DNA from: an uncultured Gemmatimonadales bacterium | GTDB taxonomy: Bacteria; Gemmatimonadota; Gemmatimonadetes; Gemmatimonadales; GWC2-71-9 | DNA: 64,000 nucleotides | Reading direction: 5' to 3' | Assembly (NCBI GenBank): GCA_963842945.1 | Contig: CAWJIM010000019.1 | Span: forward strand, 320,001-384,000 | Shown here: positions 1 through 64,000 of the stretch, piece by piece | How the letters are laid out: every line of letters begins with the position of its first letter | Position numbering within the stretch: position 1 is the stretch's first letter | Notes under the pieces: model-generated | Seen by the model: the letters and a program-made list of their open reading frames with translations, nothing else | What the model was told of the DNA's origin: nothing | The model's database searches: none | Translations under genes and position numbers: made by a program

Positions 1-2
1 TG

Positions 3-329
3 GGCTCTGCCCGGGTTCAGGGCATCGAGGTCGTGGCTACTGCGGCAGCCCGGGCGCTGGAGGACATTGCGGCCGCGGTGCACGAGGTGCATGCGGCCGC
101 AGGCGAGGTGGTGCGCCAGGCGGAGGCCAACCGTGGCATCGTGGTGCAGTTAGGCGAGCGTACTCAGGAGGTTAGCCACGCGGCAAGCGAACATGCCTCG
201 GCCAGCGAAGAGGTAACCGCGGCAGCTCAGGAACAGACGGCGTCCACCGAAGAAATGGCGGCGAGCGCCGGCGACCTCTTGCAAGGCGCCACCAGGCTCA
301 CCGCATTAATGCAGGACTTTAAGACGTGA
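3..329 (+). CDS. Methyl-accepting chemotaxis protein, C-terminal fragment (starts before window)
   Basis: Open frame from window start; methylation-helix pattern ASEEVTAAAQEQTASTEEMAASA. Confidence 0.8.
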   Translation, partial: GSARVQGIEVVATAAARALEDIAAAVHEVHAAAGEVVRQAEANRGIVVQLGERTQEVSHAASEHASASEEVTAAAQEQTASTEEMAASAGDLLQGATRLTALMQDFKT

Positions 330-335
330 GGCGGG

Positions 336-707
336 TTACTTCTTTCTGCTGGCCTTGACCGGCTTCTTAACCGCCTTGGAGGGCTTGATCCGCTGCACCG
401 GCTTGGTCTTGGCTCGCGCCTTTGCCCGCTGAGCCCGTTCCCGATCAGCTGCCTTTTCCAGCCGCTTCTGCTCGGCCGCGTGCACTTCGGCCAGGATCCG
501 CTCCCCCTCATCCATGCCCAGGAGTCCTCGCCGGGTGGCGTAGCGGACGAGCTCATCGGCATCGGCCACGTTGAACTCGCCTACCCTTGCTGCCGCGCGA
601 ATGATGCTGCCCAAAGCGTCCGCCACGGGACTTCGCAGCACATTTGCAATACCGGGAAGGGTTTCCAGCAGGGTTGAGATCTGCGAACCACCAAGTTCCG
701 TCACCAC
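336..707 (-). CDS. Hypothetical protein with Lys/Arg/Ala-rich C-terminal tail
   Basis: 123-aa ORF, AGGAGG upstream, tail KAVKKPVKASRKK. Confidence 0.7.
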   Translation of the reverse strand: MVTELGGSQISTLLETLPGIANVLRSPVADALGSIIRAAARVGEFNVADADELVRYATRRGLLGMDEGERILAEVHAAEQKRLEKAADRERAQRAKARAKTKPVQRIKPSKAVKKPVKASRKK

Positions 708-821
708 GAAGAGTCCTCCTCACTGCGTGCCAAAGCCGCTCCAGCAGCCGTTCCGGCAGGGTAGATCCCGCCGGACGGAAACTTCACCTCAGAGAGCGTC
801 TGGCGCTAGTAGTATTAAATA

Positions 822-1235
822 CTACTTCGCTATCCTGAGCTCGCCTCGCTCGTCGTAGGCTTTGTGAGGAAGACAATAGAAGTGGTAGACCCCCGGGGAG
901 ACCCTCGGCACCACGATCCTGTACTCCGACCCGTCGGCCTGCAGCAGAGGACTACTGAGGTCCCCGGTGCGGCGGCCCATGGCGCCGTTCATGGCCTCGT
1001 GGGTAGCCTCGCTCAGGTCTCCGCCTTCAAACACGATGCTGTGCGGAGAACCCCGGACGGCCTTGAAAACCAAGACGTCGCCCGGACTGGCCGTCACCTT
1101 GGCGGGAACAAAGCGGTAGACATCTTTCTCCCGGTCGGCCTCAATCCGGATGAGCTGTCTGTTCTGTGCCTGGGCCGAGGTGGCGCCAGCCAGGAGAAGC
1201 ATCACGCTGAATTTGGCGGAGGCAAGACGATCCAT
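822..1235 (-). CDS. Secreted plastocyanin/azurin-family cupredoxin
   Basis: Signal peptide (..AQA-Q), FVPAKVTASPGD, PHSIVF and YCLPH copper motifs; start set at MDRLAS. Confidence 0.85.
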   Translation of the reverse strand: MDRLASAKFSVMLLLAGATSAQAQNRQLIRIEADREKDVYRFVPAKVTASPGDVLVFKAVRGSPHSIVFEGGDLSEATHEAMNGAMGRRTGDLSSPLLQADGSEYRIVVPRVSPGVYHFYCLPHKAYDERGELRIAK

Positions 1236-1367
1236 GGGGTCCTTCCCCCGACAGTGTGAGCCAGAGCTTTGCGCGGTCCCAAAAATCTCGTACATTCTCG
1301 AAGGGTGGGGTTAGCTAGTTCCGTGCCACCAGCCCCCCTGGAAGGACCGACCGTGGGACGTCGGGGA

Positions 1368-1619
1368 GTGAAGGAATACCGGGCGCCCGAGGCGCTCATC
1401 CTGATCGCGGCAGACCGAGACCAGAAGCCTTTGGTTTGTCCTTCCTGTGGCTCCATCACCGTAGAACGCTACCCTGAACGCTTGAGCTCTGAGGATGCAC
1501 CTGGCGGGCGGGTAACCTTGCACTGCAAGGCCTGCGGGCGCAGTGCGGCTTACATTCCCCGTACCCTCAGTCGCTCTTCCTTGCCTGAGTCTCCCCGGCC
1601 GTCGCATTCATCGAGCTAA
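1368..1619 (+). CDS. Small zinc-ribbon protein
   Basis: CPSCG and CKACG knuckles; GTG start uncertain. Confidence 0.55.
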   Translation: MKEYRAPEALILIAADRDQKPLVCPSCGSITVERYPERLSSEDAPGGRVTLHCKACGRSAAYIPRTLSRSSLPESPRPSHSSS

Positions 1620-1643
1620 GACAGAAGCCTCTCCGCCCTCGTG

Positions 1644-2366
1644 TCATTGCGGCGCCGTGAACAGCCTTTGCCACCTTACCGCCGTAATGAAGGGCAGCGC
1701 CCTCCAGCTGCTTGGGTCGTAGCTGAAGTACACAATGAGCGGCTTACCGCGGACGTTCTTCCGCGGGAGAAAGCCCCAGTAGCGCCCGTCGTACGAGCTG
1801 TCTCGATTGTCTCCCATCATGAAAAAGGAGTCGGCCGGCACCACGATAGGCCCCCATTCCTGCAGGTCGGGCTGATAGCCTGAGGGATCGCGTCGGGCCA
1901 GATGGGGCAGCTGCCACTCCCGCATCTTGGCCCGCTGGATCGGATCCTCGGACCGGGTCGGATCAGAGTGCAGCGCGTAGGGTTCGTTCACCCGCTGGCC
2001 ATTCCGGAACAGCTCCCCGTTCTCCATGCTCAGGGTGTCACCAGGCATCCCGATCAGCCGCTTCACCACCTTCAGCCCTTCCTCCTCCACCGAATCGAAG
2101 ACCAGGATGTCATCCCGCTTGGGCTCCCGCACCGCAGGAAGCCGGGCATGAATGAGGGGGACCTCAGCGCCGTAGAGGGCCTTGTTGACGAAGAGAAAGT
2201 CACCGATCAGCAGGGTGTTTTCCATGCTGCCCGAGGGAATTCGGAATGCCTCCACCAGAAACGTCCGCAGAAAGAACCAGACGACGAGCGCGACAATGAT
2301 GGACTTGGTCCAATCCCAGAACCAGTGAATCACGGACCGGGTATGCGCGGCGGTACCGGTGGTCAT
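1644..2366 (-). CDS. lepB: Signal peptidase I
   Basis: N-terminal TM, PSGSMENTL catalytic Ser, VKRLIG Lys, GDNRDSSYDGR box. Confidence 0.95.
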   Translation of the reverse strand: MTTGTAAHTRSVIHWFWDWTKSIIVALVVWFFLRTFLVEAFRIPSGSMENTLLIGDFLFVNKALYGAEVPLIHARLPAVREPKRDDILVFDSVEEEGLKVVKRLIGMPGDTLSMENGELFRNGQRVNEPYALHSDPTRSEDPIQRAKMREWQLPHLARRDPSGYQPDLQEWGPIVVPADSFFMMGDNRDSSYDGRYWGFLPRKNVRGKPLIVYFSYDPSSWRALPFITAVRWQRLFTAPQ

Positions 2367-2427
2367 GACGACGTCATCCTCGATGAGATGGAAGGGCTCT
2401 GCCTAAAATACCACGATGGTCTGCTAG

Positions 2428-4018
2428 TCAGGGCACCAGGACAGTTGGGCCCGCCAGCGGTTGCCGAACCCGGAGAACGGGGTAGGGCAATCCGGCCTGC
2501 AGCTCCCGGTCGAGCAGATTCCAGGTCACCACCCCGTCCTCGGATGCCGGCTCGAGCAGATAAGCGGCCAGTGTGCCCAGCGGCTGATCGGTCGAGACCC
2601 GGAACCAGCCGCCAGTGATTGCGCTGTCCAGCGGCTCGCTTCGCCACTGCCCCTGGATCCGAACGCTTCGGTGGCCCTCGAACAGCGAGTCCACCGAGAG
2701 GCCGTCCACCGTGAACTGCTGAACCGAGGTCCGGAGCGGACGCGAGATCCGCTCGACGGTCACCCCCTGCCGCCGGAGCAACTGAACGATGTCCGTCAGC
2801 CGCGCGGGTATGAGGTACCAGCGGGGCATGGCTTCCTTTCGATCCGCGGTGAAGCGGTCGAAAACCGGCATCCGGATGGCGCGGTAGACTCCGGTGCGGC
2901 GGCGGCGGGCATAGCCGTTCGTGCCTTCGCCGGCATCCTGGGTGATTTCTGCAACCACCTCCTGGACCACCGGAGCCGCGAGCTTCGAGCGGACCACCAG
3001 CGATTCCGGTCTGGTCCGATCCGATTCGCGGACCGCCGACTTGATCAGCGCGGCCTGGTCGCCGGCCAGCTCCAGCACCTCGCGTACAAAGTTGTAGGTG
3101 GCCGACACCCGGGTTCGGAAATCCGCATTGCTGTACCCCTCGCTCAGAATCGACAGTCGGCCCCGCAGCCCCATCCAGTTGGTCCCGAATCGCGGGCGCG
3201 CATCATAGGTCTCCCACCCCTGGACCAGCGAATCAGGATCCTGATTGCGAAAGTTGCCGTAGGAGAATGTCGGCTGCTTATGGCGCTGCTGCATTCGCTG
3301 ACGCAGGCTCGGGAGCAGGCGGTCGCGCACCAGGGCGACCGCGGGATTGGAGTTGGGGTTCAGGCCTGGCGCATAGGTGAGGACGTATCCGTGATAGCTG
3401 CCGTTGGTGGTATGGAGGTCCATGAAGAGGTCCGGGTCCCAACTGAGAATCAGCGCCGCAGAGCCCCGGGTCTCCGGCGCCTCCATCTTCACGTAGTCAC
3501 GGTTCAGATTCAGCCCCTGGCCGTTGGTGTTCTGCCCCACCGGCTCCGGCCCGTTCTGCCCCGGACGGTTCTGTTCTCCCGGGCCCCAGCGTTCGTTCCC
3601 GTCGGTGTTATAGATCGGCACCACCAGCAACACGACCTTGTCCAGCAAAGGCCGGAGCGGGCCCGCCGTCAGATCTCGAAGCAGCATCTGAGCGGCTTCC
3701 TTTCCCTTCGACTTCGCCCGCGTGAATGTTCGCCTGCAGGTAGATCACCGGCTTGCCCGAGCGATGGGCCTCCGCCGGACTACTGACCATCGGGCGCGAT
3801 GCAATCACGTACGGGACCGCTCGCCCCTCTGGACTGCTGCCTAACGTCCCCACCCGAAGATCGTGAGTTATGGTCTGCAGAGAGTCGAGAAACCCGAGCA
3901 CATCGGCATAGGATGAGGTCTGCCGATAGCCCGTGCGCTCGGCCCGGGTGGTCTGGGCGGCCAAGGCTGGTGACAGGCAGGCTGACACCAAAACCATCGC
4001 TCCCATGACTCGCACCAT
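2428..4018 (-). CDS. Secreted M14 zinc carboxypeptidase-family protein (one frameshift near 3700)
   Basis: IHAGEVEGK in ORF 3608-4018 joins NTDG, LNLNRD, DLH and E motifs in ORF 2428-3687 if one A is removed (GKEAAQMLLRDL). Confidence 0.85.
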
Positions 4019-5703
4019 CAGCGGGGAACCAGGATGCGGGTGGCTACAACCTCGGGAAAGCCATCGTCGACGGTGAAGGTGACCTCAGGGATAAGCGCCT
4101 GGAACGTGGGCGAGGACAGTTTCCGATCCTCGGCGCTGCGGTACTTGCTCCATGCCTTGGTGAGGGCCGGCTCCCGGGCGATAGCAGCCGGGTCATCGGC
4201 ATGGCGGAGCAGCACCTGAGTAACTCGTGCAGGGTCGGCCAACGCGGAGGCGAGGGCTCGCACCATGACATATCCCAGAGCGTGCTGATCGTCAGGTCCC
4301 CGCTGATTCAAGTCGGCTCGCTTCTCCAGTTCGCCCAGACCTAACAGCGGCCACCGCGTGGTGATGGGACTCAGGATCCGCTCCGCGCTCCATTCGGCAA
4401 AGCCTTCGGCGACATGAGGCTGGATTCCCGGCAGCCGCAGGGTAGGCCGAGGCTTGTCTCCCAATGAGTCGGCAAACTCCTCGAGCTGTCGGCGCCGAAA
4501 CAGAAGATGCTGCCACTCATGGACAATTGCGCCGAGGGCCAGCAGTGGTGAGTAGCCGGGATCGATAGCGATGGCGTCATCGGGCTCGAGAAAGCCGTTC
4601 AGGCTCTCCTTGGATTGTCGAGAGACCGTAGTCAGCCGGAGGGTCTCGGTCCCCGTGTGGAGCAGGGCCAGGCTGGTATCGCCTTGAGGCAGCCAGCGCA
4701 GGGTGCGGAGCAGGTCGGGCTGGCCATTCTGCCGCAGCCATTCGGATGCGCCGGCGTTGTCCGCGTGGATCAACCGTTGGAAGAGCGCAGGCGGCACTCC
4801 ATATTGGGGCACCGCCTGCGGGTAGCCGAACCATCGGGTCTCGATCCGGGGCAGCGGCGCATGAAAATTGGAGCCGTACGCGGCGAGCCATTCCTGTCGG
4901 ACATAGTCCTGAACCGACCGTCCTCCTTCTTCGGGAGCCCAACGCTCCCGCAGAAAGAAGTCCAAAGCGTCGGCGTACCACCGCTGCCCTTCGGTGTAAC
5001 CGTTCAGAAGCAGCAGCACCGCGCTGGCCGATGCCGAGTCCGTTCGCCACAGGGATGCTTTGGCGGCAGCAAAGGCGGTCGAGTCGGTCGCAGCCATCAC
5101 CGCCAAGCCATACAGCGCTCGCGGCAGAGCCTCTGGCTCTGATTTCCCGGTGTTCGAACCCAGCCAATGCGTGCCGGCCAACGCGGAGCGGGCCGTCTCC
5201 CAGGTGAGCGCTGGCGTACGGCTGCGGGCCCAGGCGAGCGCGGCGTCATGGAGATCCACGATCCACACTCCGCGGGGTCGGAAGATACGGTCGAACCGGA
5301 CCCGGACCCTATCCAAGGGAATAGTGGTCCGAATGCTTTCGAGGGTGCGCTGGAGTGCCGCGACCATCTCGGCCCGGCGGTACAGCCCCATGACATGCTG
5401 AGATCGCTCGGCCGCGAGCACAGTTCCTCCCAACGGCTCCATCCCGAGCTGTTGTGCAGCTGTCCGATACGCCCGCGTGGCTACCGATTCGGGAGGGACA
5501 CTGGTAGCCGCACGGAGCCATGGGCCGGGCAGACGCACGAAAGGTCGATTAGTTCCCAGGATGATTTGCCGCAGGGTGAAGCGGGGAAGCTCGCCCGGAA
5601 CTTGGACTGGAGAGCTGGGCGGTGCTTGAGCCGCCCCCGGCACTGTCGGTCCCAAAACGGCCACAATGGCGAGAGAGACCGGGAAACAACGTACCGACCG
5701 CAA
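4018..5703 (-). CDS. Secreted gluzincin-like metallopeptidase / hypothetical
   Basis: HEWQH followed by EGFAE; signal-like N-terminus; stop overlaps M14 start; start codon uncertain. Confidence 0.6.
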   Translation of the reverse strand: MRSVRCFPVSLAIVAVLGPTVPGAAQAPPSSPVQVPGELPRFTLRQIILGTNRPFVRLPGPWLRAATSVPPESVATRAYRTAAQQLGMEPLGGTVLAAERSQHVMGLYRRAEMVAALQRTLESIRTTIPLDRVRVRFDRIFRPRGVWIVDLHDAALAWARSRTPALTWETARSALAGTHWLGSNTGKSEPEALPRALYGLAVMAATDSTAFAAAKASLWRTDSASASAVLLLLNGYTEGQRWYADALDFFLRERWAPEEGGRSVQDYVRQEWLAAYGSNFHAPLPRIETRWFGYPQAVPQYGVPPALFQRLIHADNAGASEWLRQNGQPDLLRTLRWLPQGDTSLALLHTGTETLRLTTVSRQSKESLNGFLEPDDAIAIDPGYSPLLALGAIVHEWQHLLFRRRQLEEFADSLGDKPRPTLRLPGIQPHVAEGFAEWSAERILSPITTRWPLLGLGELEKRADLNQRGPDDQHALGYVMVRALASALADPARVTQVLLRHADDPAAIAREPALTKAWSKYRSAEDRKLSSPTFQALIPEVTFTVDDGFPEVVATRILVPR

Positions 5704-5724
5704 TGCTCTTAGCAGGAAGACTCC

Positions 5725-6054
5725 ATGAGCGATGAGCCAAGACCGGGACCCAGGCGCCAGGCACCACCTCCTTTGATGGACCGCCTGGGCGAGCTGTGTA
5801 AGTCCGGCCGTGACAGCGCCACTTACCTGTGGCAGGTTCCGGACGACGAGAGCGTACGCCTGAAGATCGCCGCGATTCTGGCGGAGATCAAAGTGGAGGC
5901 TGCCAAAGGAGGGCGCCAGGAGATGGGGCGGCTGGTGGGAGAGCTGCAAACCGCTCTAGCTGCCTCGCCCAGCCCCCAGCAGGTGGAAATACTGCAGGAC
6001 GGATTTGACCGACTCACCCGACTCTGGGCTGCCGCCAAGAGCGGTTTGTTCTAG
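5725..6054 (+). CDS. Helical protein, pseudo-HPt-like
   Basis: AEIKVEAAKGG..EMGRLVGELQ aligns by eye to HPt HxLKGxAxxxG..L..L..ELE without the His. Confidence 0.6.
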   Translation: MSDEPRPGPRRQAPPPLMDRLGELCKSGRDSATYLWQVPDDESVRLKIAAILAEIKVEAAKGGRQEMGRLVGELQTALAASPSPQQVEILQDGFDRLTRLWAAAKSGLF

Positions 6055-7160
6055 CGATTGGAGCGCGCCTCGCCTACGTCTTCCTGCGATGCGGTAGCGG
6101 GGCGGCGCTCTACCAGCTTGGCCTGCACTGGGGCACCCTCGGCGAGACGCTCCTGCCCCCCGACCACCACCTGCTCGGTGGACTGCACACCGTTCCTGAC
6201 CTCGACAAAGCCCGGGGTACGGACGCCGAGCTCCACCTGGCGCCGAGTGGCCTTGCCATTGTTTACCACCCAGACGAAGCTGGACCCCTGCAGTGGCAGC
6301 ACCGCGTCTTCCGGAATTACTACCGCGCTGGGCCGAACGTCTGTAGCCAGCCGGGCTTCGATGAACATGCCCGACTGCAACTCCCGCCGCGGGTTAGGGA
6401 CCGCCGCCTTCACCATGATGGTGCGTCCCGGCAGTTTTACTACCGGATCCACGAAATCCACCTGCCCGCTGAACTCACGACCGGGAAGCGCCGCTACTCG
6501 GAAGCTTACCCGCTGTCCTTGTTTCAGCTTATCGGCGTAGCGCTCGGGCACTTGGAACGAGGCCCGCTGCGGAGTAACCGTCTGCAGGGTCACCAGTCGG
6601 GAATCGGTGTTCACGTAGTCGCCCAGGCTGACGAACCGCTGGCCAACGACACCGGCAAAAGGCGCGCGCACCAAGGTCCGCTCCAGCCTGACCCTGAGCC
6701 GCTCCAGCTGGGCTTCGTTGCTTCGCATCGTCGCTTCGGCCCGCTCCAGCTCGGCCTGCGAGGACGCCTTCTGGTTCAGCAGGTCCCGCGTACGAGTCAG
6801 CGACTGCCGGGCAAGGTCGCGCTCGGCGGTGACCTCAGCAACCTGGGCCTTCAGCTCCGCGTCGTCGATCTTGAACAGCGGCGTGCCCCGCGCCACCAGG
6901 GCCCCTTCCCGAACCAGGATCTGCACCAGCCGACCCTCCACATCGGGCCGGAGGTCGATCGACTGCATGGCCTCGATCTGCCCGGTAGCAAGAATGGCAT
7001 CCACCACCGTATCGGCTCGGGCGGCCGCGGCTTCGACCGGCATGGCCGGAGGGCCTCCAGCTGGTCCACCACCGCCTTCGGACGCTTTCCCCTCGGATTC
7101 TGCTCGATTGCAGCCCGCGAGCGCGGCGAGCATCAGCATTCCTAGATGAATGAGCTTCAC
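6051..7160 (-). CDS. RND efflux membrane-fusion (periplasmic adaptor) lipoprotein
   Basis: LAGC lipobox, RAPFAGVV, MFP hairpin/lipoyl pattern. Confidence 0.92.
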   Translation of the reverse strand: MKLIHLGMLMLAALAGCNRAESEGKASEGGGGPAGGPPAMPVEAAAARADTVVDAILATGQIEAMQSIDLRPDVEGRLVQILVREGALVARGTPLFKIDDAELKAQVAEVTAERDLARQSLTRTRDLLNQKASSQAELERAEATMRSNEAQLERLRVRLERTLVRAPFAGVVGQRFVSLGDYVNTDSRLVTLQTVTPQRASFQVPERYADKLKQGQRVSFRVAALPGREFSGQVDFVDPVVKLPGRTIMVKAAVPNPRRELQSGMFIEARLATDVRPSAVVIPEDAVLPLQGSSFVWVVNNGKATRRQVELGVRTPGFVEVRNGVQSTEQVVVGGQERLAEGAPVQAKLVERRPATASQEDVGEARSNR

Positions 7161-8458
7161 GGAGCATCCTTGTTCGAGAAGAGACGGCGTCCGAGAATGG
7201 CTTCGAGCTGCGCCAGCGCCAGACGGGTCTGATACCGAGCCTGAACCAGCCCGGCTTCTGCCTCGGCCAGACTGACCTGGGCATCGAGCAGGTCGAGAAT
7301 CGTGCTGGCCCCGGACCGGTAGCGCAGCTCCTGCATCCGATAACTCTGCTGGGCCACAGTCACCGCCACACGGGCCAGCTCAACCGCGGCGGTGGCGGTC
7401 TCGTATGTGTCGTACGCGCTGGAGACGTCGCGCCGGACTGCGCGTTCGAGATCCTCCCGGATCGCTCGCGCCACATCCCGGTTGACCCGGGCTCGGCTGA
7501 CCTCGATCTCCCGTTTCCCGTTGTCCCAGAGCGGAAAGGAGAGGCTGAAAGAGACCGAGGTAATGTTGGAGGCCCCGGGAAAGAGCTGGGTGTCGTACCG
7601 CTGGTGCAGACCTCCGACGCTGAGGACCGGCAGATAGTCTCCTCGTTCTGCGCGGAGGGCTGCGTCGGCCGAGCTTTCGCTGGCCCGGGCGGCCCGATAC
7701 TGCGGCCCCTGGTCCAAACCAATTCTCACAGCATCGGCTAGAGAGATGGGAAGCGGCGGTGGTGCGGCGGCATCGGCCGGAACCGCGTCCACTGGCGTTG
7801 AGGCGCCGACCCGACGTCCCAACTCCAGTTGCGCGGTGCGCAGCGCATTGCGCTGCCGCAGGCCTTCGACTTGCGCCCGAATGAGCTCTAGCACCAGCTG
7901 AAGCGAGTCGGTTTGCACTGCGGCCCCGGATGTGACCCGGGCACGAGCGACAGCCAATCCCTGCCTGGCTCGCGTGACGCGTTCCTGGGTTACCCGGGTC
8001 AACTCCTGGTTGACCAGCACATCGTAGTAGCTCGATTCGGTCTCCAGAGCGGCTCGAAAACGCTGCTCCAGCTCACCAGCCTCGGCGCTGGCAAGATCCG
8101 CCTTGCTGCGGGAAACATCGGCGAACTTGCGCAGGCTGAAGATCTCGTAGTTGGCGCTGGCCCGACCCACCACCAGGGTACTGGTTGGATTGGCGGGATT
8201 GGCGGGATTGAAGAACTCCTGAGAGTACTTGGTCTCGTCGATGCCGAGGTCAATGGTGGGAACAAAGAACGCCAGCATCGCCGCCCGCCGCCCCCACTCC
8301 GCATTTTCGATCTGTCCCAGCGCCTGGACGTAGTCTGGATCCAGGCGAGTCGAGCGTCTCAGCGCCTCGGCCAGGGTGATGCGGGGCAGCGAATCGGTGA
8401 CAGGGATCGAGTCCTGATGACCCGGTGTGGCCTGGAGCGCCAGCAGCAGCAGCAGCAT
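7157..8458 (-). CDS. TolC-family outer membrane efflux protein
   Basis: LSFPLWDNG, RYRSGASTILDLLDAQ motifs. Confidence 0.92.
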   Translation of the reverse strand: MLLLLLALQATPGHQDSIPVTDSLPRITLAEALRRSTRLDPDYVQALGQIENAEWGRRAAMLAFFVPTIDLGIDETKYSQEFFNPANPANPTSTLVVGRASANYEIFSLRKFADVSRSKADLASAEAGELEQRFRAALETESSYYDVLVNQELTRVTQERVTRARQGLAVARARVTSGAAVQTDSLQLVLELIRAQVEGLRQRNALRTAQLELGRRVGASTPVDAVPADAAAPPPLPISLADAVRIGLDQGPQYRAARASESSADAALRAERGDYLPVLSVGGLHQRYDTQLFPGASNITSVSFSLSFPLWDNGKREIEVSRARVNRDVARAIREDLERAVRRDVSSAYDTYETATAAVELARVAVTVAQQSYRMQELRYRSGASTILDLLDAQVSLAEAEAGLVQARYQTRLALAQLEAILGRRLFSNKDAP

Positions 8459-11400
8459 CAGTCGGCCTCCGCCGGGGCCAGGACACTCTGCCGGGCGGTC
8501 CGCCGGCGGGCAGAGCGTTCCAGCAAGCCATCGAAGATCAGATACACCGCGGGCACGACATAGAGTGTGAGCAGAGTGGAGAAGATCAGACCTCCGACTA
8601 TGGCATATCCGAGGGGGCGCCGGCTGAGCGACCCCGCACCCAGTCCCAGTGCGATGGGCAGAGCGCCCATGACTGTGGCAACCGAGGTCATCAGGATAGG
8701 CCGGAGCCGGATTCTTCCGGCTTCCTGCACCGCGGCCAGGGCCGTCATCCCCCGCTCTTTCAACTGATTGATGTATTCGACCAGCAGAATCGAATTCTTG
8801 GAGACCAGGCCGATCAACAGGATCATGCCGATCTGGCTGTACACATTGAGGGTGGAGCCCGCCAGCTTGAGGGTGAACAGCGCGCCGGTAACAGCGAGGG
8901 GAACGGCCAGGAGCACGGTGAACGGGTGAATCAATGATTCGAACTGGCTGGCCAGGACCATGAACACGACGATCAGCGCCAGAAGGAAGGCGAAATAGAG
9001 AGCCGACCCGCTCTCCTCCAGCTCCCGCGATTCACCGGCCAGGGCGGTACTGCTTCCCTTGGGCAGCACCTCTTTCGCAATCCGGTTGAGCGAATCGAGT
9101 GCCTCGCCGAGGGTGAAGTTGGGCGCCAGGCTGGCAGTGAGGGTGGCCGACCGGACCCGATCGAAGTGGTTCAGCTCCCGGGGGCCGACCCCTTCCTGGA
9201 CGCTCGCCAGCGCCTCCAGCTTCACCAGTTCGCCGCCTCTACCTCTGACGTACAGACCGGTCATGTCGCTGGGTGTGGCCCGGGCGCGAGGGTCGAGTTG
9301 AACCATCACGTCGTACTGCTTGTTGGCCCGGGTGAATGTGCTCGTCTTGTTGCCGCCCAGCAGCACCTGCAACGTCGTGGCGACGTCCGCCACGGGAACA
9401 CCCAGATCTTCGGCCCGATCCCGGTCGAAGCTCACCGTGAGCTGCGGCTTGTTGACCCGAAGATCGCTGTCGACGTTGACCAGCCCGGCGATCTGACGCG
9501 CCCGCGCGAGCAAGGTGTCGTTGCCCTTGGCCAGCAGATCGAAATCGGGATGCTGAATGACGAAGTTCACCGGACTCCCCCACCCGAATGCGGGCGGGTT
9601 GTTCGCGAAGGCGAGCACTCCCGGGATAGCAAAGAACTGGGCCTGCACCTCGCCGATTATCTCCTGCACCGAACGGGTGCGGGTGGACCAGTCGTCGAGG
9701 TTGGTGAAAATGATTCCTCTGCTCACCCCGTCACCGATGTTGACAACGCTGAAGTAGCTCTCCACGCCTTTGGTCTTGGCCAGGATCGCCTCAGCTTGGC
9801 GCTGGTAGCTGTCGGTATAACCCAGGGAGGAGCCTTCGGGAGCGATGATGAAATTGAAGAACCAGCCCCGATCCTCCGGCGGAACGAACTCCCGTTTCAG
9901 TGAGCGAAAGACTAGAACGGCTCCAACTGTCACCACGCCCGCAAGGGTTACGACGGCCAGACGGTGCCGGAGCGCCACAGCGAGTGTGCGACCATATCCT
10001 GAGGCCAAACGGTTAAATCCGGTTTCCAGCAGCCCGTAGAGCCTTCCATGGCGCGGGGGCACTCGGAGGATCTTGGCGCACAGCATCGGAGTAAGAGTCA
10101 GGGCGACAAAGCCCGAGATGATGACCGCCCCCGCTACCGCGATCCCGAATTCGTTAAACAGCCGACCGGTAGACCCCTTCAAGAACGCCAACGGAGTGAA
10201 TACGGCCACCAGGGAGATCGTGGTGGCCAGCACCGCAAAGGCGATCTCCCGAGTTCCATTAGTCGCGGCCTCGATCGGGTTTTCGTGCAGCTCCTCCTGA
10301 TGACGATACGCGTTCTCCAGCACGATGATGGCATCGTCCACCACGATGCCGATGGCCAGGGTCAACGCCAGCAGGGTGAAGTTGTTGATCGAGAAGCCGA
10401 GGAAGTACATGATCGCGAATGCGGCGATGATGGATGTGGGAATGGCGAGACCAGGGATTATCGTGGCCCGCAAGTTTCGCAGAAACAGGAAGATGATGAC
10501 CACTACGAGCAACGCGGCGATTCCCAGTGTTTCTTCCGCCTCCTGGATGGAGCGCTTCACGAAAATCGACTGATCGAACGCCGTGTGGATCGACACCCCG
10601 GGCGGCAACGAAGCCTGGATCCGGGGAAGCTCGGAGCGAATTTCATCCGCAACCGAGATGATGTTGGCCTTCGACTGACGAATGACTCCGATTGCCACGG
10701 ATGGGGTGCCCTTGAACCGGAGAGTGCTGCGTTCATCCTCAGCGCCCAGCTCCACCCGGCCCACATCCTTGAGCTTGACCAGCACGCCATCGGTGTTGCT
10801 GACTACCAGATTCCCGAACTCATCGGGCGTCTTGAGCTCGCCCATCGAACGGACCGTGAACTCCCGTCGCTCCGACTCGATCCGGCCAGCAGGCACCTCC
10901 ACGTTGCGAGACCGGATGGCCTGCTGCACGTCCTGCACGGTGAGCCCTCGGGCGGCCAGCTCGGAAGCCGAGAGCCAGACCCGCATGGAGAAACGGCGCT
11001 CACCGAAGATGCGGGCTTGACCTACTCCGGGCAGGCTCTGCAGCCGGGCCTTGACCAGCCGATCTCCGATGTCACTGAGCTGGAGCAGATCGTAGTTTTC
11101 GCCCGAGAGCGCCAGCCAGAAGAAGGGCTGAGCATCCGCATCCTGCTTGGCCACCACCGGCTCCTCGACGTCCTCTGGAAGCCGCTCCCGGACCCGGGCC
11201 ACCTTGTCCCGCGTGTCCTGCGCGGCGGCCTCGACGTCCCGCTCGAGGTTGAACTCCAAGCTGATGTTACTGATGCCCTCGCCGCTGGAGCTGGTCAGGG
11301 TGCGGAGGCCCTCGACTGTGCTCAGCTCTTCTTCCAGGATATCGGTGACCGCTGACTCGACCACCTGTGGGTTGGCCCCGGGCAGCACCGTACTGACTGA

Positions 11401-11535
11401 AACGATGGGGGCGTCCACATCGGGAAACTCCCGGACGGCAAGCTGGGTATAGCCAATGACCCCGAACAGCACGAGAGCCAGGCTGAGCATGCTGGCCAGG
11501 ACGGGCCGCTGAATGGACAGGTCGGAAATTTTCAT
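8458..11535 (-). CDS. RND efflux permease (AcrB/MdtC family)
   Basis: 1025 aa, GIVVDDAIIVLEN, SKNSILLVE, RLRPILMTS. Confidence 0.96.
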   Translation of the reverse strand: MKISDLSIQRPVLASMLSLALVLFGVIGYTQLAVREFPDVDAPIVSVSTVLPGANPQVVESAVTDILEEELSTVEGLRTLTSSSGEGISNISLEFNLERDVEAAAQDTRDKVARVRERLPEDVEEPVVAKQDADAQPFFWLALSGENYDLLQLSDIGDRLVKARLQSLPGVGQARIFGERRFSMRVWLSASELAARGLTVQDVQQAIRSRNVEVPAGRIESERREFTVRSMGELKTPDEFGNLVVSNTDGVLVKLKDVGRVELGAEDERSTLRFKGTPSVAIGVIRQSKANIISVADEIRSELPRIQASLPPGVSIHTAFDQSIFVKRSIQEAEETLGIAALLVVVIIFLFLRNLRATIIPGLAIPTSIIAAFAIMYFLGFSINNFTLLALTLAIGIVVDDAIIVLENAYRHQEELHENPIEAATNGTREIAFAVLATTISLVAVFTPLAFLKGSTGRLFNEFGIAVAGAVIISGFVALTLTPMLCAKILRVPPRHGRLYGLLETGFNRLASGYGRTLAVALRHRLAVVTLAGVVTVGAVLVFRSLKREFVPPEDRGWFFNFIIAPEGSSLGYTDSYQRQAEAILAKTKGVESYFSVVNIGDGVSRGIIFTNLDDWSTRTRSVQEIIGEVQAQFFAIPGVLAFANNPPAFGWGSPVNFVIQHPDFDLLAKGNDTLLARARQIAGLVNVDSDLRVNKPQLTVSFDRDRAEDLGVPVADVATTLQVLLGGNKTSTFTRANKQYDVMVQLDPRARATPSDMTGLYVRGRGGELVKLEALASVQEGVGPRELNHFDRVRSATLTASLAPNFTLGEALDSLNRIAKEVLPKGSSTALAGESRELEESGSALYFAFLLALIVVFMVLASQFESLIHPFTVLLAVPLAVTGALFTLKLAGSTLNVYSQIGMILLIGLVSKNSILLVEYINQLKERGMTALAAVQEAGRIRLRPILMTSVATVMGALPIALGLGAGSLSRRPLGYAIVGGLIFSTLLTLYVVPAVYLIFDGLLERSARRRTARQSVLAPAEAD

Positions 11536-11600
11536 GAGTGAGTCCGGGTCACGGGTCTCGCGCTGAGCTTCTTACCGGATTTCTGTTGGCCGAAGTGGTG

Positions 11601-11622
11601 GACCGACAACTGGTAGTCGGTC
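11601..11622. promoter_or_regulatory. Palindromic operator upstream of RND operon
   Basis: GACCGAC-N8-GTCGGTC perfect inverted repeat between divergent starts. Confidence 0.5.
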
Positions 11623-11742
11623 GGGACCCTCGAAAATCGACCGAGAAGCACTACTACGGAGAAAGTGGAATCAAGATTCAACCTGAGACGGGGCGGGGGC
11701 GCCCCAGAGGCACTAGATTCGAGGGCGCCCAATCCATCTGCC

Positions 11743-12105
11743 ATGGCACATAAACTCTCAAGCCGCCAGCAAGCTCAACTAGCGTTTCTCGAGCGCTTGC
11801 CTCCGAAGTTCCAGCGGATGCATGGGATCATCGAGCAGATGGCCGGCCTCAAGGTGGACGAAACCATTCTGCGCGGATTCGGCCGCCTGTTGGACGAGAT
11901 CAAGGGCAACGCCCAAGCCTTGAGTCTCAATGGCATTGCCGAGACCGCCGGACTGATGGGCACCATGCTGCGGCGAGGTGGGGGATTGCAGTTTAGAGTG
12001 CGGGGACTGCGAGAGATGCTGGGGAGCCTCAAAACGAACTACGAGGGGGCCTTACGTGCCGCGACTACTCCCGAGGGCCCGGAAACCGGCGAGCCGGAGA
12101 CCTAA
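11743..12105 (+). CDS. Pseudo-HPt-like protein
   Basis: LLDEIKGNAQALSLNGIAETAG matches HPt pattern with Asp at the His position. Confidence 0.65.
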   Translation: MAHKLSSRQQAQLAFLERLPPKFQRMHGIIEQMAGLKVDETILRGFGRLLDEIKGNAQALSLNGIAETAGLMGTMLRRGGGLQFRVRGLREMLGSLKTNYEGALRAATTPEGPETGEPET

Positions 12106-12269
12106 ACGGAGCGCCGGGTCCGGCGGGCCAGCAGCCGATCGATCAGCGGGCCGCACATCAGCACGATCATGGAGGTAACCAGCCCGCCAATGAGCGCCGA
12201 AACGAAAGTCAGGGCCCCGAGAATCAGCGAGGCTCCAATGGTCGCAAGGAGGATGACCAGCCAGGACAT
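12102..12269 (-). CDS. 55-aa membrane protein (absent from ORF track)
   Basis: GGAGGT SD 8 nt before ATG; MSWLVILLATIGASLILGALTFVSALIGGLVTSMIVLMCGPLIDRLLARRTRRSV. Confidence 0.7.
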   Translation of the reverse strand: MSWLVILLATIGASLILGALTFVSALIGGLVTSMIVLMCGPLIDRLLARRTRRSV

Positions 12270-12376
12270 TTACGGGGACCTCCGGTTAGAGGCAGGAAGC
12301 AGAATGTGGCCAAGGTTAGTCGGTGGAGGTGCAGGGCCGCAAGCCAATCTTCTCACCCTCAGCTGATGGAATCACT

Positions 12377-13045
12377 ATGCCGTCCCTGATACTTCGAATC
12401 TTCCTTGGCGCAATGCTTCTGGTGACCAGCCGGGCGGCATCCCAGGCCACCGATACAGCGGCCGGCAAGAAGGGAGGCGCCATGCAGCCGGCGGCGCTGC
12501 CCCCGGGCTGGACTGCCCGGCCCGACGAGGGAGGCGATCCCGCTAAGATTCGATTCGTTACCATGGAACCGGGTTATCACCTGACGCTCGGGCCGGCCAC
12601 CATACTCTATCGGGCTGAGGATCTGGCCCAGGGGCCGTTCCATACGCTCGCGACGTTCCACCAAACGAAGAAGCCACGGCACCCCGAGGGCTACGGCCTC
12701 TTTGTCGGCGGGAAACAGCTGGATGGCAAGAATCAGACGTACACGTATTTCCTGGTTCGGGAGGACGGAGCCTACCTCATAAAGCAGAGGAAGGGAGACT
12801 CGACGTCGGAAGTGACCAAGGGGTGGAAGCCCAGTCCGGCAATCAAGAAGGCCGATGCTCAGGGCAAGGCTACCAACCTGCTGGAGATCGATGCCAAACA
12901 GGACTCGAAAAAAGTGGACTTCAAGGTCAACGGCCAGAGCGTGTACAGTGCGCCGGCCGACCAGATGGACCTCACCGGCATCGTAGGGCTCCGGGTCAAT
13001 CACACACTGGACGTTCACATCGAGGGATTTGCGGTTCACCAGTAA
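12377..13045 (+). CDS. Secreted beta-sandwich hypothetical protein (lectin/DUF1080-like)
   Basis: Signal peptide, beta-rich, GIVGLRVNH..V.IE.F end. Confidence 0.7.
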   Translation: MPSLILRIFLGAMLLVTSRAASQATDTAAGKKGGAMQPAALPPGWTARPDEGGDPAKIRFVTMEPGYHLTLGPATILYRAEDLAQGPFHTLATFHQTKKPRHPEGYGLFVGGKQLDGKNQTYTYFLVREDGAYLIKQRKGDSTSEVTKGWKPSPAIKKADAQGKATNLLEIDAKQDSKKVDFKVNGQSVYSAPADQMDLTGIVGLRVNHTLDVHIEGFAVHQ

Positions 13046-13115
13046 TCCTTGAGTGGTAATTTCGCCCCAGCACATTGGCCCCGTGCCTGCAACCATCCGG
13101 CGACATCGGGATCAA

Positions 13116-13973
13116 ATGGCGGTCTGCGCCGCCATTTGCAGTGTCGCCTTTTCCTTTTCTGCGGTTCCGCTGAAAGCTCAGACGCAGGTCGGGGTCGACG
13201 TGGGACTCTTCAGCTCCTACGTCTGGCGCGGGGTGACCATGACCAACAAACCGGTCCTGCAGCCGGCCGCGTATTTGTCCATTCCCGTTGGGAATGCGTC
13301 GGTCACCCTGGGAGCCTGGTCCAACATCGATCTGGGTAAGTACGATGACCCTGCGGACGACATCTCGGAGAGCGGGGGAAGCTCGGGCTTCAACTTCTCC
13401 GAGATGGATCCATATGCCGAGCTGAGCTTCCCCGCTGGCAAGACCACCCTGACCGGCGGCGTGCTGGGATACGTCTATCCCAATTCTGATAGCGCTCCCA
13501 ATTCCTCTGGTGTCACCAGCGACGCCAACTCGGCGGAGATTTATGGCAAACTGGGTGTGGATGTCCCCTTGAGCCCGGAGCTTTCGGTCTACTATGACGT
13601 CAGCAAGGTCAACGGAGCGTACATCGAGGGAGCGCTGAGCTACTCCATGGTGGCAAGCGAAAACCTTTCGATGGAGCTGGGCGCCGTGGCGGGTTTCAAT
13701 GCGGGCCGCGGGGTTCCGGATGATCCGCTGTCCGACGAGATCTCGAACTACGAGGACGACGGATTCACCCATCTGGATTTGTCGGCTGGACTGCCCTTTG
13801 CGCTGGGCGCCGTCTCCATCGCCCCGGTGGTGCACTTTGTAGTAAACGGAGATGATCGCACCAAGACCACCTCACCTACGAACGTCGACGAAGACGTCAA
13901 GCTCTGGGGCGGGGTGTCACTCACCTGGTCCAGCACCCTGGGGCCCGAGTCTCCCCCCGATGACGGGAGCTGA
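13116..13973 (+). CDS. TorF-like putative outer-membrane porin
   Basis: Signal peptide, SSYVWRG..PVLQP, WSNID, EMDPY, EIYGKLG motifs; start uncertain. Confidence 0.7.
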   Translation: MAVCAAICSVAFSFSAVPLKAQTQVGVDVGLFSSYVWRGVTMTNKPVLQPAAYLSIPVGNASVTLGAWSNIDLGKYDDPADDISESGGSSGFNFSEMDPYAELSFPAGKTTLTGGVLGYVYPNSDSAPNSSGVTSDANSAEIYGKLGVDVPLSPELSVYYDVSKVNGAYIEGALSYSMVASENLSMELGAVAGFNAGRGVPDDPLSDEISNYEDDGFTHLDLSAGLPFALGAVSIAPVVHFVVNGDDRTKTTSPTNVDEDVKLWGGVSLTWSSTLGPESPPDDGS

Positions 13974-13976
13974 CGA

Positions 13977-15329
13977 TCACAAGGCCTTCGACACCTCGCT
14001 AAAGCTGTCCTCCAGCCGGTTCAGCATCTCCTTCAAGAGCTCGACGGGAATTCCCAAGGCCGGCTCGACCCGGATGACCTTGGCGTTGGCGTAAGTCCCA
14101 GCTACCAGCACCCCGCGCTTGAACAACCCTGAGGCCACTTTCCACCCGATTTCCTGAGAGGGGAACTCCAGACCGATGAGCAAGCCCTTGCCGTGGGCCT
14201 CCTGGAGCACGCGGGGGTACTTCTGCTGGAGCCACCCGAGCTCTCGCAGCAGGAACTCGCCCTTTGTGGCTGCCTGGCCCGGGAGATCTTCCTCCAGGGT
14301 TACCTCGATGGCAGCCAGGCCAGCGGCGCAGGCCAGGGGGTTCCCCCCGAACGTGGTGGAGTGAATGATCGGATTGGGGATCATTACTTCCCAGATCTCT
14401 GCGGTGGAGATGAACGCCGAGAGCGGCATCACTCCACCACCGATGGACTTCCCGATGCACAAGATGTCGGGTACCACCTCCCAGTGGTCCACACCCCACA
14501 ACTTCCCCGTCCGTCCCATCCCGGTCTGGATCTCATCGGCGATGAGCAGAGCGCCGTAACGGGTGCAGAGCTCACGCGCTCGGGGGAAATACTCGGCCGG
14601 GGGAACGATGCCGCCGGCTTCTCCCTGCACCGGCTCGAGCACCAGGCCGGCGATCTGAACTCCTACCGACGCGCAGCGCTGGAATTCAGCCTCCAGCGCG
14701 TCCCCATCACCGTACGGCACGAAACGCACGTCCTGCAGGCCGGACTGGAAGGGCTCCCGGAACGAGGCCTTCCCCATAAGCGAGAGCGATCCCATGGATT
14801 TGCCATGAAATCCTCCGAGGGTGGAGATGAAAGTGTGGCGCCGGGTGTACAGGCGAGTCAGCTTGATGGCCCCTTCGATAGCATCGGTACCATTATTGAT
14901 GAAGAAGGAGTTCTGCAACTCGCCCGGGGTGATGGCGGACAGAACCTTGCCCAGGGCTGCCCGCCACGGCTCCAACAGCTCCTGACTGTTGAGCGCCATG
15001 CGCTGGATCTGGTCGGTAACGGCTTTGACGACCTTGGGATGATTGACGCCGGCGCTGAAGATGCCATAGCCGCCTAGGCAATCGATGTACTCCCGACCCA
15101 GCAGATCGCGCAGGATAGAGCCCTGTCCAGACCACTCAATGGCTGCGAACTGGCCGGCTTCGGTCACCGACTTGCGGTAGGTGACGAATCCGCGATTGTA
15201 GTACTTCTCGTAGCTGTCGACAGTCTCCGCGATGAAAGACTGCTGTTCTTGCACCGAAAGCTCCCGTCCCCCTATCAACTCGAGATAGCGCCGGGTCTGC
15301 TGCAACACTTGCTCGTTGGGTAGCCGCAA
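13977..15329 (-). CDS. patA: Putrescine aminotransferase
   Basis: Class III AT; YRKSVT, DCLGGYG, LNSQELL, DEIQTGMGRTG; PatA/YgjG-type N-terminus. Confidence 0.9.
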   Translation of the reverse strand: MRLPNEQVLQQTRRYLELIGGRELSVQEQQSFIAETVDSYEKYYNRGFVTYRKSVTEAGQFAAIEWSGQGSILRDLLGREYIDCLGGYGIFSAGVNHPKVVKAVTDQIQRMALNSQELLEPWRAALGKVLSAITPGELQNSFFINNGTDAIEGAIKLTRLYTRRHTFISTLGGFHGKSMGSLSLMGKASFREPFQSGLQDVRFVPYGDGDALEAEFQRCASVGVQIAGLVLEPVQGEAGGIVPPAEYFPRARELCTRYGALLIADEIQTGMGRTGKLWGVDHWEVVPDILCIGKSIGGGVMPLSAFISTAEIWEVMIPNPIIHSTTFGGNPLACAAGLAAIEVTLEEDLPGQAATKGEFLLRELGWLQQKYPRVLQEAHGKGLLIGLEFPSQEIGWKVASGLFKRGVLVAGTYANAKVIRVEPALGIPVELLKEMLNRLEDSFSEVSKAL

Positions 15330-15339
15330 TGCCGCTCCT

Positions 15340-16446
15340 TCAGGCCGATTTGATCTCGGTCCAGATCTGATCCCAGGTCGCTGTCTCTCTGCCGAGATCC
15401 ACCGGGTACTCCAGCCGCTTGAGCTCCGCCTCGGTGGGATAGGGCACCGGCGGAACCAGCATCTCGGCCGCCGCCGCGTTGGGCGTCCCGTAGCCGGTGG
15501 CCCGGGAGATCGCCGCCCCCACCTCGGGCCGGAGGATGTAGTTCATCCACTCGTGTGCGGCCCGCTTGTTGGGTGAGCTCCGGGGGATGCACATCAAATC
15601 AGTCCAGATGGTACAACCCTCTTTCGGGACGACGTAGGCAAGGTTGGGCTGTTCGGCTCTGGCCTGCGCCGTGTCGCCGTTCCACAGCTGCGAGATCCAG
15701 ATGTCGCCCGAGATCAGCTGGGCCTTCACCGGGGCGGAGATGTACGCCCGAAGCTGTTTCTTGGCCGAAATCGCATCAGCCTTGGCTCGGGACAGCTCAT
15801 CCGGATTGCTAGAGTTGAGCGAATGCCCGCGATAGCGAAGCTGGGAGCCAATCACCTCACGCGCATCATCCATCATGGTCATCTTGCCGGCATACTGCGG
15901 ATCCTGGAATACGGCCCAGGTCTCGACCGGGCCCCTCACCTTGTCGGTCCGATACGCGATCCCGCTGGTCCCCCACTGCCACGGCACGGTGTACCGATTC
16001 TCCGGATCTGCCGGAATATTCTGAAAAATCGGAGACAGGTTCTTGGAGCTGGGCAGATAGCTGCGACGAAGTGGAGCAATCAGATTAGTGGCCACGAGCA
16101 CCGGCAGGATGTAGCCGCTGGGCACGATAATATCGTACCCGCTGGCACCCGCCTGAAGCTTGGCGACCATCTCCTCATTGCTTTCGTAGGTATCGTAGGT
16201 CACCCGAACGCCGAACTCTCGTTCGAAATTCGAAACGGTGTCTTCGGCGATGTAATCCGACCAGTTGTAGATGTGCAGCTCTTTTTCGAGCGGCGGCAGT
16301 TCGGCGGTGTCATTATCCGGCCTGCCCTCTCGCCGGCAGGCTTCCAGAATGCCACCAACCACAGGGAGGCTCAGGCCCGCGCTCAATCCCCGGAGCAGGA
16401 ACTTGCGGCGGCCGATCGAAGCTGCGGTCTCGTCAGGGCTGATCAT
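15340..16446 (-). CDS. potD: Polyamine ABC transporter substrate-binding protein (Tat lipoprotein)
   Basis: GRRKFL Tat motif, LEAC, YNWSDYI, YESNEEM, PWQWGTSG, WTEIKS. Confidence 0.9.
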   Translation of the reverse strand: MISPDETAASIGRRKFLLRGLSAGLSLPVVGGILEACRREGRPDNDTAELPPLEKELHIYNWSDYIAEDTVSNFEREFGVRVTYDTYESNEEMVAKLQAGASGYDIIVPSGYILPVLVATNLIAPLRRSYLPSSKNLSPIFQNIPADPENRYTVPWQWGTSGIAYRTDKVRGPVETWAVFQDPQYAGKMTMMDDAREVIGSQLRYRGHSLNSSNPDELSRAKADAISAKKQLRAYISAPVKAQLISGDIWISQLWNGDTAQARAEQPNLAYVVPKEGCTIWTDLMCIPRSSPNKRAAHEWMNYILRPEVGAAISRATGYGTPNAAAAEMLVPPVPYPTEAELKRLEYPVDLGRETATWDQIWTEIKSA

Positions 16447-17709
16447 TCAGGTCACCCAGTCCCGCGCCCGATAATATCCTCCGACCAGCGGTAGAAACCA
16501 GGGAAATCCATTATAGAGCGGAAGCGCTCGAAAGCGCTCACTCCCCAGATCGGGGATTTGGCCGGCGCCGGCAATGACCTCCGCGATTCGGTGCCCCAGG
16601 TACGTGGCCAGCGCTACCCCATGACCACAATAGCCCATCGCATAATGGATTCCATCGAGCTTTCCAGCGTGAGGCAGATGGTTCCGCGGGTAGGCCACTT
16701 TGCCGGACCAGGCAAAATCGATCTCGACTCCGCCGAGTTGAGGAAAGACCTCCTGCATTCCAGTCCGCAGGATTGCAACGATCCGGTCGATTCCTACCGG
16801 TGTGAACGAGGCTCTGCCGCCAAACACCAGGCGGCGATCGGGGGAAAGCCGGAAGTAGTAAAGCAGGTGTTTGGTGTCGCTGAAGACCCTGCCCCGCGGA
16901 ACCAGCCGCTGTGCCAGCCCGGGCGGGAGCGGCGCGGTAGCAATCTGGTAGCTGCCGATCGGAATCACTCGGCGGCGAAGGGGTGAGAGCGCTCGCGGGG
17001 TATAGCCATTGGTTGCAGCCAGTACCTCTCGCGCGCGAATGACCGCGTCACCGGTGACAATCTCGAATCCGCCTTTCACTCGCCTGATCCGGAGGACGCG
17101 AACGTTCTCCTGGATGCGGGCACCGCCTCGGGCCGCGGCCGCTGCCATCCCCCGCACATATCTGGCCGGGTGCACGGCACAGGCTCCCGGATCCACCAGT
17201 GCCCCGTAGTAGCGCAGGCTGTCAATCTCCCTGCCCACCTCGCCGGGGCCCAGCAGCTCTGTGTGGTAGCCCAGCCGTTCATGAAGAAACCGGGCGCTCG
17301 CTTCCAGCGCGGCGACATGACCGGGCTTGGCGGCCAGGGTGACCGCGCCACAGCGAACGAAGTCACAGTCTATACGCTCATCGCTTATGAGGGTCGCGAC
17401 GTACTCGATAGCATCAAGGGATAGCCGGAACATGCCGGCGGCGCGTTCGGAGCCCAGGCGACGTTCCAGCTCCTCCATCTCAGGCTTGTAGCCCGGCAGG
17501 ATGAAACCGCCGTTGCGGCTACTGGCTCCCCATCCTACGGTATGCTGCTCCAACACGGTGGCTTCCAGTCCGAGTCGGGCCAGCGTTCTGGCCGCGGACA
17601 GACCGGTGTACCCCCCGCCGATGATCACCACGTCGCTGGAAGGGGGAAGCGGGGATGGAGGAACCGGGAGAGGAGGAGCTGTTTCAGTCCAGAGGCAGCG
17701 CTCAATCAT
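16447..17709 (-). CDS. FAD-dependent amine oxidoreductase (PuuB/gamma-glutamylputrescine oxidase-like)
   Basis: IGGGYTGLSAA, GASSRNGG, ATNGY, GYCGHGV. Confidence 0.85.
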   Translation of the reverse strand: MIERCLWTETAPPLPVPPSPLPPSSDVVIIGGGYTGLSAARTLARLGLEATVLEQHTVGWGASSRNGGFILPGYKPEMEELERRLGSERAAGMFRLSLDAIEYVATLISDERIDCDFVRCGAVTLAAKPGHVAALEASARFLHERLGYHTELLGPGEVGREIDSLRYYGALVDPGACAVHPARYVRGMAAAAARGGARIQENVRVLRIRRVKGGFEIVTGDAVIRAREVLAATNGYTPRALSPLRRRVIPIGSYQIATAPLPPGLAQRLVPRGRVFSDTKHLLYYFRLSPDRRLVFGGRASFTPVGIDRIVAILRTGMQEVFPQLGGVEIDFAWSGKVAYPRNHLPHAGKLDGIHYAMGYCGHGVALATYLGHRIAEVIAGAGQIPDLGSERFRALPLYNGFPWFLPLVGGYYRARDWVT

Positions 17710-17742
17710 CGGTGACCAGCTCGATCCCCCCAGTCATGCGCT

Positions 17743-18543
17743 TCATCGCATCCTCGCCTCCCTGCCTCCCGCGTCCCGCCGAACCAACCGGTCAGCCAGG
17801 TAGATCAGCAATGCGGTGACCAGCAGGATGATCGTGCTGATGGCGTTGATGCTTGGCTCAACGGTCTTGCGCACCATCCCATACACCACAATCGGAAGGG
17901 TGGAAGACCCGGAGCCGGAGACAAAGGAGGTGATCACGAAGTCATCGAAAGACATCGTGAACGCGAGCAGCGCCCCCGCAAAGATTCCGGGCCACAGCTG
18001 CGGCAGGGTGACACGCCAGAAGGTTGCCATCTCGTCTGCGCCGAGAGTCATGGCTGCTTCCTCGAGATGCTGGTCCATACCCTGCAGCCGGGCCAGCACT
18101 ACAACGACGACAAAGCTGATGCAGAACGCAACATGGGCGATGGTGATGGTGGCGAAGCCCAGCGGCAGGCGAAGGAGAACGAAAAGGATCAACAGTGAAA
18201 TCCCAACCACTATTTCCGGGGTAACGATAGGGAGATAGAGGAACGCTTCAACGGCCCGGCGGCCGGTAAACCGATGCCGAGCCAGCGCCAGGGCGAGCAA
18301 GGTTCCGAGAAGAGTAGCAATCAGCGTTGCCGTCAGGCCCACCAGTAGGCTCAGCTTGAGGCCGTGGAGGATCTCGGGTCGTTCGAGCAATCGCTGATAC
18401 CAGCGGAAGGTGAAACCCTCCCATTCGACCGAGAACTTGGAGTCGTTGAAGGAGAAGACGATCAGGATCAGGAGGGGCAGGTGGAGAAAGGCATAGACCA
18501 TTCCGCTTACGGCCAGAAGCCAGCGCGGAGCTGGCCGGTTCAT
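17743..18543 (-). CDS. potC: Polyamine ABC transporter permease
   Basis: EEAAMTLGA EAA loop, SFDDFVIT, TLPI. Confidence 0.9.
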   Translation of the reverse strand: MNRPAPRWLLAVSGMVYAFLHLPLLILIVFSFNDSKFSVEWEGFTFRWYQRLLERPEILHGLKLSLLVGLTATLIATLLGTLLALALARHRFTGRRAVEAFLYLPIVTPEIVVGISLLILFVLLRLPLGFATITIAHVAFCISFVVVVVLARLQGMDQHLEEAAMTLGADEMATFWRVTLPQLWPGIFAGALLAFTMSFDDFVITSFVSGSGSSTLPIVVYGMVRKTVEPSINAISTIILLVTALLIYLADRLVRRDAGGREARMR

Positions 18544-19427
18544 GACAAGGTGCCGGCCGGTGCCCGGCCTTGTATCCGGAGATAGATCAGAACTGCCACG
18601 AGTACCAACGCCATCACGATGAACGAGGCCGCTGACCCAAACGGCCAGTTTCGGGCGGCGGAAAACTGATTCTGTACCAGATTCCCGATCATCATCTGCT
18701 TTGCGCCACCGAGCAGATCCGGCGTGAGGAATGAGCCCAAGGCTGGAATGAAGACCAGCAGTGAACCGGCAATGATGCCCGGCATGGAGAGGGGAAGAGT
18801 TACTCGCCAGAAACGGGCAGAGGGCCGGGCCCCCAGCACCTCCGCGGCTTCGAGCAGAGAGGCATCGAGCTTTTCGAGCGACGCGTAGACCGGGAGAATC
18901 ATGAAGGGAAGAAAGCCGTAGACCAGCCCCACCATGACGGCGGCGGGCGTGTACAGAATGGTCAATGGCTCGCGAGTCAGACCCAACCGAAGCAGCCAGT
19001 CATTGATCAGCCCGGTGTCGCGCAGCAGAAAGATTATGGCGAAAGTCCGGACCAGGAAGCTGGTCCAGAAAGGCAGCACCACCAACAGCAGCAGCAGGTG
19101 CCGCCAGCGACCCGACCGAGCGATCAGATATGCGACCGGGTATCCCAGCATGAGGCAGATGACCGTGCAGGCCACCGACCAGAGGAAGGTTCGCTGAAGG
19201 ACGTCCAGGTAGAGAGGATCGAAGAAGCGAGCGTAGTGCTCGAGAGTAAAGCCAGGGTCCACGCCGCCGTAGACCCCCCGGGGCATGAAGCTGTACGCCA
19301 GCATGATCAGAATGGGGACCAAAAAGAACACAATCAGCCAAAACATGCCGGGCCCCAGCAGGGTCCAGGCTTGGATGCCGGGACGGGAGAACCGACGGAC
19401 AACCCGGCGATGCCAGGAGGTGCTCAT
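18540..19427 (-). CDS. potB: Polyamine ABC transporter permease
   Basis: PFWTSFLVRT, LLEAAEVLGA, NWPFGSA; ATGA coupling to potA. Confidence 0.9.
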   Translation of the reverse strand: MSTSWHRRVVRRFSRPGIQAWTLLGPGMFWLIVFFLVPILIMLAYSFMPRGVYGGVDPGFTLEHYARFFDPLYLDVLQRTFLWSVACTVICLMLGYPVAYLIARSGRWRHLLLLLVVLPFWTSFLVRTFAIIFLLRDTGLINDWLLRLGLTREPLTILYTPAAVMVGLVYGFLPFMILPVYASLEKLDASLLEAAEVLGARPSARFWRVTLPLSMPGIIAGSLLVFIPALGSFLTPDLLGGAKQMMIGNLVQNQFSAARNWPFGSAASFIVMALVLVAVLIYLRIQGRAPAGTLS

Positions 19428-20545
19428 CCCGCCTCGAGGACTTGGCATTCTTCAGGCTGCCAGACCACGGCGACGGCCTCTCCCCGCTTCCAGGCCAGTG
19501 GCTTGAGCAGCTGGCCTTCATTCCGGACCGCCACCTTCACCTTGCCTACTTGGGGAACGGTGACGACGACATGGATGGTCTCGCCCAGATAGATGATGTC
19601 ACCGATGGTGCCGATCACAGCGTTTTCTGCCCCGGGCACCTCACCCGGGTGGCAGATGTCCATCCACTCCGGTCTTACGGCAATGCACACTTCCGACCCG
19701 TTTTCTAACCGGAGACTGTCAGGCAGCCTGAACGACAGCCCGGGACCGCGCGCGGTCCACTCTCCCCGGGAGTCCTTCGTCGCGCGGCCCTGGAAGAAAT
19801 TGGATTCGCCGATAAACGTGGCGACGAACGCGGTTCGCGGGTTCTCGTAGATCTCGGCCGGCGTGCCCAGCTGAGCCAGCCGGGCGTTCTCCAAGACGCC
19901 GATCCGATCCGACATCGTCAGGGCTTCCTCCTGATCGTGGGTGACGTATACGAAGGTGGTGCCCAGCTGCTTGTTCAGGGCCTTGAGCTCCAGCTGCATT
20001 TCCTTCCTGAGCTTCAGATCAATCGCGCCGAGCGGCTCGTCCAGCAGCAGGATCGCCGGCTCCAGAACCAGCGCCCGCGCCAACGCCACTCGCTGCCGCT
20101 GCCCGCCGGACAGCTGGCTCGGCCTGCGTTTCCCGAACAGGTCAGGATCGAGCCGCACCATCTCGAGGGCACGCCGAACCCGCTGATCGATCTCCGCTCT
20201 CGGCGTTTTTCGCTGCTCCAGTCCAAAGGCCACGTTCCGAGCCACCGAGAGGTGAGGAAACAAGGCGTAGTTCTGAAACACCATGGAGAGCGGTCGCTCA
20301 TACGGTCGTGTCTGGTTGACCGTTTGACCGAGGAGACGGATTTCCCCGCTCCCTTCATCCGGTTGCTCCAGGCCGGCAAGCAGTCGCAAGGTCGTAGTCT
20401 TTCCGCAGCCGGAGGGGCCCAGGAGGGAAAAGAATTCACCTGGGTATATCTCGAAGGAGATATCGTTTACGGCCTTGATCTCGCCAAAGCTCTTGGTAAC
20501 CCGGATGAACTGGACAACAGGTGGGCTCGGTACGGCCGTGCTCAC
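19424..20545 (-). CDS. potA: Polyamine ABC transporter ATPase
   Basis: GPSGCGKT, LSGGQ, LLLDEP, HDQEEA, TOBE tail; GTGA coupling to gabT. Confidence 0.92.
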   Translation of the reverse strand: MSTAVPSPPVVQFIRVTKSFGEIKAVNDISFEIYPGEFFSLLGPSGCGKTTTLRLLAGLEQPDEGSGEIRLLGQTVNQTRPYERPLSMVFQNYALFPHLSVARNVAFGLEQRKTPRAEIDQRVRRALEMVRLDPDLFGKRRPSQLSGGQRQRVALARALVLEPAILLLDEPLGAIDLKLRKEMQLELKALNKQLGTTFVYVTHDQEEALTMSDRIGVLENARLAQLGTPAEIYENPRTAFVATFIGESNFFQGRATKDSRGEWTARGPGLSFRLPDSLRLENGSEVCIAVRPEWMDICHPGEVPGAENAVIGTIGDIIYLGETIHVVVTVPQVGKVKVAVRNEGQLLKPLAWKRGEAVAVVWQPEECQVLEAG

Positions 20546-21888
20546 GACGTCGCGGCTTCCAGCGACTGCTTCAGAACGTCGAGACCCTCCTTCAGCACGG
20601 CTTCCGGCGTGGTGAGCGGGGCCAGAAGTCTGATCGTGTTCCCGTACGTGCCAGCCGCCAGCAGAATCAGACCGCGCTGCATCGCTGCCGAAAGCACGGC
20701 CTGAGTCAGCTCGGGATTTGGCGCCTTGCTTCTGCGATCCCGCACCAGCTCCATCGCCATCATCGCGCCCAGGCCTCGGACATCCCCGATGACCTCGTGC
20801 TCGGTGACCCACCGGCAGAAGCGCGAACGGATCTGCTCACCCATCCGCGAGGCCAGGCCGACCAGGTCCTCGGCTTCCATGGCGTCAATGACGGCGAGTG
20901 CCGCCGCACACGCGAGAGGATTGCCGCCATAGGTCCCTCCCAGCCCACCCACCTGGGGCGCATCCATCACCTCGGCCCGGCCAGTTACCGCAGCCAGCGG
21001 GAACCCGCCTGCCAGCGACTTTGCGGTGACGATGATGTCCGGTATCAGGTCGTAATGCTCGCTGGCGAACAGCTTTCCGGTGCGGCCGAACCCGGTCTGG
21101 ATTTCATCGGCAATGAACAGGATGCCGTGCTCCCGGGCGAAGGCGGCCAGCTCGCTCACGTACTCCTTCGGTGCCGGAACGAATCCCCCTTCACCCAGCT
21201 GCAACTCCATGACTACGGCGGCAACCGACTGGGGATCCACGATGGCCGCGAACATTTCCTCCAGCCTGGGCCGGCTCGCCTGACAACACCTCCCGGCATC
21301 ACCGGCGTGCCGTGCCTCAGGGCAGCGATAACAATAAGGAAAGGGAATGCGGTAGACCTCAGGGGCAAACGGCCCGAAACCCTTCTTGTAGGGGCTCACC
21401 TTCGAGGTGAGCGCCATGGCCAGGTTGGTCCGGCCGTGGAAGGCATGTTCGAAGCACACCAGCGCCGGCCGGCCGCTGAAATGGCGGGCGACTTTGACCG
21501 CGTTCTCGATCGCCTCAGCTCCGCTGTTGAGCAGGAACGTCTTCTTCGGGTGGGTGCCCGGAGTTATCCGGTTCAGCCGTTCGGCGAGTCGGACGTAGGG
21601 CTCGTAGGTTGACACCGGAAAGCAGACGTGGGCAAAACGATCCAGTTGGCTCCGAACCGCCTCCACCACTCCGGGATGGCGATGTCCAGTGTTCACCACT
21701 CCGATGCCACCGGCAAAGTCTATCAGGCGGTTCCCATCGGCATCGGTGATCACGGCCCCCTCGGCATGGACCACTGCGATGGGAGTCACGGCCGGCACTC
21801 CCCGTGGAACCGCGGCAGCCCGGCGCTCGAGGAGGGCCCGACTGGCCGGTCCTGGTATCTCGGTTCGCAGCTGAATGACGGGAGACAT
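20542..21888 (-). CDS. gabT: 4-aminobutyrate aminotransferase
   Basis: DFAGGIGV, FHGRT, GEGGF, DEIQTGFGRTG, AKSLAGG, GGLGGTYGGNP. Confidence 0.9.
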   Translation of the reverse strand: MSPVIQLRTEIPGPASRALLERRAAAVPRGVPAVTPIAVVHAEGAVITDADGNRLIDFAGGIGVVNTGHRHPGVVEAVRSQLDRFAHVCFPVSTYEPYVRLAERLNRITPGTHPKKTFLLNSGAEAIENAVKVARHFSGRPALVCFEHAFHGRTNLAMALTSKVSPYKKGFGPFAPEVYRIPFPYCYRCPEARHAGDAGRCCQASRPRLEEMFAAIVDPQSVAAVVMELQLGEGGFVPAPKEYVSELAAFAREHGILFIADEIQTGFGRTGKLFASEHYDLIPDIIVTAKSLAGGFPLAAVTGRAEVMDAPQVGGLGGTYGGNPLACAAALAVIDAMEAEDLVGLASRMGEQIRSRFCRWVTEHEVIGDVRGLGAMMAMELVRDRRSKAPNPELTQAVLSAAMQRGLILLAAGTYGNTIRLLAPLTTPEAVLKEGLDVLKQSLEAATS

Positions 21889-22055
21889 CACACCTCTGCT
21901 GGAATAGCTGAAGAGCGGACGCGAGATCCGGAGATTATCGTGGGCCGGGGCGGGGCGTAAGAGGGTACGGCTTTTCTGGTACCCGGTGCACTGGACTGCA
22001 GCGGCCTTTTTCGGGGCGTTCCCTTCAACTCGTTCCTGAGTAATAAGTTGCCTAG

Positions 22056-22071
22056 TGGCATAGAGATACCA
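22056..22071. promoter_or_regulatory. Imperfect palindrome, MocR/GabR-like box
   Basis: TGGCAT-N4-ATACCA between divergent gabT and dehydrogenase genes. Confidence 0.35.
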
Positions 22072-22100
22072 ATCTGCACACCTGCCAGTGGCAGTGTGAC

Positions 22101-22258
22101 GAGGGGGCTGGACAGGGGGTGGGGGGCCGGAGCTACTATGGCTGAGTACCAGCCCCCTCTTCGGGGGTGCGTACGTTTGCATCCTCCGACCAAGCGGAGG
22201 GTCCACTCTCACAGCTGACGATCTCCTTGAGCTGTGAGCCCCCATCAGCGGCGGGGGC
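22101..22258 (+). promoter_or_regulatory. Structured 5' leader candidate with 26-aa uORF
   Basis: Several stems including an 11-bp perfect pair; uORF 22138-22218. Confidence 0.4.
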
Positions 22259-22328
22259 GAGGTTCCGCAGGCGGATGTTGCCGACGGGGCCAGACCGAGT
22301 GCCGCACCAACAATGAAAAGAGGAGTTT

Positions 22329-23561
22329 GTGAGAGTCCTGCTCCTGGGTGCCGGCGCGGTGGGGACCGTGTCCGCCCTCAAATTCGCGAAGGAGGCGATG
22401 CTCGAGAAACTCGTCATCGCCGATGCAGTGGCCGCTCGCGCCTCAGTTCTCGCGGACCGGCTCAACGATTCGAGGGTTACGGCAGTAGAGCTCCACGCGG
22501 GCAACCGAGACGCCGTAGCCAATGTCATTCGAGAAACCAGTACTACGCTTCTCTTGAACGCGGCGCTTCCCGCGACCAACCTCGCTGTGATGCGGGCCTG
22601 CCTGGATGCAGGCTGCGATTACATCGATCTTGCCAGCGCGGGAACGGACGCGGACGGCATCCCCAAGATGGATGACCAGTTTGCGCTCGGGGCCGAGTTC
22701 AAGGCCGCCGGCCGGCTCGCCCTCCTGGGCATGGGCGCCGACCCCGGCACCACGAATGTCTATGCCGCCTACGCGGCCAAGCACCTGCTCGATGTGGTCT
22801 CCGAACTGCGGGTGCGGGACGGCGACAACGCCGTATGCCAGGGAAGCAGCGGCCTTATCGCGGCGTTCAGTCCCTGGGTCATGATCGATGAATGTCTGTG
22901 CCAGGCGGTGTCTTACCGGGCAGGGCGCTACTGCCTGGAGGAGCCGCTGAGCGGAGAGGAGCCGTTCGATTTCCCGGAGCTGGGAGTCTTGAGCTGCTAC
23001 TATGTGGACCATGAGGAATCCAAGACGCTGCCCCGGTTCTTTCCCCAGGCGCGGGTCATCGACTTCAAGTTGTGCATGGATGAGCTGACCGTCGAGACGC
23101 TGCAGGTCATCAAGCGTCTGGGGCTCTCCCGCACCGATCAAGTGAAAGTCGGCGAGGCCAGCGTGGCCCCTCGCGACCTGCTGGTCTCACTGCTTCCCCA
23201 GCCCAAGGATCTGGCCGGGCGGCTGCGGGGCAAGACCTGCGTCGGCACCCTGGCCCGAGGCTACAAGAACAACGAGCCAAAGGCCTACTTTGTCTATAAT
23301 GTGAGCGATCACGAAGCGACCTATCGTGAGCTCGGCGTGCAGGCCACGGCGTACCAGACCGGAATTCCGCCGGTCATCGCCGCACGTCTGATCTCCACCG
23401 GAGTCTGGAAGGGAACCGGCGTGATGTCTCCCGAGCAGTTCGACCCCGACCCCTTCCTGGAGCAGCTGGCCAAAGAGGGGATGCCTTGGCAGGTGCGGGA
23501 TGATTCCCAGCGTCTTGGCGTTCCGCGCGGTCGCCCATCCCGCGAGATCGCAGCGGCCTAG
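22329..23561 (+). CDS. Saccharopine-dehydrogenase family, carboxy(nor)spermidine dehydrogenase-like
   Basis: GAGAVG, GMGADPGTTNVYAAYA, HEE, QATAYQTGIP, FDPDPF; AGGAG SD. Confidence 0.85.
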   Translation: MRVLLLGAGAVGTVSALKFAKEAMLEKLVIADAVAARASVLADRLNDSRVTAVELHAGNRDAVANVIRETSTTLLLNAALPATNLAVMRACLDAGCDYIDLASAGTDADGIPKMDDQFALGAEFKAAGRLALLGMGADPGTTNVYAAYAAKHLLDVVSELRVRDGDNAVCQGSSGLIAAFSPWVMIDECLCQAVSYRAGRYCLEEPLSGEEPFDFPELGVLSCYYVDHEESKTLPRFFPQARVIDFKLCMDELTVETLQVIKRLGLSRTDQVKVGEASVAPRDLLVSLLPQPKDLAGRLRGKTCVGTLARGYKNNEPKAYFVYNVSDHEATYRELGVQATAYQTGIPPVIAARLISTGVWKGTGVMSPEQFDPDPFLEQLAKEGMPWQVRDDSQRLGVPRGRPSREIAAA

Positions 23562-23594
23562 CACATCGGCTCAGTACGAAAAGAAGGGGGAACC

Positions 23595-25094
23595 ATGACG
23601 ACCACGGCTCGGGTGCACGGGCCGGCGAAGAAGTCGCCTGTCACCCGCTATCAGATGTACATCGATGGCCGTTTCGTCGATGGACAGGACGGCCAGACTC
23701 TGGAGGTGTACGATCCTTCCACCGAGGAGGCCATCGCCACCGTCCCCGCCGGTAAGGCTGGGGACGTAGACCGGGCGGCCCAGGCCGCGACCCGGGCGTT
23801 TTATCAGGGATGGAAAGGTGTCACGGCTCAGGAACGGGGCCGAATTCTCTTTCGCCTGGCAGAACGGGTGCGGGCGCGGCGGACGGAACTGGCCGAGCTG
23901 GAGACCCGGAACACGGGGAAGCCGATTACCGAGTCTGAATACGACATGGACGATACGGCGACGTGCTTCGAGTACTACGGCGGCCTAGCCACCAAGATCA
24001 ATGGCGAGGTGCTGCCGGTTCCCGCCGAGGCGGTCGCGTTCGCCATGCGAGAGCCCGTGGGCGTGGCCGGTCAAATCATCCCCTGGAACTATCCCCTGCT
24101 GATGGCGGCCTGGAAGATCGGACCGGCGCTGGCGGCGGGCTGCACGGTGGTGCTCAAACCGGCCGAACAGACGCCCCTGTCCATTCTGGAGCTGGCCCGG
24201 GATTTTGAAGGGCTGGGACTGCCGCCGGGCGTGGTAAACATCGTCACCGGTGACGGACCCGGTGCCGGAGCCCCCCTGGTGGCTCATCCCGCGGTGCGCA
24301 AGATCGCCTTCACCGGCAGCGCAGAGGTGGGCAAGAGCATCATGCGGAACGCAGCCGATCAGCTCAAGCGGGTCTCCCTCGAGCTGGGCGGCAAGTCTCC
24401 CAACATCTTCTTCAGCGACGCCGATTTTGAGAACGCGGTGGACGGCGCGCTCTTCGGTACCTTCATCAACCAGGGTGAGGTCTGCTCCGCCGGCAGCAGG
24501 GTGCTGGTGCAGCGGGACATCTATAAGAAGTTCGTCGACGCTGCCACGGCCAAGGCCAAAACCATCAAGCTTGGTCCGGGACTGGACCGGGAAACCAAAA
24601 TGGGTCCCCTCGTCAGCGCCGAGCAGCGGGACCGGGTCGCAGGGTACCTCGATATCGGTCGAAAGGAGGCGAAGGTGGCGGTCGGCGGCGGCAAGCCGAA
24701 ACAGTTTGACAAGGGCTGGTATATCGAGCCGACCATCTTCTACGACGTGGACAACTCGGCCACCATCGCGCAGGAGGAGATCTTCGGTCCGGTGATGAGT
24801 GTGATCCCCTTCAACGACGAGGCCGAAGCAATCCGAATTGCCAACGCGACACCTTACGGCCTGGCGGCAGCAGTGTGGACCCGCGACATCTTCAAGGCCT
24901 TTCGAGTGGTCAAAGCCCTGGAGGCCGGGATTGTCTGGGTCAACCACATGCAGCCCACCTTCGTGGAAGCCCCGTGGGGCGGCTACAAGGCGTCAGGTTT
25001 CGGGCGGGAGCTAGGGCACTGGGGGGTCGAGGAGTACCTCGAGACCAAACAGGTCTTCATCAATCTCGATGAGAAGCCCATAGGCTGGTATTAG
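23595..25094 (+). CDS. Aminoaldehyde/betaine-aldehyde-type aldehyde dehydrogenase
   Basis: PWNYP, LELGGKSP, GEVCSAG, EEIFGPV. Confidence 0.92.
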   Translation: MTTTARVHGPAKKSPVTRYQMYIDGRFVDGQDGQTLEVYDPSTEEAIATVPAGKAGDVDRAAQAATRAFYQGWKGVTAQERGRILFRLAERVRARRTELAELETRNTGKPITESEYDMDDTATCFEYYGGLATKINGEVLPVPAEAVAFAMREPVGVAGQIIPWNYPLLMAAWKIGPALAAGCTVVLKPAEQTPLSILELARDFEGLGLPPGVVNIVTGDGPGAGAPLVAHPAVRKIAFTGSAEVGKSIMRNAADQLKRVSLELGGKSPNIFFSDADFENAVDGALFGTFINQGEVCSAGSRVLVQRDIYKKFVDAATAKAKTIKLGPGLDRETKMGPLVSAEQRDRVAGYLDIGRKEAKVAVGGGKPKQFDKGWYIEPTIFYDVDNSATIAQEEIFGPVMSVIPFNDEAEAIRIANATPYGLAAAVWTRDIFKAFRVVKALEAGIVWVNHMQPTFVEAPWGGYKASGFGRELGHWGVEEYLETKQVFINLDEKPIGWY

Positions 25095-25290
25095 GAAGTC
25101 GTGAGTCAGCAGCCGCCGGTCGCCAGACTATCAGATGGGATGGCGACTCTCACCTGGCGGCTGTCGACTGATGACTGACGACTGAGAAGCAGTTGCACTT
25201 GCGCAACGATGGGTCGCCACTACCCCCCTGCAATTCCTGGCACAACCGCTCCAGACAATTGCGACGCAACAGCTTCGACTGGTGCAACTC

Positions 25291-25306
25291 GGGCACGATG
25301 CTCGCA
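25291..25306 (+). promoter_or_regulatory. Sigma54-like -24/-12 promoter
   Basis: GGGCACGATGCTCGCA with GG-N10-GC spacing. Confidence 0.45.
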
Positions 25307-25364
25307 TTCCCCGCCTGTCCGTCGTGGTCGCGCAGGCTCATTCTACCATCCCACAATCCAAAAC

Positions 25365-26747
25365 GTGAATCCTCTCGCTCCGAGTGAGAATCAGCTGCGC
25401 AACGTTCGGATCGAGGATCTGCTCGGCCGCCCCCCAGTCAATCTGGATCTCTCAACCGCGCGGGCGGATTTGCAGGGTCGGGTCATTCTCCTGACCGGGG
25501 CCGCCGGATCGATTGGTTCCGAGCTAGCCCGTCAGATCATGCCCTTTCGCCCGGCCCGCCTGGTGCTGCTGGATCAGTCTGAGAGCGACCTGTATTTCGT
25601 TCACCTGGAGCTCAAGGAATCTCATCCTCAGGTGGAGCTGGTTCCAGTCATCTGCGACATCACCAATCAGAGCCGGCTGGCCCAGGTCTACGCCCAGTTT
25701 CGCCCGGAATACGTCATCCATGCTGCGGCGTACAAGCATGTGCCGCTGATGGAGGCCAACGTGCTCGAGGCGGTGCGCAACAACGTCCTCGGCACTCTGC
25801 TCGTCGCCACCAATGCGGTGCGCTATGGCGCCACCAAGATGCTGCTGGTCTCGACCGACAAGGCGATTCGGCCCTCCAGCGTCATGGGCGCCACCAAACG
25901 GGTGGCTGAACGGATCATCTTCGGCCTGCCCAATCTCCACCGGTACGGGACCGACTTCAGGGCGGTGCGCTTTCGTAATGTGCTGGCCTCCAAGGGAAGC
26001 GTCATCCCCTTGTTCGAGCGCCAGCTGGCGGCAGGCGGGCCGATCACCGTCACCCATCCGGACGTCCAGCGCTACTTCATGACCATCCCGGAAGCGGCCC
26101 AGCTGGTGCTCCAGGCGGGATCGCTGGGAGAGACGGCCGGCGCGATTGCGATGCTGGAGATGGGGGAGCCGGTCCGAATTCTCGACCTGGCCGAGAAGCT
26201 CGTCCGCTTTTCCGGTCGGGTTCCCGGCAAAGACATTCAGATCGTGTTCACCGGTCTCCGTCCCGGCGAGAAGCTGCGCGAGGAGGAGATCTCGACCCTC
26301 GAGGCCACGGTACCGACCTCTGCCGAAAAAATTCGGATCAGTCAGACTACGGAAATCGCAGGGCCCGAGCTGGTCCAAAAGCTCAGCCGGCTCTTCGCCT
26401 TCCTCGAAGCTGGAGACCGCGAGGGTCTGCTCACCACGCTGTGCGAGCTGGTACCCGAGTGCGTGCCGCCCCTGCGCCAGTTTCTCTCAGCACCCTTCGC
26501 AGCCCGCGTCGATTCTGTGGGCACCCAGACCTGGCCGGCGCTAGTCGGTTCCAGTGAGACTTACCGGTGCGAGCGCCGGCGAGTCGCTGGCTTGGTATCA
26601 GAGCCTTCCGAACTTCGGTTGACGAACCGGCGGGAGGGAGTCGCATGCCGCCGTAAGACCCCTCGCACGGGTGGGCGCCGGCGCACGGACCTAGGTGTGC
26701 TGCGGGATCCCCTCGGGCCGCCTCGCAGGCAGCCGGTTGAACGGTGA
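25365..26747 (+). CDS. CapD/PglF-type nucleotide-sugar 4,6-dehydratase, catalytic domain only
   Basis: IEDLLGR, TGAAGSIG, HAAAYKHVP, STDKA, MGATK, RYFMTIPEA, GLRPGEKL; start uncertain. Confidence 0.88.
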   Translation: MNPLAPSENQLRNVRIEDLLGRPPVNLDLSTARADLQGRVILLTGAAGSIGSELARQIMPFRPARLVLLDQSESDLYFVHLELKESHPQVELVPVICDITNQSRLAQVYAQFRPEYVIHAAAYKHVPLMEANVLEAVRNNVLGTLLVATNAVRYGATKMLLVSTDKAIRPSSVMGATKRVAERIIFGLPNLHRYGTDFRAVRFRNVLASKGSVIPLFERQLAAGGPITVTHPDVQRYFMTIPEAAQLVLQAGSLGETAGAIAMLEMGEPVRILDLAEKLVRFSGRVPGKDIQIVFTGLRPGEKLREEEISTLEATVPTSAEKIRISQTTEIAGPELVQKLSRLFAFLEAGDREGLLTTLCELVPECVPPLRQFLSAPFAARVDSVGTQTWPALVGSSETYRCERRRVAGLVSEPSELRLTNRREGVACRRKTPRTGGRRRTDLGVLRDPLGPPRRQPVER

Positions 26748-26754
26748 TTCCGGT

Positions 26755-27708
26755 ATGGCAGGCGGATTAAGAGTTATTCTCATTGCCGACCAGCCGGCCG
26801 GCGTGGAAGCTCTCCGCATGCTGAGCGCAACACACCACCAGGTAGTGGCGGTGATGACGCGCGAGGCCAGCGCCCACGGAGCCACGGTCGCCGGCGTCGC
26901 CTCGCGACTGGGTTACCCGCTCTGGCCCGCACGGCAGGCGAGAGAACCCGGCTTCGGGAAGGTCATCAGGGCCCAACGGATAGATTTGGTCCTCAACGTC
27001 CTGTCCTCGCATGTCCTGCCCTACGAGGTGGTGACCGCTCCCCGGATCGGGAGCTTCAACCTTCACCTCGGCCCCCTCCCCACCTATGCGGGACTTCATG
27101 CGCCCAATTGGGCCATCTACCAGGGTAAGCGCAATCATGCGGTGACGCTCCACTGGATGGACGAGGGCGTCAACACGGGTCCAATTGCCTATACCGCTGA
27201 GCTTCCGATCGATCAGGACGACACTGGTCTCACACTTAGTGCCAAATGCGTACGAGCCGGTCTTCCCTTGCTCCACGACCTGCTTGCCGCAGCGGTACGA
27301 GGAGAGGCGCCCCGGCAGCCCCAACTCGGGGTCAGGCGTCATCACGGTCAGGGAGTGCCGCACGAAGGCCGGCTGATCTGGAGTGACGCGGCCGTCGGGA
27401 TAGTGAACTTCGTGAGGGCTTGCGACTACTTCCCGTTTGCTTCACCCTGGGGGTCGCCCCGCGCCTATCTCACTGGACGCGAGATCGTGGTCCTGAAAGC
27501 CACCCTGACCGGTGAGCCCACTGATGCCCCACCGGGAACCGTCGGCCGTCATGTCGACACCGATGTCCTCGTCGCTGCACGGGACCAGTGGGTACGGGTT
27601 CGACGAGTCCGGCTGGGCAGCTCGAGTTTTTCCCCAGTTGATGTACTCAGAGAGGGTGAACGCTTCGCCCTTCCACGTCCATCCCTATCGGTTCCCCAGC
27701 CCCAATAA
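26755..27708 (+). CDS. Formyltransferase (Fmt/ArnA-N fold), probably sugar N-formyltransferase
   Basis: FNLH..PLP.YAG, VTLHWMDEGVNTGPI, C-terminal formyltransferase domain. Confidence 0.8.
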   Translation: MAGGLRVILIADQPAGVEALRMLSATHHQVVAVMTREASAHGATVAGVASRLGYPLWPARQAREPGFGKVIRAQRIDLVLNVLSSHVLPYEVVTAPRIGSFNLHLGPLPTYAGLHAPNWAIYQGKRNHAVTLHWMDEGVNTGPIAYTAELPIDQDDTGLTLSAKCVRAGLPLLHDLLAAAVRGEAPRQPQLGVRRHHGQGVPHEGRLIWSDAAVGIVNFVRACDYFPFASPWGSPRAYLTGREIVVLKATLTGEPTDAPPGTVGRHVDTDVLVAARDQWVRVRRVRLGSSSFSPVDVLREGERFALPRPSLSVPQPQ

Positions 27709-27963
27709 GCAGGACTTTCCGACCCTATCCGCCCAACACGCGCTGCGGCGTGCTGCGACGGTCGAGGGCATGCGCCTTGCCCCTGTCCGCGGCAACCGAC
27801 ACTTCGGATTCAGCAGAGACTCCGTGCGACGGTCTCTTCGCTCATTACCCGAATGCAAAAAATGGCAGACCGGACGAGCCTGATGTGGTATCGCGGACCA
27901 TTCGCTGTTGCACGGCAGTGGCTCCGTGGCTCACGGGCAACAGTCACCCGAGGAAGGTGCCGT

Positions 27964-28104
27964 ATGTCCAGCCCCCGCCGTCTCGACTCGATTCTTCTCT
28001 GCTCTGCCGTCGCCTTGGTCGGCGCTGCCATTGGCTACCGAGGCGACAGGAATCCGCTCGAGCTTTATCTGGGCGCGGTACGCCCGGCCGCGGTTACCCG
28101 GTGA
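27964..28104 (+). CDS. 46-aa single-TM peptide
   Basis: GAGGAAGG SD; hydrophobic ILLCSAVALVGAAIG. Confidence 0.45.
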   Translation: MSSPRRLDSILLCSAVALVGAAIGYRGDRNPLELYLGAVRPAAVTR

Positions 28105-28198
28105 GCACACTGGTCCCCGGACCTTTGCCGTTGTCCAGCCAGCCGGCCCGGGGGCCTCGGCGCAGGCGCCCCGCGGGGCCGCCGCCGCCGCTCCGCCG

Positions 28199-29617
28199 GT
28201 GAACACTCTTCTGGAGCAACTGGCGCGGAGCCTCGAGCAGCACGGGGTGGCGTACTGCCAGTGGAAGGGGCACTGGAGTGCACACCGCTGGGCCACGGGG
28301 CACGGGGACGTTGATTTGCTGGTCGACCATGAGGCTCTCACCACGTTCCGCCGGCTCGCAGAGGAACTGGGATTCAAGCTGGCTCGTCCGGCAGCGGGAC
28401 GTGAGATCGCCGGAGTCGAGACCTACTTTGGCCACGATCCGCAGATCAATCGACTGCTGCACTTGCATGTTCACTATCGGCTGTTGCTGGGCGACTACTG
28501 GAAGCCTGTCTACCGCCTCCCAATCGAGCGTCACCTGCTGCGGCGAACCGTGCAGGGCTCGGTGTTCCGCATACCCAATCCGACCGATCAGTACCTGGTG
28601 TTTGTCCTGCGAATGATGCTGCGCCAGGTTGGTCGCCCTCTGCTGTCAGCCCAGACTGTCTGGACCAGCGGCATTCGGATTCAACTGGCGGCCCTGGAGG
28701 CGGCCAGTGACCGGAGCGAGCTGGCCAGCGTGCTTCGGGAACATCTTCGACCACTTGATCTGCCCTTTTTCGAGCGGTGCGTGCGCTCACTAGAGGGCGG
28801 ATGTGGCGTTGTGGAGCGTGCGATTCTGCCCTGGCAGCTGCACCGAGGCCTTCGCGCTCTGGCCCGTCCAACGCCGGCCATGGCGCTGATCCCGGCCGCC
28901 GTCGAAAAGATCTTCCCCGAGTCGATCGCCCAAAAACTCTGTGAGCGGCGCATGTGGCTGGCAGGGGGTGGTTTGGTTTTCGCGCTCAGCGGTGGAGACG
29001 GTGCCGGAAAGTCGACCTGTGCCCGTGAGCTGGCCGGCTGGCTTGCCCCGGCATTCCCGACGATGCGAGCGCACCTGGGCAAGCCACCGCGTTCGCTGCT
29101 CACCTTGCTCGTCGGTGGAGCGCTCAGGCTCCAGCACTGGATGCATCGCCAGCTGAGCCGCCCCAGCCGGCCCAACAGTGCCACCGAGCTGCTGAGTCAT
29201 GTCTGCACGGCAAGAGATCGGTTCCGGCTGTATCAGAAGGTCCGTCGGTTTGCGGTGAGCGGCGGGATTGCGGTCTGCGAGCGCTACCCGGTTCCGCAGA
29301 ACCGCAAGCTCGTGGGCCCCTGCATCCCGGAGTTGCTCCCGGCGAACCCGGGCTGGTTGGCCAACCTGCTCCGCCAGGTCGAGGCTTCCTATTACGATCG
29401 CATCCTGCTGCCTGATGCGTTGGTGGTGTTGAGACTCGATCCCGAGCTGGCGGTTCTCCGCAAGCCGGAGGAGCCGGCTGAGTACGTGCGCGCCCGCGGC
29501 CGGATCATCTGGGAAACAGACTGGAGCGCTACCGGAGCCTACGTGGTCGACGCAAGCCGTCCGTTGGAAGAGGTGATAGGAGGCCTCAAAGCCATCGTCT
29601 GGTCTCTGCTTTGCTGA
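28199..29617 (+). CDS. Nucleotidyltransferase-like + thymidylate-kinase-like fusion
   Basis: GDVDLLV NTase motif; GGDGAGKST P-loop, ERY motif; start uncertain. Confidence 0.75.
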   Translation: MNTLLEQLARSLEQHGVAYCQWKGHWSAHRWATGHGDVDLLVDHEALTTFRRLAEELGFKLARPAAGREIAGVETYFGHDPQINRLLHLHVHYRLLLGDYWKPVYRLPIERHLLRRTVQGSVFRIPNPTDQYLVFVLRMMLRQVGRPLLSAQTVWTSGIRIQLAALEAASDRSELASVLREHLRPLDLPFFERCVRSLEGGCGVVERAILPWQLHRGLRALARPTPAMALIPAAVEKIFPESIAQKLCERRMWLAGGGLVFALSGGDGAGKSTCARELAGWLAPAFPTMRAHLGKPPRSLLTLLVGGALRLQHWMHRQLSRPSRPNSATELLSHVCTARDRFRLYQKVRRFAVSGGIAVCERYPVPQNRKLVGPCIPELLPANPGWLANLLRQVEASYYDRILLPDALVVLRLDPELAVLRKPEEPAEYVRARGRIIWETDWSATGAYVVDASRPLEEVIGGLKAIVWSLLC

Positions 29618-29704
29618 TGTAAAGCGGACCGCTTCTCGCATTCCCCCCGCTGTTCGGGGTGCGGGCTGTTGCGAAGCCCCGATTTTCCCCGTTTGTTTCG
29701 AACG

Positions 29705-31477
29705 ATGCAAGCCGTCCAGCTGTCGACCGACGCCATCGAGCTCGACGCGGCTCTTCTTCAAGCCACGATCACAGCCGCCCTGGCCGCGCTCTGCGCTTTC
29801 CTCTACGGGCGCTATCGAAAGTCGTATTTCGCCTGGTGGTCGGCCGCATGGGGATTGTACTTCCTGCGGATCGGAGCGATCACGAGCTTTCTGCTCACGT
29901 CGCAACGAGTGTGGCTGTACTGGCATCAGGTCGTGACCGGCTGGACGGCGCTGGCGTTGCTCTACGCCGCTCTGGTGTTCTCCCAGCAGGTTCGGTGGCG
30001 GCCCTGGTTTCTCGCGCTGGTGCTCTTCCCTCCGCTCTGGGCCTACATCGCCATCTATCAGCTCCAGCACTTCCTCTGGGCGGCGGGCCCGGCCGTGCTG
30101 TTCCTCAGTTTCGCGACCCTCTGGACCAGCTGGGTTTTTCTCCGCTATCGCCGTCGCGTCAGCTCGAGCGGAGCCACCCTTCTTGCCGTGGCGTTTGGCC
30201 TCTGGGGACTCCACCACCTCGATTATCCCTTCCTTCGCGCCCGAGGCAGCTGGGCTCCGTGGGGCTACTATCTCGATATCCTCTTCGCCCTGGCGGTGGG
30301 AGCTGGAATCCTCCTGCTGGTGCTGGATGATCTTCGCCGCGGCCTCAGTGCGCTGTCCGCCCTTTCCGGAGACCTTCAGCGGGCCGGTAGGGAACAGGAC
30401 GTGCTCGATATCCTGCTGGCTCGCCCTTTGACATTGCCCGCCGTAAGCGGCACAGCGCTGTATACCGCCGATGGAAGTGACCTTCGATTCGTCCAGGGAG
30501 CCGGAGTGTGTGCCTCCTGGTCCAAGGGAAGCCTCCCCGAGGCCGCTGCCGCAGTGCTGAGACGAGCTGTGGAGAGCGGCAGGCCGCAGTTTACTCCCGA
30601 GTGGCCCCATGCCGATGGAAACGCATCAGCCTTTCCCTATGCTGCGGTCCTGCCGATTCTGCGGGGCGAGCGAGTAGTGGCCGCCTTGACTCTGGTGGGC
30701 CAGGCTCGCGACCCGTTTACCGCCCTGGACGAGAAGTTCCTGCTGGCCTTAGGGCATCAGGTCGGCGCCGCCTTGGAGAACGCTGACTTATACACCCGCC
30801 TGGAGGCGCGCAGCCTGGAGCTGGCCCGCTTGTCGGGCCGGATGGTGGAACAGCATGAGGAGGAGCGGCGCCGGCTATCCCGCGAGCTGCACGATGAGAC
30901 AGCCCAGGTTTTTACCGCGGTGAAAATGGAGCTGGGGGTGCTCCGGGAGAGGGTCCAGCCGGAGCAGGCCGAGCGCCTTTCTCAGGTGCTCGCGCTGATC
31001 GATACCGGCATCCGAAGCATTCGTAACGTGACCAACGACCTCCGGCCTTCGCTGCTCGATGATCTCGGGCTTCTGCCGGCCCTGCGCTCGCTGGTTGCAG
31101 ACTTCAGCCAGCGCAGCGGCATTCGGAGCGAACTAAATGCTCCGGCGGTTATGCCTCCGCTCTCCCGAGAGGCCGAGCTTGCCCTGTTCCGCGCTTTGCA
31201 AGAAGGTCTTTCGAATGTGCTGCGGCATGCCGGTGCCCGTGCCGTTGACGTAGCCATCACGGTTGGCCGGGACGAATTACGGCTCAGAGTAGGCGATGAT
31301 GGGCGAGGGCTGCCTGATCTGAGCCCCGAGCGGCTGGAGCTTGCCGGCCACATGGGCCTGGCCGGCATGCGGGAGCGAATCATGGCGCTGGGCGGAACGG
31401 TTCGCTTCCACGGTAGAGCGAACACTGGAGCAGAGCTGGAAATCGTAGTGCCCATTCACCCGTCGAATGGCGCATGA
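29705..31477 (+). CDS. Multi-TM GAF HisKA_3 sensor histidine kinase
   Basis: Several N-terminal TM helices, GAF, ERRRLSRELHDE, QEGLSNVLRHA, DDGRG, GLAGMRER. Confidence 0.92.
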   Translation: MQAVQLSTDAIELDAALLQATITAALAALCAFLYGRYRKSYFAWWSAAWGLYFLRIGAITSFLLTSQRVWLYWHQVVTGWTALALLYAALVFSQQVRWRPWFLALVLFPPLWAYIAIYQLQHFLWAAGPAVLFLSFATLWTSWVFLRYRRRVSSSGATLLAVAFGLWGLHHLDYPFLRARGSWAPWGYYLDILFALAVGAGILLLVLDDLRRGLSALSALSGDLQRAGREQDVLDILLARPLTLPAVSGTALYTADGSDLRFVQGAGVCASWSKGSLPEAAAAVLRRAVESGRPQFTPEWPHADGNASAFPYAAVLPILRGERVVAALTLVGQARDPFTALDEKFLLALGHQVGAALENADLYTRLEARSLELARLSGRMVEQHEEERRRLSRELHDETAQVFTAVKMELGVLRERVQPEQAERLSQVLALIDTGIRSIRNVTNDLRPSLLDDLGLLPALRSLVADFSQRSGIRSELNAPAVMPPLSREAELALFRALQEGLSNVLRHAGARAVDVAITVGRDELRLRVGDDGRGLPDLSPERLELAGHMGLAGMRERIMALGGTVRFHGRANTGAELEIVVPIHPSNGA

Positions 31478-32121
31478 CGGGCAAACCTATCCGGGTGCTG
31501 GTCGCGGACGACCACATGATCGTAAGGACCGGCATCAGGCATGTCGTTGAAAGCGAGCCTGATTTCGAGGTGGTCGGCGAAGCCGCCAGTGGCTCCGAGG
31601 CGCTGTCCCTCGCCTCCCGGCTGCGGCCCGATGTGGTGGTGCTGGATATCTCCATGCCGGATCAGTCGGGTCTCGAGGTGGCAGCCAGTCTCCGCAGCAT
31701 GGCGGGCCCGCCCCGGGTGCTGATACTCAGCATGCACGACAACCCTGAGTACGTGCTCGAGAGTGTGCGCGCGGGAGCCCATGGCTACTTGCTGAAAGAC
31801 ACCGCTGGAACCGAGCTCCGCAACGCCATCCGGGCGGTCTGCCGGGGAGAGTCGTATTTCAGTCCGCCGGTTGCCAGCCGTCTTTCCGCGGCGGTACGGG
31901 GCGAGCAGGACCACCATCCTTTGGATCAGCTCACCTCCCGTGAGCGCGAGGTGCTCCTGGGAATCGTTCGCGGGCGAACGAACAAGCAGGTCGCTGCCGA
32001 TCTGGGTATCAGCCACCGCACCGTCGAAACTCATCGGGAAAGCCTGATGCGAAAGCTGGAGATTCACACCGTCGCCGAGCTGACCCGGTTTGCCATCGAA
32101 GCCGGAATGTTGCCGACCTGA
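31474..32121 (+). CDS. NarL/LuxR-family response regulator
   Basis: REC (DDH, LDISMP) plus LTSREREVL HTH; ATGA coupling. Confidence 0.95.
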   Translation: MTGKPIRVLVADDHMIVRTGIRHVVESEPDFEVVGEAASGSEALSLASRLRPDVVVLDISMPDQSGLEVAASLRSMAGPPRVLILSMHDNPEYVLESVRAGAHGYLLKDTAGTELRNAIRAVCRGESYFSPPVASRLSAAVRGEQDHHPLDQLTSREREVLLGIVRGRTNKQVAADLGISHRTVETHRESLMRKLEIHTVAELTRFAIEAGMLPT

Positions 32122-32146
32122 TCAGAGTAGCCATTATGTTCCGCTC

Positions 32147-33292
32147 ATGACTGACGTTCAGCCCTGGACACCCCAGACCGCCCTACCGGAGGCATCTTCT
32201 CGGCCCAAAACCGGCGTGGTGATGCTCAACCTGGGCGGCCCTGCAACCCTGGACGACGTCCAGCCTTTTCTCCTCGAGCTGTTTGCCGACCGGGAGATCA
32301 TTCAGCTCCCATTCCAGCGCTGGCTCGGTCCTTTTATCGCTCGACGGAGAACGCCGAAGGTTCGCCAGCTCTACGCCAACATCGGCGGCGGCTCACCCAT
32401 TCTGCGCTATACGGAAGCACAGGGTCAGGGAATGGTGGCGCGACTGGACCGGATCTCTCCGGAAACTGCGCCTCACAAGTTCTACGTGGCTTTTCGGTAT
32501 ACCCGGCCCACCAGTGACGACGCGCTTCGCGCCATGCACCAGGATGGCGTTGACCGTGCCATCGCCTTTACTCAGTATCCCCAGTTCTCCTGCAGCACGA
32601 CCGGCTCCAGCTTGAACGAGCTGTGGCGTGCCGCGGATCGGACCGGGCTCCGCGAGGCCTTCCACTGGAGTATTGTGGATCGGTGGCCGGTTCATCCCGG
32701 CTTCATCGAGGCGATGACCGAGACGGTGAGGGAGGGCCTCAGCCGCTTCGCTCCCTCGATTCGCGACCGAGTGATCATCTTGTTCAGCGCCCACAGCTTG
32801 CCCCTGGATGTGATCGACCGGGGTGACTCGTATCCTCAGGAGGTCGGGGCCAGCGTGCAGCGCGTAGTGGAGTCCCTTGCGGCTCCGAATCCCTTCATCC
32901 TGGCCTATCAATCGGACGTGGGCCCGGTTCGCTGGCTGGGGCCGAGCACCGAGCAGGTGATCCGCCGGCTGGGGGAAAGGGGCCAGCGGGAACTGCTCGT
33001 GGTGCCTATCGCATTCACCAGTGACCACATCGAAACGTTGTCGGAGCTGGATCGGGAGTACGGCGAGGTGGCCCACGAAGCGGGGATTACCCAATACGAG
33101 CGGGCACCGGCTCTGAACGCGCGGCCCCGGTTTTTGGATGCGTTAGCCGAAATCGTGAGAGATCATCTTCGGGCGGGCGCGCCCCACAGCACGCAGTACA
33201 CCACCCGCTGTGCCGGCTGCACCAACCCGCAATGCCGGAACATTCTCAATCCGGTGGGAAGCCCCGCCATGCCGCCAGGGAAGCGGGCCTAA
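32147..33292 (+). CDS. hemH: Ferrochelatase, eukaryote-like with [2Fe-2S] motif
   Basis: MLNLGGP, GGGSP, YPQFSCSTTGSS, FSAHSLP, FTSDHIETL, C-terminal CAGCTNPQC. Confidence 0.95.
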   Translation: MTDVQPWTPQTALPEASSRPKTGVVMLNLGGPATLDDVQPFLLELFADREIIQLPFQRWLGPFIARRRTPKVRQLYANIGGGSPILRYTEAQGQGMVARLDRISPETAPHKFYVAFRYTRPTSDDALRAMHQDGVDRAIAFTQYPQFSCSTTGSSLNELWRAADRTGLREAFHWSIVDRWPVHPGFIEAMTETVREGLSRFAPSIRDRVIILFSAHSLPLDVIDRGDSYPQEVGASVQRVVESLAAPNPFILAYQSDVGPVRWLGPSTEQVIRRLGERGQRELLVVPIAFTSDHIETLSELDREYGEVAHEAGITQYERAPALNARPRFLDALAEIVRDHLRAGAPHSTQYTTRCAGCTNPQCRNILNPVGSPAMPPGKRA

Positions 33293-33296
33293 GTGT

Positions 33297-34521
33297 CTAG
33301 CTCTCTACCCTGAGATTCTGACTAAGGGGAAAGAGCACCCGTCTGACCAGCCGGTCGGCCATTTTCCGCACAACCTCGCGCTCGGCCGGAGACAGCGTGT
33401 CCAGCTGAGCCAATGCCCACTCCGATTCCTGCTCTGCCATCTGCCGGCTGATCTGATGTAATTCTGCCAGCCGGGAGGCGGCCGTCCGCCCTCGCAGGCT
33501 GAGGCCCAGGCGAATCAGCTCGTCCTCGATGATGCCTTCGGCATCCGCCAGTGCCGCGGAAGGGCGACCGGCGGCCGGACAACGGAGCCGTTGCAGGTCA
33601 TCGAGGTCGAGCAACTGAAGGTCTGGGATGCCGCGGGACTCGGGTTCAACATTCCGCGGAATGGCGAGATCTACCACTACCAGTTTCGACCGCGAGCGCG
33701 CCGCGATGGCCTTTGAGAGCTCGGCGGCCTTGACCACCGGCCGAGAGGACGCGGTGGCGACCATCAGAATATCTGCCTCAGCTAACCTGCGCTCGAGCTC
33801 CGTCAGCAGGCCAACCTTGGCTCCCCAGGCGGCAGCCAGAACGGCCGCCTTCTCCGGAGCTCGGCTCAAAAGGGTGACTTCGCCTGCTCCGCGCTGATTG
33901 AATGCCCGCAGCACTCCCTCTGCCGCTTCACCGGCGCCGAGGACGATCACCTCCGGATGACGGGATTCCTCCCACTCCTGAAGCACCAGATCTACTGCAG
34001 CCGAGCTCACCGACGACGGATGCCGACCCAGCAGGGTCTCTCGCCGAACCCGGCGACCTGCCGCCAGGGCCGCAGAGAAGATGAGATCCATCTCTCGAGT
34101 GGTTGCTCCGGAGGCACGTGCGGCATCATATGCCCGGCGCACTTGCCCGAGAACCTCGACCTCACCCAGAATCTGAGAATCGAGACCCGAGCAGACCCGA
34201 AACAAATGGCGAACCGCGGCCATGCCCTCGTGCCGGGTGAGCACCAGGCCTGCCGACAGCGGGTCGGCTCCATCCCGGCTCAGGCGATGAAACCAGGCCT
34301 CCCCCTCAGCCCGAGCCCGCCCAATAGAGCTCACATCGGTTGCAGGTAGAAAGCAGAACGGCCGGCATCCCGTTCGCCTTGAGCAACTCCAGGATCGCCG
34401 CAGTCTCCGCCGGGTTGAATGCGAACCGTTCCCGGACCTCGACCGGGGTCGTATGGTGGCTTACACCAATGAGATGGAAGGACAGATTACGGGGCACGCC
34501 CAAGGGTACGGGTCCCATCAA
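33297..34521 (-). CDS. hemA: Glutamyl-tRNA reductase (frameshift near 34312)
   Basis: STCNRCE, SGLDSQILGE, GAGE, DLAIPRNVE distributed over two frames. Confidence 0.9.
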
Positions 34522-34570
34522 GTCCTCACAATCCGCGACTCCCCGGATCGGATCTCCGTAGTACTACGGG

Positions 34571-34603
34571 CAAACAAAACCCCCCGGCATTGGCCGAGGG
34601 GTT
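34571..34603 (-). terminator. Rho-independent terminator
   Basis: Minus strand CCCCTCGGC-CAAT-GCCGGGGGG followed by TTTTGTTT, just after the Hsp20 stop. Confidence 0.65.
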
Positions 34604-34621
34604 GGATCAGGTGACTAGTGA

Positions 34622-34987
34622 CTACCGGCCGCTCTTGGCTGCCGAGCCCTCTTCCTCGGGATCGCGTGCGCTAGCGTTGCCGCTCGATCGCTGACTGTTG
34701 CCGCTGCTTACCCGCTGCGAGGGAGATCGCGTCCGGATCTGAGACGAGCCCGAGCTCGAGGCGTTCACCCGAATCTCGCGAGGCTTGGCGCGCTCGGCCT
34801 TCGGGAGGCTCACATGGAGCACGCCGTTTTCATACTGGGCGTCAATCCGATCGGTATCCACGGTATTGGGAAGTACAAAGGTCCGCTCGAACATTCCGTA
34901 GGTGCGCTCGAACCGATGGACCCGCTCGTTGTTGTCATCGACTTGTTGCTTCTTCTCGCCCCGGATGGTCAGGACGTTGTTCTCCAA
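34622..34987 (-). pseudogene. Hsp20/alpha-crystallin, N-terminally truncated
   Basis: LTIRGEK, ERTYGMFERTF, YENGVL.V.LPK; frame begins mid-domain. Confidence 0.75.
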
Positions 34988-34998
34988 CGGCAGGACAG

Positions 34999-35478
34999 TT
35001 ACCTTCGTTCGGCAGCCCTTCGCATCGTTTGCTGATATTGCCGAATCAGGCGCTGCATTCTATCCACGTGCTGAGGAAGCTCGGATCGATCGAGCTCGGC
35101 CGATGTACCGGCACCCCCACCCAGGTCATCCAGGACCGAGTCGCCGAGGGCCCGGAAATTCCCCGAGTCGGCATATCCTGCCCGGTACAAATCGGCAATC
35201 ATGGAGTTGATCAGATCCCCAGCCATGTTCTTGTACGCCGTCAGATTGTCAGGATCCGGAGGCCGGGTTCCGTTCGCCATCAGGTTCAGCTGATTCTGCG
35301 TGGCTGGAATGAGGCGGGGGGCCTCCAGCTCAGAACCGCTATTGGTTCCCGCCACCCCATCCTCGCGGGCACTGCTATCGGAGTCTGAGGTGTAGGCGGA
35401 GGCCGAGGCGTTCCCGGCCTTTTCCCGGCTGCACGCGACTGAAAGCCCGAGGGCCAGCAAAAGAAGAGCTCGATTCAT
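34999..35478 (-). CDS. Hypothetical lipoprotein
   Basis: AGGAG SD, MNRALLLLALGLSVAC lipobox. Confidence 0.75.
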   Translation of the reverse strand: MNRALLLLALGLSVACSREKAGNASASAYTSDSDSSAREDGVAGTNSGSELEAPRLIPATQNQLNLMANGTRPPDPDNLTAYKNMAGDLINSMIADLYRAGYADSGNFRALGDSVLDDLGGGAGTSAELDRSELPQHVDRMQRLIRQYQQTMRRAAERR

Positions 35479-35536
35479 GTGCGCTCCTGACTGAGTGGCG
35501 GACGTTCCTGCAATCAAGGGTCGAAACCGGCGTGAC

Positions 35537-36464
35537 TCAGTGTCCCGGGTCACCCGGTGTGCGAGGCGACTGGAGCGGTGAGATCAGACTCGTCCGGTTC
35601 AGGATCACCATGGCGTCCACCGCGCTTCGCAACGCGAATCTCGAGGGCCAGAACTCCAGCCGGAAACCTTCCTGCTCGACGTCATAGAGCGGCTCGCGGA
35701 CCTGGTCAGTGGTGGAATCGAGTACCACCCCGAAGTTGCGCCCAGCCTCTTCGGAAGACAATCGATCGAACATGCGGGTGGCAGGGTTGGCGCCCGCCTG
35801 TCGCGCATCGGTCAGGATGGTGTACACCGAAGTCCCGGCCTCGGCCAGGTAGCCGGCAAACCAGTGGTCGAAGCGATCGTGCACCCTCCCCAGCGCAACC
35901 TGTCCTCCCACCTGCTTGAGACCATGATACCCCCCCATGAAGATCAACACCCGCCAGGCAGGATGCTCCTGAAGGGTTTTGCGGAATGCTGCGGCCATCC
36001 AGACGTCACGGTTGGCGAAGCCCCCCGTAGCCATGTGTTGGGTCAGGGGAGCAATGGGCCAGCCGCGCAGGTCGGCCGCGAGAATTCGGATGGGGTGGCC
36101 CGGGTGCTCGCGGTTCCAGCGATACACACGCGCGATAAATCGAGAGGTACTCGGCGCTGACTCCCCAGTGCGCCCGAAGCGTGCGGGGATGGTCCAGAAG
36201 GACGCTGATATCTTCGGGCTGGGAGGCGAGATACTTATCGACCCACTCCTGCTGTTCCGACGCAACTTCGAGCGCCAGCAAGTCTATAGCCTGGTCCTCC
36301 CGCTGCGAGGCGATGAGTTCGGTAACCAGGAGCTTCGGCTCTGCCAGAGGATGAATGTCGCCCAGGAATACGACCTGGTGGTCGCGCACCGCGGACTGCA
36401 GGAGTCGAAGCGGCTCCAGCGGGGTGCCGAGCCACGAGAGTATGGAAACCAGCAGGACGAACAT
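35537..36464 (-). CDS. ChaN/EreA/Tiki-fold-like secreted protein (frameshift near 36130)
   Basis: VFLGDIH, LALE, NRD.WMA, GGYH across two frames. Confidence 0.6.
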
Positions 36465-36467
36465 GCC

Positions 36468-37553
36468 CTACCGCTTGAACAGCCTGCTGAACACACCGGT
36501 GGTAGCGGTGGACTCGAGCGCGTGGGCCATCTCCTCCATCGACCCGTAACGATCCGTGGGATTTACCGAAAGCGCCTTGTTGATCACCGTCTCGAGTTTG
36601 GACGGGAGGTCAGTTTTGACCTCACGCAGCTGGGTGGGAGCGCCTCTGAGCCGGGCAATCATGGTCTCCTGCGCGCTCTTTCCGGTGAAGGGCAACTGAC
36701 CAGTGAACAGCTCAAACGCAAGGACCGCAAGCGCATAGATATCACTGCGCCCGTCGAGTGGCTTTCCCCGAATCTGTTCCGGGCTCATGAACTCAGGAGT
36801 GCCGAGGACAATGCCGGTGGCGGTCAGCTTGACCACATCAGGCCCGGCTCGCCGCTCCTTTGCCAGTCCGAAATCCATGACCACGGCCCTGAATCCGTTG
36901 GCAGCGGTGGAGTCCGGGACCAGCATTACGTTTTCCGGCTTCAGATCTCGATGGATGATCTGAAGATCATGGGCATGTCCCAGCCCGTGACACATCTGGA
37001 CCAGCAGAGGGATTCCATCCGCCAGCGAAAAAGGACCTCGACGGGTTTCATGCTCGCTCAACGGCTCCCCCTCGAGGAATGGCATGACGAGGTAGAGCAG
37101 CCGATCCGCGGTCTCGCCCAACCGGAGAATGGGGCAGACATTGGGATGGTTGAGGCGAGTGGCAATGGTCGCCTCGCGGCGCAGCCGTTCTACCGAGGCC
37201 GGGTCCCGGGACAGGCGGGGAATCAGAATCTTGACCGCGACCGGCCGGCCGGTGTCGATCTCCTGGGCCTGATAGACGTAGGACATCCCGCCTTCGCCCA
37301 GCTTACGGGTAATGTGGTATCTCTGGTCGAGCACCTGACCGGTGAGCGAGGCCAGGCTGGGCGGGATATGATCGGGTGCCGGCCGGGACCCCAAAGGATC
37401 GGCAGAGTCTCTGGCGGAAGCCCGGGCTGCGGCTGAAGGTGCGGGGTCGGCCGGCTTGGTGTCGCTCTCGACCAGGAGCGATCCGTCCTTGACGCAGAAC
37501 CGGGCGGGCGCTGCATAGGTGGTCTGGCAGCGGGGGCAGCGCCTGTTGCTCAA
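36468..37553 (-). CDS. Hanks-type Ser/Thr kinase with N-terminal zinc ribbon
   Basis: GEGGMS, VAVK, HRDLKPEN, DFG, SPEQ; CPRC..FCVKD. Confidence 0.95.
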   Translation of the reverse strand: MSNRRCPRCQTTYAAPARFCVKDGSLLVESDTKPADPAPSAAARASARDSADPLGSRPAPDHIPPSLASLTGQVLDQRYHITRKLGEGGMSYVYQAQEIDTGRPVAVKILIPRLSRDPASVERLRREATIATRLNHPNVCPILRLGETADRLLYLVMPFLEGEPLSEHETRRGPFSLADGIPLLVQMCHGLGHAHDLQIIHRDLKPENVMLVPDSTAANGFRAVVMDFGLAKERRAGPDVVKLTATGIVLGTPEFMSPEQIRGKPLDGRSDIYALAVLAFELFTGQLPFTGKSAQETMIARLRGAPTQLREVKTDLPSKLETVINKALSVNPTDRYGSMEEMAHALESTATTGVFSRLFKR

Positions 37554-38981
37554 TCCCTGAACCGATTCCGGCCGTCGCTTTTGGCCCGATACAGATGCGT
37601 GTCTGCCACCCGCAGCAGCGACTCCCCATCACTCACGCTCTCGTCGGGGTAGGAGGCGATCCCGATGCTGATGGTGACCCGCACCGGACGGCCGGGCTCT
37701 CCAAAGTCGTGGGTGGCAACTCGCCGGAGAATGCGCTCGGCGAAGTTCCGGGATTCGGCGCTGGTCGTCTCGGGCAACAGCACCACGAACTCCTCCCCAC
37801 CATAGCGCGCCACAATATCCACGGAGCGCTGTTCCCGCTTCAACAGGTTGGCCAGCTGCTTCAGCACCCGGTCACCCACCAGGTGGCCATACGTGTCGTT
37901 GATCTGCTTGAAATTGTCGATGTCCACCATCATGCCGGTGAGCATGGTGGCGTAGCGTGCCGCGCGATCCATTTCCTGCTCCAGCTTGTCCATCAGCGCT
38001 CGACGGTTGAAGCAGTTAGTGAGGGGATCGGTTTCGGCCAGGTGCCTCATCTGCTCCTGGCCCAGCACCGCATTCTCCAGGTCGTAGGCTCGTTCCAGCG
38101 CGGCCACGGCGGCGTTGGTGACTTCTTCGGCAAACTGGACGTCGTGCTCGTTCAGCGGCGGGTCTTCGCTCGTGGTTCTGAGAAAGAACACACCGAAGGG
38201 CTGCTGCCGCAGAGAGAACCGCAGTGCCACGGCTGAGCGGGTGTCCACCGGCCGTCCCTGCGACCCCCAGTCGTCCCGAACTCCGCCGTACAAGGGGTCG
38301 GTCTGGACGTCCCGGACCAGCACCACTTCGCCGGTCTTCAAGGCGTGCCTGATCTCGGGATACCGCTTGAGGTCTACCGGCAGATTGTGCAGCATGGGGT
38401 TCTCAAAGGCGGCCACGACAGTCCCAACCTCCTCGTCCGGCCCCGCCATGATGATGGAGCATCGCGCAATGCTGAGCGCCTGGGCCACTCGCCGCACCAG
38501 GATGCCGTAGATCTCGTCCGGCTTCAGTGAAGCAGTAACCTCCTGCATGATGTCCATCATCTCCGAGCGGGACCGGGCCTCCGCCCGCGCCTGGTTCAGC
38601 TCCCGTCCGACCCGCAGATGTGCCTTGACCCGGGCCAGGAGCTCGCGCACCCGAAATGGCTTCGGAATGAAGTCCGCTGCACCGAGTCCCAGTGAACGGA
38701 CCGTGGCTTCCTCCGGCGGCATCGAGGAGATCATCAGCACCGGAAGGTCCTTGAACCTGGGATCGGCCTTAATCCGCTGGAGCAGCTGGAGACCGTCCAC
38801 CTTAGGCATCATGATGTCGAGCAGGAGAAGATCGAATTGCTCGGCGGTGAGATGCTCGAATCAAATGCTCACCACCGGGGGCGGTGAACACATCGTAGCC
38901 GTTCTCTTTCAGGATCCACGACAGGGTACGGGAGAGCGCCTGATCGTCGTCCGCCACCAGGATTTTGGGTGCAACGGTCAT
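37550..38981 (-). CDS. REC-GAF-GGDEF diguanylate cyclase (frameshift at 38861)
   Basis: KILVADDD REC start; removing one base restores HLFEHLTAEQFDLLLLDIMMP; RSVD I-site and GGEEF. Confidence 0.92.
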
Positions 38982-39985
38982 GGTTGCACCAGCCGCTGAA
39001 ACACCGCGGGCTCCACGTTTCCGCCGCTGATCACGGCGACCGTGGGTCCGGACGGCCGGACCCGCCCGGCCAGAAGAGCCGCGGTCGTGACTGCCCCCGA
39101 GGGCTCCACCGACAACCCGCCTTGATGGTAGAGGAATCGCAGCGCCTCGACGATCTCGGACTCGTCCACCAGGACCGATTGGCGGACGATGCCGGACAGA
39201 ATGCCAAAGGGAATCGTGCCGATGGACAACGGGAGCAGCCCGTCGGCAAGGCTCTCGGTGTGATCGAGCTTGACCGGTCGGCCCGCCTCCAGCGCACGGG
39301 CCAGCTTGGGGGCCCCCGCCGGCTCGACCCCGATAACCTGAACCTCGGGCTTCAGTGCTGCCGCTGCGGCCGCGATCCCGGCGATCAGGCCGCCGCCGCC
39401 GACCGGAACCAGGATGGTCTCCACCTCGGGACATCGCTCCATGATCTCCAGGCCGCAGGTGCCCTGCCCGGCAATAACGTCCAGGCTCTCGAACGGCGGC
39501 ACCATGATAAAGCCCTGCTCCTCGACCATCTGCTGTGCTTTGGTATAGCGCTCCGTGGAGCTGTTCCCGGCGATGATGACCTCCCCGCCCAGCCGGCGGA
39601 CGCCCTCTACCTTGACGGCGGGGGCCCGCTCCGGCATCACCACCACTGCCCGAGTGTCGAGGCGGCGGGCCACAAAGGCCACCGCTTGCCCATGGTTGCC
39701 ACTGGAGTAGGTGATCAGGCCGCGGGCGCGCAACTCGGCTGGAATCCGGGAGGCAGCGGTGTAGGCTCCGCGGACCTTGAACGCGCCCATGGGCTGGAGA
39801 TGCTCGCCCTTGAGGAAAATGGGAACGCCGCACTGCGCATCGAGACTGGGAATGCGCAAGAGCGGCGTTTCCACGGCCACGCCTTGCAGGCCTTCCGCGG
39901 CGGCCCGGAGCGCTGCAAGGGACACCACGGAGCGCGGCGGAGAGTCAGCTCGGGGGTCGGTCCACCTATCGGCGGCTGGGGTCAT
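38978..39985 (-). CDS. PLP threonine/serine dehydratase (serine racemase-like, catalytic domain only)
   Basis: GAFKVRG, SSGNHGQ, VGGGGL, EPSG, SGGN. Confidence 0.9.
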   Translation of the reverse strand: MTPAADRWTDPRADSPPRSVVSLAALRAAAEGLQGVAVETPLLRIPSLDAQCGVPIFLKGEHLQPMGAFKVRGAYTAASRIPAELRARGLITYSSGNHGQAVAFVARRLDTRAVVVMPERAPAVKVEGVRRLGGEVIIAGNSSTERYTKAQQMVEEQGFIMVPPFESLDVIAGQGTCGLEIMERCPEVETILVPVGGGGLIAGIAAAAAALKPEVQVIGVEPAGAPKLARALEAGRPVKLDHTESLADGLLPLSIGTIPFGILSGIVRQSVLVDESEIVEALRFLYHQGGLSVEPSGAVTTAALLAGRVRPSGPTVAVISGGNVEPAVFQRLVQP

Positions 39986-40000
39986 TGATAATCATAGCGA

Positions 40001-42496
40001 CTACTCCACCGCCGCGGTCGGGGCGACCTCATCACCGCCCGCCGCGGGTTCCGCCCCTCCTTCGTCTTCCTTGACCACCCGGGCAACATCGACCACGGCG
40101 TCGCCTGAATCCAGGTTCATGACCCGGACGCCCTGAGTGTTTCGCCCGATAACCCGGATTCCGTCTACCGGAAGCCGGATGATTACCCCTTGCCGGGTGA
40201 TCATCATGAGCTCGTCGTCGGGGATGACCTCCTTCAGGGCCACGATCGAGCCGGTCTTCTCCGTCTTCTTGAGGGTGATGATGCCCTTCCCGCCCCGCTT
40301 TTGCACTCGGTAGTCAGCCAATTCCGATCGCTTGCCATAGCCCTTCTCGCTTACCACCAGAATGCTCGCGTCGCGCCGCACCACTACCATCCCGATGACC
40401 TCGTCATTCTTCTCCAGCTCGATCCCTTTGACTCCAGTGGTGGCCCGGCCCATGTCGCGCACGTCGCCCTGATGGAACCGGATGCTCATCCCGCCCTTGG
40501 TAGCCAGAATGATGTCGCTGTTCTGGTCGCACACCTGGACGTCGATCAGCTCGTCGCCCTTTTCGATGTTGATGCCGCAAATGCCGGTGGCTCGTACGTT
40601 GCCGTAGGCCGACAGCACCGTCTTCTTCACCGTCCCCTGCCGGGTGGCAAAGATCAGGCACTTGTCTTCGGTGAACTCCCGCACCGGCACCAGGGCCGCG
40701 ATCTGCTCGTCCGGTTTGACGGCGATGCAGTTGATCACCGGCTTGCCTCTGGCTGCCCGGCCCGCCTGGGGAATCTCGTGCACCTTGAGCCAGTAGACCT
40801 GGCCCTTGTTGCTGAAGAACATCAGATAGTCGTGGGTGCTGGCGATGAACAAATGCTCCACCCAGTCATCGGCCTTGAGATCGGCCCCCGTGAGTCCCCG
40901 CCCTCCGCGCCGCTGCCGCTTGTAGGTCGTGATCGGGATTCGCTTGATGTAGCCGCTGTGGGAGATGGTGATCACCATATCCTCTTCGGCGATCAGATCC
41001 TCCACCGTGAACTCGCCCTGATCGGCCACGATCTCGGTGCGGCGGTCGTCTCCAAAGGTGCCCGCGATCTCCTCCATCTCCTCCTTCAGAATGGCCATCC
41101 GCTTGGACTTGGAGGCCAGAATCCCCTTCAGCTCCTTGATCGTGGCGCGCACCTCCTTCAGCTCCGCCTCCAGCTTCTCGATCTCCAGCCCGGTGAGCTT
41201 GGCCAGCCGCATGTTCAGAATGGCGTCGCTCTGCTTCTCAGTGAAGCCGAACCGCTTCCGCAGCCGAGCATCCGCCTGGGCGGTATCATTCGATCCGCGG
41301 ATGATTTTGATCACCTCGTCGATGTTGTCGACGGCGATCTTCAACCCGTCCAGGATGTGCTCCCGGGCCTGCGCCGCGTCGAGATCGAACTGCGTGCGCC
41401 GGACGATGACGGTGTGCCGGTGATCGATGAAGTGCTGGAGCAGCTCCTTCAGATTCATGATCTTGGGCGCGCCGTTGGTGAGCGCCAGCATGATCACCCC
41501 GAAGGTGGTCTGCATCTGGGTGTGCTTGTACAGCTGATTCAGCACCACGTTGGGAATGGCGTCTCGCTTGAGCTCGATGACGATCCGCATCCCGTCTTTA
41601 TCGGACTCGTCATTGATCCCGCTTATCCCCTCGATCTTCTTCTCGGCGGCAAGCTCAGCGATTGCCTTGACCAGGTTCTCCTTGTTCACCTGGTAGGGGA
41701 TCTCGGTCACCACGATCTGTGACCGGCTGGTGGTCTCCCGCTCCTCGATCTGGGCCCGGGCCCGCATCACCACCCGGCCGCGACCGGTTTCGTAGGCTTC
41801 CTTTATTCCCTCCCGCCCGTAGATGTAGGCGCCGGTGGGAAAGTCGGGTCCCTTGATAACCTTCCGCAGCTCACCGATGGTCGCTTCGGGATTGTCCACC
41901 AGCAGATGGACGCCTTTGACGATCTCACGGAGGTTGTGCGGCGGGATGTTGGTTGCCATGCCAACCGCGATGCCGCTGGAGCCATTCACCAGCAGGTTGG
42001 GGATCTTGGCAGGAAGAACCGTTGGTTCCTGCAGCCGGTCGTCAAAGTTGGCCTGGAAGTCGACGGTGTTCTTGTCGATGTCCTCCAGCATGGCCATGGC
42101 GATTCGGGTGAGCCTCGCTTCGGTGTACCGATATGCGGCCGCGGGGTCACCATCGACTGAGCCAAAATTCCCCTGACCGTCTACCAGCGGGTACCGCAGG
42201 GAGAACTCCTGGACCATTCGCACCAGGGCATCGTAAACCGACCCGTCGCCATGCGGATGGTACTTGCCGAGAACATCGCCTACGACGGTAGCCGATTTCT
42301 TATACGCGCGGCCGGGCACCAGTCCCAGCTCATTCATCGCGTACAGGATCCGCCGGTGGACCGGCTTCAAACCATCACGCACGTCCGGCAGAGCGCGGGA
42401 AACGATGACGCTCATCGAGTAATTGATGAACGACTGCTGCATTTCCTCTTCGATGAGCCGGGGCAGAATCCGTTCGCGCGAGTTCGGTGCTGTCAT
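40001..42496 (-). CDS. gyrA: DNA gyrase subunit A
   Basis: [22 protein letters not shown], GyrA-box QRRGGRG, beta-pinwheel repeats. Confidence 0.98.
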
Positions 42497-42749
42497 GGAG
42501 TTCCTGTGCTGGGGCTATGACGGCCAAGGGAGGCGTCGAGTCGGAGAAATATAGTCGGGCATGAGGCCGGGCAGCAACGCCGCGGTACCGGGGAAAGCTG
42601 GTCTGCAATAAGGACTTAGACGCCGGGCCGGGGCTACTCTTTGCTCGGACCGGGTTAAGCTGAACGGACTTCCGCCCGATACTTCGCTCGATACTTCCAA
42701 GTACAGCTTCTCTCGACCCCTGTGGCCGCCGGCCCAAGGATTCTCGCAT

Positions 42750-43433
42750 ATGGCTAGATGCTCGATGCTGCTTCTGACTCTCCTCCTGATGGCTCCTCCC
42801 GTTCTGGGGGCTCAAAGCAAGGGCGGAGGCACCGCGCCGAGCGGCTTCGACAGCTTCATCATGCTGGTACCGCCGCGGGATACGGGCAGCATCAAAAAGC
42901 AGATCCGTGTGACCACTGCCGCCATCCAGGCGGCAGAAAAGGCTCGGCAGCAGGCGGAGACCATGCGGCTCGGCGCCACCTCCAGGATCGAGTTCAAGAA
43001 GGTCGAGATCGTCCGGATCAAGGACCGCATCAATGTGGCCAAGAAGGAGAAGCGCGAGGCGGACCGGGTTGGACTCGAGGCAGAGCGGAAAGCGGCTGAG
43101 CGGGAGATCGAGCTGTTGAAGCGGCGCGAGGAGCTGCGGGAGGCAGAAACCGAGCTTGAGAGCAAGCGGGCCGAGTTCGCCAACCTGAACAAAAACGCCT
43201 TGGAGCTGGAGCTCCAGTTAGCGACGCGTCGTGCCGGACGGCTCCGGGCGCCCGTTGGGGGCACCGGGGGAGCCAGCCTGGATCGGGTGATCGGGGAGTT
43301 GGAGAAGCAGACCCTCGACGCCCAGCGGGCCCAGGCCGCCGTCAGTATCGAGGTGTCCGATCAGGAAATCCGGGTGCTCGACAGCCGCCTGGAGCTGCTC
43401 GATGCGCAGCAAAGAGTCTTGGGAGGAAAGTGA
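42750..43433 (+). CDS. Secreted coiled-coil hypothetical protein
   Basis: Signal peptide; E/K/R-rich heptads. Confidence 0.75.
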   Translation: MARCSMLLLTLLLMAPPVLGAQSKGGGTAPSGFDSFIMLVPPRDTGSIKKQIRVTTAAIQAAEKARQQAETMRLGATSRIEFKKVEIVRIKDRINVAKKEKREADRVGLEAERKAAEREIELLKRREELREAETELESKRAEFANLNKNALELELQLATRRAGRLRAPVGGTGGASLDRVIGELEKQTLDAQRAQAAVSIEVSDQEIRVLDSRLELLDAQQRVLGGK

Positions 43434-43714
43434 GATCAGCTCTGTAGCAGCCTTTCTGCCCCGCGCTCGCCTCGCACCAGCAGTACCGTCCTCGCGCCTA
43501 CCCCTACCACTGGAGAAGTCTTTGGCTGAATAACCTGGCCAATCTGCTCTCCGTTGCGGTCCAAAACCCTGAAAATCATTACCGGCTTGCGGTTGGCAAT
43601 CTCTACCATGAGTCCCTCGCGTTAGCTTCGTTGCCTGGGGGCCGTGCTTCTGTTGTGGTGTTGAGATGCCAGGATCTTCCAGAAGGTTGCTTGGTCCCGG
43701 GAGGATCCCGGACG

Positions 43715-43742
43715 CAACCGTATCGCGGCGAAGCGTGTCAGA
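43715..43742 (+). promoter_or_regulatory. Putative ECF sigma promoter
   Basis: CAACC-N17-GTCAGA before ECF gene; same motif at 47244. Confidence 0.55.
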
Positions 43743-43779
43743 GGTGCGATTCAGTCGAACGACCTACGCTCCGGAGCCG

Positions 43780-44312
43780 GTGGAAGAACGCGAACTGATC
43801 AGTCGAGTCTTGGCGGGAGACCCGAGCGCCGAGCGTGCCCTCTACGATGCGCACGTGGACCGGGTCTTTCGACTGGCGTACCGGATGGCAGGAGATATGG
43901 ATAAAGCTCAGGACTATACCCAGGAGACGTTTATCCGCGCGTTCAGCCGGCTGCAGACCTTCCGGGGTGACGCAGCCCTGTCAACCTGGCTGGGATCGAT
44001 TGCGATTTCGGTGACGTTGAATGGTTTGCGGAAGGTACGTCGCCGCAACGAGCGCGAGGTTGGGCTGGAGGACTTCACCCAGCCGGGCACACGAGACCTG
44101 AAGCCGACCCGGACCTCAAGACCCGGCTCAACCAGGCGATCGATGATTTACCCGAGGGATATCGAGCGGTGTTCATCATGCATGACGTCGAGGGGTACAC
44201 CCACGAAGAGATTGGCGCTACGCTCGGCGTGCACCCCGGAACGTCGAAGGCGCAGTTATTCCGGGCCCGGGCTCGGCTCCGGGAAACGCTGGCCGACTTT
44301 GCCAAGGACTGA
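43780..44312 (+). CDS. ECF RNA polymerase sigma factor (frameshift near 44095)
   Basis: Region 2 [17 protein letters not shown]; region 4 [32 protein letters not shown] in alternate frame. Confidence 0.9.
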
Positions 44313-44315
44313 GGA

Positions 44316-45004
44316 ATGATGGACGACCGATTCGACGATCGGCTGCGCGACTCCGCTCGCGAGTATAACGAACCCCCCGAAACACCCCGGGAGGAGCTCT
44401 GGCAGCGCATTACGGCGGCCCGGGAGGCGGAGAGGGCGGCGCCGAAGGAGAAGACCGAGAACCTGGAGCGCCCCCGCGTGCTCCCATTCCGTCGTCTTCG
44501 CAATGTCCGTCCGAATCGCCCGCTCACCTGGGCCGCCGGGGTTGCCGCCATCCTGGCGCTCGGTATCGGCCTGGGTCGCCTGAGCGTGGATCGTCCGACC
44601 ACTGTGCCCCAGCCGCAACCGGTGGCGGTGGTGGAGTCTCCTCGAATCAACGCAACGGCCTATCGGCTCACCACCACCGAGCATCTCAGTCAGTCCGAGG
44701 CCTTTCTCACCCTGTTTCGGGCCTCCGTGCGGAAGCCCGGTACCGAGCGGTTGGCCTCGGCGACGGCTCGGCAGCTCCTGGCAACCAACCGCCTTTGCTC
44801 GACTCGCCTGCGGCGAGTGATGCCCGGACCAAGTTGCTGCTGCAGGATCTGGAGCTGGTACTCGCGGAGATCGCGCAGCTTTCCCCCGAGCCTCGGTCGC
44901 GCGATCTAGAGCTGATCACTGATGGAATGGAGCAGGGCGGCGTGCTGTCCCGGCTCAGAACCGCCGTGCCCGCCGGCACGAGTGCAAGCCAAGGAGCGTT
45001 GTGA
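44316..45004 (+). CDS. Single-TM putative anti-sigma factor (frameshift near 44795)
   Basis: ELWQRI cytoplasmic helix, TM WAAGVAAILALGIGLG; adding one T restores RLLLDSP..LLQDLELVL. Confidence 0.75.
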
Positions 45005-46491
45005 TGTACTACTTGCAGTTTGGGGTTGCGTTGGCTGCTGTTGCCAGCGTGGCAGGCTATCCACTGACGGTGACGGGATCGGACTTCCCATCGACGGCGG
45101 TGCATACCACCATGGATTCGGTCAGTCCCCGGATCCCTGCAGCCTGGCTCCAAGGTGATCCGGCCGACTCGCTGTACCGCAGGGCCCGAGAGACGCTCAA
45201 TCGGCGCGACTATCGTGCTGCAGCCGATCTGTTTGCCCAGATTCACATCCGCTTTGCCCGGTCCGGGTATGCGGGGGATGCGCTCTACTGGGAGGCCTTT
45301 GCGCTGTATCGCCTGGGAGGCGATAACGACCTCAGAAGGGCTCGCACGGCCCTGCGGCAACAGCGGAAGAAGTATCCTGAGGCGGCCACCCACGGCGATG
45401 CCATGGCTCTCGAAAGCCGGATTCTGGGCGAGCTCGCCCAGCGAGGAGACGGCGAAGCGGCCGCAGAGATAGCGAGAAGGGCGGACAGCATTGCGCCTTT
45501 CACTCCGCCTATAGGACCGACGCCTCCAACGCCACCGACGCCACCGACACCGCCGACGCCACCGAGCTATGGGTCATCCAGCTCGTCGTCCCGCTCGAGC
45601 TCGAGCCATTGCGCCAGCGACGATGACGACATGAAGGTGGCCGCGCTTAACGCCCTGCAACAGATGGACGCGGCACGGGCCCGGCCCTTGCTACGACGCG
45701 TGCTTGCCAAGCGGGATTCTGCCTCGGCCTGCATCCGTCGGAAAGCCGTCTTCCTCGTAGCGCAGCAGGATGAGCCAGGAACCGAGGATATCCTGCTGGA
45801 ATCGGTGCGGAGCGATCCCGACCCCGAGGTTCGGCGCCAGGCGGTATTCTGGCTTTCCCAAGTCGGAACCGACCGTGCCGTCGGGGCTCTGGATTCCATC
45901 CTCCGATTCTCTCGCGATACCGAGATCCAGGAGCGGGCCGTGTTCGCTCTGTCGCAACACGACAGCCCTCGGGCCCAGCAGGCGCTCCGCACCTATGCCG
46001 AGCGCAAGGAGATTCCGGATGCTATTCGGGAAAAGGCGATCTTCTGGTTGGGCCAGCGCCAGACGCCGGACAACGCCGCTTTCCTCCGAAGTCTCTATGG
46101 TCGCCTGGACAGCGAGGAGCTGAAAAAGAAAGTCCTGTTCTCCATCTCCCAGATGGGTGGAGAAGCGAACGGACGGTGGTTGCTCAGCGTTGCTCGGGAC
46201 AGCTCGGAGAAGCTGGAGACCCGGAAACAGGCCCTCTTCTGGGCCGGCCAGGGCGGGGTCTCTATCGAAGAGTTGACCCGGCTCTACGCCAACGTAAGCG
46301 ACCGGGAAATGCGCGAGCAGCTGGTGTTCGTGTACTCCCAGCGGGATGAGCCGGCAGCGCTGGACAAGCTGATCGAGATTGCCAAGAAGGACCCTAACCC
46401 CGAGCTCCGGAAACGCGCCCTCTTCTGGCTGGGGCAGTCGGACCAGGCTCGTGCGGTCCAGGCCATCCAGGACATCATCGATCAGCCCTAG
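45001..46491 (+). CDS. Secreted TPR + HEAT-repeat protein with Pro/Thr linker
   Basis: Signal peptide, DALYWEAFALY, (PTP)n, repeated R..AxFWLxQ. Confidence 0.85.
   Translation: MMYYLQFGVALAAVASVAGYPLTVTGSDFPSTAVHTTMDSVSPRIPAAWLQGDPADSLYRRARETLNRRDYRAAADLFAQIHIRFARSGYAGDALYWEAFALYRLGGDNDLRRARTALRQQRKKYPEAATHGDAMALESRILGELAQRGDGEAAAEIARRADSIAPFTPPIGPTPPTPPTPPTPPTPPSYGSSSSSSRSSSSHCASDDDDMKVAALNALQQMDAARARPLLRRVLAKRDSASACIRRKAVFLVAQQDEPGTEDILLESVRSDPDPEVRRQAVFWLSQVGTDRAVGALDSILRFSRDTEIQERAVFALSQHDSPRAQQALRTYAERKEIPDAIREKAIFWLGQRQTPDNAAFLRSLYGRLDSEELKKKVLFSISQMGGEANGRWLLSVARDSSEKLETRKQALFWAGQGGVSIEELTRLYANVSDREMREQLVFVYSQRDEPAALDKLIEIAKKDPNPELRKRALFWLGQSDQARAVQAIQDIIDQP
45517..45564 (+). repeat. 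9-nt tandem repeat encoding (PTP)n
   Basis: ccgacgcct/ccaacgcca/ccgacgcca/ccgacaccg units. Confidence 0.8.
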
Positions 46492-46499
46492 GCCGAATC

Positions 46500-47240
46500 A
46501 TGCTGCGAGCCTGTCTTATACTGATCGTGGCCGGAACGCTGCCCGCGCCCTCTTCGGCTCAGAGTCTTCAGCAGCGGATAGCGGCGATTGACAGCGATAG
46601 AGTGCACTTGAGCTTCGCCGCTCGGACCGGCGTCTGTGGCGACGGAAATCAGAACATCAACGTCCAGGACAGCGAAGACTGGGAAGTAGAATGTGAGAGC
46701 CAGCCGGTCCGGGTGACTCTCGACATCCGCAACCACCATGTGGTTGCCCTTCGAACCTTTGTCGGTGGCCGCTGGCGCAACGCTTCACCGGCCAAGGATC
46801 TCGGCACCATCCGCCCGCAGGAGGCCGCGGAGTACTTCCTCGATCTCGCAGGAAGCCGGAGCGATCTGAGGGGTGATCCCGTGCTGCCCGCCACCCTCGC
46901 AGATAGCGTCACCATCTGGCCTTCGCTACTTCAGTTGGCACGCTCTCCCCGGCTCCCGCTGGAGCGGCGTCGCAGCGCAGTATTCTGGCTGGGCCAAGCC
47001 GCAGGAGCGGCGGTGGATGGAGCCCTCGACTCCATTGCCGGCGACACAGGCACCGATCGGGAGGTGCGGAAGCAAGCGGTATTTGCCCTGTCCCAGCGTA
47101 GTTCCGAGGAGGCGGTTCCGGCGCTCATTCGCGTCGCTCGAACCAGTCGGGACCCGGAGCTCAGGAGAACCGCGTTGTTCTGGCTGGGCCAGAGCAACGA
47201 TCCCCGAGCCATCGATGTTTTTGAGGAAATTCTGCGGTAA
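46500..47240 (+). CDS. Secreted HEAT-repeat protein
   Basis: Signal peptide; AVFWLGQ, AVFALSQ, ALFWLGQ repeats. Confidence 0.85.
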   Translation: MLRACLILIVAGTLPAPSSAQSLQQRIAAIDSDRVHLSFAARTGVCGDGNQNINVQDSEDWEVECESQPVRVTLDIRNHHVVALRTFVGGRWRNASPAKDLGTIRPQEAAEYFLDLAGSRSDLRGDPVLPATLADSVTIWPSLLQLARSPRLPLERRRSAVFWLGQAAGAAVDGALDSIAGDTGTDREVRKQAVFALSQRSSEEAVPALIRVARTSRDPELRRTALFWLGQSNDPRAIDVFEEILR

Positions 47241-47243
47241 GGC

Positions 47244-47271
47244 CAACCTTCTGACCGGATCCTCCGTCTAA
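47244..47271 (+). promoter_or_regulatory. Putative ECF sigma promoter (second copy)
   Basis: CAACC-N17-GTCTAA. Confidence 0.55.
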
Positions 47272-47310
47272 GCCTCGCGTATCAGCACTGGCTTGCACGA
47301 CGGAGGTTTC

Positions 47311-49965
47311 GTGGGAGATCCCACAACCACATTGGCACTGTACCTTGCCCTGTCCGGTCTGGGTGCTGGGCAGACCGATACCATTCCCGGTGGTCCAATC
47401 AAATCGAAGGTACACGCGGCACGCGCCTCGGCTGAAATCACTCTCGATGGGCAGCTGGCTGAAGCCGTGTGGGCGGCCGCTCCGCCGGTCTCCGGTTTCA
47501 TCCAACGCGAGCCTAACGAGGGAGCTCCCGCCAGCGAATCGACCGAAGTACGAGTGCTCTACGATGACGATGCGCTCTACATCGGCGCTCGGCTTTACGA
47601 CAGCAAGCCAGACAGCATTCGAGCCCAGCTCGCCCGCCGAGACCGGATCACCAACTCAGATCGGTTCCTCGTCTTCCTCGATTGCTACCACGACCGCCGG
47701 ACCGGCTTCTACTTCGGCATCAACGCGGCAGGCACCCTCTACGATGGCACGCTGTTCAACGATGACTGGGACAGCGATACCTGGGACGGGGTGTGGGAGG
47801 GCAAGGTCGGCCGCGATTCGTTGGGCTGGACCGCAGAGCTCCGGATTCCCTATTCCCAACTTCGGTTCGAGCGACGGAAAACGCAGTGGGGCATCAACTT
47901 CAAGCGTGAAATCGCGCGTCGCAATGAGCGCGCCTATCTGGTGCCCACCCCGAGCAATGGCAGTGGATTCGTCTCCCGGTTCGTGGAGCTGGCCGGCATC
48001 GAAGAGGTCTCGCCACCGCGCCGGTTGGAGGTTCTCCCGTATGTCACCACTCGCGCCGAATACCTGAATCATGAGGCTCAGGATCCCTTCAATGATGGCT
48101 CCTATCTCGGGGCTGGTATGGGAGGCGACGTCAAGCTTGGTATCGGCAGCAATCTGACCCTCGACGCCACCGTCAATCCGGACTTCGGCCAAGTCGAGGT
48201 CGATCCAGCGGTGGTCAATCTCAGCGATGTCGAGACGTTCTTCGACGAGCGTCGGCCGTTCTTCGTGGAAGGGGCCAGCATTTTCAACTTCGGAGAAGGG
48301 GGGGCCAACGACTTCTGGGGCTTCAACTGGGCCAACCCGAGCTTTCTCTATACCCGGAGAATTGGCCGGGCTCCCCAGGGCGAGTTGCCCGATGATTACG
48401 ACTATTCGGAGGTGCCGTCAGGCAGCAACATCATTGGAGCAGCCAAGCTCTCGGGAAAGGTGGGCACCTGGAGTTTGGGTGCGCTCAGTGCGTTCACCAG
48501 CCGCGAGCACGGCCAGTTTGCGCTGGACCAGCAGCACTGGCAGGAAGAAGTGGAGCCGCTCACCTATTACGGGGTATACCGGGCCCAGAAGGAAATGCAG
48601 GGAGGGCGTCATGGCCTCGGCTTTATGGGCACTCTTACGGCCCGCTCCTTCGATGAGCCCAAGCTGCCAACGGAGCTGAGCTCCACCGCCACCGGCCTGG
48701 GCATGGATGGTTGGACTACCCTGGACCCAGCGGGAATGTGGGTGATCAGCGGCTGGGCCGGCGTGAGCCGCTCCCATGGCACTCCCGAGCGGTTGCAGAG
48801 TCTCCAGGAAAGCTCGGTGCATTATTTCCAGCGGCCTGATGCGTCGTACCTCGGCGTTGATTCCAGCGCTACCTCCCTGGGCGGCTATGGTGCCCGGGTC
48901 TCGCTCAACAAGCAGAAGGGCAACTGGATGTTCAACTCTGCCCTGGGAATCATCGACCCGAAATTCGACCTGAACGATCTCGGGTTTCAGTTCCGCAGCG
49001 ACCAGATCAATAGCCATATCATGGTCGGACACAAATGGACCAGGCCCGGTCGGCTCCTGCGAAGCTGGCGGCTGAACCTCGCAGGATTTCGGAGCTACAA
49101 CTACGGTGGCGACGTGACCTGGACCGGGCTGTTTCTGACGGGACTCTACGAGATGCGGAACTTCTCGACCGGACGCTGGTTCGTGGCCTACAACCCGAGC
49201 ACCCTGAGCGACCGCCGAAGCCGCGGTGGTCCACTCATGATCAATCAGCCTGGAGTGGAGTGGGACTTCCAGATGGACTCTGATCCGAACAAGCGATGGA
49301 TCTACGGCTTCGGTCTGCACGGCAACCATTATCAGGAGGACTGGGAGCAGAGTTGGAGCGCCAGGGCCGCACTGGAATGGAAGCCCGGAGCACGCCTCTC
49401 GTTTCGCGTGGAGCCGCAGATCGAGCGAATCGGCACCTCGTCCCAGTACGTCGACACCTTCGACGACGTGCTGGCCACGTCCACCTATGGTCACCGCTAC
49501 GTCTTCGCTACGCTGGACCAGACCACCGTTTCGGCCAGCGTGCGCTTGAACTGGATCTTCACTCCGAAGCTCAGCCTCGAGGTCTACGCCCAACCGCTGG
49601 CCTCTTCGGGGCGATACACCGGGTTCAAGGAGCTGGCCCGGCCTAGGAGCTACGACTTCACCCCCTATCCCGACCCGGTGGACACCAGCGATCCCGACCG
49701 ACTCGCGATCGATCCCGATGGAGCCGGCCCCGCCGCCCAGCAGGAAATCGACGACCCCAACTTTTCGCTGGTTTCCCTCAGAGGAAACGCGGTGCTGCGC
49801 TGGGAATACTCACCGGGATCGACCCTGTTCCTGGTCTGGACCCAGAATCGGTCCGACAGCCAGAGCATCGGCGGCTTCTCCACCGGTTCTGCGCTGGGGC
49901 GGCTGTCCTCAGCTCCGGGCGACAACATCTTCCTGGTGAAAATTTCCTACTGGTGGAATCCCTAG
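47311..49965 (+). CDS. CBM9-like + DUF5916-type outer-membrane beta-barrel protein
   Basis: LDGQLAEAVW, GWTAELRIPYSQLRF, NPDFGQVEVD, ERRPFFVEG, C-terminal KISYWWNP. Confidence 0.85.
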   Translation: MGDPTTTLALYLALSGLGAGQTDTIPGGPIKSKVHAARASAEITLDGQLAEAVWAAAPPVSGFIQREPNEGAPASESTEVRVLYDDDALYIGARLYDSKPDSIRAQLARRDRITNSDRFLVFLDCYHDRRTGFYFGINAAGTLYDGTLFNDDWDSDTWDGVWEGKVGRDSLGWTAELRIPYSQLRFERRKTQWGINFKREIARRNERAYLVPTPSNGSGFVSRFVELAGIEEVSPPRRLEVLPYVTTRAEYLNHEAQDPFNDGSYLGAGMGGDVKLGIGSNLTLDATVNPDFGQVEVDPAVVNLSDVETFFDERRPFFVEGASIFNFGEGGANDFWGFNWANPSFLYTRRIGRAPQGELPDDYDYSEVPSGSNIIGAAKLSGKVGTWSLGALSAFTSREHGQFALDQQHWQEEVEPLTYYGVYRAQKEMQGGRHGLGFMGTLTARSFDEPKLPTELSSTATGLGMDGWTTLDPAGMWVISGWAGVSRSHGTPERLQSLQESSVHYFQRPDASYLGVDSSATSLGGYGARVSLNKQKGNWMFNSALGIIDPKFDLNDLGFQFRSDQINSHIMVGHKWTRPGRLLRSWRLNLAGFRSYNYGGDVTWTGLFLTGLYEMRNFSTGRWFVAYNPSTLSDRRSRGGPLMINQPGVEWDFQMDSDPNKRWIYGFGLHGNHYQEDWEQSWSARAALEWKPGARLSFRVEPQIERIGTSSQYVDTFDDVLATSTYGHRYVFATLDQTTVSASVRLNWIFTPKLSLEVYAQPLASSGRYTGFKELARPRSYDFTPYPDPVDTSDPDRLAIDPDGAGPAAQQEIDDPNFSLVSLRGNAVLRWEYSPGSTLFLVWTQNRSDSQSIGGFSTGSALGRLSSAPGDNIFLVKISYWWNP

Positions 49966-50001
49966 AGTAAGGAACGGCATGCAGGCCATTACCTTTCCTG
50001 C

Positions 50002-51099
50002 ATGCATCGCGGATTGATCTCTGGCGGCCTCTTCCTGCTCGCACTCCTGCTCGCCGGATGTGGAGCCTCGCAACCCAAAACGCCTGTCGTCGAGCTCACC
50101 GCGAGTGGTGATACGGTTCTGGCACCCTACGGAGAGATCACCGAAGCATCCTGGCTGGGGGGAAGTCGGTGGGCCGTCATCTCCCCGGCCGAGGAAGCAG
50201 TCGCGATCGTTGATCCCGCTCGACACACCACCACCCCGCTTGGTGGGCGCTCCTCGAAAAACCTGCGCAATCCGGCAAACATCTTCGTTGCCCAGGATAC
50301 GCTCTTCGTGGGAGACTGGGGACTTCGGCGGCTGACCTTGTGGGCCCCGCCGGGCCATCTCGCCCGGGCGATCGCAGCTCCCGCTATAACCCGTGGCACG
50401 CTGCCGCGGTCCCGCGATGCGGCTGCGCGGTACTACCTCGACCTCTACCCCCAACCGGGACCGGACGGCAGCGGCAACCGAGATTCCGCCGCGGTGGTCC
50501 AGGTGAACCCTGAATTAACCCGGATCGATACCATCGCTCGGCTGGCCCCTCTGGACATTGCCGAGGTAATCGGTGACGCCGGACGTCGGTTCGAGCGGCG
50601 GGTATTCAGCGGGGTGGATCGCTGGGGCGTACTACCTGACGGATCGCTCTGGGTGGCACGGGTGTACGAAAACCGGGTGGACTGGCGCTCACCCGAGGGG
50701 AAATGGTCGAAGGGTGTGGCGCTGCCCGACCGGGTTCTGGAGGTCACGAGGTATGACCGGGAGCTCTTTCTCCGGAAATTCCCGGCTGAGCTCAGGCGTA
50801 CCGCCCAGGACCTTCCCTTTGCTGCTCTCAAGCCGCCCTTTGAAGCGGGAGTGTCCGACCCCACCGGCCAGGTCTGGCTGGAAAAGAGCCGGGCACCTGC
50901 TGATTCATCGAGGCGCTACCATGTAGTGAACCGGGCCGGCCAGTTGGTGCGCGAGGTCAGAATTAGAGGATCAGGTCGCATCCTGGCCCTGGGAGAGCAC
51001 ACCGCCCTGGTGGCCGAGCCTGCGGCCGATGGCACCCGACTCATTGCGCTGCCGACTCCCGGCCCATCGCCCACGTCGATTACGCTTTCCCGCCCGTAG
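50002..51099 (+). CDS. Beta-propeller-like lipoprotein
   Basis: LLAGC lipobox; repeated beta blades. Confidence 0.75.
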   Translation: MHRGLISGGLFLLALLLAGCGASQPKTPVVELTASGDTVLAPYGEITEASWLGGSRWAVISPAEEAVAIVDPARHTTTPLGGRSSKNLRNPANIFVAQDTLFVGDWGLRRLTLWAPPGHLARAIAAPAITRGTLPRSRDAAARYYLDLYPQPGPDGSGNRDSAAVVQVNPELTRIDTIARLAPLDIAEVIGDAGRRFERRVFSGVDRWGVLPDGSLWVARVYENRVDWRSPEGKWSKGVALPDRVLEVTRYDRELFLRKFPAELRRTAQDLPFAALKPPFEAGVSDPTGQVWLEKSRAPADSSRRYHVVNRAGQLVREVRIRGSGRILALGEHTALVAEPAADGTRLIALPTPGPSPTSITLSRP

Positions 51100-51113
51100 A
51101 AGAAGGATTGCCC

Positions 51114-52220
51114 ATGAAGCGAGCCCTCCTGATCTGTGTCCTGGCCGTGGCCGGTGCCCTCGCCTGCCGTTCGGCGCAGAGTCAGAGCGTACTCTCCCAC
51201 GACGCGCGATTCCCGAACAAGTTCGGGATGCTCAGCAATGTGGTGGAGCTGGCCAATGGGGGCGTGGTATTCACAGACACGAAGAGCAAGTTCTTTTTCA
51301 GAGGCAACCTCGCCAGCGGAAAAATTGACACCCTCGGTACCCGGGTGGATTCAATCGCTGAGGGAAGCCCGGCGGGGCAGTACAAGTTCCCCGGATGGGT
51401 CGCTCATCTCGCGGGCGACACGATCGCGCTGGTCGACTTTAGTGGGCTCCGCACCACGCTGTGGAGCGAAGCCGGTAAGCCGCTCGGGGTACTTCCCTCC
51501 CATAATGCCGCGGGCAAAACACCCATTCTCCTCTACGACACGCTGGGGCGGGGTTACAAGATCGACTACCAGGCAGTCCTCGGTGGTGGAGAGCCCGGTC
51601 GAGCCATCCGGCCGGACAGCATTCCGGTTCTCCGCGTGGCTCTCCGGAGCGGCAGAATAGACACGGTCGCCCATCTCACCTCTCCGGAGTATGGTGACGC
51701 CGTCTTTGGTGAGCAGGTACAACAGGCGGCGAAGGTCTTTGCCCCGAACGACTTTTTCGGCGTGCTGCCGGATGGCAGTGCCTGGGTGGCCCGGGGCCGG
51801 GAAGGCCGGGTGGATTGGCGCTCGCCCAACGGAGAGTGGCTGCAGGGACCGCCGCACAAGTTTGCCAGGATCCCGGTAACCGAAGCCGACAAGGCACGGG
51901 TGCTGGCCCAGGTCCGGGAGCAGGGAAAAGAATTCGGCATGCCCCAGGATCTCGCGATTGTCTATCCCTTCGCCGAGACGAAAGCGCCTTTCGATTTCGC
52001 CCTGGGCCGACCGAACGGTGATGTGTGGCTCCAGCAACCGCGCAATGACGAGAAGGCTGCGCTGGCCTATGCGGTCTTCGACCGCAAGGGACGCTGGCAG
52101 CGGGATGTATCATTCCCCAAGGATGCTTCGCTGGCTGGATTTGGTGCGAAGGGAGCGGTCTATGCCTCGATCCGGAACGCCGACGGTTCCAGATCGGTGG
52201 CGCGGTTTACCCTGAAATAA
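51114..52220 (+). CDS. Beta-propeller-like lipoprotein, paralog of upstream gene
   Basis: ALAC lipobox; shared GVLPDGSxWVAR..RVDWRSP. Confidence 0.75.
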   Translation: MKRALLICVLAVAGALACRSAQSQSVLSHDARFPNKFGMLSNVVELANGGVVFTDTKSKFFFRGNLASGKIDTLGTRVDSIAEGSPAGQYKFPGWVAHLAGDTIALVDFSGLRTTLWSEAGKPLGVLPSHNAAGKTPILLYDTLGRGYKIDYQAVLGGGEPGRAIRPDSIPVLRVALRSGRIDTVAHLTSPEYGDAVFGEQVQQAAKVFAPNDFFGVLPDGSAWVARGREGRVDWRSPNGEWLQGPPHKFARIPVTEADKARVLAQVREQGKEFGMPQDLAIVYPFAETKAPFDFALGRPNGDVWLQQPRNDEKAALAYAVFDRKGRWQRDVSFPKDASLAGFGAKGAVYASIRNADGSRSVARFTLK

Positions 52221-52243
52221 CGGCGGGCGCGTTTACTGGGAGC

Positions 52244-52984
52244 CTACCCCTCGCGACTCATGACCGGTGACTCGTGACTCAGCTCTTCTCCCGCCTTGCT
52301 GCCATTCCGATCTGACGTCCGCCGGTCCCGGCGCTGACCCTCCTCGTACCAGCGCCGGGTGATCTCTCCGGCCAGCTCCCGGTTACCCAAGCCAAACGCC
52401 AGTCCGACCGCCAGAGCTGCGGCCCCGAGAATCAGGGTGAACGCGGCCGTGACGATCTCCTCCGCCACCCCAACCTGCTGCAGGGCCATGAACAGGGCGA
52501 TGGTGATCACCGCACCCTTGGCCAGCTTGGCCACGGTCGGCACCCCGGACACACCCCCGGCCGACGCCAGAATCAGCCCCCGGACAAACTCACCGACGAT
52601 GATGCCCAGGATTACGATCACAATCCCGGCGATCAGCGTGGGGATGAAGGCCAGCATCGCACCGAACATCTCATTGATGCTCTCGAGCCCGAGGGCAGTG
52701 CTTGCCAGCAGAATCACCACCAGCATTACCAGCCAGAAGATCAGCTTCGCCAGGGCCCGCACCGGATCCAATCGAAGTCCCGCACGATCCACTACCTCAT
52801 CGAATCCGCCGGCGCTGACCATCCGGTCGAACTTGAGCCGCTTCAGCGTCTCGTCGGCCCAGCGCTGGACCTGGCGGGCGAGGAAGTAGCCGGTCATCAG
52901 AATGACGAATGCGCCAACCAGCGCGGGCACCACGCTGCTGATTTGTTCGCCGCCGGCCACCATCCGCTGCCAGAGCTCGTTCAC
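52244..52984 (-). CDS. CmpX/MscS-related TM-helix repeat membrane protein
   Basis: Repeated P.L..A..I...G helices; GLAFGLG motif. Confidence 0.8.
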   Translation of the reverse strand: MNELWQRMVAGGEQISSVVPALVGAFVILMTGYFLARQVQRWADETLKRLKFDRMVSAGGFDEVVDRAGLRLDPVRALAKLIFWLVMLVVILLASTALGLESINEMFGAMLAFIPTLIAGIVIVILGIIVGEFVRGLILASAGGVSGVPTVAKLAKGAVITIALFMALQQVGVAEEIVTAAFTLILGAAALAVGLAFGLGNRELAGEITRRWYEEGQRRDRRTSDRNGSKAGEELSHESPVMSREG

Positions 52985-54018
52985 TGGGCAACCTCGATCA
53001 CGAGTTTTCCAACTTGCTCACTCCGGTCCAATCGGCCGAAGGCGTCAAGGGCCCGGCTCAGCGGCACTACCTGGTCGATTACCGGCCAGAGTTTGCCGTC
53101 GCCGGCCAGCCTCACGATTTCGGCGTATTCACGTCGGCTTCCCAGGGTGGAACCCAGAATGCTCCACTGATGCCAGAACAGCCGTCGCAGGTCCATCGAG
53201 ACCATCGGACCAGTCGTGGCTCCACAGATCAGGAGCCGGCCCCCTCGTCTCAACGACCGGAGCGACTGCGGCCAGCTCTCCTCGCCCACACTGTCCACGA
53301 TGGCATCGACTCCAAGCCCATCTGTCAGGCGCCGGACCTCGCTGACCACATCGGCCCGGCGGTGATTGAGAATCGCATCGGCCCCCCGGGATAATGCGAA
53401 CTGCAGCTTGGCATCCGAGCCACTGGTGACAATGGTGCGGGCGCCGAGCGATCGGGCAATCTCTAGTGCGGCCAGGGCTACACCGCCGCCGATGCCCCAG
53501 ATCAACACGGTCTCACCCGCTTGAACCCGGCCACGGGTGGTCAGCAGGCGCCAGGCGGTGAGCGTCGCCAAAGAGAAGGCGCCGGCCTGGGGCCAGGGCA
53601 TCGAGTCAGGCGCTCGCGCCAGGTTCTCCCCGGGGACGACCATGTACTCCGCGGCCGACCCCGGCCGATGCTCCCCCAGCACCTGCAGCTTTCGGCACAG
53701 CGATTCCTCGCCTTGCAAGCACCATGGACAATTGCCGCAGGAGAACGTCGGATTGATCATTACCCGGTCGCCCGGCCGGATCCCGTCTACCTCGCCTCCA
53801 ACCTGAACGACAGTGCCCGCGCCATCGGAGCCGACGATATGGGGAAAGCTGTAGTTCGCCCCCGGCAACCCCTCCGCCACCCACAAGTCGATGCGATTTA
53901 GACCGACGGTATGGATCCGGATGAGCGCCTGGTTCGGCGCCTGAATTACTGGCTTCGGCAACTCCTGTACCCGCAGGTGTTCGATTCCGCCTGCGGCCTC
54001 CAGGACAAGCGCTCTCAT
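52981..54018 (-). CDS. Zinc-binding MDR dehydrogenase
   Basis: CGNCPWC..C structural Zn, GIGGGV, GKLVI. Confidence 0.9.
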   Translation of the reverse strand: MRALVLEAAGGIEHLRVQELPKPVIQAPNQALIRIHTVGLNRIDLWVAEGLPGANYSFPHIVGSDGAGTVVQVGGEVDGIRPGDRVMINPTFSCGNCPWCLQGEESLCRKLQVLGEHRPGSAAEYMVVPGENLARAPDSMPWPQAGAFSLATLTAWRLLTTRGRVQAGETVLIWGIGGGVALAALEIARSLGARTIVTSGSDAKLQFALSRGADAILNHRRADVVSEVRRLTDGLGVDAIVDSVGEESWPQSLRSLRRGGRLLICGATTGPMVSMDLRRLFWHQWSILGSTLGSRREYAEIVRLAGDGKLWPVIDQVVPLSRALDAFGRLDRSEQVGKLVIEVAQ

Positions 54019-54023
54019 GATCT

Positions 54024-56198
54024 CTAGAAAGTAGGACTGAGGATCTGCTCGCCGGGCTGTAACGGAACACTTACTGGGGGACTGCCGGGTGCGGTGGCCT
54101 GGAGGAAAAGGCTGAACTCGATTTTGCCCTTTGCGGCGTCCCGAATCTGCCCTACCACATAGGCCAGCCGGTCGCCCTCGCGGGAAACAGCCAGGGAGGA
54201 AATTGGATCATTGGTCTGCAGCACCTGTGAGATATTGCCGTTCGCCGCGATCAGCCGCATGACCCGCGAGCCCCTGGATCCGCCGCCTCGTTCGACCACA
54301 TAAAACAGATCCCCATTTCGAGCGTAGCGAGGATTGGTCTCCCGCGCCGAGCCCTTGGTGAGTCGCCGCTGATTGGTGCCGTCGAGATCCATGGTGTAGA
54401 TGGCGTGGTTACCGCTTCGCGCCGATACGAAAGCGATCGTTCGGCCATCGGGTGAGACGCTGGGCGAATGATTTCCTCCCGACGCCGTTGTCAGTTGGCG
54501 ATTATCGCCGCCCTCCGCCGTCACGATCGCGACCTGGGTCACCGTCCCCGTGGTCGCGGTGTACACGATCCGCCCCCCATCCGGGGTCCACGCTGGCTCT
54601 CCCTCACCGCCTGAGCTGGAGGTGAGCCGGCGCGGTCTCTGACCGTCGGCATCCATCAGGTAAAGATCGAAGCTGCCGGACCGGTTGGAGCTGAAGGCCA
54701 GACGAGTCCGGTCGGGCGCTAGGGCAGCCTGAATATTCGTGGCACTGTCCACCAAGACCGGCAGCATTGGGGAGGGTCCCGGCACCCTCATCTGGTAAAT
54801 CCCGCTGTTGCCACGCCGATTCGAGCTGAGGAAGAGATCCGCGACCACAAAGACGTCTGCGCTGGCCTGTCTTCCCCAGGGCGTCAGTGCCGTGATCACG
54901 GCGTGACCCGGGGCCACCGCCTCAACCTGGCCGTTTTCCCGCACCGTCGCGGCCTCGCCCCGGTCCGAGGTCCACTTGGTGGCTGGCGTCTTGGTCGCTG
55001 CAGGGTCCTGGTCCCGGGGCACCGCGGACAATGTGGCCCGCTGTCCCACCAGCAGGCCGGTTCGGGAGGGCTCGATAGTGATCTCGCCGGTGACAACCTG
55101 AATAGTCCACACTGCGGGCGTAATACCGGGCAGTCTGGCGGTGAGCGTGGTAGTGCCCAGGGCCTTGGGCGTGAGTATGCCGGTGACCGGATCAAAGCGG
55201 GCGACCAGCGTATCGCTCAGCTCCCAGTTTACCTGGACATCGGCGAGCGGAGTCGAATCGGCGGCCTCGGCCACTGCGCTGAACTGCTGCTTTGACCGAA
55301 GCGGCAGCTGCAGGGTGCCGCCCTGGTGAGGGGACACGACCAGGGCATCGGGAGTGGCGTGGACGGTAATCGTGGCTCGCCGTTCCTGAGAGAACGCGGT
55401 GCCGATGATCTCGGCTTTACCGGCCGAGCGACCGCGAACCACCCCGCTTGAGGTAACCCCAACTACCGATGTATCGGTGGACCGCCACTGTACCACTCCC
55501 TTTAGTTCGCGATTCTGGTTCGGAATCAGTGCGTGAAGAGTGTCAATCTCATCCACTCCAAGGCCCAGGGACTCGGGATTGACGGTGAAATCACCGGGCA
55601 CCACTTCCACCGGCAGTGTGGCCATTAGCCCGCCGGACGCCGCCTGCAGGATGGTACGTCCAACCCCGGTTCCGGTAACCAGTCCTCCCGAGTCAACTCG
55701 GGCAACGTCAGGCTTGAGGGATTTGATCGTTACCCTTCCTACCGAGACCGGGGTGCCGTCTTCCTTCAAAGCCTGGGCCCGGATCCGTGCGGTCTCACCG
55801 GGCATCAGGGTGAGGGAGGGTGGCTCCAGAGTGAGGACCGATGCGGTGGAGGTTCGGGTGCCAGCCGGATCGCCCGGCGCGCTGCCGGTGATGAGCACCG
55901 CCAGGGAAGCCCGCTTCCCCTGCGAGCGCGCCTCGATCTTCGCCAGACCGGGCTTTATGCCGACTACCGTCCCGTCCTTTCTGACCTGGGCGATCAGACT
56001 GTCCGAGCTCCAGAAGCTGAATTTGGCGGTGGGAATGAGGTTGCCTCGCTGGTCGAAGGCCGTGGCGAATAGCGCCTGTTTCTGGCCTACGCCCAGAGTC
56101 ATCGTCTCCGGGGTAACCTGGACCTCGGCCACGGTCTGCGCCCTGCTCGGCGTACTGATCGAGGCTACAACAACAAATACCGCAACGAGATGAGACAC
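54024..56198 (-). CDS. Secreted Big_2 Ig-repeat protein with C-terminal TolB-like (PD40) propeller
   Basis: Repeated WSSD/WRST..VA.V..G.V; SPDGRTIAF repeats. Confidence 0.85.
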   Translation of the reverse strand: MSHLVAVFVVVASISTPSRAQTVAEVQVTPETMTLGVGQKQALFATAFDQRGNLIPTAKFSFWSSDSLIAQVRKDGTVVGIKPGLAKIEARSQGKRASLAVLITGSAPGDPAGTRTSTASVLTLEPPSLTLMPGETARIRAQALKEDGTPVSVGRVTIKSLKPDVARVDSGGLVTGTGVGRTILQAASGGLMATLPVEVVPGDFTVNPESLGLGVDEIDTLHALIPNQNRELKGVVQWRSTDTSVVGVTSSGVVRGRSAGKAEIIGTAFSQERRATITVHATPDALVVSPHQGGTLQLPLRSKQQFSAVAEAADSTPLADVQVNWELSDTLVARFDPVTGILTPKALGTTTLTARLPGITPAVWTIQVVTGEITIEPSRTGLLVGQRATLSAVPRDQDPAATKTPATKWTSDRGEAATVRENGQVEAVAPGHAVITALTPWGRQASADVFVVADLFLSSNRRGNSGIYQMRVPGPSPMLPVLVDSATNIQAALAPDRTRLAFSSNRSGSFDLYLMDADGQRPRRLTSSSGGEGEPAWTPDGGRIVYTATTGTVTQVAIVTAEGGDNRQLTTASGGNHSPSVSPDGRTIAFVSARSGNHAIYTMDLDGTNQRRLTKGSARETNPRYARNGDLFYVVERGGGSRGSRVMRLIAANGNISQVLQTNDPISSLAVSREGDRLAYVVGQIRDAAKGKIEFSLFLQATAPGSPPVSVPLQPGEQILSPTF

Positions 56199-56354
56199 GA
56201 CATATCGGCGCCGGACTCGCGCGGCGATTAACTGGCGAAACCAGCGCTGAGTTCACCAGGGCTTGACCCAAGGGAGAGGCGGAATAGCGATAAAATAGCT
56301 CACTCGAATGGGGGGGGACTAGCACGTCCCAGCCGTGTCAGTCTCCGAATACGG

Positions 56355-56381
56355 CTTGCACAAGCCTTGAGGATGTGCAAG
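56355..56381. promoter_or_regulatory. Inverted repeat in divergent intergenic region
   Basis: CTTGCACA-N11-TGTGCAAG. Confidence 0.4.
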
Positions 56382-56466
56382 TTATATGTCCTGTCTCACC
56401 GGGTGGCGCTTGTGCGCCTCGGACCGGCGGCGGGTGGCGCCGCACACGCGTTCGGAGGAAGCTAAG

Positions 56467-56994
56467 ATGGCCGAACTTCATAATATGGAGATGGGCTGGT
56501 CGGGCTCTGGGTGGATGGATCCCCTGCCTTCCGAGAGCAGTTCGTCAAGTCCCTCGTCGTCCCGTTCATTCGATTTCGGAGACAGTTCCGATAGCCAGTC
56601 AAGACGTCGGGAGGCAGAAGAGCCAAGAGGTCAGCTCGAAAGGCCGCCCGGAAATCTGGCAGAGCGACGAAGACGCTCGGCCCGCAAGACCGCCAGGAAA
56701 GGCCGTCGGGCGGCGCGGAAGAGCGGCGAGGGCCACCAAGCGTGCGGCGCGGAAGAGCGGCCGGGCAACCAAGCGTGCGGCGCGGAAGAGTGCCCGGACC
56801 ACTAGGCGTGCGGCGCGGAAGGGTGGCGCGTCCAAGAGCGCGGCACGAAAGAGTGGCAGAGCGTCCAAGAGCGCGGCGCGCAAGAGGCGCGCTCGCGAAA
56901 GGGCCGGAAGGCTGCCCGGAAAGCTGGACGCACGACCAAGCGTACAGCCCGGAAGAGCGCCCGCAAAGGCAGGAAATCGGCCCGGCGCTCCTAG
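56467..56994 (+). CDS. Histone-H1/Hc2-like Arg/Lys/Ala repeat protein (several indels)
   Basis: GGAGG SD; ARK[S/G/T/A] repeats recoverable across all three frames, ending RKGRKSARRS*. Confidence 0.7.
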
Positions 56995-57018
56995 CAGTAT
57001 CAAGCGCGGGTCTGACCC

Positions 57019-58875
57019 TCAGCCCCGCGCGTCGAGGCCGGCCAGCGCAGCGGCACAGTTGATCAACGCAATGTGAGTAAAGGCTTGGGGAAAGTTTCCC
57101 AGGAATTCACCGCTGTAGGGGTCGATTTCCTCGGAGTATAGGCCTACATGATTGGCGTGTCGGAGCATCCGGCGGAACACCCGATCCGCCCGTTCCCGCT
57201 CGCCAATCATGGCCAGTGCCTGGGCCAGCCAGAAGGTACAAATCGAGAAGGCGCCCTCCTCGCCCTCCAGCCCGTCGGGGTGGCGGTACCGGTATACCAG
57301 CTCGCCGTCCTGAGTGGTCAGCTCCCGGGCAATCGCGTGAACCGTTCCATGGACTCCGGGGTGGTTCCACGGGAGGAACCGCACCATGGGGATGGCAAGG
57401 GCCGCCGCATCCAGCGCGTCGTGATCGTAGGACTGAACAAAGGATTGTCGCTCTTCGCTCCAACCCCGCTCCATGATCTCAGCGTGCAGTCGGTCCCGGG
57501 CAGCCCGCCAGGTAACGGTATCAGACTCGAGGTTCAGCTCCTCCGCCATGTGAACCCCCCGATCCAACGCCACCCAGCTCATCACCTTGCTGAAGACGTA
57601 GTGGCGGACCTCACCCCGGACCTCCCAGATGCTGGAGTCGGGCAAGTGCCAGTTCCGGCTGACCCAGTCGACCAGCCCCCGCAGTACCCGCCACGTGCCT
57701 TCGGTCATCTCGTGATTGCGGCGCCAGATGTCGGCCGTTTCGAGGACCTCTCCGTACACGTCCAGCTGGAGCTGACCCACCGCTCCGTTGCCCACCCGGA
57801 CCGGCCGCGAGTTGCGATACCCGCTCAGATGATCCAACTGCCGCTCGATCAGGTCCCGCCGCCCGTCGATACCGTACATGATCTGGAGGTGGCCGCCGCC
57901 TTCGTGGCGGCAGACCTTCTTCAGGAAGCGCATGAACTGGTCGGCTTCCCGGTAGTGGCCTACGGCATCCAGTGCCGCCAGGGTGAAGGCGGCATCGCGG
58001 AGCCAGACGAAGCGGTAGTCCCAGTTGCGGATCCCGCCCACCGTCTCCGGAAGCGAGGTGGTGGGGGCCGCAATCAGGGCCCCGGTCTCGGCATGGGTCA
58101 GGAGCTTTAGGGCTAGCGCCGAGCGCTTGACCATGCCTCGATAGGGACCGCGGTAGCGAACCTTGGCCGACCAGCGCTGCCAGAAGGCGGCGGTATTGTC
58201 CAGCTTCCGAGAGCTCTCGTACCGATCCACCGGGTGGATATCGTCATCGTCGTAGCGCAGGACCATCCACCGCTCTTCACCCTTCTCCAACTCGAAGCGG
58301 GCACTAGCGCTGGACTGCTCGACCTGCCACTCGAACGGCTTGGCGCTGGAGAGAGTGAGCACCTGGTCAGTACGGTCGGTCGCGAAGAGTCCCGCCCGGA
58401 GCAGCTCCAGCCGGGTGGTCCGGGCGCCATACTCGAAGCGGGGCATGAAGATCATGCTCATGCGCACCCGGCCGCGGCTGCAGCGCATCCGCCGGTGGAT
58501 CTCCGGATGCTGGCCCGACGGACGGCCATCTTCGGCCACCGGCATGAAGTCGGTGAGGCTGACCACCCCACCTTCGGCGGTGCGGAACGTGGTCTCCAGA
58601 ATATTGGTGCGGGGAAGGTAGCGTTGGGTTGAGGTCCAGCGGCCTTCGGGATGGATCGCCCAGGTGCCGCCCCGTTCCGTGTCGAGCAGCGCGGCAAACA
58701 CACTGCCGCTGTCGAAGCGGGGCAGACAACACCAGTCGATTGCTCCATCCAAGCCGACCAGGGCCGCCGTTCGCATATCGCCAATCAACCCGTAGTCGGA
58801 GATCGGACGATGGCGAACCGCGCCCGAGCGCCGGCCGGGGGCATCGGCCGGCGACTGAGGCTGGACGTCAGTCAT
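57019..58875 (-). CDS. Glycoside hydrolase family 15 (trehalase/glucoamylase-like)
   Basis: AAPTTSLPE, RNWDYRFVWLRD, QLDVYGE, SIWEVRG, GNFPQAFTH. Confidence 0.92.
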   Translation of the reverse strand: MTDVQPQSPADAPGRRSGAVRHRPISDYGLIGDMRTAALVGLDGAIDWCCLPRFDSGSVFAALLDTERGGTWAIHPEGRWTSTQRYLPRTNILETTFRTAEGGVVSLTDFMPVAEDGRPSGQHPEIHRRMRCSRGRVRMSMIFMPRFEYGARTTRLELLRAGLFATDRTDQVLTLSSAKPFEWQVEQSSASARFELEKGEERWMVLRYDDDDIHPVDRYESSRKLDNTAAFWQRWSAKVRYRGPYRGMVKRSALALKLLTHAETGALIAAPTTSLPETVGGIRNWDYRFVWLRDAAFTLAALDAVGHYREADQFMRFLKKVCRHEGGGHLQIMYGIDGRRDLIERQLDHLSGYRNSRPVRVGNGAVGQLQLDVYGEVLETADIWRRNHEMTEGTWRVLRGLVDWVSRNWHLPDSSIWEVRGEVRHYVFSKVMSWVALDRGVHMAEELNLESDTVTWRAARDRLHAEIMERGWSEERQSFVQSYDHDALDAAALAIPMVRFLPWNHPGVHGTVHAIARELTTQDGELVYRYRHPDGLEGEEGAFSICTFWLAQALAMIGERERADRVFRRMLRHANHVGLYSEEIDPYSGEFLGNFPQAFTHIALINCAAALAGLDARG

Positions 58876-58958
58876 CGCCCAAGTATAAGTCGGCGGAGCC
58901 GGATCTTGCATCGTTCGCTGCGAGTCATCCACCTTGAAGCACCTTTTCCCCTATCTCC

Positions 58959-59427
58959 ATGCGTCCCTCCTTGCCCATTCTGGTGCTGCTGCTGGTGGCA
59001 TGTCGGCCCGCCGGACAGCCCACGGCGGACTCCTCCCTCGATCGTGCCGGCGCTCACCCGACACACTGTCGGCTCAGCTGGACCGGGCCGCCGGTGACTG
59101 GAACCGGGGCGACCTGGACGCGTTCATGTCGGACTATGCCGCCGAGAGCACGACCACCTACGTGGACGGCCGCCGGGCACGGCATGGGTTCGACTTCATT
59201 CGCAACAACTATGCTCCCCGGTTCGCCCCCGGTGCCCGGCGGGACAGTCTCCACTTCGAGGAGGTCGAGGTTCGGCCGCTCAGCCCCACTCTGGCGCTGG
59301 TAACCGCCCGATTCATTCTTCAGAGAGGCGACAGCACCACCGCGAGTGGTCCGTTTACTCTGGTCATGGAGCCAGATCTGAGGGCTGGAAGATCCTTCAC
59401 GATCACTCATCCAGTGATCCGCGCTAA
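58959..59427 (+). CDS. NTF2/SnoaL-like lipoprotein (frameshifts near 59055 and 59372)
   Basis: LVAC lipobox; WNRGDLDAFM; GWKILHDHSS. Confidence 0.75.
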
Positions 59428-60787
59428 ACGACTCGTCGTTGGCACATTTGCCGGCTGCCTGTTCCTCGCGGCTTGCAAGCCCGGCTCGCCAGGACGGTGT
59501 GGCGCTGGTAGGCGCCACCTTGATCGACGGGACCGGTGGACCTCCCCTGGCCGATGCAGCCGTACTGGTCCGTCGCGGCAAGGTCGAATCGATCGGACCT
59601 CGCTCCGGATTCGAGCTTCCCCGCGGGGTCAACCAGGTCGATGTCTCCGGCCATTGGATCATCCCCGGACTGATCGATGCCCATGCCCACCTGGCCCAGG
59701 CTGCTGGCTGGGCGCCGGCGAGGTATCTCGCCTGGGGAGTCACCACCGTGCGCGACATGCACGGGCCGCTGAATTCTGTCATCTCGGTCCGGAGGAGATC
59801 GAACACCCCGTCGAATGGGTCCCCCCGTATGTACGCGGCCGGGGCAATGATCGATGGCCTGCCGACCACCTACCCCGACGCGATCGGCGTCAACAGCGAG
59901 CAGGACGCGCGCAAGGCTGTCGATCGCCTGGTGAGCGCGGGTGTCGACTTCATCAAGGTCTACACCCACATCGACCCGCCGCTGCTCCGCGCCATCCTGG
60001 ATGAAGCCCACACGTTCAATATTGCCGTGGCAGCCCACCTGGGTATGACCGACGCGCTCGCTGCGGCCAAGGACGGGATTTCATCGATTGAGCATCTGAC
60101 CGGCGTGCCCGAGGCAATCTCGCGCGAGCGGTCGTCGCTGCTCGCGGCGCACTACCGCGGTTTTTTCCCCGGCTGGACCGCGTTCGAGCGCCGCTGGGCC
60201 GATCTCGACTCGGCGGCGCTGAGCCAGCTGGCAGGACGGATGGCCCAGGAACGGGTAACGCTCGTGCCGACGCTGATACTGCACGAGACTCTGAGCCGGC
60301 TGGATGATCCGGCTGATCCTCCGGGATTCCGCTCTCCAGGAGGTTCCGGAAGGTGCCAGACGAGAGTGGGACGTGCCGGGGATGATCAGCCCGGGCCGGA
60401 TGGGACCCGGCCGACTTCGCCGCGTTCCGGCAGTCTCGGCCGATGCAAAATCTCTTCATCCGTGCCTTCGTCGCGGCCGGGGGAAGGATCGCCACCGGAA
60501 CCGACTCTCCCAACCAGCTTCTGGTTCCGGGTTATAGTGAGCACCGCGAGCTCGAGCTGCTGGTTGCCGCCGGCATCAGCCCGAGGGAGGCGATCCGGGC
60601 AGCGACCCGGAACGCTGCAGTGTTGCTGGGCGTCGATTCCCTAGGATTGATTGCTCCCGGCAAAGTGGCCGACCTCATTGTCCTCACTAGGGATCCGCTT
60701 ACCGACATCCGTAACACCCGGTCGATCCAGGCCGTCATGTCCCGTGGTCACCTGCTGGACGTCGATTCCATCCGGGCAACTTGGTAA
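59414..60787 (+). CDS. Amidohydrolase-family lipoprotein (frameshifts near 59490, 60315, 60400)
   Basis: PGLIDAHAH, FIKVY, SIEH, GTD, IAPGKVADL. Confidence 0.85.
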
Positions 60788-60838
60788 CGGTGCTGCCGGG
60801 GTGCCGCCCCCGAACATGAGGCCCTTCTGAACCCACCG

Positions 60839-61721
60839 GTGCCCGCAACCGAGGGAATCCAACGCCTCGCCCTCTTTTTCGCCTCCGCTCCCACCCGCCA
60901 GGGCCTGCTGGCTCGACGCGCCCTCGCTCGCCCTGCTCCCGATGAGGAGGAGCTGGTGCAGCGTTTGATCCGCCAGTTGGAGGAGGAGTCTGCGGCCGTC
61001 GAACGGATCGAGGGCGCGGTGGTGCCCACGATCTGGCGGGCCCATGAGCTTATGGATCTCGGTGCTGCGCGAGGGCCGCTGCGGTCGAGTGATGGAATGG
61101 ATCCTGGGACTTCAGGGTAAGCCCGGAGCTTTCAGCCAGGGCTGCAGCCGGATCCGCCACGCCCAACGCGTCTGCGAACATTTCATCTCCGGGTTCTTCT
61201 CACCCGCTCCGCCCGAGCAACGGGTCGCGCCGGTCATGTTGCCGAACGGGAAAGTGTTTCGCGCCGAGCCCGCAGCCCGGTTCGTCATCAGTTGCCTGGC
61301 TCTCCGCGCAGCATTGCGAGGAGGGTGGGGAGATCGCGCGGCGGTCCAGCGCCACCTGGCCAGCCTGCATCAGCTTCAGGAGCAGTGGTCCGATTGGAGC
61401 GGATACTTTGCGGCAGACGCGATCGTCGCCGGAATTCACGCTCTGGCTCTGAGCCCGCTCAGCCACCAGCTCCGTGACCGGCTGTCGTCCTTGATCGCGG
61501 CACACCAGGCGCCCGACGGCACCTGGCCCACGGCGGATCTGTTCCATACCCTCGAAGCGCTGCTTGCCCTGGGTACTTCCCCCGCTCAGGCAGCCATCCG
61601 CCGGGCTGTTCCCGCGCTGCTGTCGCGTCAGCGAATCGACGGCACCTTCGGCTCGACTGCGCAGCAGGAGCGGGCCTTGATTGCCTTGCGCTCGTTGATC
61701 TGGGCCGAGCAGGAAGGCTAG
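60839..61721 (+). CDS. Helical alpha/alpha-toroid-like hypothetical protein (frameshift near 61075)
   Basis: QAPDGTW and QRIDGTF QW-like repeats. Confidence 0.55.
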
Positions 61722-61743
61722 ACTGCTCGAGGGAGGAGGTGCC

Positions 61744-62817
61744 ATGAGCGACGCACCCATCGATCAGAAACCGCGCATCCGGCTGACCGCCCTTTCGCAC
61801 GGCGCCGGTTGAGCCTGCAAGCTCGGCCCCGCCGATCTGGCGCAGGTCCTGCGCCTTCTGCCGAGTGTGGAGGATCCCCGCGTTCTCGTCGACGCCGCCA
61901 CGAGGGATGACGCCGCGGTTTTTCTGTTGTCTCCCGATCGAGCGCTGGTATCGACCGTGGACTTTTTCACGCCCATCGTGGACGACCCCTCCGCCTGGGG
62001 CGCCATCGCCGTCGCCAACGCGCTGAGCGATATCTACGCGATGGGAGCAACTCCGTTGTTCGGGCTCAACCTGGTGGGCTGGCCCCGGGAGCAGCTGCCC
62101 TTCGAAGTCCTGGGGAAAGTGCTTGAGGGAGCGGCCGATGTTGCCCGGAGAGCCAAGTGCCTGGTCCTCGGGGGTCATTCGATCGACTCGGCCGAGCCAA
62201 TGTTCGGTATGGCGGTGGTGGGAGAGGTCCATCCGGACCGGATGCTCACCAACGCCGGCGCCTGCGCCGGTGACCGGCTGGTGCTCACCAAGCCGCTGGG
62301 AACCGGGATCCTGGCGACCGCGCTCAAGCGCGACGCTCTCCTCGAAACCGGAATGACTGAGGCAGTCCGCTCCATGACCACGCTGAACGACGGCGCCGCC
62401 CGAGCCGCACTCAGGGTCGGAGTCAGCGCCGCCACCGACGTGACCGGCTTCGGACTGCTGGGACATCTGACCAACATCCTGGATGCGAGCAAGGTGGCGG
62501 CCGAGATCGCCTTCGACAGCGTCCCCGTACTTCCGCACACGCGAAATCTCGCCTCCCGCGGAGTGATTCCCGGGGGCACTCAGCGTAACCTCGCCGCAGC
62601 TGACCGGGTGGAGTGGGCGCCCGACCTGACCGTCACTGACCGTTATCTCTGCGTGGACGCGCAGACTTCTGGTGGCCTGCTGTTGGTGGTGCCTCGCGAG
62701 CACGAGGCCGCGTTGCTGGCGGCGCTGGTCGAGGAGGGAACTCCTGCGGCTGCGGTAATCGGTCGCATTGTGGCCGGCAGCCCGGGTACTATCCGGGTCA
62801 GTCGGCAGCTGGGCTAG
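61744..62817 (+). CDS. selD: Selenophosphate synthetase, selenocysteine-containing (UGA at 61810-61812)
   Basis: GGAGGAGG SD; RLTALSHGAG-U-ACKLGP; DDAAV, DFFTP, NALSDIYAMG, GGHS, TDVTGFGLLGH, DAQTSGGLL. Confidence 0.95.
61839..61855 (+). promoter_or_regulatory. Candidate bacterial SECIS hairpin
   Basis: GGCGCAG-GTC-CTGCGCC stem-loop, loop G 34 nt after UGA. Confidence 0.6.
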
Positions 62818-62877
62818 CCCCCGTTCCTTGCTGGCCTATCGGAACTCTTGGCAAATCTGGAAGAACGGAGTTGGTAG

Positions 62878-63102
62878 ATGTCTACAGTTCGCTGGACCAC
62901 TGAACGCATGGATCAGTTGGAACGGGCGGCCAGGGACGGCCTCCGGGTCGCCCTATCGCGCCGGGGAACCGAGTATGTCGTGGTGGCCCAGCGGGTCACC
63001 TCGATCGACCAACACGAGGCGCTGGTCGGCTGGCTGCCCATGACGGGTGAAGAGCTCACCTTTCGCCTGGAAGAGATCGAGAGCTTTCAGGTGATCGAGT
63101 GA
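62878..63102 (+). CDS. Small hypothetical protein
   Basis: GGAG upstream; GTGA coupling to rnhA. Confidence 0.7.
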   Translation: MSTVRWTTERMDQLERAARDGLRVALSRRGTEYVVVAQRVTSIDQHEALVGWLPMTGEELTFRLEEIESFQVIE

Positions 63103-63719
63103 GCCGGGTGGCCATCGTTCATCTGGATGAGAGCTGCCTGGGAAACGGTCGCGAAGGTGAGAACCCGGGTGGAGCGGGTGGTTTGATCGAGGCCCGGGCC
63201 TCCAAGCAGATTCAGCGCCGCGACTTCTACAGCTACACCCCGAACAGCACCAACAACCGGATGGCCCTGAGTGGGGCCATCACTGCGCTTCGAATCCTGG
63301 CTGGAAAGCGCAATCGTCTTCGAGTGCTCATGGTCTCCGATTCCGAGTATCTGGTGAAGGGTATGCGGGAATGGGCCCCCGGCTGGGCCTCCCGCGGTTG
63401 GGTTCGGAAGGCCGGCCCGATCGAAAACCTGGAGTTGTGGCAAAACCTGGCGGAGACCGCCCGTTTGCATGAGGTACAGTGGACCTGGGTTCGGGGCCAC
63501 CAGGGACACCCCAAGAACGAATACGCCAACGACCTGGCGATCGCCGCAGCTCGCGGTGGCAAGAGCTCGGAGGGTGCCATTGATTCGGGGTTTTTACCCT
63601 GGCTCGAGATCAAACAGGCCAAGGGAAAGTTTGTCGGGTACGATCCCGACGTGGCCTTTGCCACGCTGGAAAGGAGGGTTGCGGAAGGCGAGAGCTTTCC
63701 CCTGGCCGAGAAGGTGTAA
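63099..63719 (+). CDS. rnhA: Ribonuclease HI
   Basis: DESCLGN, TNNRM, SDSEY, N.ELW, WVRGH.GHPKNE.ANDLA. Confidence 0.88.
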   Translation: MSRVAIVHLDESCLGNGREGENPGGAGGLIEARASKQIQRRDFYSYTPNSTNNRMALSGAITALRILAGKRNRLRVLMVSDSEYLVKGMREWAPGWASRGWVRKAGPIENLELWQNLAETARLHEVQWTWVRGHQGHPKNEYANDLAIAAARGGKSSEGAIDSGFLPWLEIKQAKGKFVGYDPDVAFATLERRVAEGESFPLAEKV

Positions 63720-63834
63720 CCTCCCCTCAGCGAGCCCAACCCCTCAGCACGAAACCTGCTGGCAGCCGCGGCAGTTAGACCGTCAAATTCCGGTGCAAAG
63801 AATTGCGTCCCTGAGCCGAGCCAGGAGAGCATAC

Positions 63835-64000
63835 GTGGATCTGGAGCGACTCTTTCGTCAGATCGTGCTGAACCTTGCCACCAGAGATCCTGGCGGTCTT
63901 CGCCGAGCCCTTAGCCTGGCCGAGGTCCGGGACGGGGTTATTCCCTATCGAGCCAACCGGCGAGCCCTCGGCATCGAGACCAGCGAAGACTACGAGTTGG
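63835..64000 (+). CDS. Hypothetical protein, N-terminal part (runs off window)
   Basis: AGGAGA SD; MDLERLFRQIVLNL..IPYRANRRALGIETSEDYEL open to window end. Confidence 0.6.
   Translation, partial: MDLERLFRQIVLNLATRDPGGLRRALSLAEVRDGVIPYRANRRALGIETSEDYEL

Follow-up and report, generated by a model that had tools for sequence, protein, structure and literature searches.

A gene resembling that for carboxyspermidine dehydrogenase (CASDH) lies divergent from a polyamine uptake and breakdown operon in a Gemmatimonadales genome that lacks a match to the decarboxylase gene nspC. We consider the chances evenly balanced that its product uses NAD+ to cleave spermidine or homospermidine into putrescine and an aminoaldehyde, products that would feed PatA, an aldehyde dehydrogenase (ALDH) and GabT. 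The gene follows a conserved, structured RNA leader that is a candidate riboswitch. An initial annotation of this DNA had proposed the cleavage; the altered cofactor site and the conserved leader RNA are additions to it.

Gene content of the locus and its relatives

The window is the whole 64,000-nt stretch of DNA that was analysed. In it, a minus-strand gabT-potABC-FAD oxidoreductase-potD-patA operon is arranged divergently from the plus-strand CASDH-like gene and an ALDH gene that starts 33 nt past it. The features are as follows.

13977..15329, minus strand: PatA-like putrescine aminotransferase (NF008570 594 bits, just under the cut-off of 612; TIGR03372 484)
15340..16446, minus strand: PotD/PotF-type polyamine-binding protein (NF007962/NF007048 about 194 bits, below cut-offs; top PDB matches Lmo0810 and PotF/PotD)
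16447..17709, minus strand: FAD-dependent DAO-family oxidoreductase, PuuB-like (PF01266; NF050086 189 bits against 600)
17743..18543, minus strand: PotC permease (NF007047 266 bits)
18540..19448, minus strand: PotB permease (NF007044 279 bits)
19424..20545, minus strand: PotA ATPase (TIGR01187 374 bits, over cut-off; its GTG start overlaps the gabT stop)
20542..21888, minus strand: GabT 4-aminobutyrate aminotransferase (TIGR00700 557 bits, over the cut-off of 507; ATG start)
22109..22139, plus strand: conserved promoter-like element TGGACA-N19-TACTAT (pattern in 48 of 51 leader-bearing loci)
22171..22328, plus strand: structured 5′ leader RNA, riboswitch candidate (51 of 52 loci; no Rfam match)
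22177..22218, plus strand: 13-codon TTG...TGA frame within the leader (intact in 37 of 42 leaders; 1-nt indels break five)
22329..23561, plus strand: CASDH/CAPADH-fold amine dehydrogenase, 410 aa, probably NAD+-specific (PF03435 and PF16653; NF043000 220 bits against 800)
23595..25094, plus strand: betaine/aminoaldehyde-type ALDH (TIGR01804 593 bits against 669; NF010000 514 against 615)

PotABCD, PatA, GabT, and the CASDH-like gene with ALDH after it were all located where the initial annotation had placed them. Its 'PuuB-like oxidase' is indeed a FAD-dependent gene of the DAO family, but the label is valid at family level only, the top NCBIfam match being L-pipecolate oxidase (189 bits against a cut-off of 600). 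This oxidoreductase, which is missing at some loci (for example L036 and L028), could itself cleave triamines, a counterpoint to cleavage by the CASDH-like enzyme.

The same annotation had found no nspC, PuuA or PuuD in the window. For nspC and PuuA this absence extends genome-wide, whereas two PuuD-like peptidase C26 genes lie elsewhere in the assembly (scores of 95 and 131 bits, cut-off 266). The genome bearing the locus (G000; 87% complete, 6% contaminated) gave no match to nspC in a genome search, and no nspC exceeded the cut-off in 50 genomes of the genus, 45 of which carry the CASDH-like gene, or in 121 genomes of the family; the profile passed its cut-off in 2 of 14 control genomes. Among the weak nspC matches scanned, two are LysA over cut-off, and tblastn with S. 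meliloti NspC returned a best E-value of 0.002. A search for a hidden decarboxylase in G000 with PF02784 yields only LysA and SpeA; the two copies of LysA share one proS-lysA context and are probably a product of contamination. In Actinobacteria, the absence of nspC is established for local flanks only. No PuuA-type enzyme was found in G000, whose GS-family genes score best as GlnA. PuuA was also considered as the identity of a GS-like gene some 46 kb away and rejected, the gene being closest to type I-alpha GS, and a scan with NF045547 gave no hits in 50 genomes but was non-discriminating, since no control genome reached its cut-off either.

Within the family, whose co-occurring genomes are kin and possibly form one clade, a PatA orthologue is present in 14 of 121 genomes and in all 13 that bear the CASDH-like gene. 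An ALDH orthologue occurs in 12 of these 13, and both associations hold even where the genes are unlinked. The gene tracks PatA and ALDH more closely than it tracks PotD, an orthologue of which is present in 24 family genomes but in just nine of the 13. ALDH lies immediately 3′ of the CASDH-like gene in 44 of 50 loci. Five loci of the genome scan that include flanking sequence (L035, L043, L044, L045 and L050) lack polyamine-catabolic neighbours.

The genomic context of the wider family is not polyamine-specific, and that of distant relatives is mixed and often unrelated to polyamines. Some of these relatives (L100, L136, L160, L165 and L177) lie near Pot ABC genes, class III aminotransferases and (methyl)malonate-semialdehyde dehydrogenase-like genes. 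In a set of 78 metagenome loci from distant relatives, only three have a PotD-like neighbour and six a class III aminotransferase; 33 share one neighbour cluster, in which some ORFs are spurious and the member that was scanned is a RACo corrinoid activator. Several carry MttB-like genes, and tandem copies occur at many. Actinobacterial relatives have only TetR and APC permeases as neighbours.

The CASDH-like protein and its possible reactions

The protein has the PF03435 and PF16653 fold with its dimerisation domain, and its predicted structure matches 8DEB with a TM score of 0.90 (0.88-0.90 across CASDH/CAPADH/CANSDH chains, at 28-32% structural identity). The catalytic His228-Glu229-Glu230 is kept, together with Asp164 and Glu188; His-Glu-Glu, Asp138, Asp164 and Glu188 are invariant in 120 of 120 close homologues. 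Glu229 is a CAPADH-type signature and, with the retained Asp164, also fits agmatine-derived or carboxy-aminopropyl substrates. In the B. fragilis enzyme the 2′-phosphate of NADP is bound by Ser34/Arg35/Thr36/Lys39 (PMC10413350), a site that is not conserved here, where Asp32-Ala/Thr-Val is found instead. Asp32 closes strand beta2 and is present in 119 of 120 close homologues. Aspartate at such a Rossmann-fold position is generally read as NAD-selective.

The residues N105, E107 and R187 serve in substrate recognition (PMC13683441). The recognition loop (N/I/V105, E107), R187 and T343 are all lost, and S103, G105, D187 and Q343 are found in 120 of 120 close homologues; the model has a pLDDT of 65 at residues 101-110. 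Additional acids (D107, D109, D115, D166, D187 and D227) are invariant or nearly so in the 120 homologues and could possibly line the pocket. The segment FSPWVMIDEC, which the initial annotation had set apart from biosynthetic CASDH, is present; its counterpart in CASDH-family chains of solved structure is FNPEINIREI. In a quick tree, built with no homospermidine synthase (HSS) row, the protein falls outside the CASDH/CAPADH clade (separate clades, SH-aLRT 100) and groups with a broad uncharacterised Asp-type set. At 220 bits it does not reach the NF043000 cut-off of 800. Neither is lysine 6-dehydrogenase (LysDH) its closest relative: 3ABI ranks below the CASDH chains (18% identity, TM 0.74), and a separate gene on contig C5 of G000 is the 3ABI-like one. 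The sequence search returned no HSS chain, and structural comparison with HSS gave a TM of about 0.69 with 15-16% identity.

In the reaction that we favour, a secondary-amine dehydrogenase would run CASDH chemistry in reverse with NAD+, oxidizing spermidine or homospermidine at the carbon beside the inner nitrogen. Hydrolysis of the imine would yield putrescine and either 3-aminopropanal or 4-aminobutanal, and consumption of the aldehyde by the neighbouring ALDH would pull the reaction. Putrescine would be deaminated by PatA, ALDH would form GABA (or beta-alanine), GabT would produce succinic semialdehyde, and glutamylation would be dispensable. Asp32 and the co-occurrence with PatA and ALDH lend added support to a catabolic role, as do the position outside the CASDH/CAPADH clade and the failure to find nspC in G000 or its relatives, the reverse of both having been listed by the initial annotation among its refuting findings; the wider family context, which is not polyamine-specific, weighs on the other side.

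The alternative already raised in the initial annotation is an NADH-dependent condensation of PatA-made 4-aminobutanal with putrescine (or agmatine) to form homospermidine or a similar triamine; the leader would then be a product-sensing OFF switch. An OFF mode is known from the spermidine riboswitch, which acts on biosynthetic genes (PMC10853860). Moreover, PatA is the closest co-occurring gene (13 of 13), the PotD orthologue is missing from four gene-bearing genomes and the CUCCUU loop of the leader can pair with the Shine-Dalgarno (SD) sequence. We nevertheless judge condensation unlikely; what weakens it is that a homospermidine-biosynthesis DHS homologue (NF001980) scores over cut-off in each of the 13 gene-bearing family genomes. 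Furthermore, G000 holds SpeA and an agmatine-deiminase-family gene, the adjacent ALDH would destroy the aldehyde, and 4-aminobutanal cyclises. Quite unlikely, too, is reversal of CASDH on a carboxy-aminopropyl amine, in which carboxyspermidine, carboxyaminopropylagmatine or another N-(3-amino-3-carboxypropyl) compound would give putrescine or agmatine plus aspartate semialdehyde. His228 is kept, as is Asp164, by alignment the equivalent of the CAPADH Asp that docks the alpha-amino group (PMC10599626). A homoserine-dehydrogenase-like gene is found near four distant loci (L150, L160, L165 and L172), but all 120 close homologues have Gln in place of Thr343 and Asp in place of Arg187. The adjoining ALDH is of the aminoaldehyde type, and carboxy-aminopropyl intermediates are not known to be common environmental substrates.

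We assign a similarly small chance to LysDH-like oxidation of a primary amine (putrescine, cadaverine, agmatine, lysine or ornithine) to a cyclic imine and ammonia. The shared fold (3ABI, TM 0.74), the pipecolate oxidase label of the FAD enzyme and the usefulness of PatA, ALDH and GabT in cadaverine/5-aminovalerate routes speak for it, but LysDH lacks His-Glu-Glu, G000 has the distinct LysDH-like gene on C5, and PatA already deaminates diamines. That the protein is an ordinary biosynthetic CASDH/CAPADH, with its decarboxylation left to LysA, SpeA or some enzyme that went unrecognised, is very improbable: fold (TM 0.90) and catalytic triad are the same and the two genes can be unlinked, as in B. 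fragilis, yet none of the searched genomes has nspC, the NADP-binding and recognition-loop residues are gone, and the protein lies outside the CASDH/CAPADH clade.

A structured leader before the CASDH-like gene

The leader, of about 160 nt, is present in 51 of 52 loci and contains covarying stems and a pseudoknot. P1 spans 22181-22202 and P2 spans 22208-22238, with the loop CUCCUU at 22223-22228. The next stem (22239-22257) carries the loop GCGGC (22248-22252), which forms the pseudoknot with GCCGC (22301-22305); a variable hairpin arm (22261-22291) closes in 42 of 42 leaders, and the SD GAGGAG occupies 22320-22325. Pairing holds in 99.3% of 1551 cells of the alignment, with double changes at six pairs, and single-sequence folding is modest (z -2.1). 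Of 19 RNA-model hits, 18 directly precede the CASDH-like gene and the last is a fragment, 82 nt long, at the edge of a contig. The leader was found before no other gene of the pathway, and hence no second gene is available to name a ligand; RNA model R1 was null in 75 of the 81 sources searched, among them loci from Actinobacteria, archaea and metagenomes. No Rfam 15 covariance model matched at E≤1 anywhere in 14 kb, and over 261 nt Rfam gave six sub-threshold chance hits only.

A conserved, covarying 5′ UTR structure beside the ribosome binding site is characteristic of riboswitches and makes this RNA a riboswitch candidate. It would probably sense a ligand, a polyamine being the most plausible, and set translation of the CASDH-like gene accordingly. 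Control is probably translational and possibly in the ON direction; the P2 loop CUCCUU, judged by its complementarity, is a possible anti-Shine-Dalgarno element. Strong conservation of a leader on a single gene would fit an OFF switch for a biosynthetic step just as well. The scan for promoters and terminators gave nothing above shuffles and no terminator in the leader, and TGGACA-N19-TACTAT is not among the matches of the 16-18 nt spacer scan. Metatranscriptome contigs from four runs include short, near-identical pieces spanning the SD/start region, but contigs cannot reveal strand, start or level, and these were given no weight.

It is possible, if the less probable view, that the leader attenuates expression through a leader peptide, or binds a protein, instead of being a riboswitch for a metabolite. 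The 13-codon frame, with a TTG or GTG start, contains Pro-Pro and Arg-Arg and survives intact in 37 of the 42 leaders, and the pairing of CUCCUU with the SD shows no compensatory change, with two of its positions broken in four of the 42. However, the frame is broken in five leaders, the commonest change (at its His/Arg codon) is non-synonymous yet stem-compensated in 20 sequences, and conservation and the pseudoknot continue well beyond its stop codon. The boldest combined proposal, a first NAD+-dependent spermidine/homospermidine dehydrogenase within a large Asp-type group ancestral to NADPH CASDH, together with a new polyamine-sensing class of ON riboswitch that frees the SD, strikes us as rather doubtful.

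Comparison with known systems

Our literature search, which left most subscription papers outside its reach, returned no description of the CASDH-like clade, of an NAD+-dependent spermidine dehydrogenase, of the leader RNA or of an enzyme for homospermidine catabolism. If the cleavage reading is true, NAD+-linked cleavage by a CASDH fold would be a new entry point to triamine breakdown in soil Gemmatimonadales, and a first function for a large family now annotated as 'saccharopine dehydrogenase' in Actinobacteria, Firmicutes and archaea. It would also caution against taking CASDH-like genes that lack an nspC partner as a sign of spermidine biosynthesis. The leader, a short RNA, offers a candidate second architecture among polyamine riboswitches; like the known spermidine riboswitch, a SAM-I variant (PMC10853860), it precedes a polyamine gene, but it has no SAM-I or other Rfam match and a different architecture.

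The part of a survey of bacterial triamine breakdown that was available describes glutamylation, acetylation, aminotransferases, oxidases and SpdH, and names no NAD+-dependent CASDH-fold enzyme (PMC9397018). In that account, SpdH of Pseudomonas aeruginosa, Puu/Pau/GlnA3 glutamylation and the PatA-PatD routes resemble our proposal in converting triamine to diamine and aminoaldehyde, followed by ALDH and GabT; SpdH, however, is an unrelated heme-binding polyamine oxidase that gives diaminopropane and 4-aminobutanal (PMC9397018). CASDH, CAPADH and CANSDH (8DEB, 4INA, 4RL6 and 8H4Z) share the fold, His-Glu-Glu and the equivalents of Asp140, Asp166, Glu188 and Thr344 with our protein, which differs in having Asp for Ser-Arg-Thr at the 2′-phosphate site, replacements of N105, E107, N181, R187 and T343, genomes without nspC, catabolic neighbours and a separate clade. 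LysDH (3ABI) and HSS are NAD-using relatives in fold (TM 0.74 and about 0.69); HSS is only 15-16% identical and joins two putrescines into homospermidine, and LysDH, like saccharopine reductase, lacks the His-Glu-Glu triad in its structures (PMC10413350). Judging from PDB titles, the Pfam family to which our protein belongs holds both an NADP(H) saccharopine reductase and an NAD+-bound catabolic AASS domain. Catabolic saccharopine dehydrogenase performs an NAD+-dependent oxidative C-N cleavage that is followed by an ALDH. Although saccharopine dehydrogenase has 13-15% identity to our protein, another active site and an amino-acid substrate, the pair would by analogy provide a precedent for an NAD+-dependent, C-N-cleaving twin of an NADPH-dependent biosynthetic enzyme.

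Layout and conservation of the polyamine locus

On the minus strand of the window, gabT, potA, potB, potC, an FAD oxidoreductase gene, potD and patA form one run in which neighbours overlap or stand no more than 33 nt apart. Divergent from it lies the gene for a 410-aa protein resembling carboxyspermidine dehydrogenase (CASDH-like; PF03435 and PF16653), followed after 33 nt by ALDH.

12323-13045, + strand: unannotated secreted-protein gene, tail-to-tail with patA together with the next
13053-13973, + strand: Gcw_chp-family outer-membrane-like gene
22171-22328, + strand: structured 5′ leader, a riboswitch candidate
22329-23561, + strand: CASDH-like gene
23595-25094, + strand: ALDH gene

The uptake, PatA, GabT, FAD oxidase, CASDH-like and ALDH genes named in the initial annotation are present as stated, in an arrangement conserved across relatives. 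Of 53 genome-scan loci, 50 extend far enough to show what follows the CASDH-like gene, and in 44 of these it is ALDH, directly downstream; gabT is found upstream, on the opposite strand, in 25 of 31. In many loci a second YdcS/Pot-like ABC system is inserted ahead of the CASDH-like gene. Close homologues of the protein carry a Gemmatimonadales label. The polyamine locus, seen here in an assembly of 87% completeness and 6% contamination, is genuine and holds for the lineage in general.

Co-occurrence was sampled in 121 family genomes, with orthologue cut-offs of at least 66% (CASDH-like), 80% (ALDH) and 50% (PotD) identity. In the analysis as a whole, two unpublished genomes (G153 and G064) were counted in denominators only, and no claim depends on either by itself. 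The CASDH-like gene was found in 13, PatA in 14, ALDH in 13 and PotD in 24, and the 13 genomes with the CASDH-like gene hold PatA in every case, ALDH in 12 and PotD in nine. Thirteen PotD loci fetched from genomes without the trio of CASDH-like gene, PatA and ALDH contain no PatA, ALDH or GabT orthologue of the window cluster; the nearest genes there, in three of the loci, are remote ones of aminotransferase, ALDH or GS-like type (33-35% identity). The trio therefore behaves as a module, with the reservation that the genomes are kin.

The Gcw_chp-family and secreted-protein genes accompany the Pot cluster in many relatives, adjoining RND/TolC genes, and the Gcw_chp-family product could be a polyamine porin. 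In four loci (L208, L214, L224 and L225) a phytoene-dehydrogenase-like FAD enzyme, possibly another amine oxidase, lies between gabT and ALDH, and the CASDH-like gene is elsewhere in these lineages. A PRK07046-type transaminase stands alongside the cluster in several Gemmatimonadales (L207, L216, L223) and also near distant CASDH-like homologues in unrelated metagenome loci (L167). In the window, a capsule/polysaccharide block (25209-29617; a CapD-like epimerase and following genes) separates ALDH from two-component genes, which come directly after ALDH, without the block, in two other loci (L002, L005).

A structured leader upstream of the CASDH-like gene

When upstream regions were aligned, a leader of some 160 nt emerged, with a conserved promoter-like element on one side and the GTG start on the other. 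Its core is present in 51 of the 52 loci for which upstream sequence is available, and the remaining locus retains the 3′ half. Across 15 loci, identity to the window is 75-99% in the 5′ 96 nt of the leader, 69-78% in the coding sequence and 48-57% further upstream. In a structure model proposed from the sequences themselves, 99.3% of 1551 cells are paired. Double-sided changes occur in six pairs, four of them within one stem, against a shuffle mean of 2.0 and 0-3 in slid controls, and kinship inflates such counts; one of the six, a pseudoknot pair, switches from C-G to G-C in five sequences. RNAalifold independently predicts stems P1 and P2 and the GCGGC/GCCGC pseudoknot pairing; it does not predict the CCCCC/GGGGG stem that this pairing crosses. 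An arm of 15-79 nt is freely variable in sequence, and its hairpin closes in 42 of 42. Base pairing between the P2 loop (CUCCUU) and the SD is possible and shows no covariation.

The leader has no match in Rfam 15. Its model matches 18 of 151 phylum genomes, all from a single family. Of the 19 matches, 18 directly abut the CASDH-like gene, with which the leader is retained even where the polyamine cluster is missing. A 13-codon frame within it (22177-22218, + strand) is intact in 37 of 42, so a leader-peptide reading stays alive. A literature search found no publication on this RNA, which RNA-discovery motif tables outside Rfam could hold. The uncatalogued structured leader is a second point of interest, independent of the enzyme.

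Family position and distant relatives

A quick IQ-TREE tree (SH-aLRT only) was built from 101 rows, 18 chimeric or partial sequences of 119 having been dropped: the window protein, seven Gemmatimonadota loci, 13 plasmid-collection references, a paralogue on contig C5 of the same assembly, and representatives of 365-470 aa (from 150). Ser/Thr/Ala-Arg rows of the NADP-specific biosynthetic enzymes CASDH and CAPADH form one clade on a long stem, Gemmatimonadota rows a separate clade and an actinobacterial group a third, each with SH-aLRT 100, their branching order not settled. The window protein, which the initial annotation set apart from biosynthetic CASDH, does fall outside the CASDH/CAPADH clade. 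With midpoint rooting all three clades are nested among Asp-type rows; the idea that CASDH descends from NAD-type enzymes is no more than a suggestion. A literature search found no publication on the Gemmatimonadota clade; a sequence-similarity network belonging to PMC10599626 (fig. S10D) may show the group.

Named members of the wider group come from Clostridia, Ammoniphilus, Thermoleophilia and Betaproteobacteria. In metagenome loci, distant relatives keep His-Glu-Glu in 111 of 111 proteins and have Asp at the cofactor site in 83. The decarboxylase gene nspC was not found in 78 partly redundant metagenome loci of these relatives and is present in four of five canonical loci. Metagenome contexts are mixed, mostly RACo, MttB, GNAT, MFS and tandem copies, with Pot-type transporters or class III aminotransferases in a minority. 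In some 30 archaeal-looking loci (L110-L146, e.g. L112:4422-11955) CASDH-like genes stand in tandem, two or three to a locus, one being Asp-type and one of Gly-Ala-Arg type; they are flanked by a RACo corrinoid activator on one side and an MFS transporter on the other. Other metagenome copies adjoin MttB-like methyltransferases; these linkages suggest catabolism of N-methylated amines. A haloarchaeal locus (L100:238-10630) has potBCDA, aldehyde ferredoxin oxidoreductase, ALDH, a more distant CASDH-like member of a His-Ser-Glu subgroup and MMSDH in one run, likely an independent polyamine catabolic operon. The wider family looks amine-catabolic, and not polyamine-specific throughout. The actinobacterial Asp-type clade (L054-L056, L059, L097-L099), on plasmids and chromosomes with a divergent TetR gene and often an APC permease, is a tractable test system.

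Active site, missing partners and likely reaction

Residues were numbered via a Bacteroides finegoldii homologue; at the sites used it agrees with the numbering published for B. fragilis, Arg45 excepted. The CASDH-like protein keeps Asp138, Asp164, Glu188, His228-Glu229-Glu230 and Thr344. At the cofactor site, Ser34-Arg35-Thr36 of CASDH becomes Asp32-Ala-Val, and an acidic residue ending beta2 is the usual NAD fingerprint. Further changes are Asn105 to Ser, Glu107 to Gly, Asn181 to Ser, Arg187 to Asp and Thr343 to Gln; kept or altered, each state is shared by 119-120 of 120 close homologues, with either Ala or Thr at position 33. According to the work on the B. fragilis structure, NADP is bound by Ser34, Arg35, Thr36 and Lys39, and no turnover was found with NADH (PMC10413350). 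Asn105, Glu107 and Arg187 are the proposed amine-recognition site of CAPADH in two further sources (PMC13683441, PMC10599626).

The initial annotation had reported no nspC, PuuA or PuuD in the window. Searched genome-wide, nspC (TIGR01047) has no match in the assembly. None of the 121 family genomes has a match over cut-off, nor does any of 50 genus genomes, among which 45 carry the CASDH-like gene; weak matches reach at most 44 bits against a cut-off of 409, and both of two scanned were LysA. No PuuA was found in the assembly either: its GS-family genes score best as GlnA, and the second copy most resembles type I-alpha glutamine synthetases. A scan with NF045547 adds little. The absence of PuuD does not extend beyond the window, two PuuD-like genes lying elsewhere. 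An MMSDH-like gene on contig C24 (447 bits, just under the cut-off of 448.5) adjoins an aminotransferase gene and could serve further breakdown of beta-alanine. A duplicate proS-lysA region (C10:18280-22578 and C16:184166-188114) and a third GS copy (C18:23356-25143) point to contamination in the assembly, and several genes are frameshifted, e.g. a GS gene at 295.5-297 kb of C19 and a ureohydrolase on C20.

The most likely reading, an evenly balanced call, is that spermidine or homospermidine is cleaved in an NAD+-dependent reaction. Were CASDH geometry simply reversed, the products would be putrescine and 3-aminopropanal from spermidine, and putrescine and 4-aminobutanal from homospermidine; pull by ALDH would render the unfavourable amine oxidation feasible. 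In lysine catabolism by AASS, an unfavourable oxidation is likewise driven by ALDH pull. Condensation to homospermidine by the same enzyme appears unlikely. SpeA and an agmatine-deiminase-family gene are present in the assembly, as is a 'homospermidine biosynthesis protein' (NF001980). This protein passes its cut-off in 96 of the 121 family genomes, and all 13 that carry the CASDH-like gene are among them; that its activity is homospermidine synthesis rests on the NCBI label and on SpeY work (PMC13625781).

The AlphaFold model (pLDDT 92) finds its best structure matches, in order, in the CASDH family (8DEB, TM 0.90), LysDH (0.74), and saccharopine dehydrogenases and HSS (about 0.69). Salvage of carboxy-aminopropyl amines is a doubtful reading, with the CAPADH amine-recognition residues altered; LysDH-like oxidation of a primary amine, the next fold match, seems slightly more doubtful still; and action as an ordinary CASDH is very improbable, given the best-scoring fold on one side and the Asp-type cofactor site and lack of nspC on the other. 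The catabolic interpretation of the locus, with cleavage of spermidine or homospermidine preferred, is strengthened and stays unproven. The mode of action would be like that of CASDH reversed, but the tests of membership placed the protein outside CASDH.
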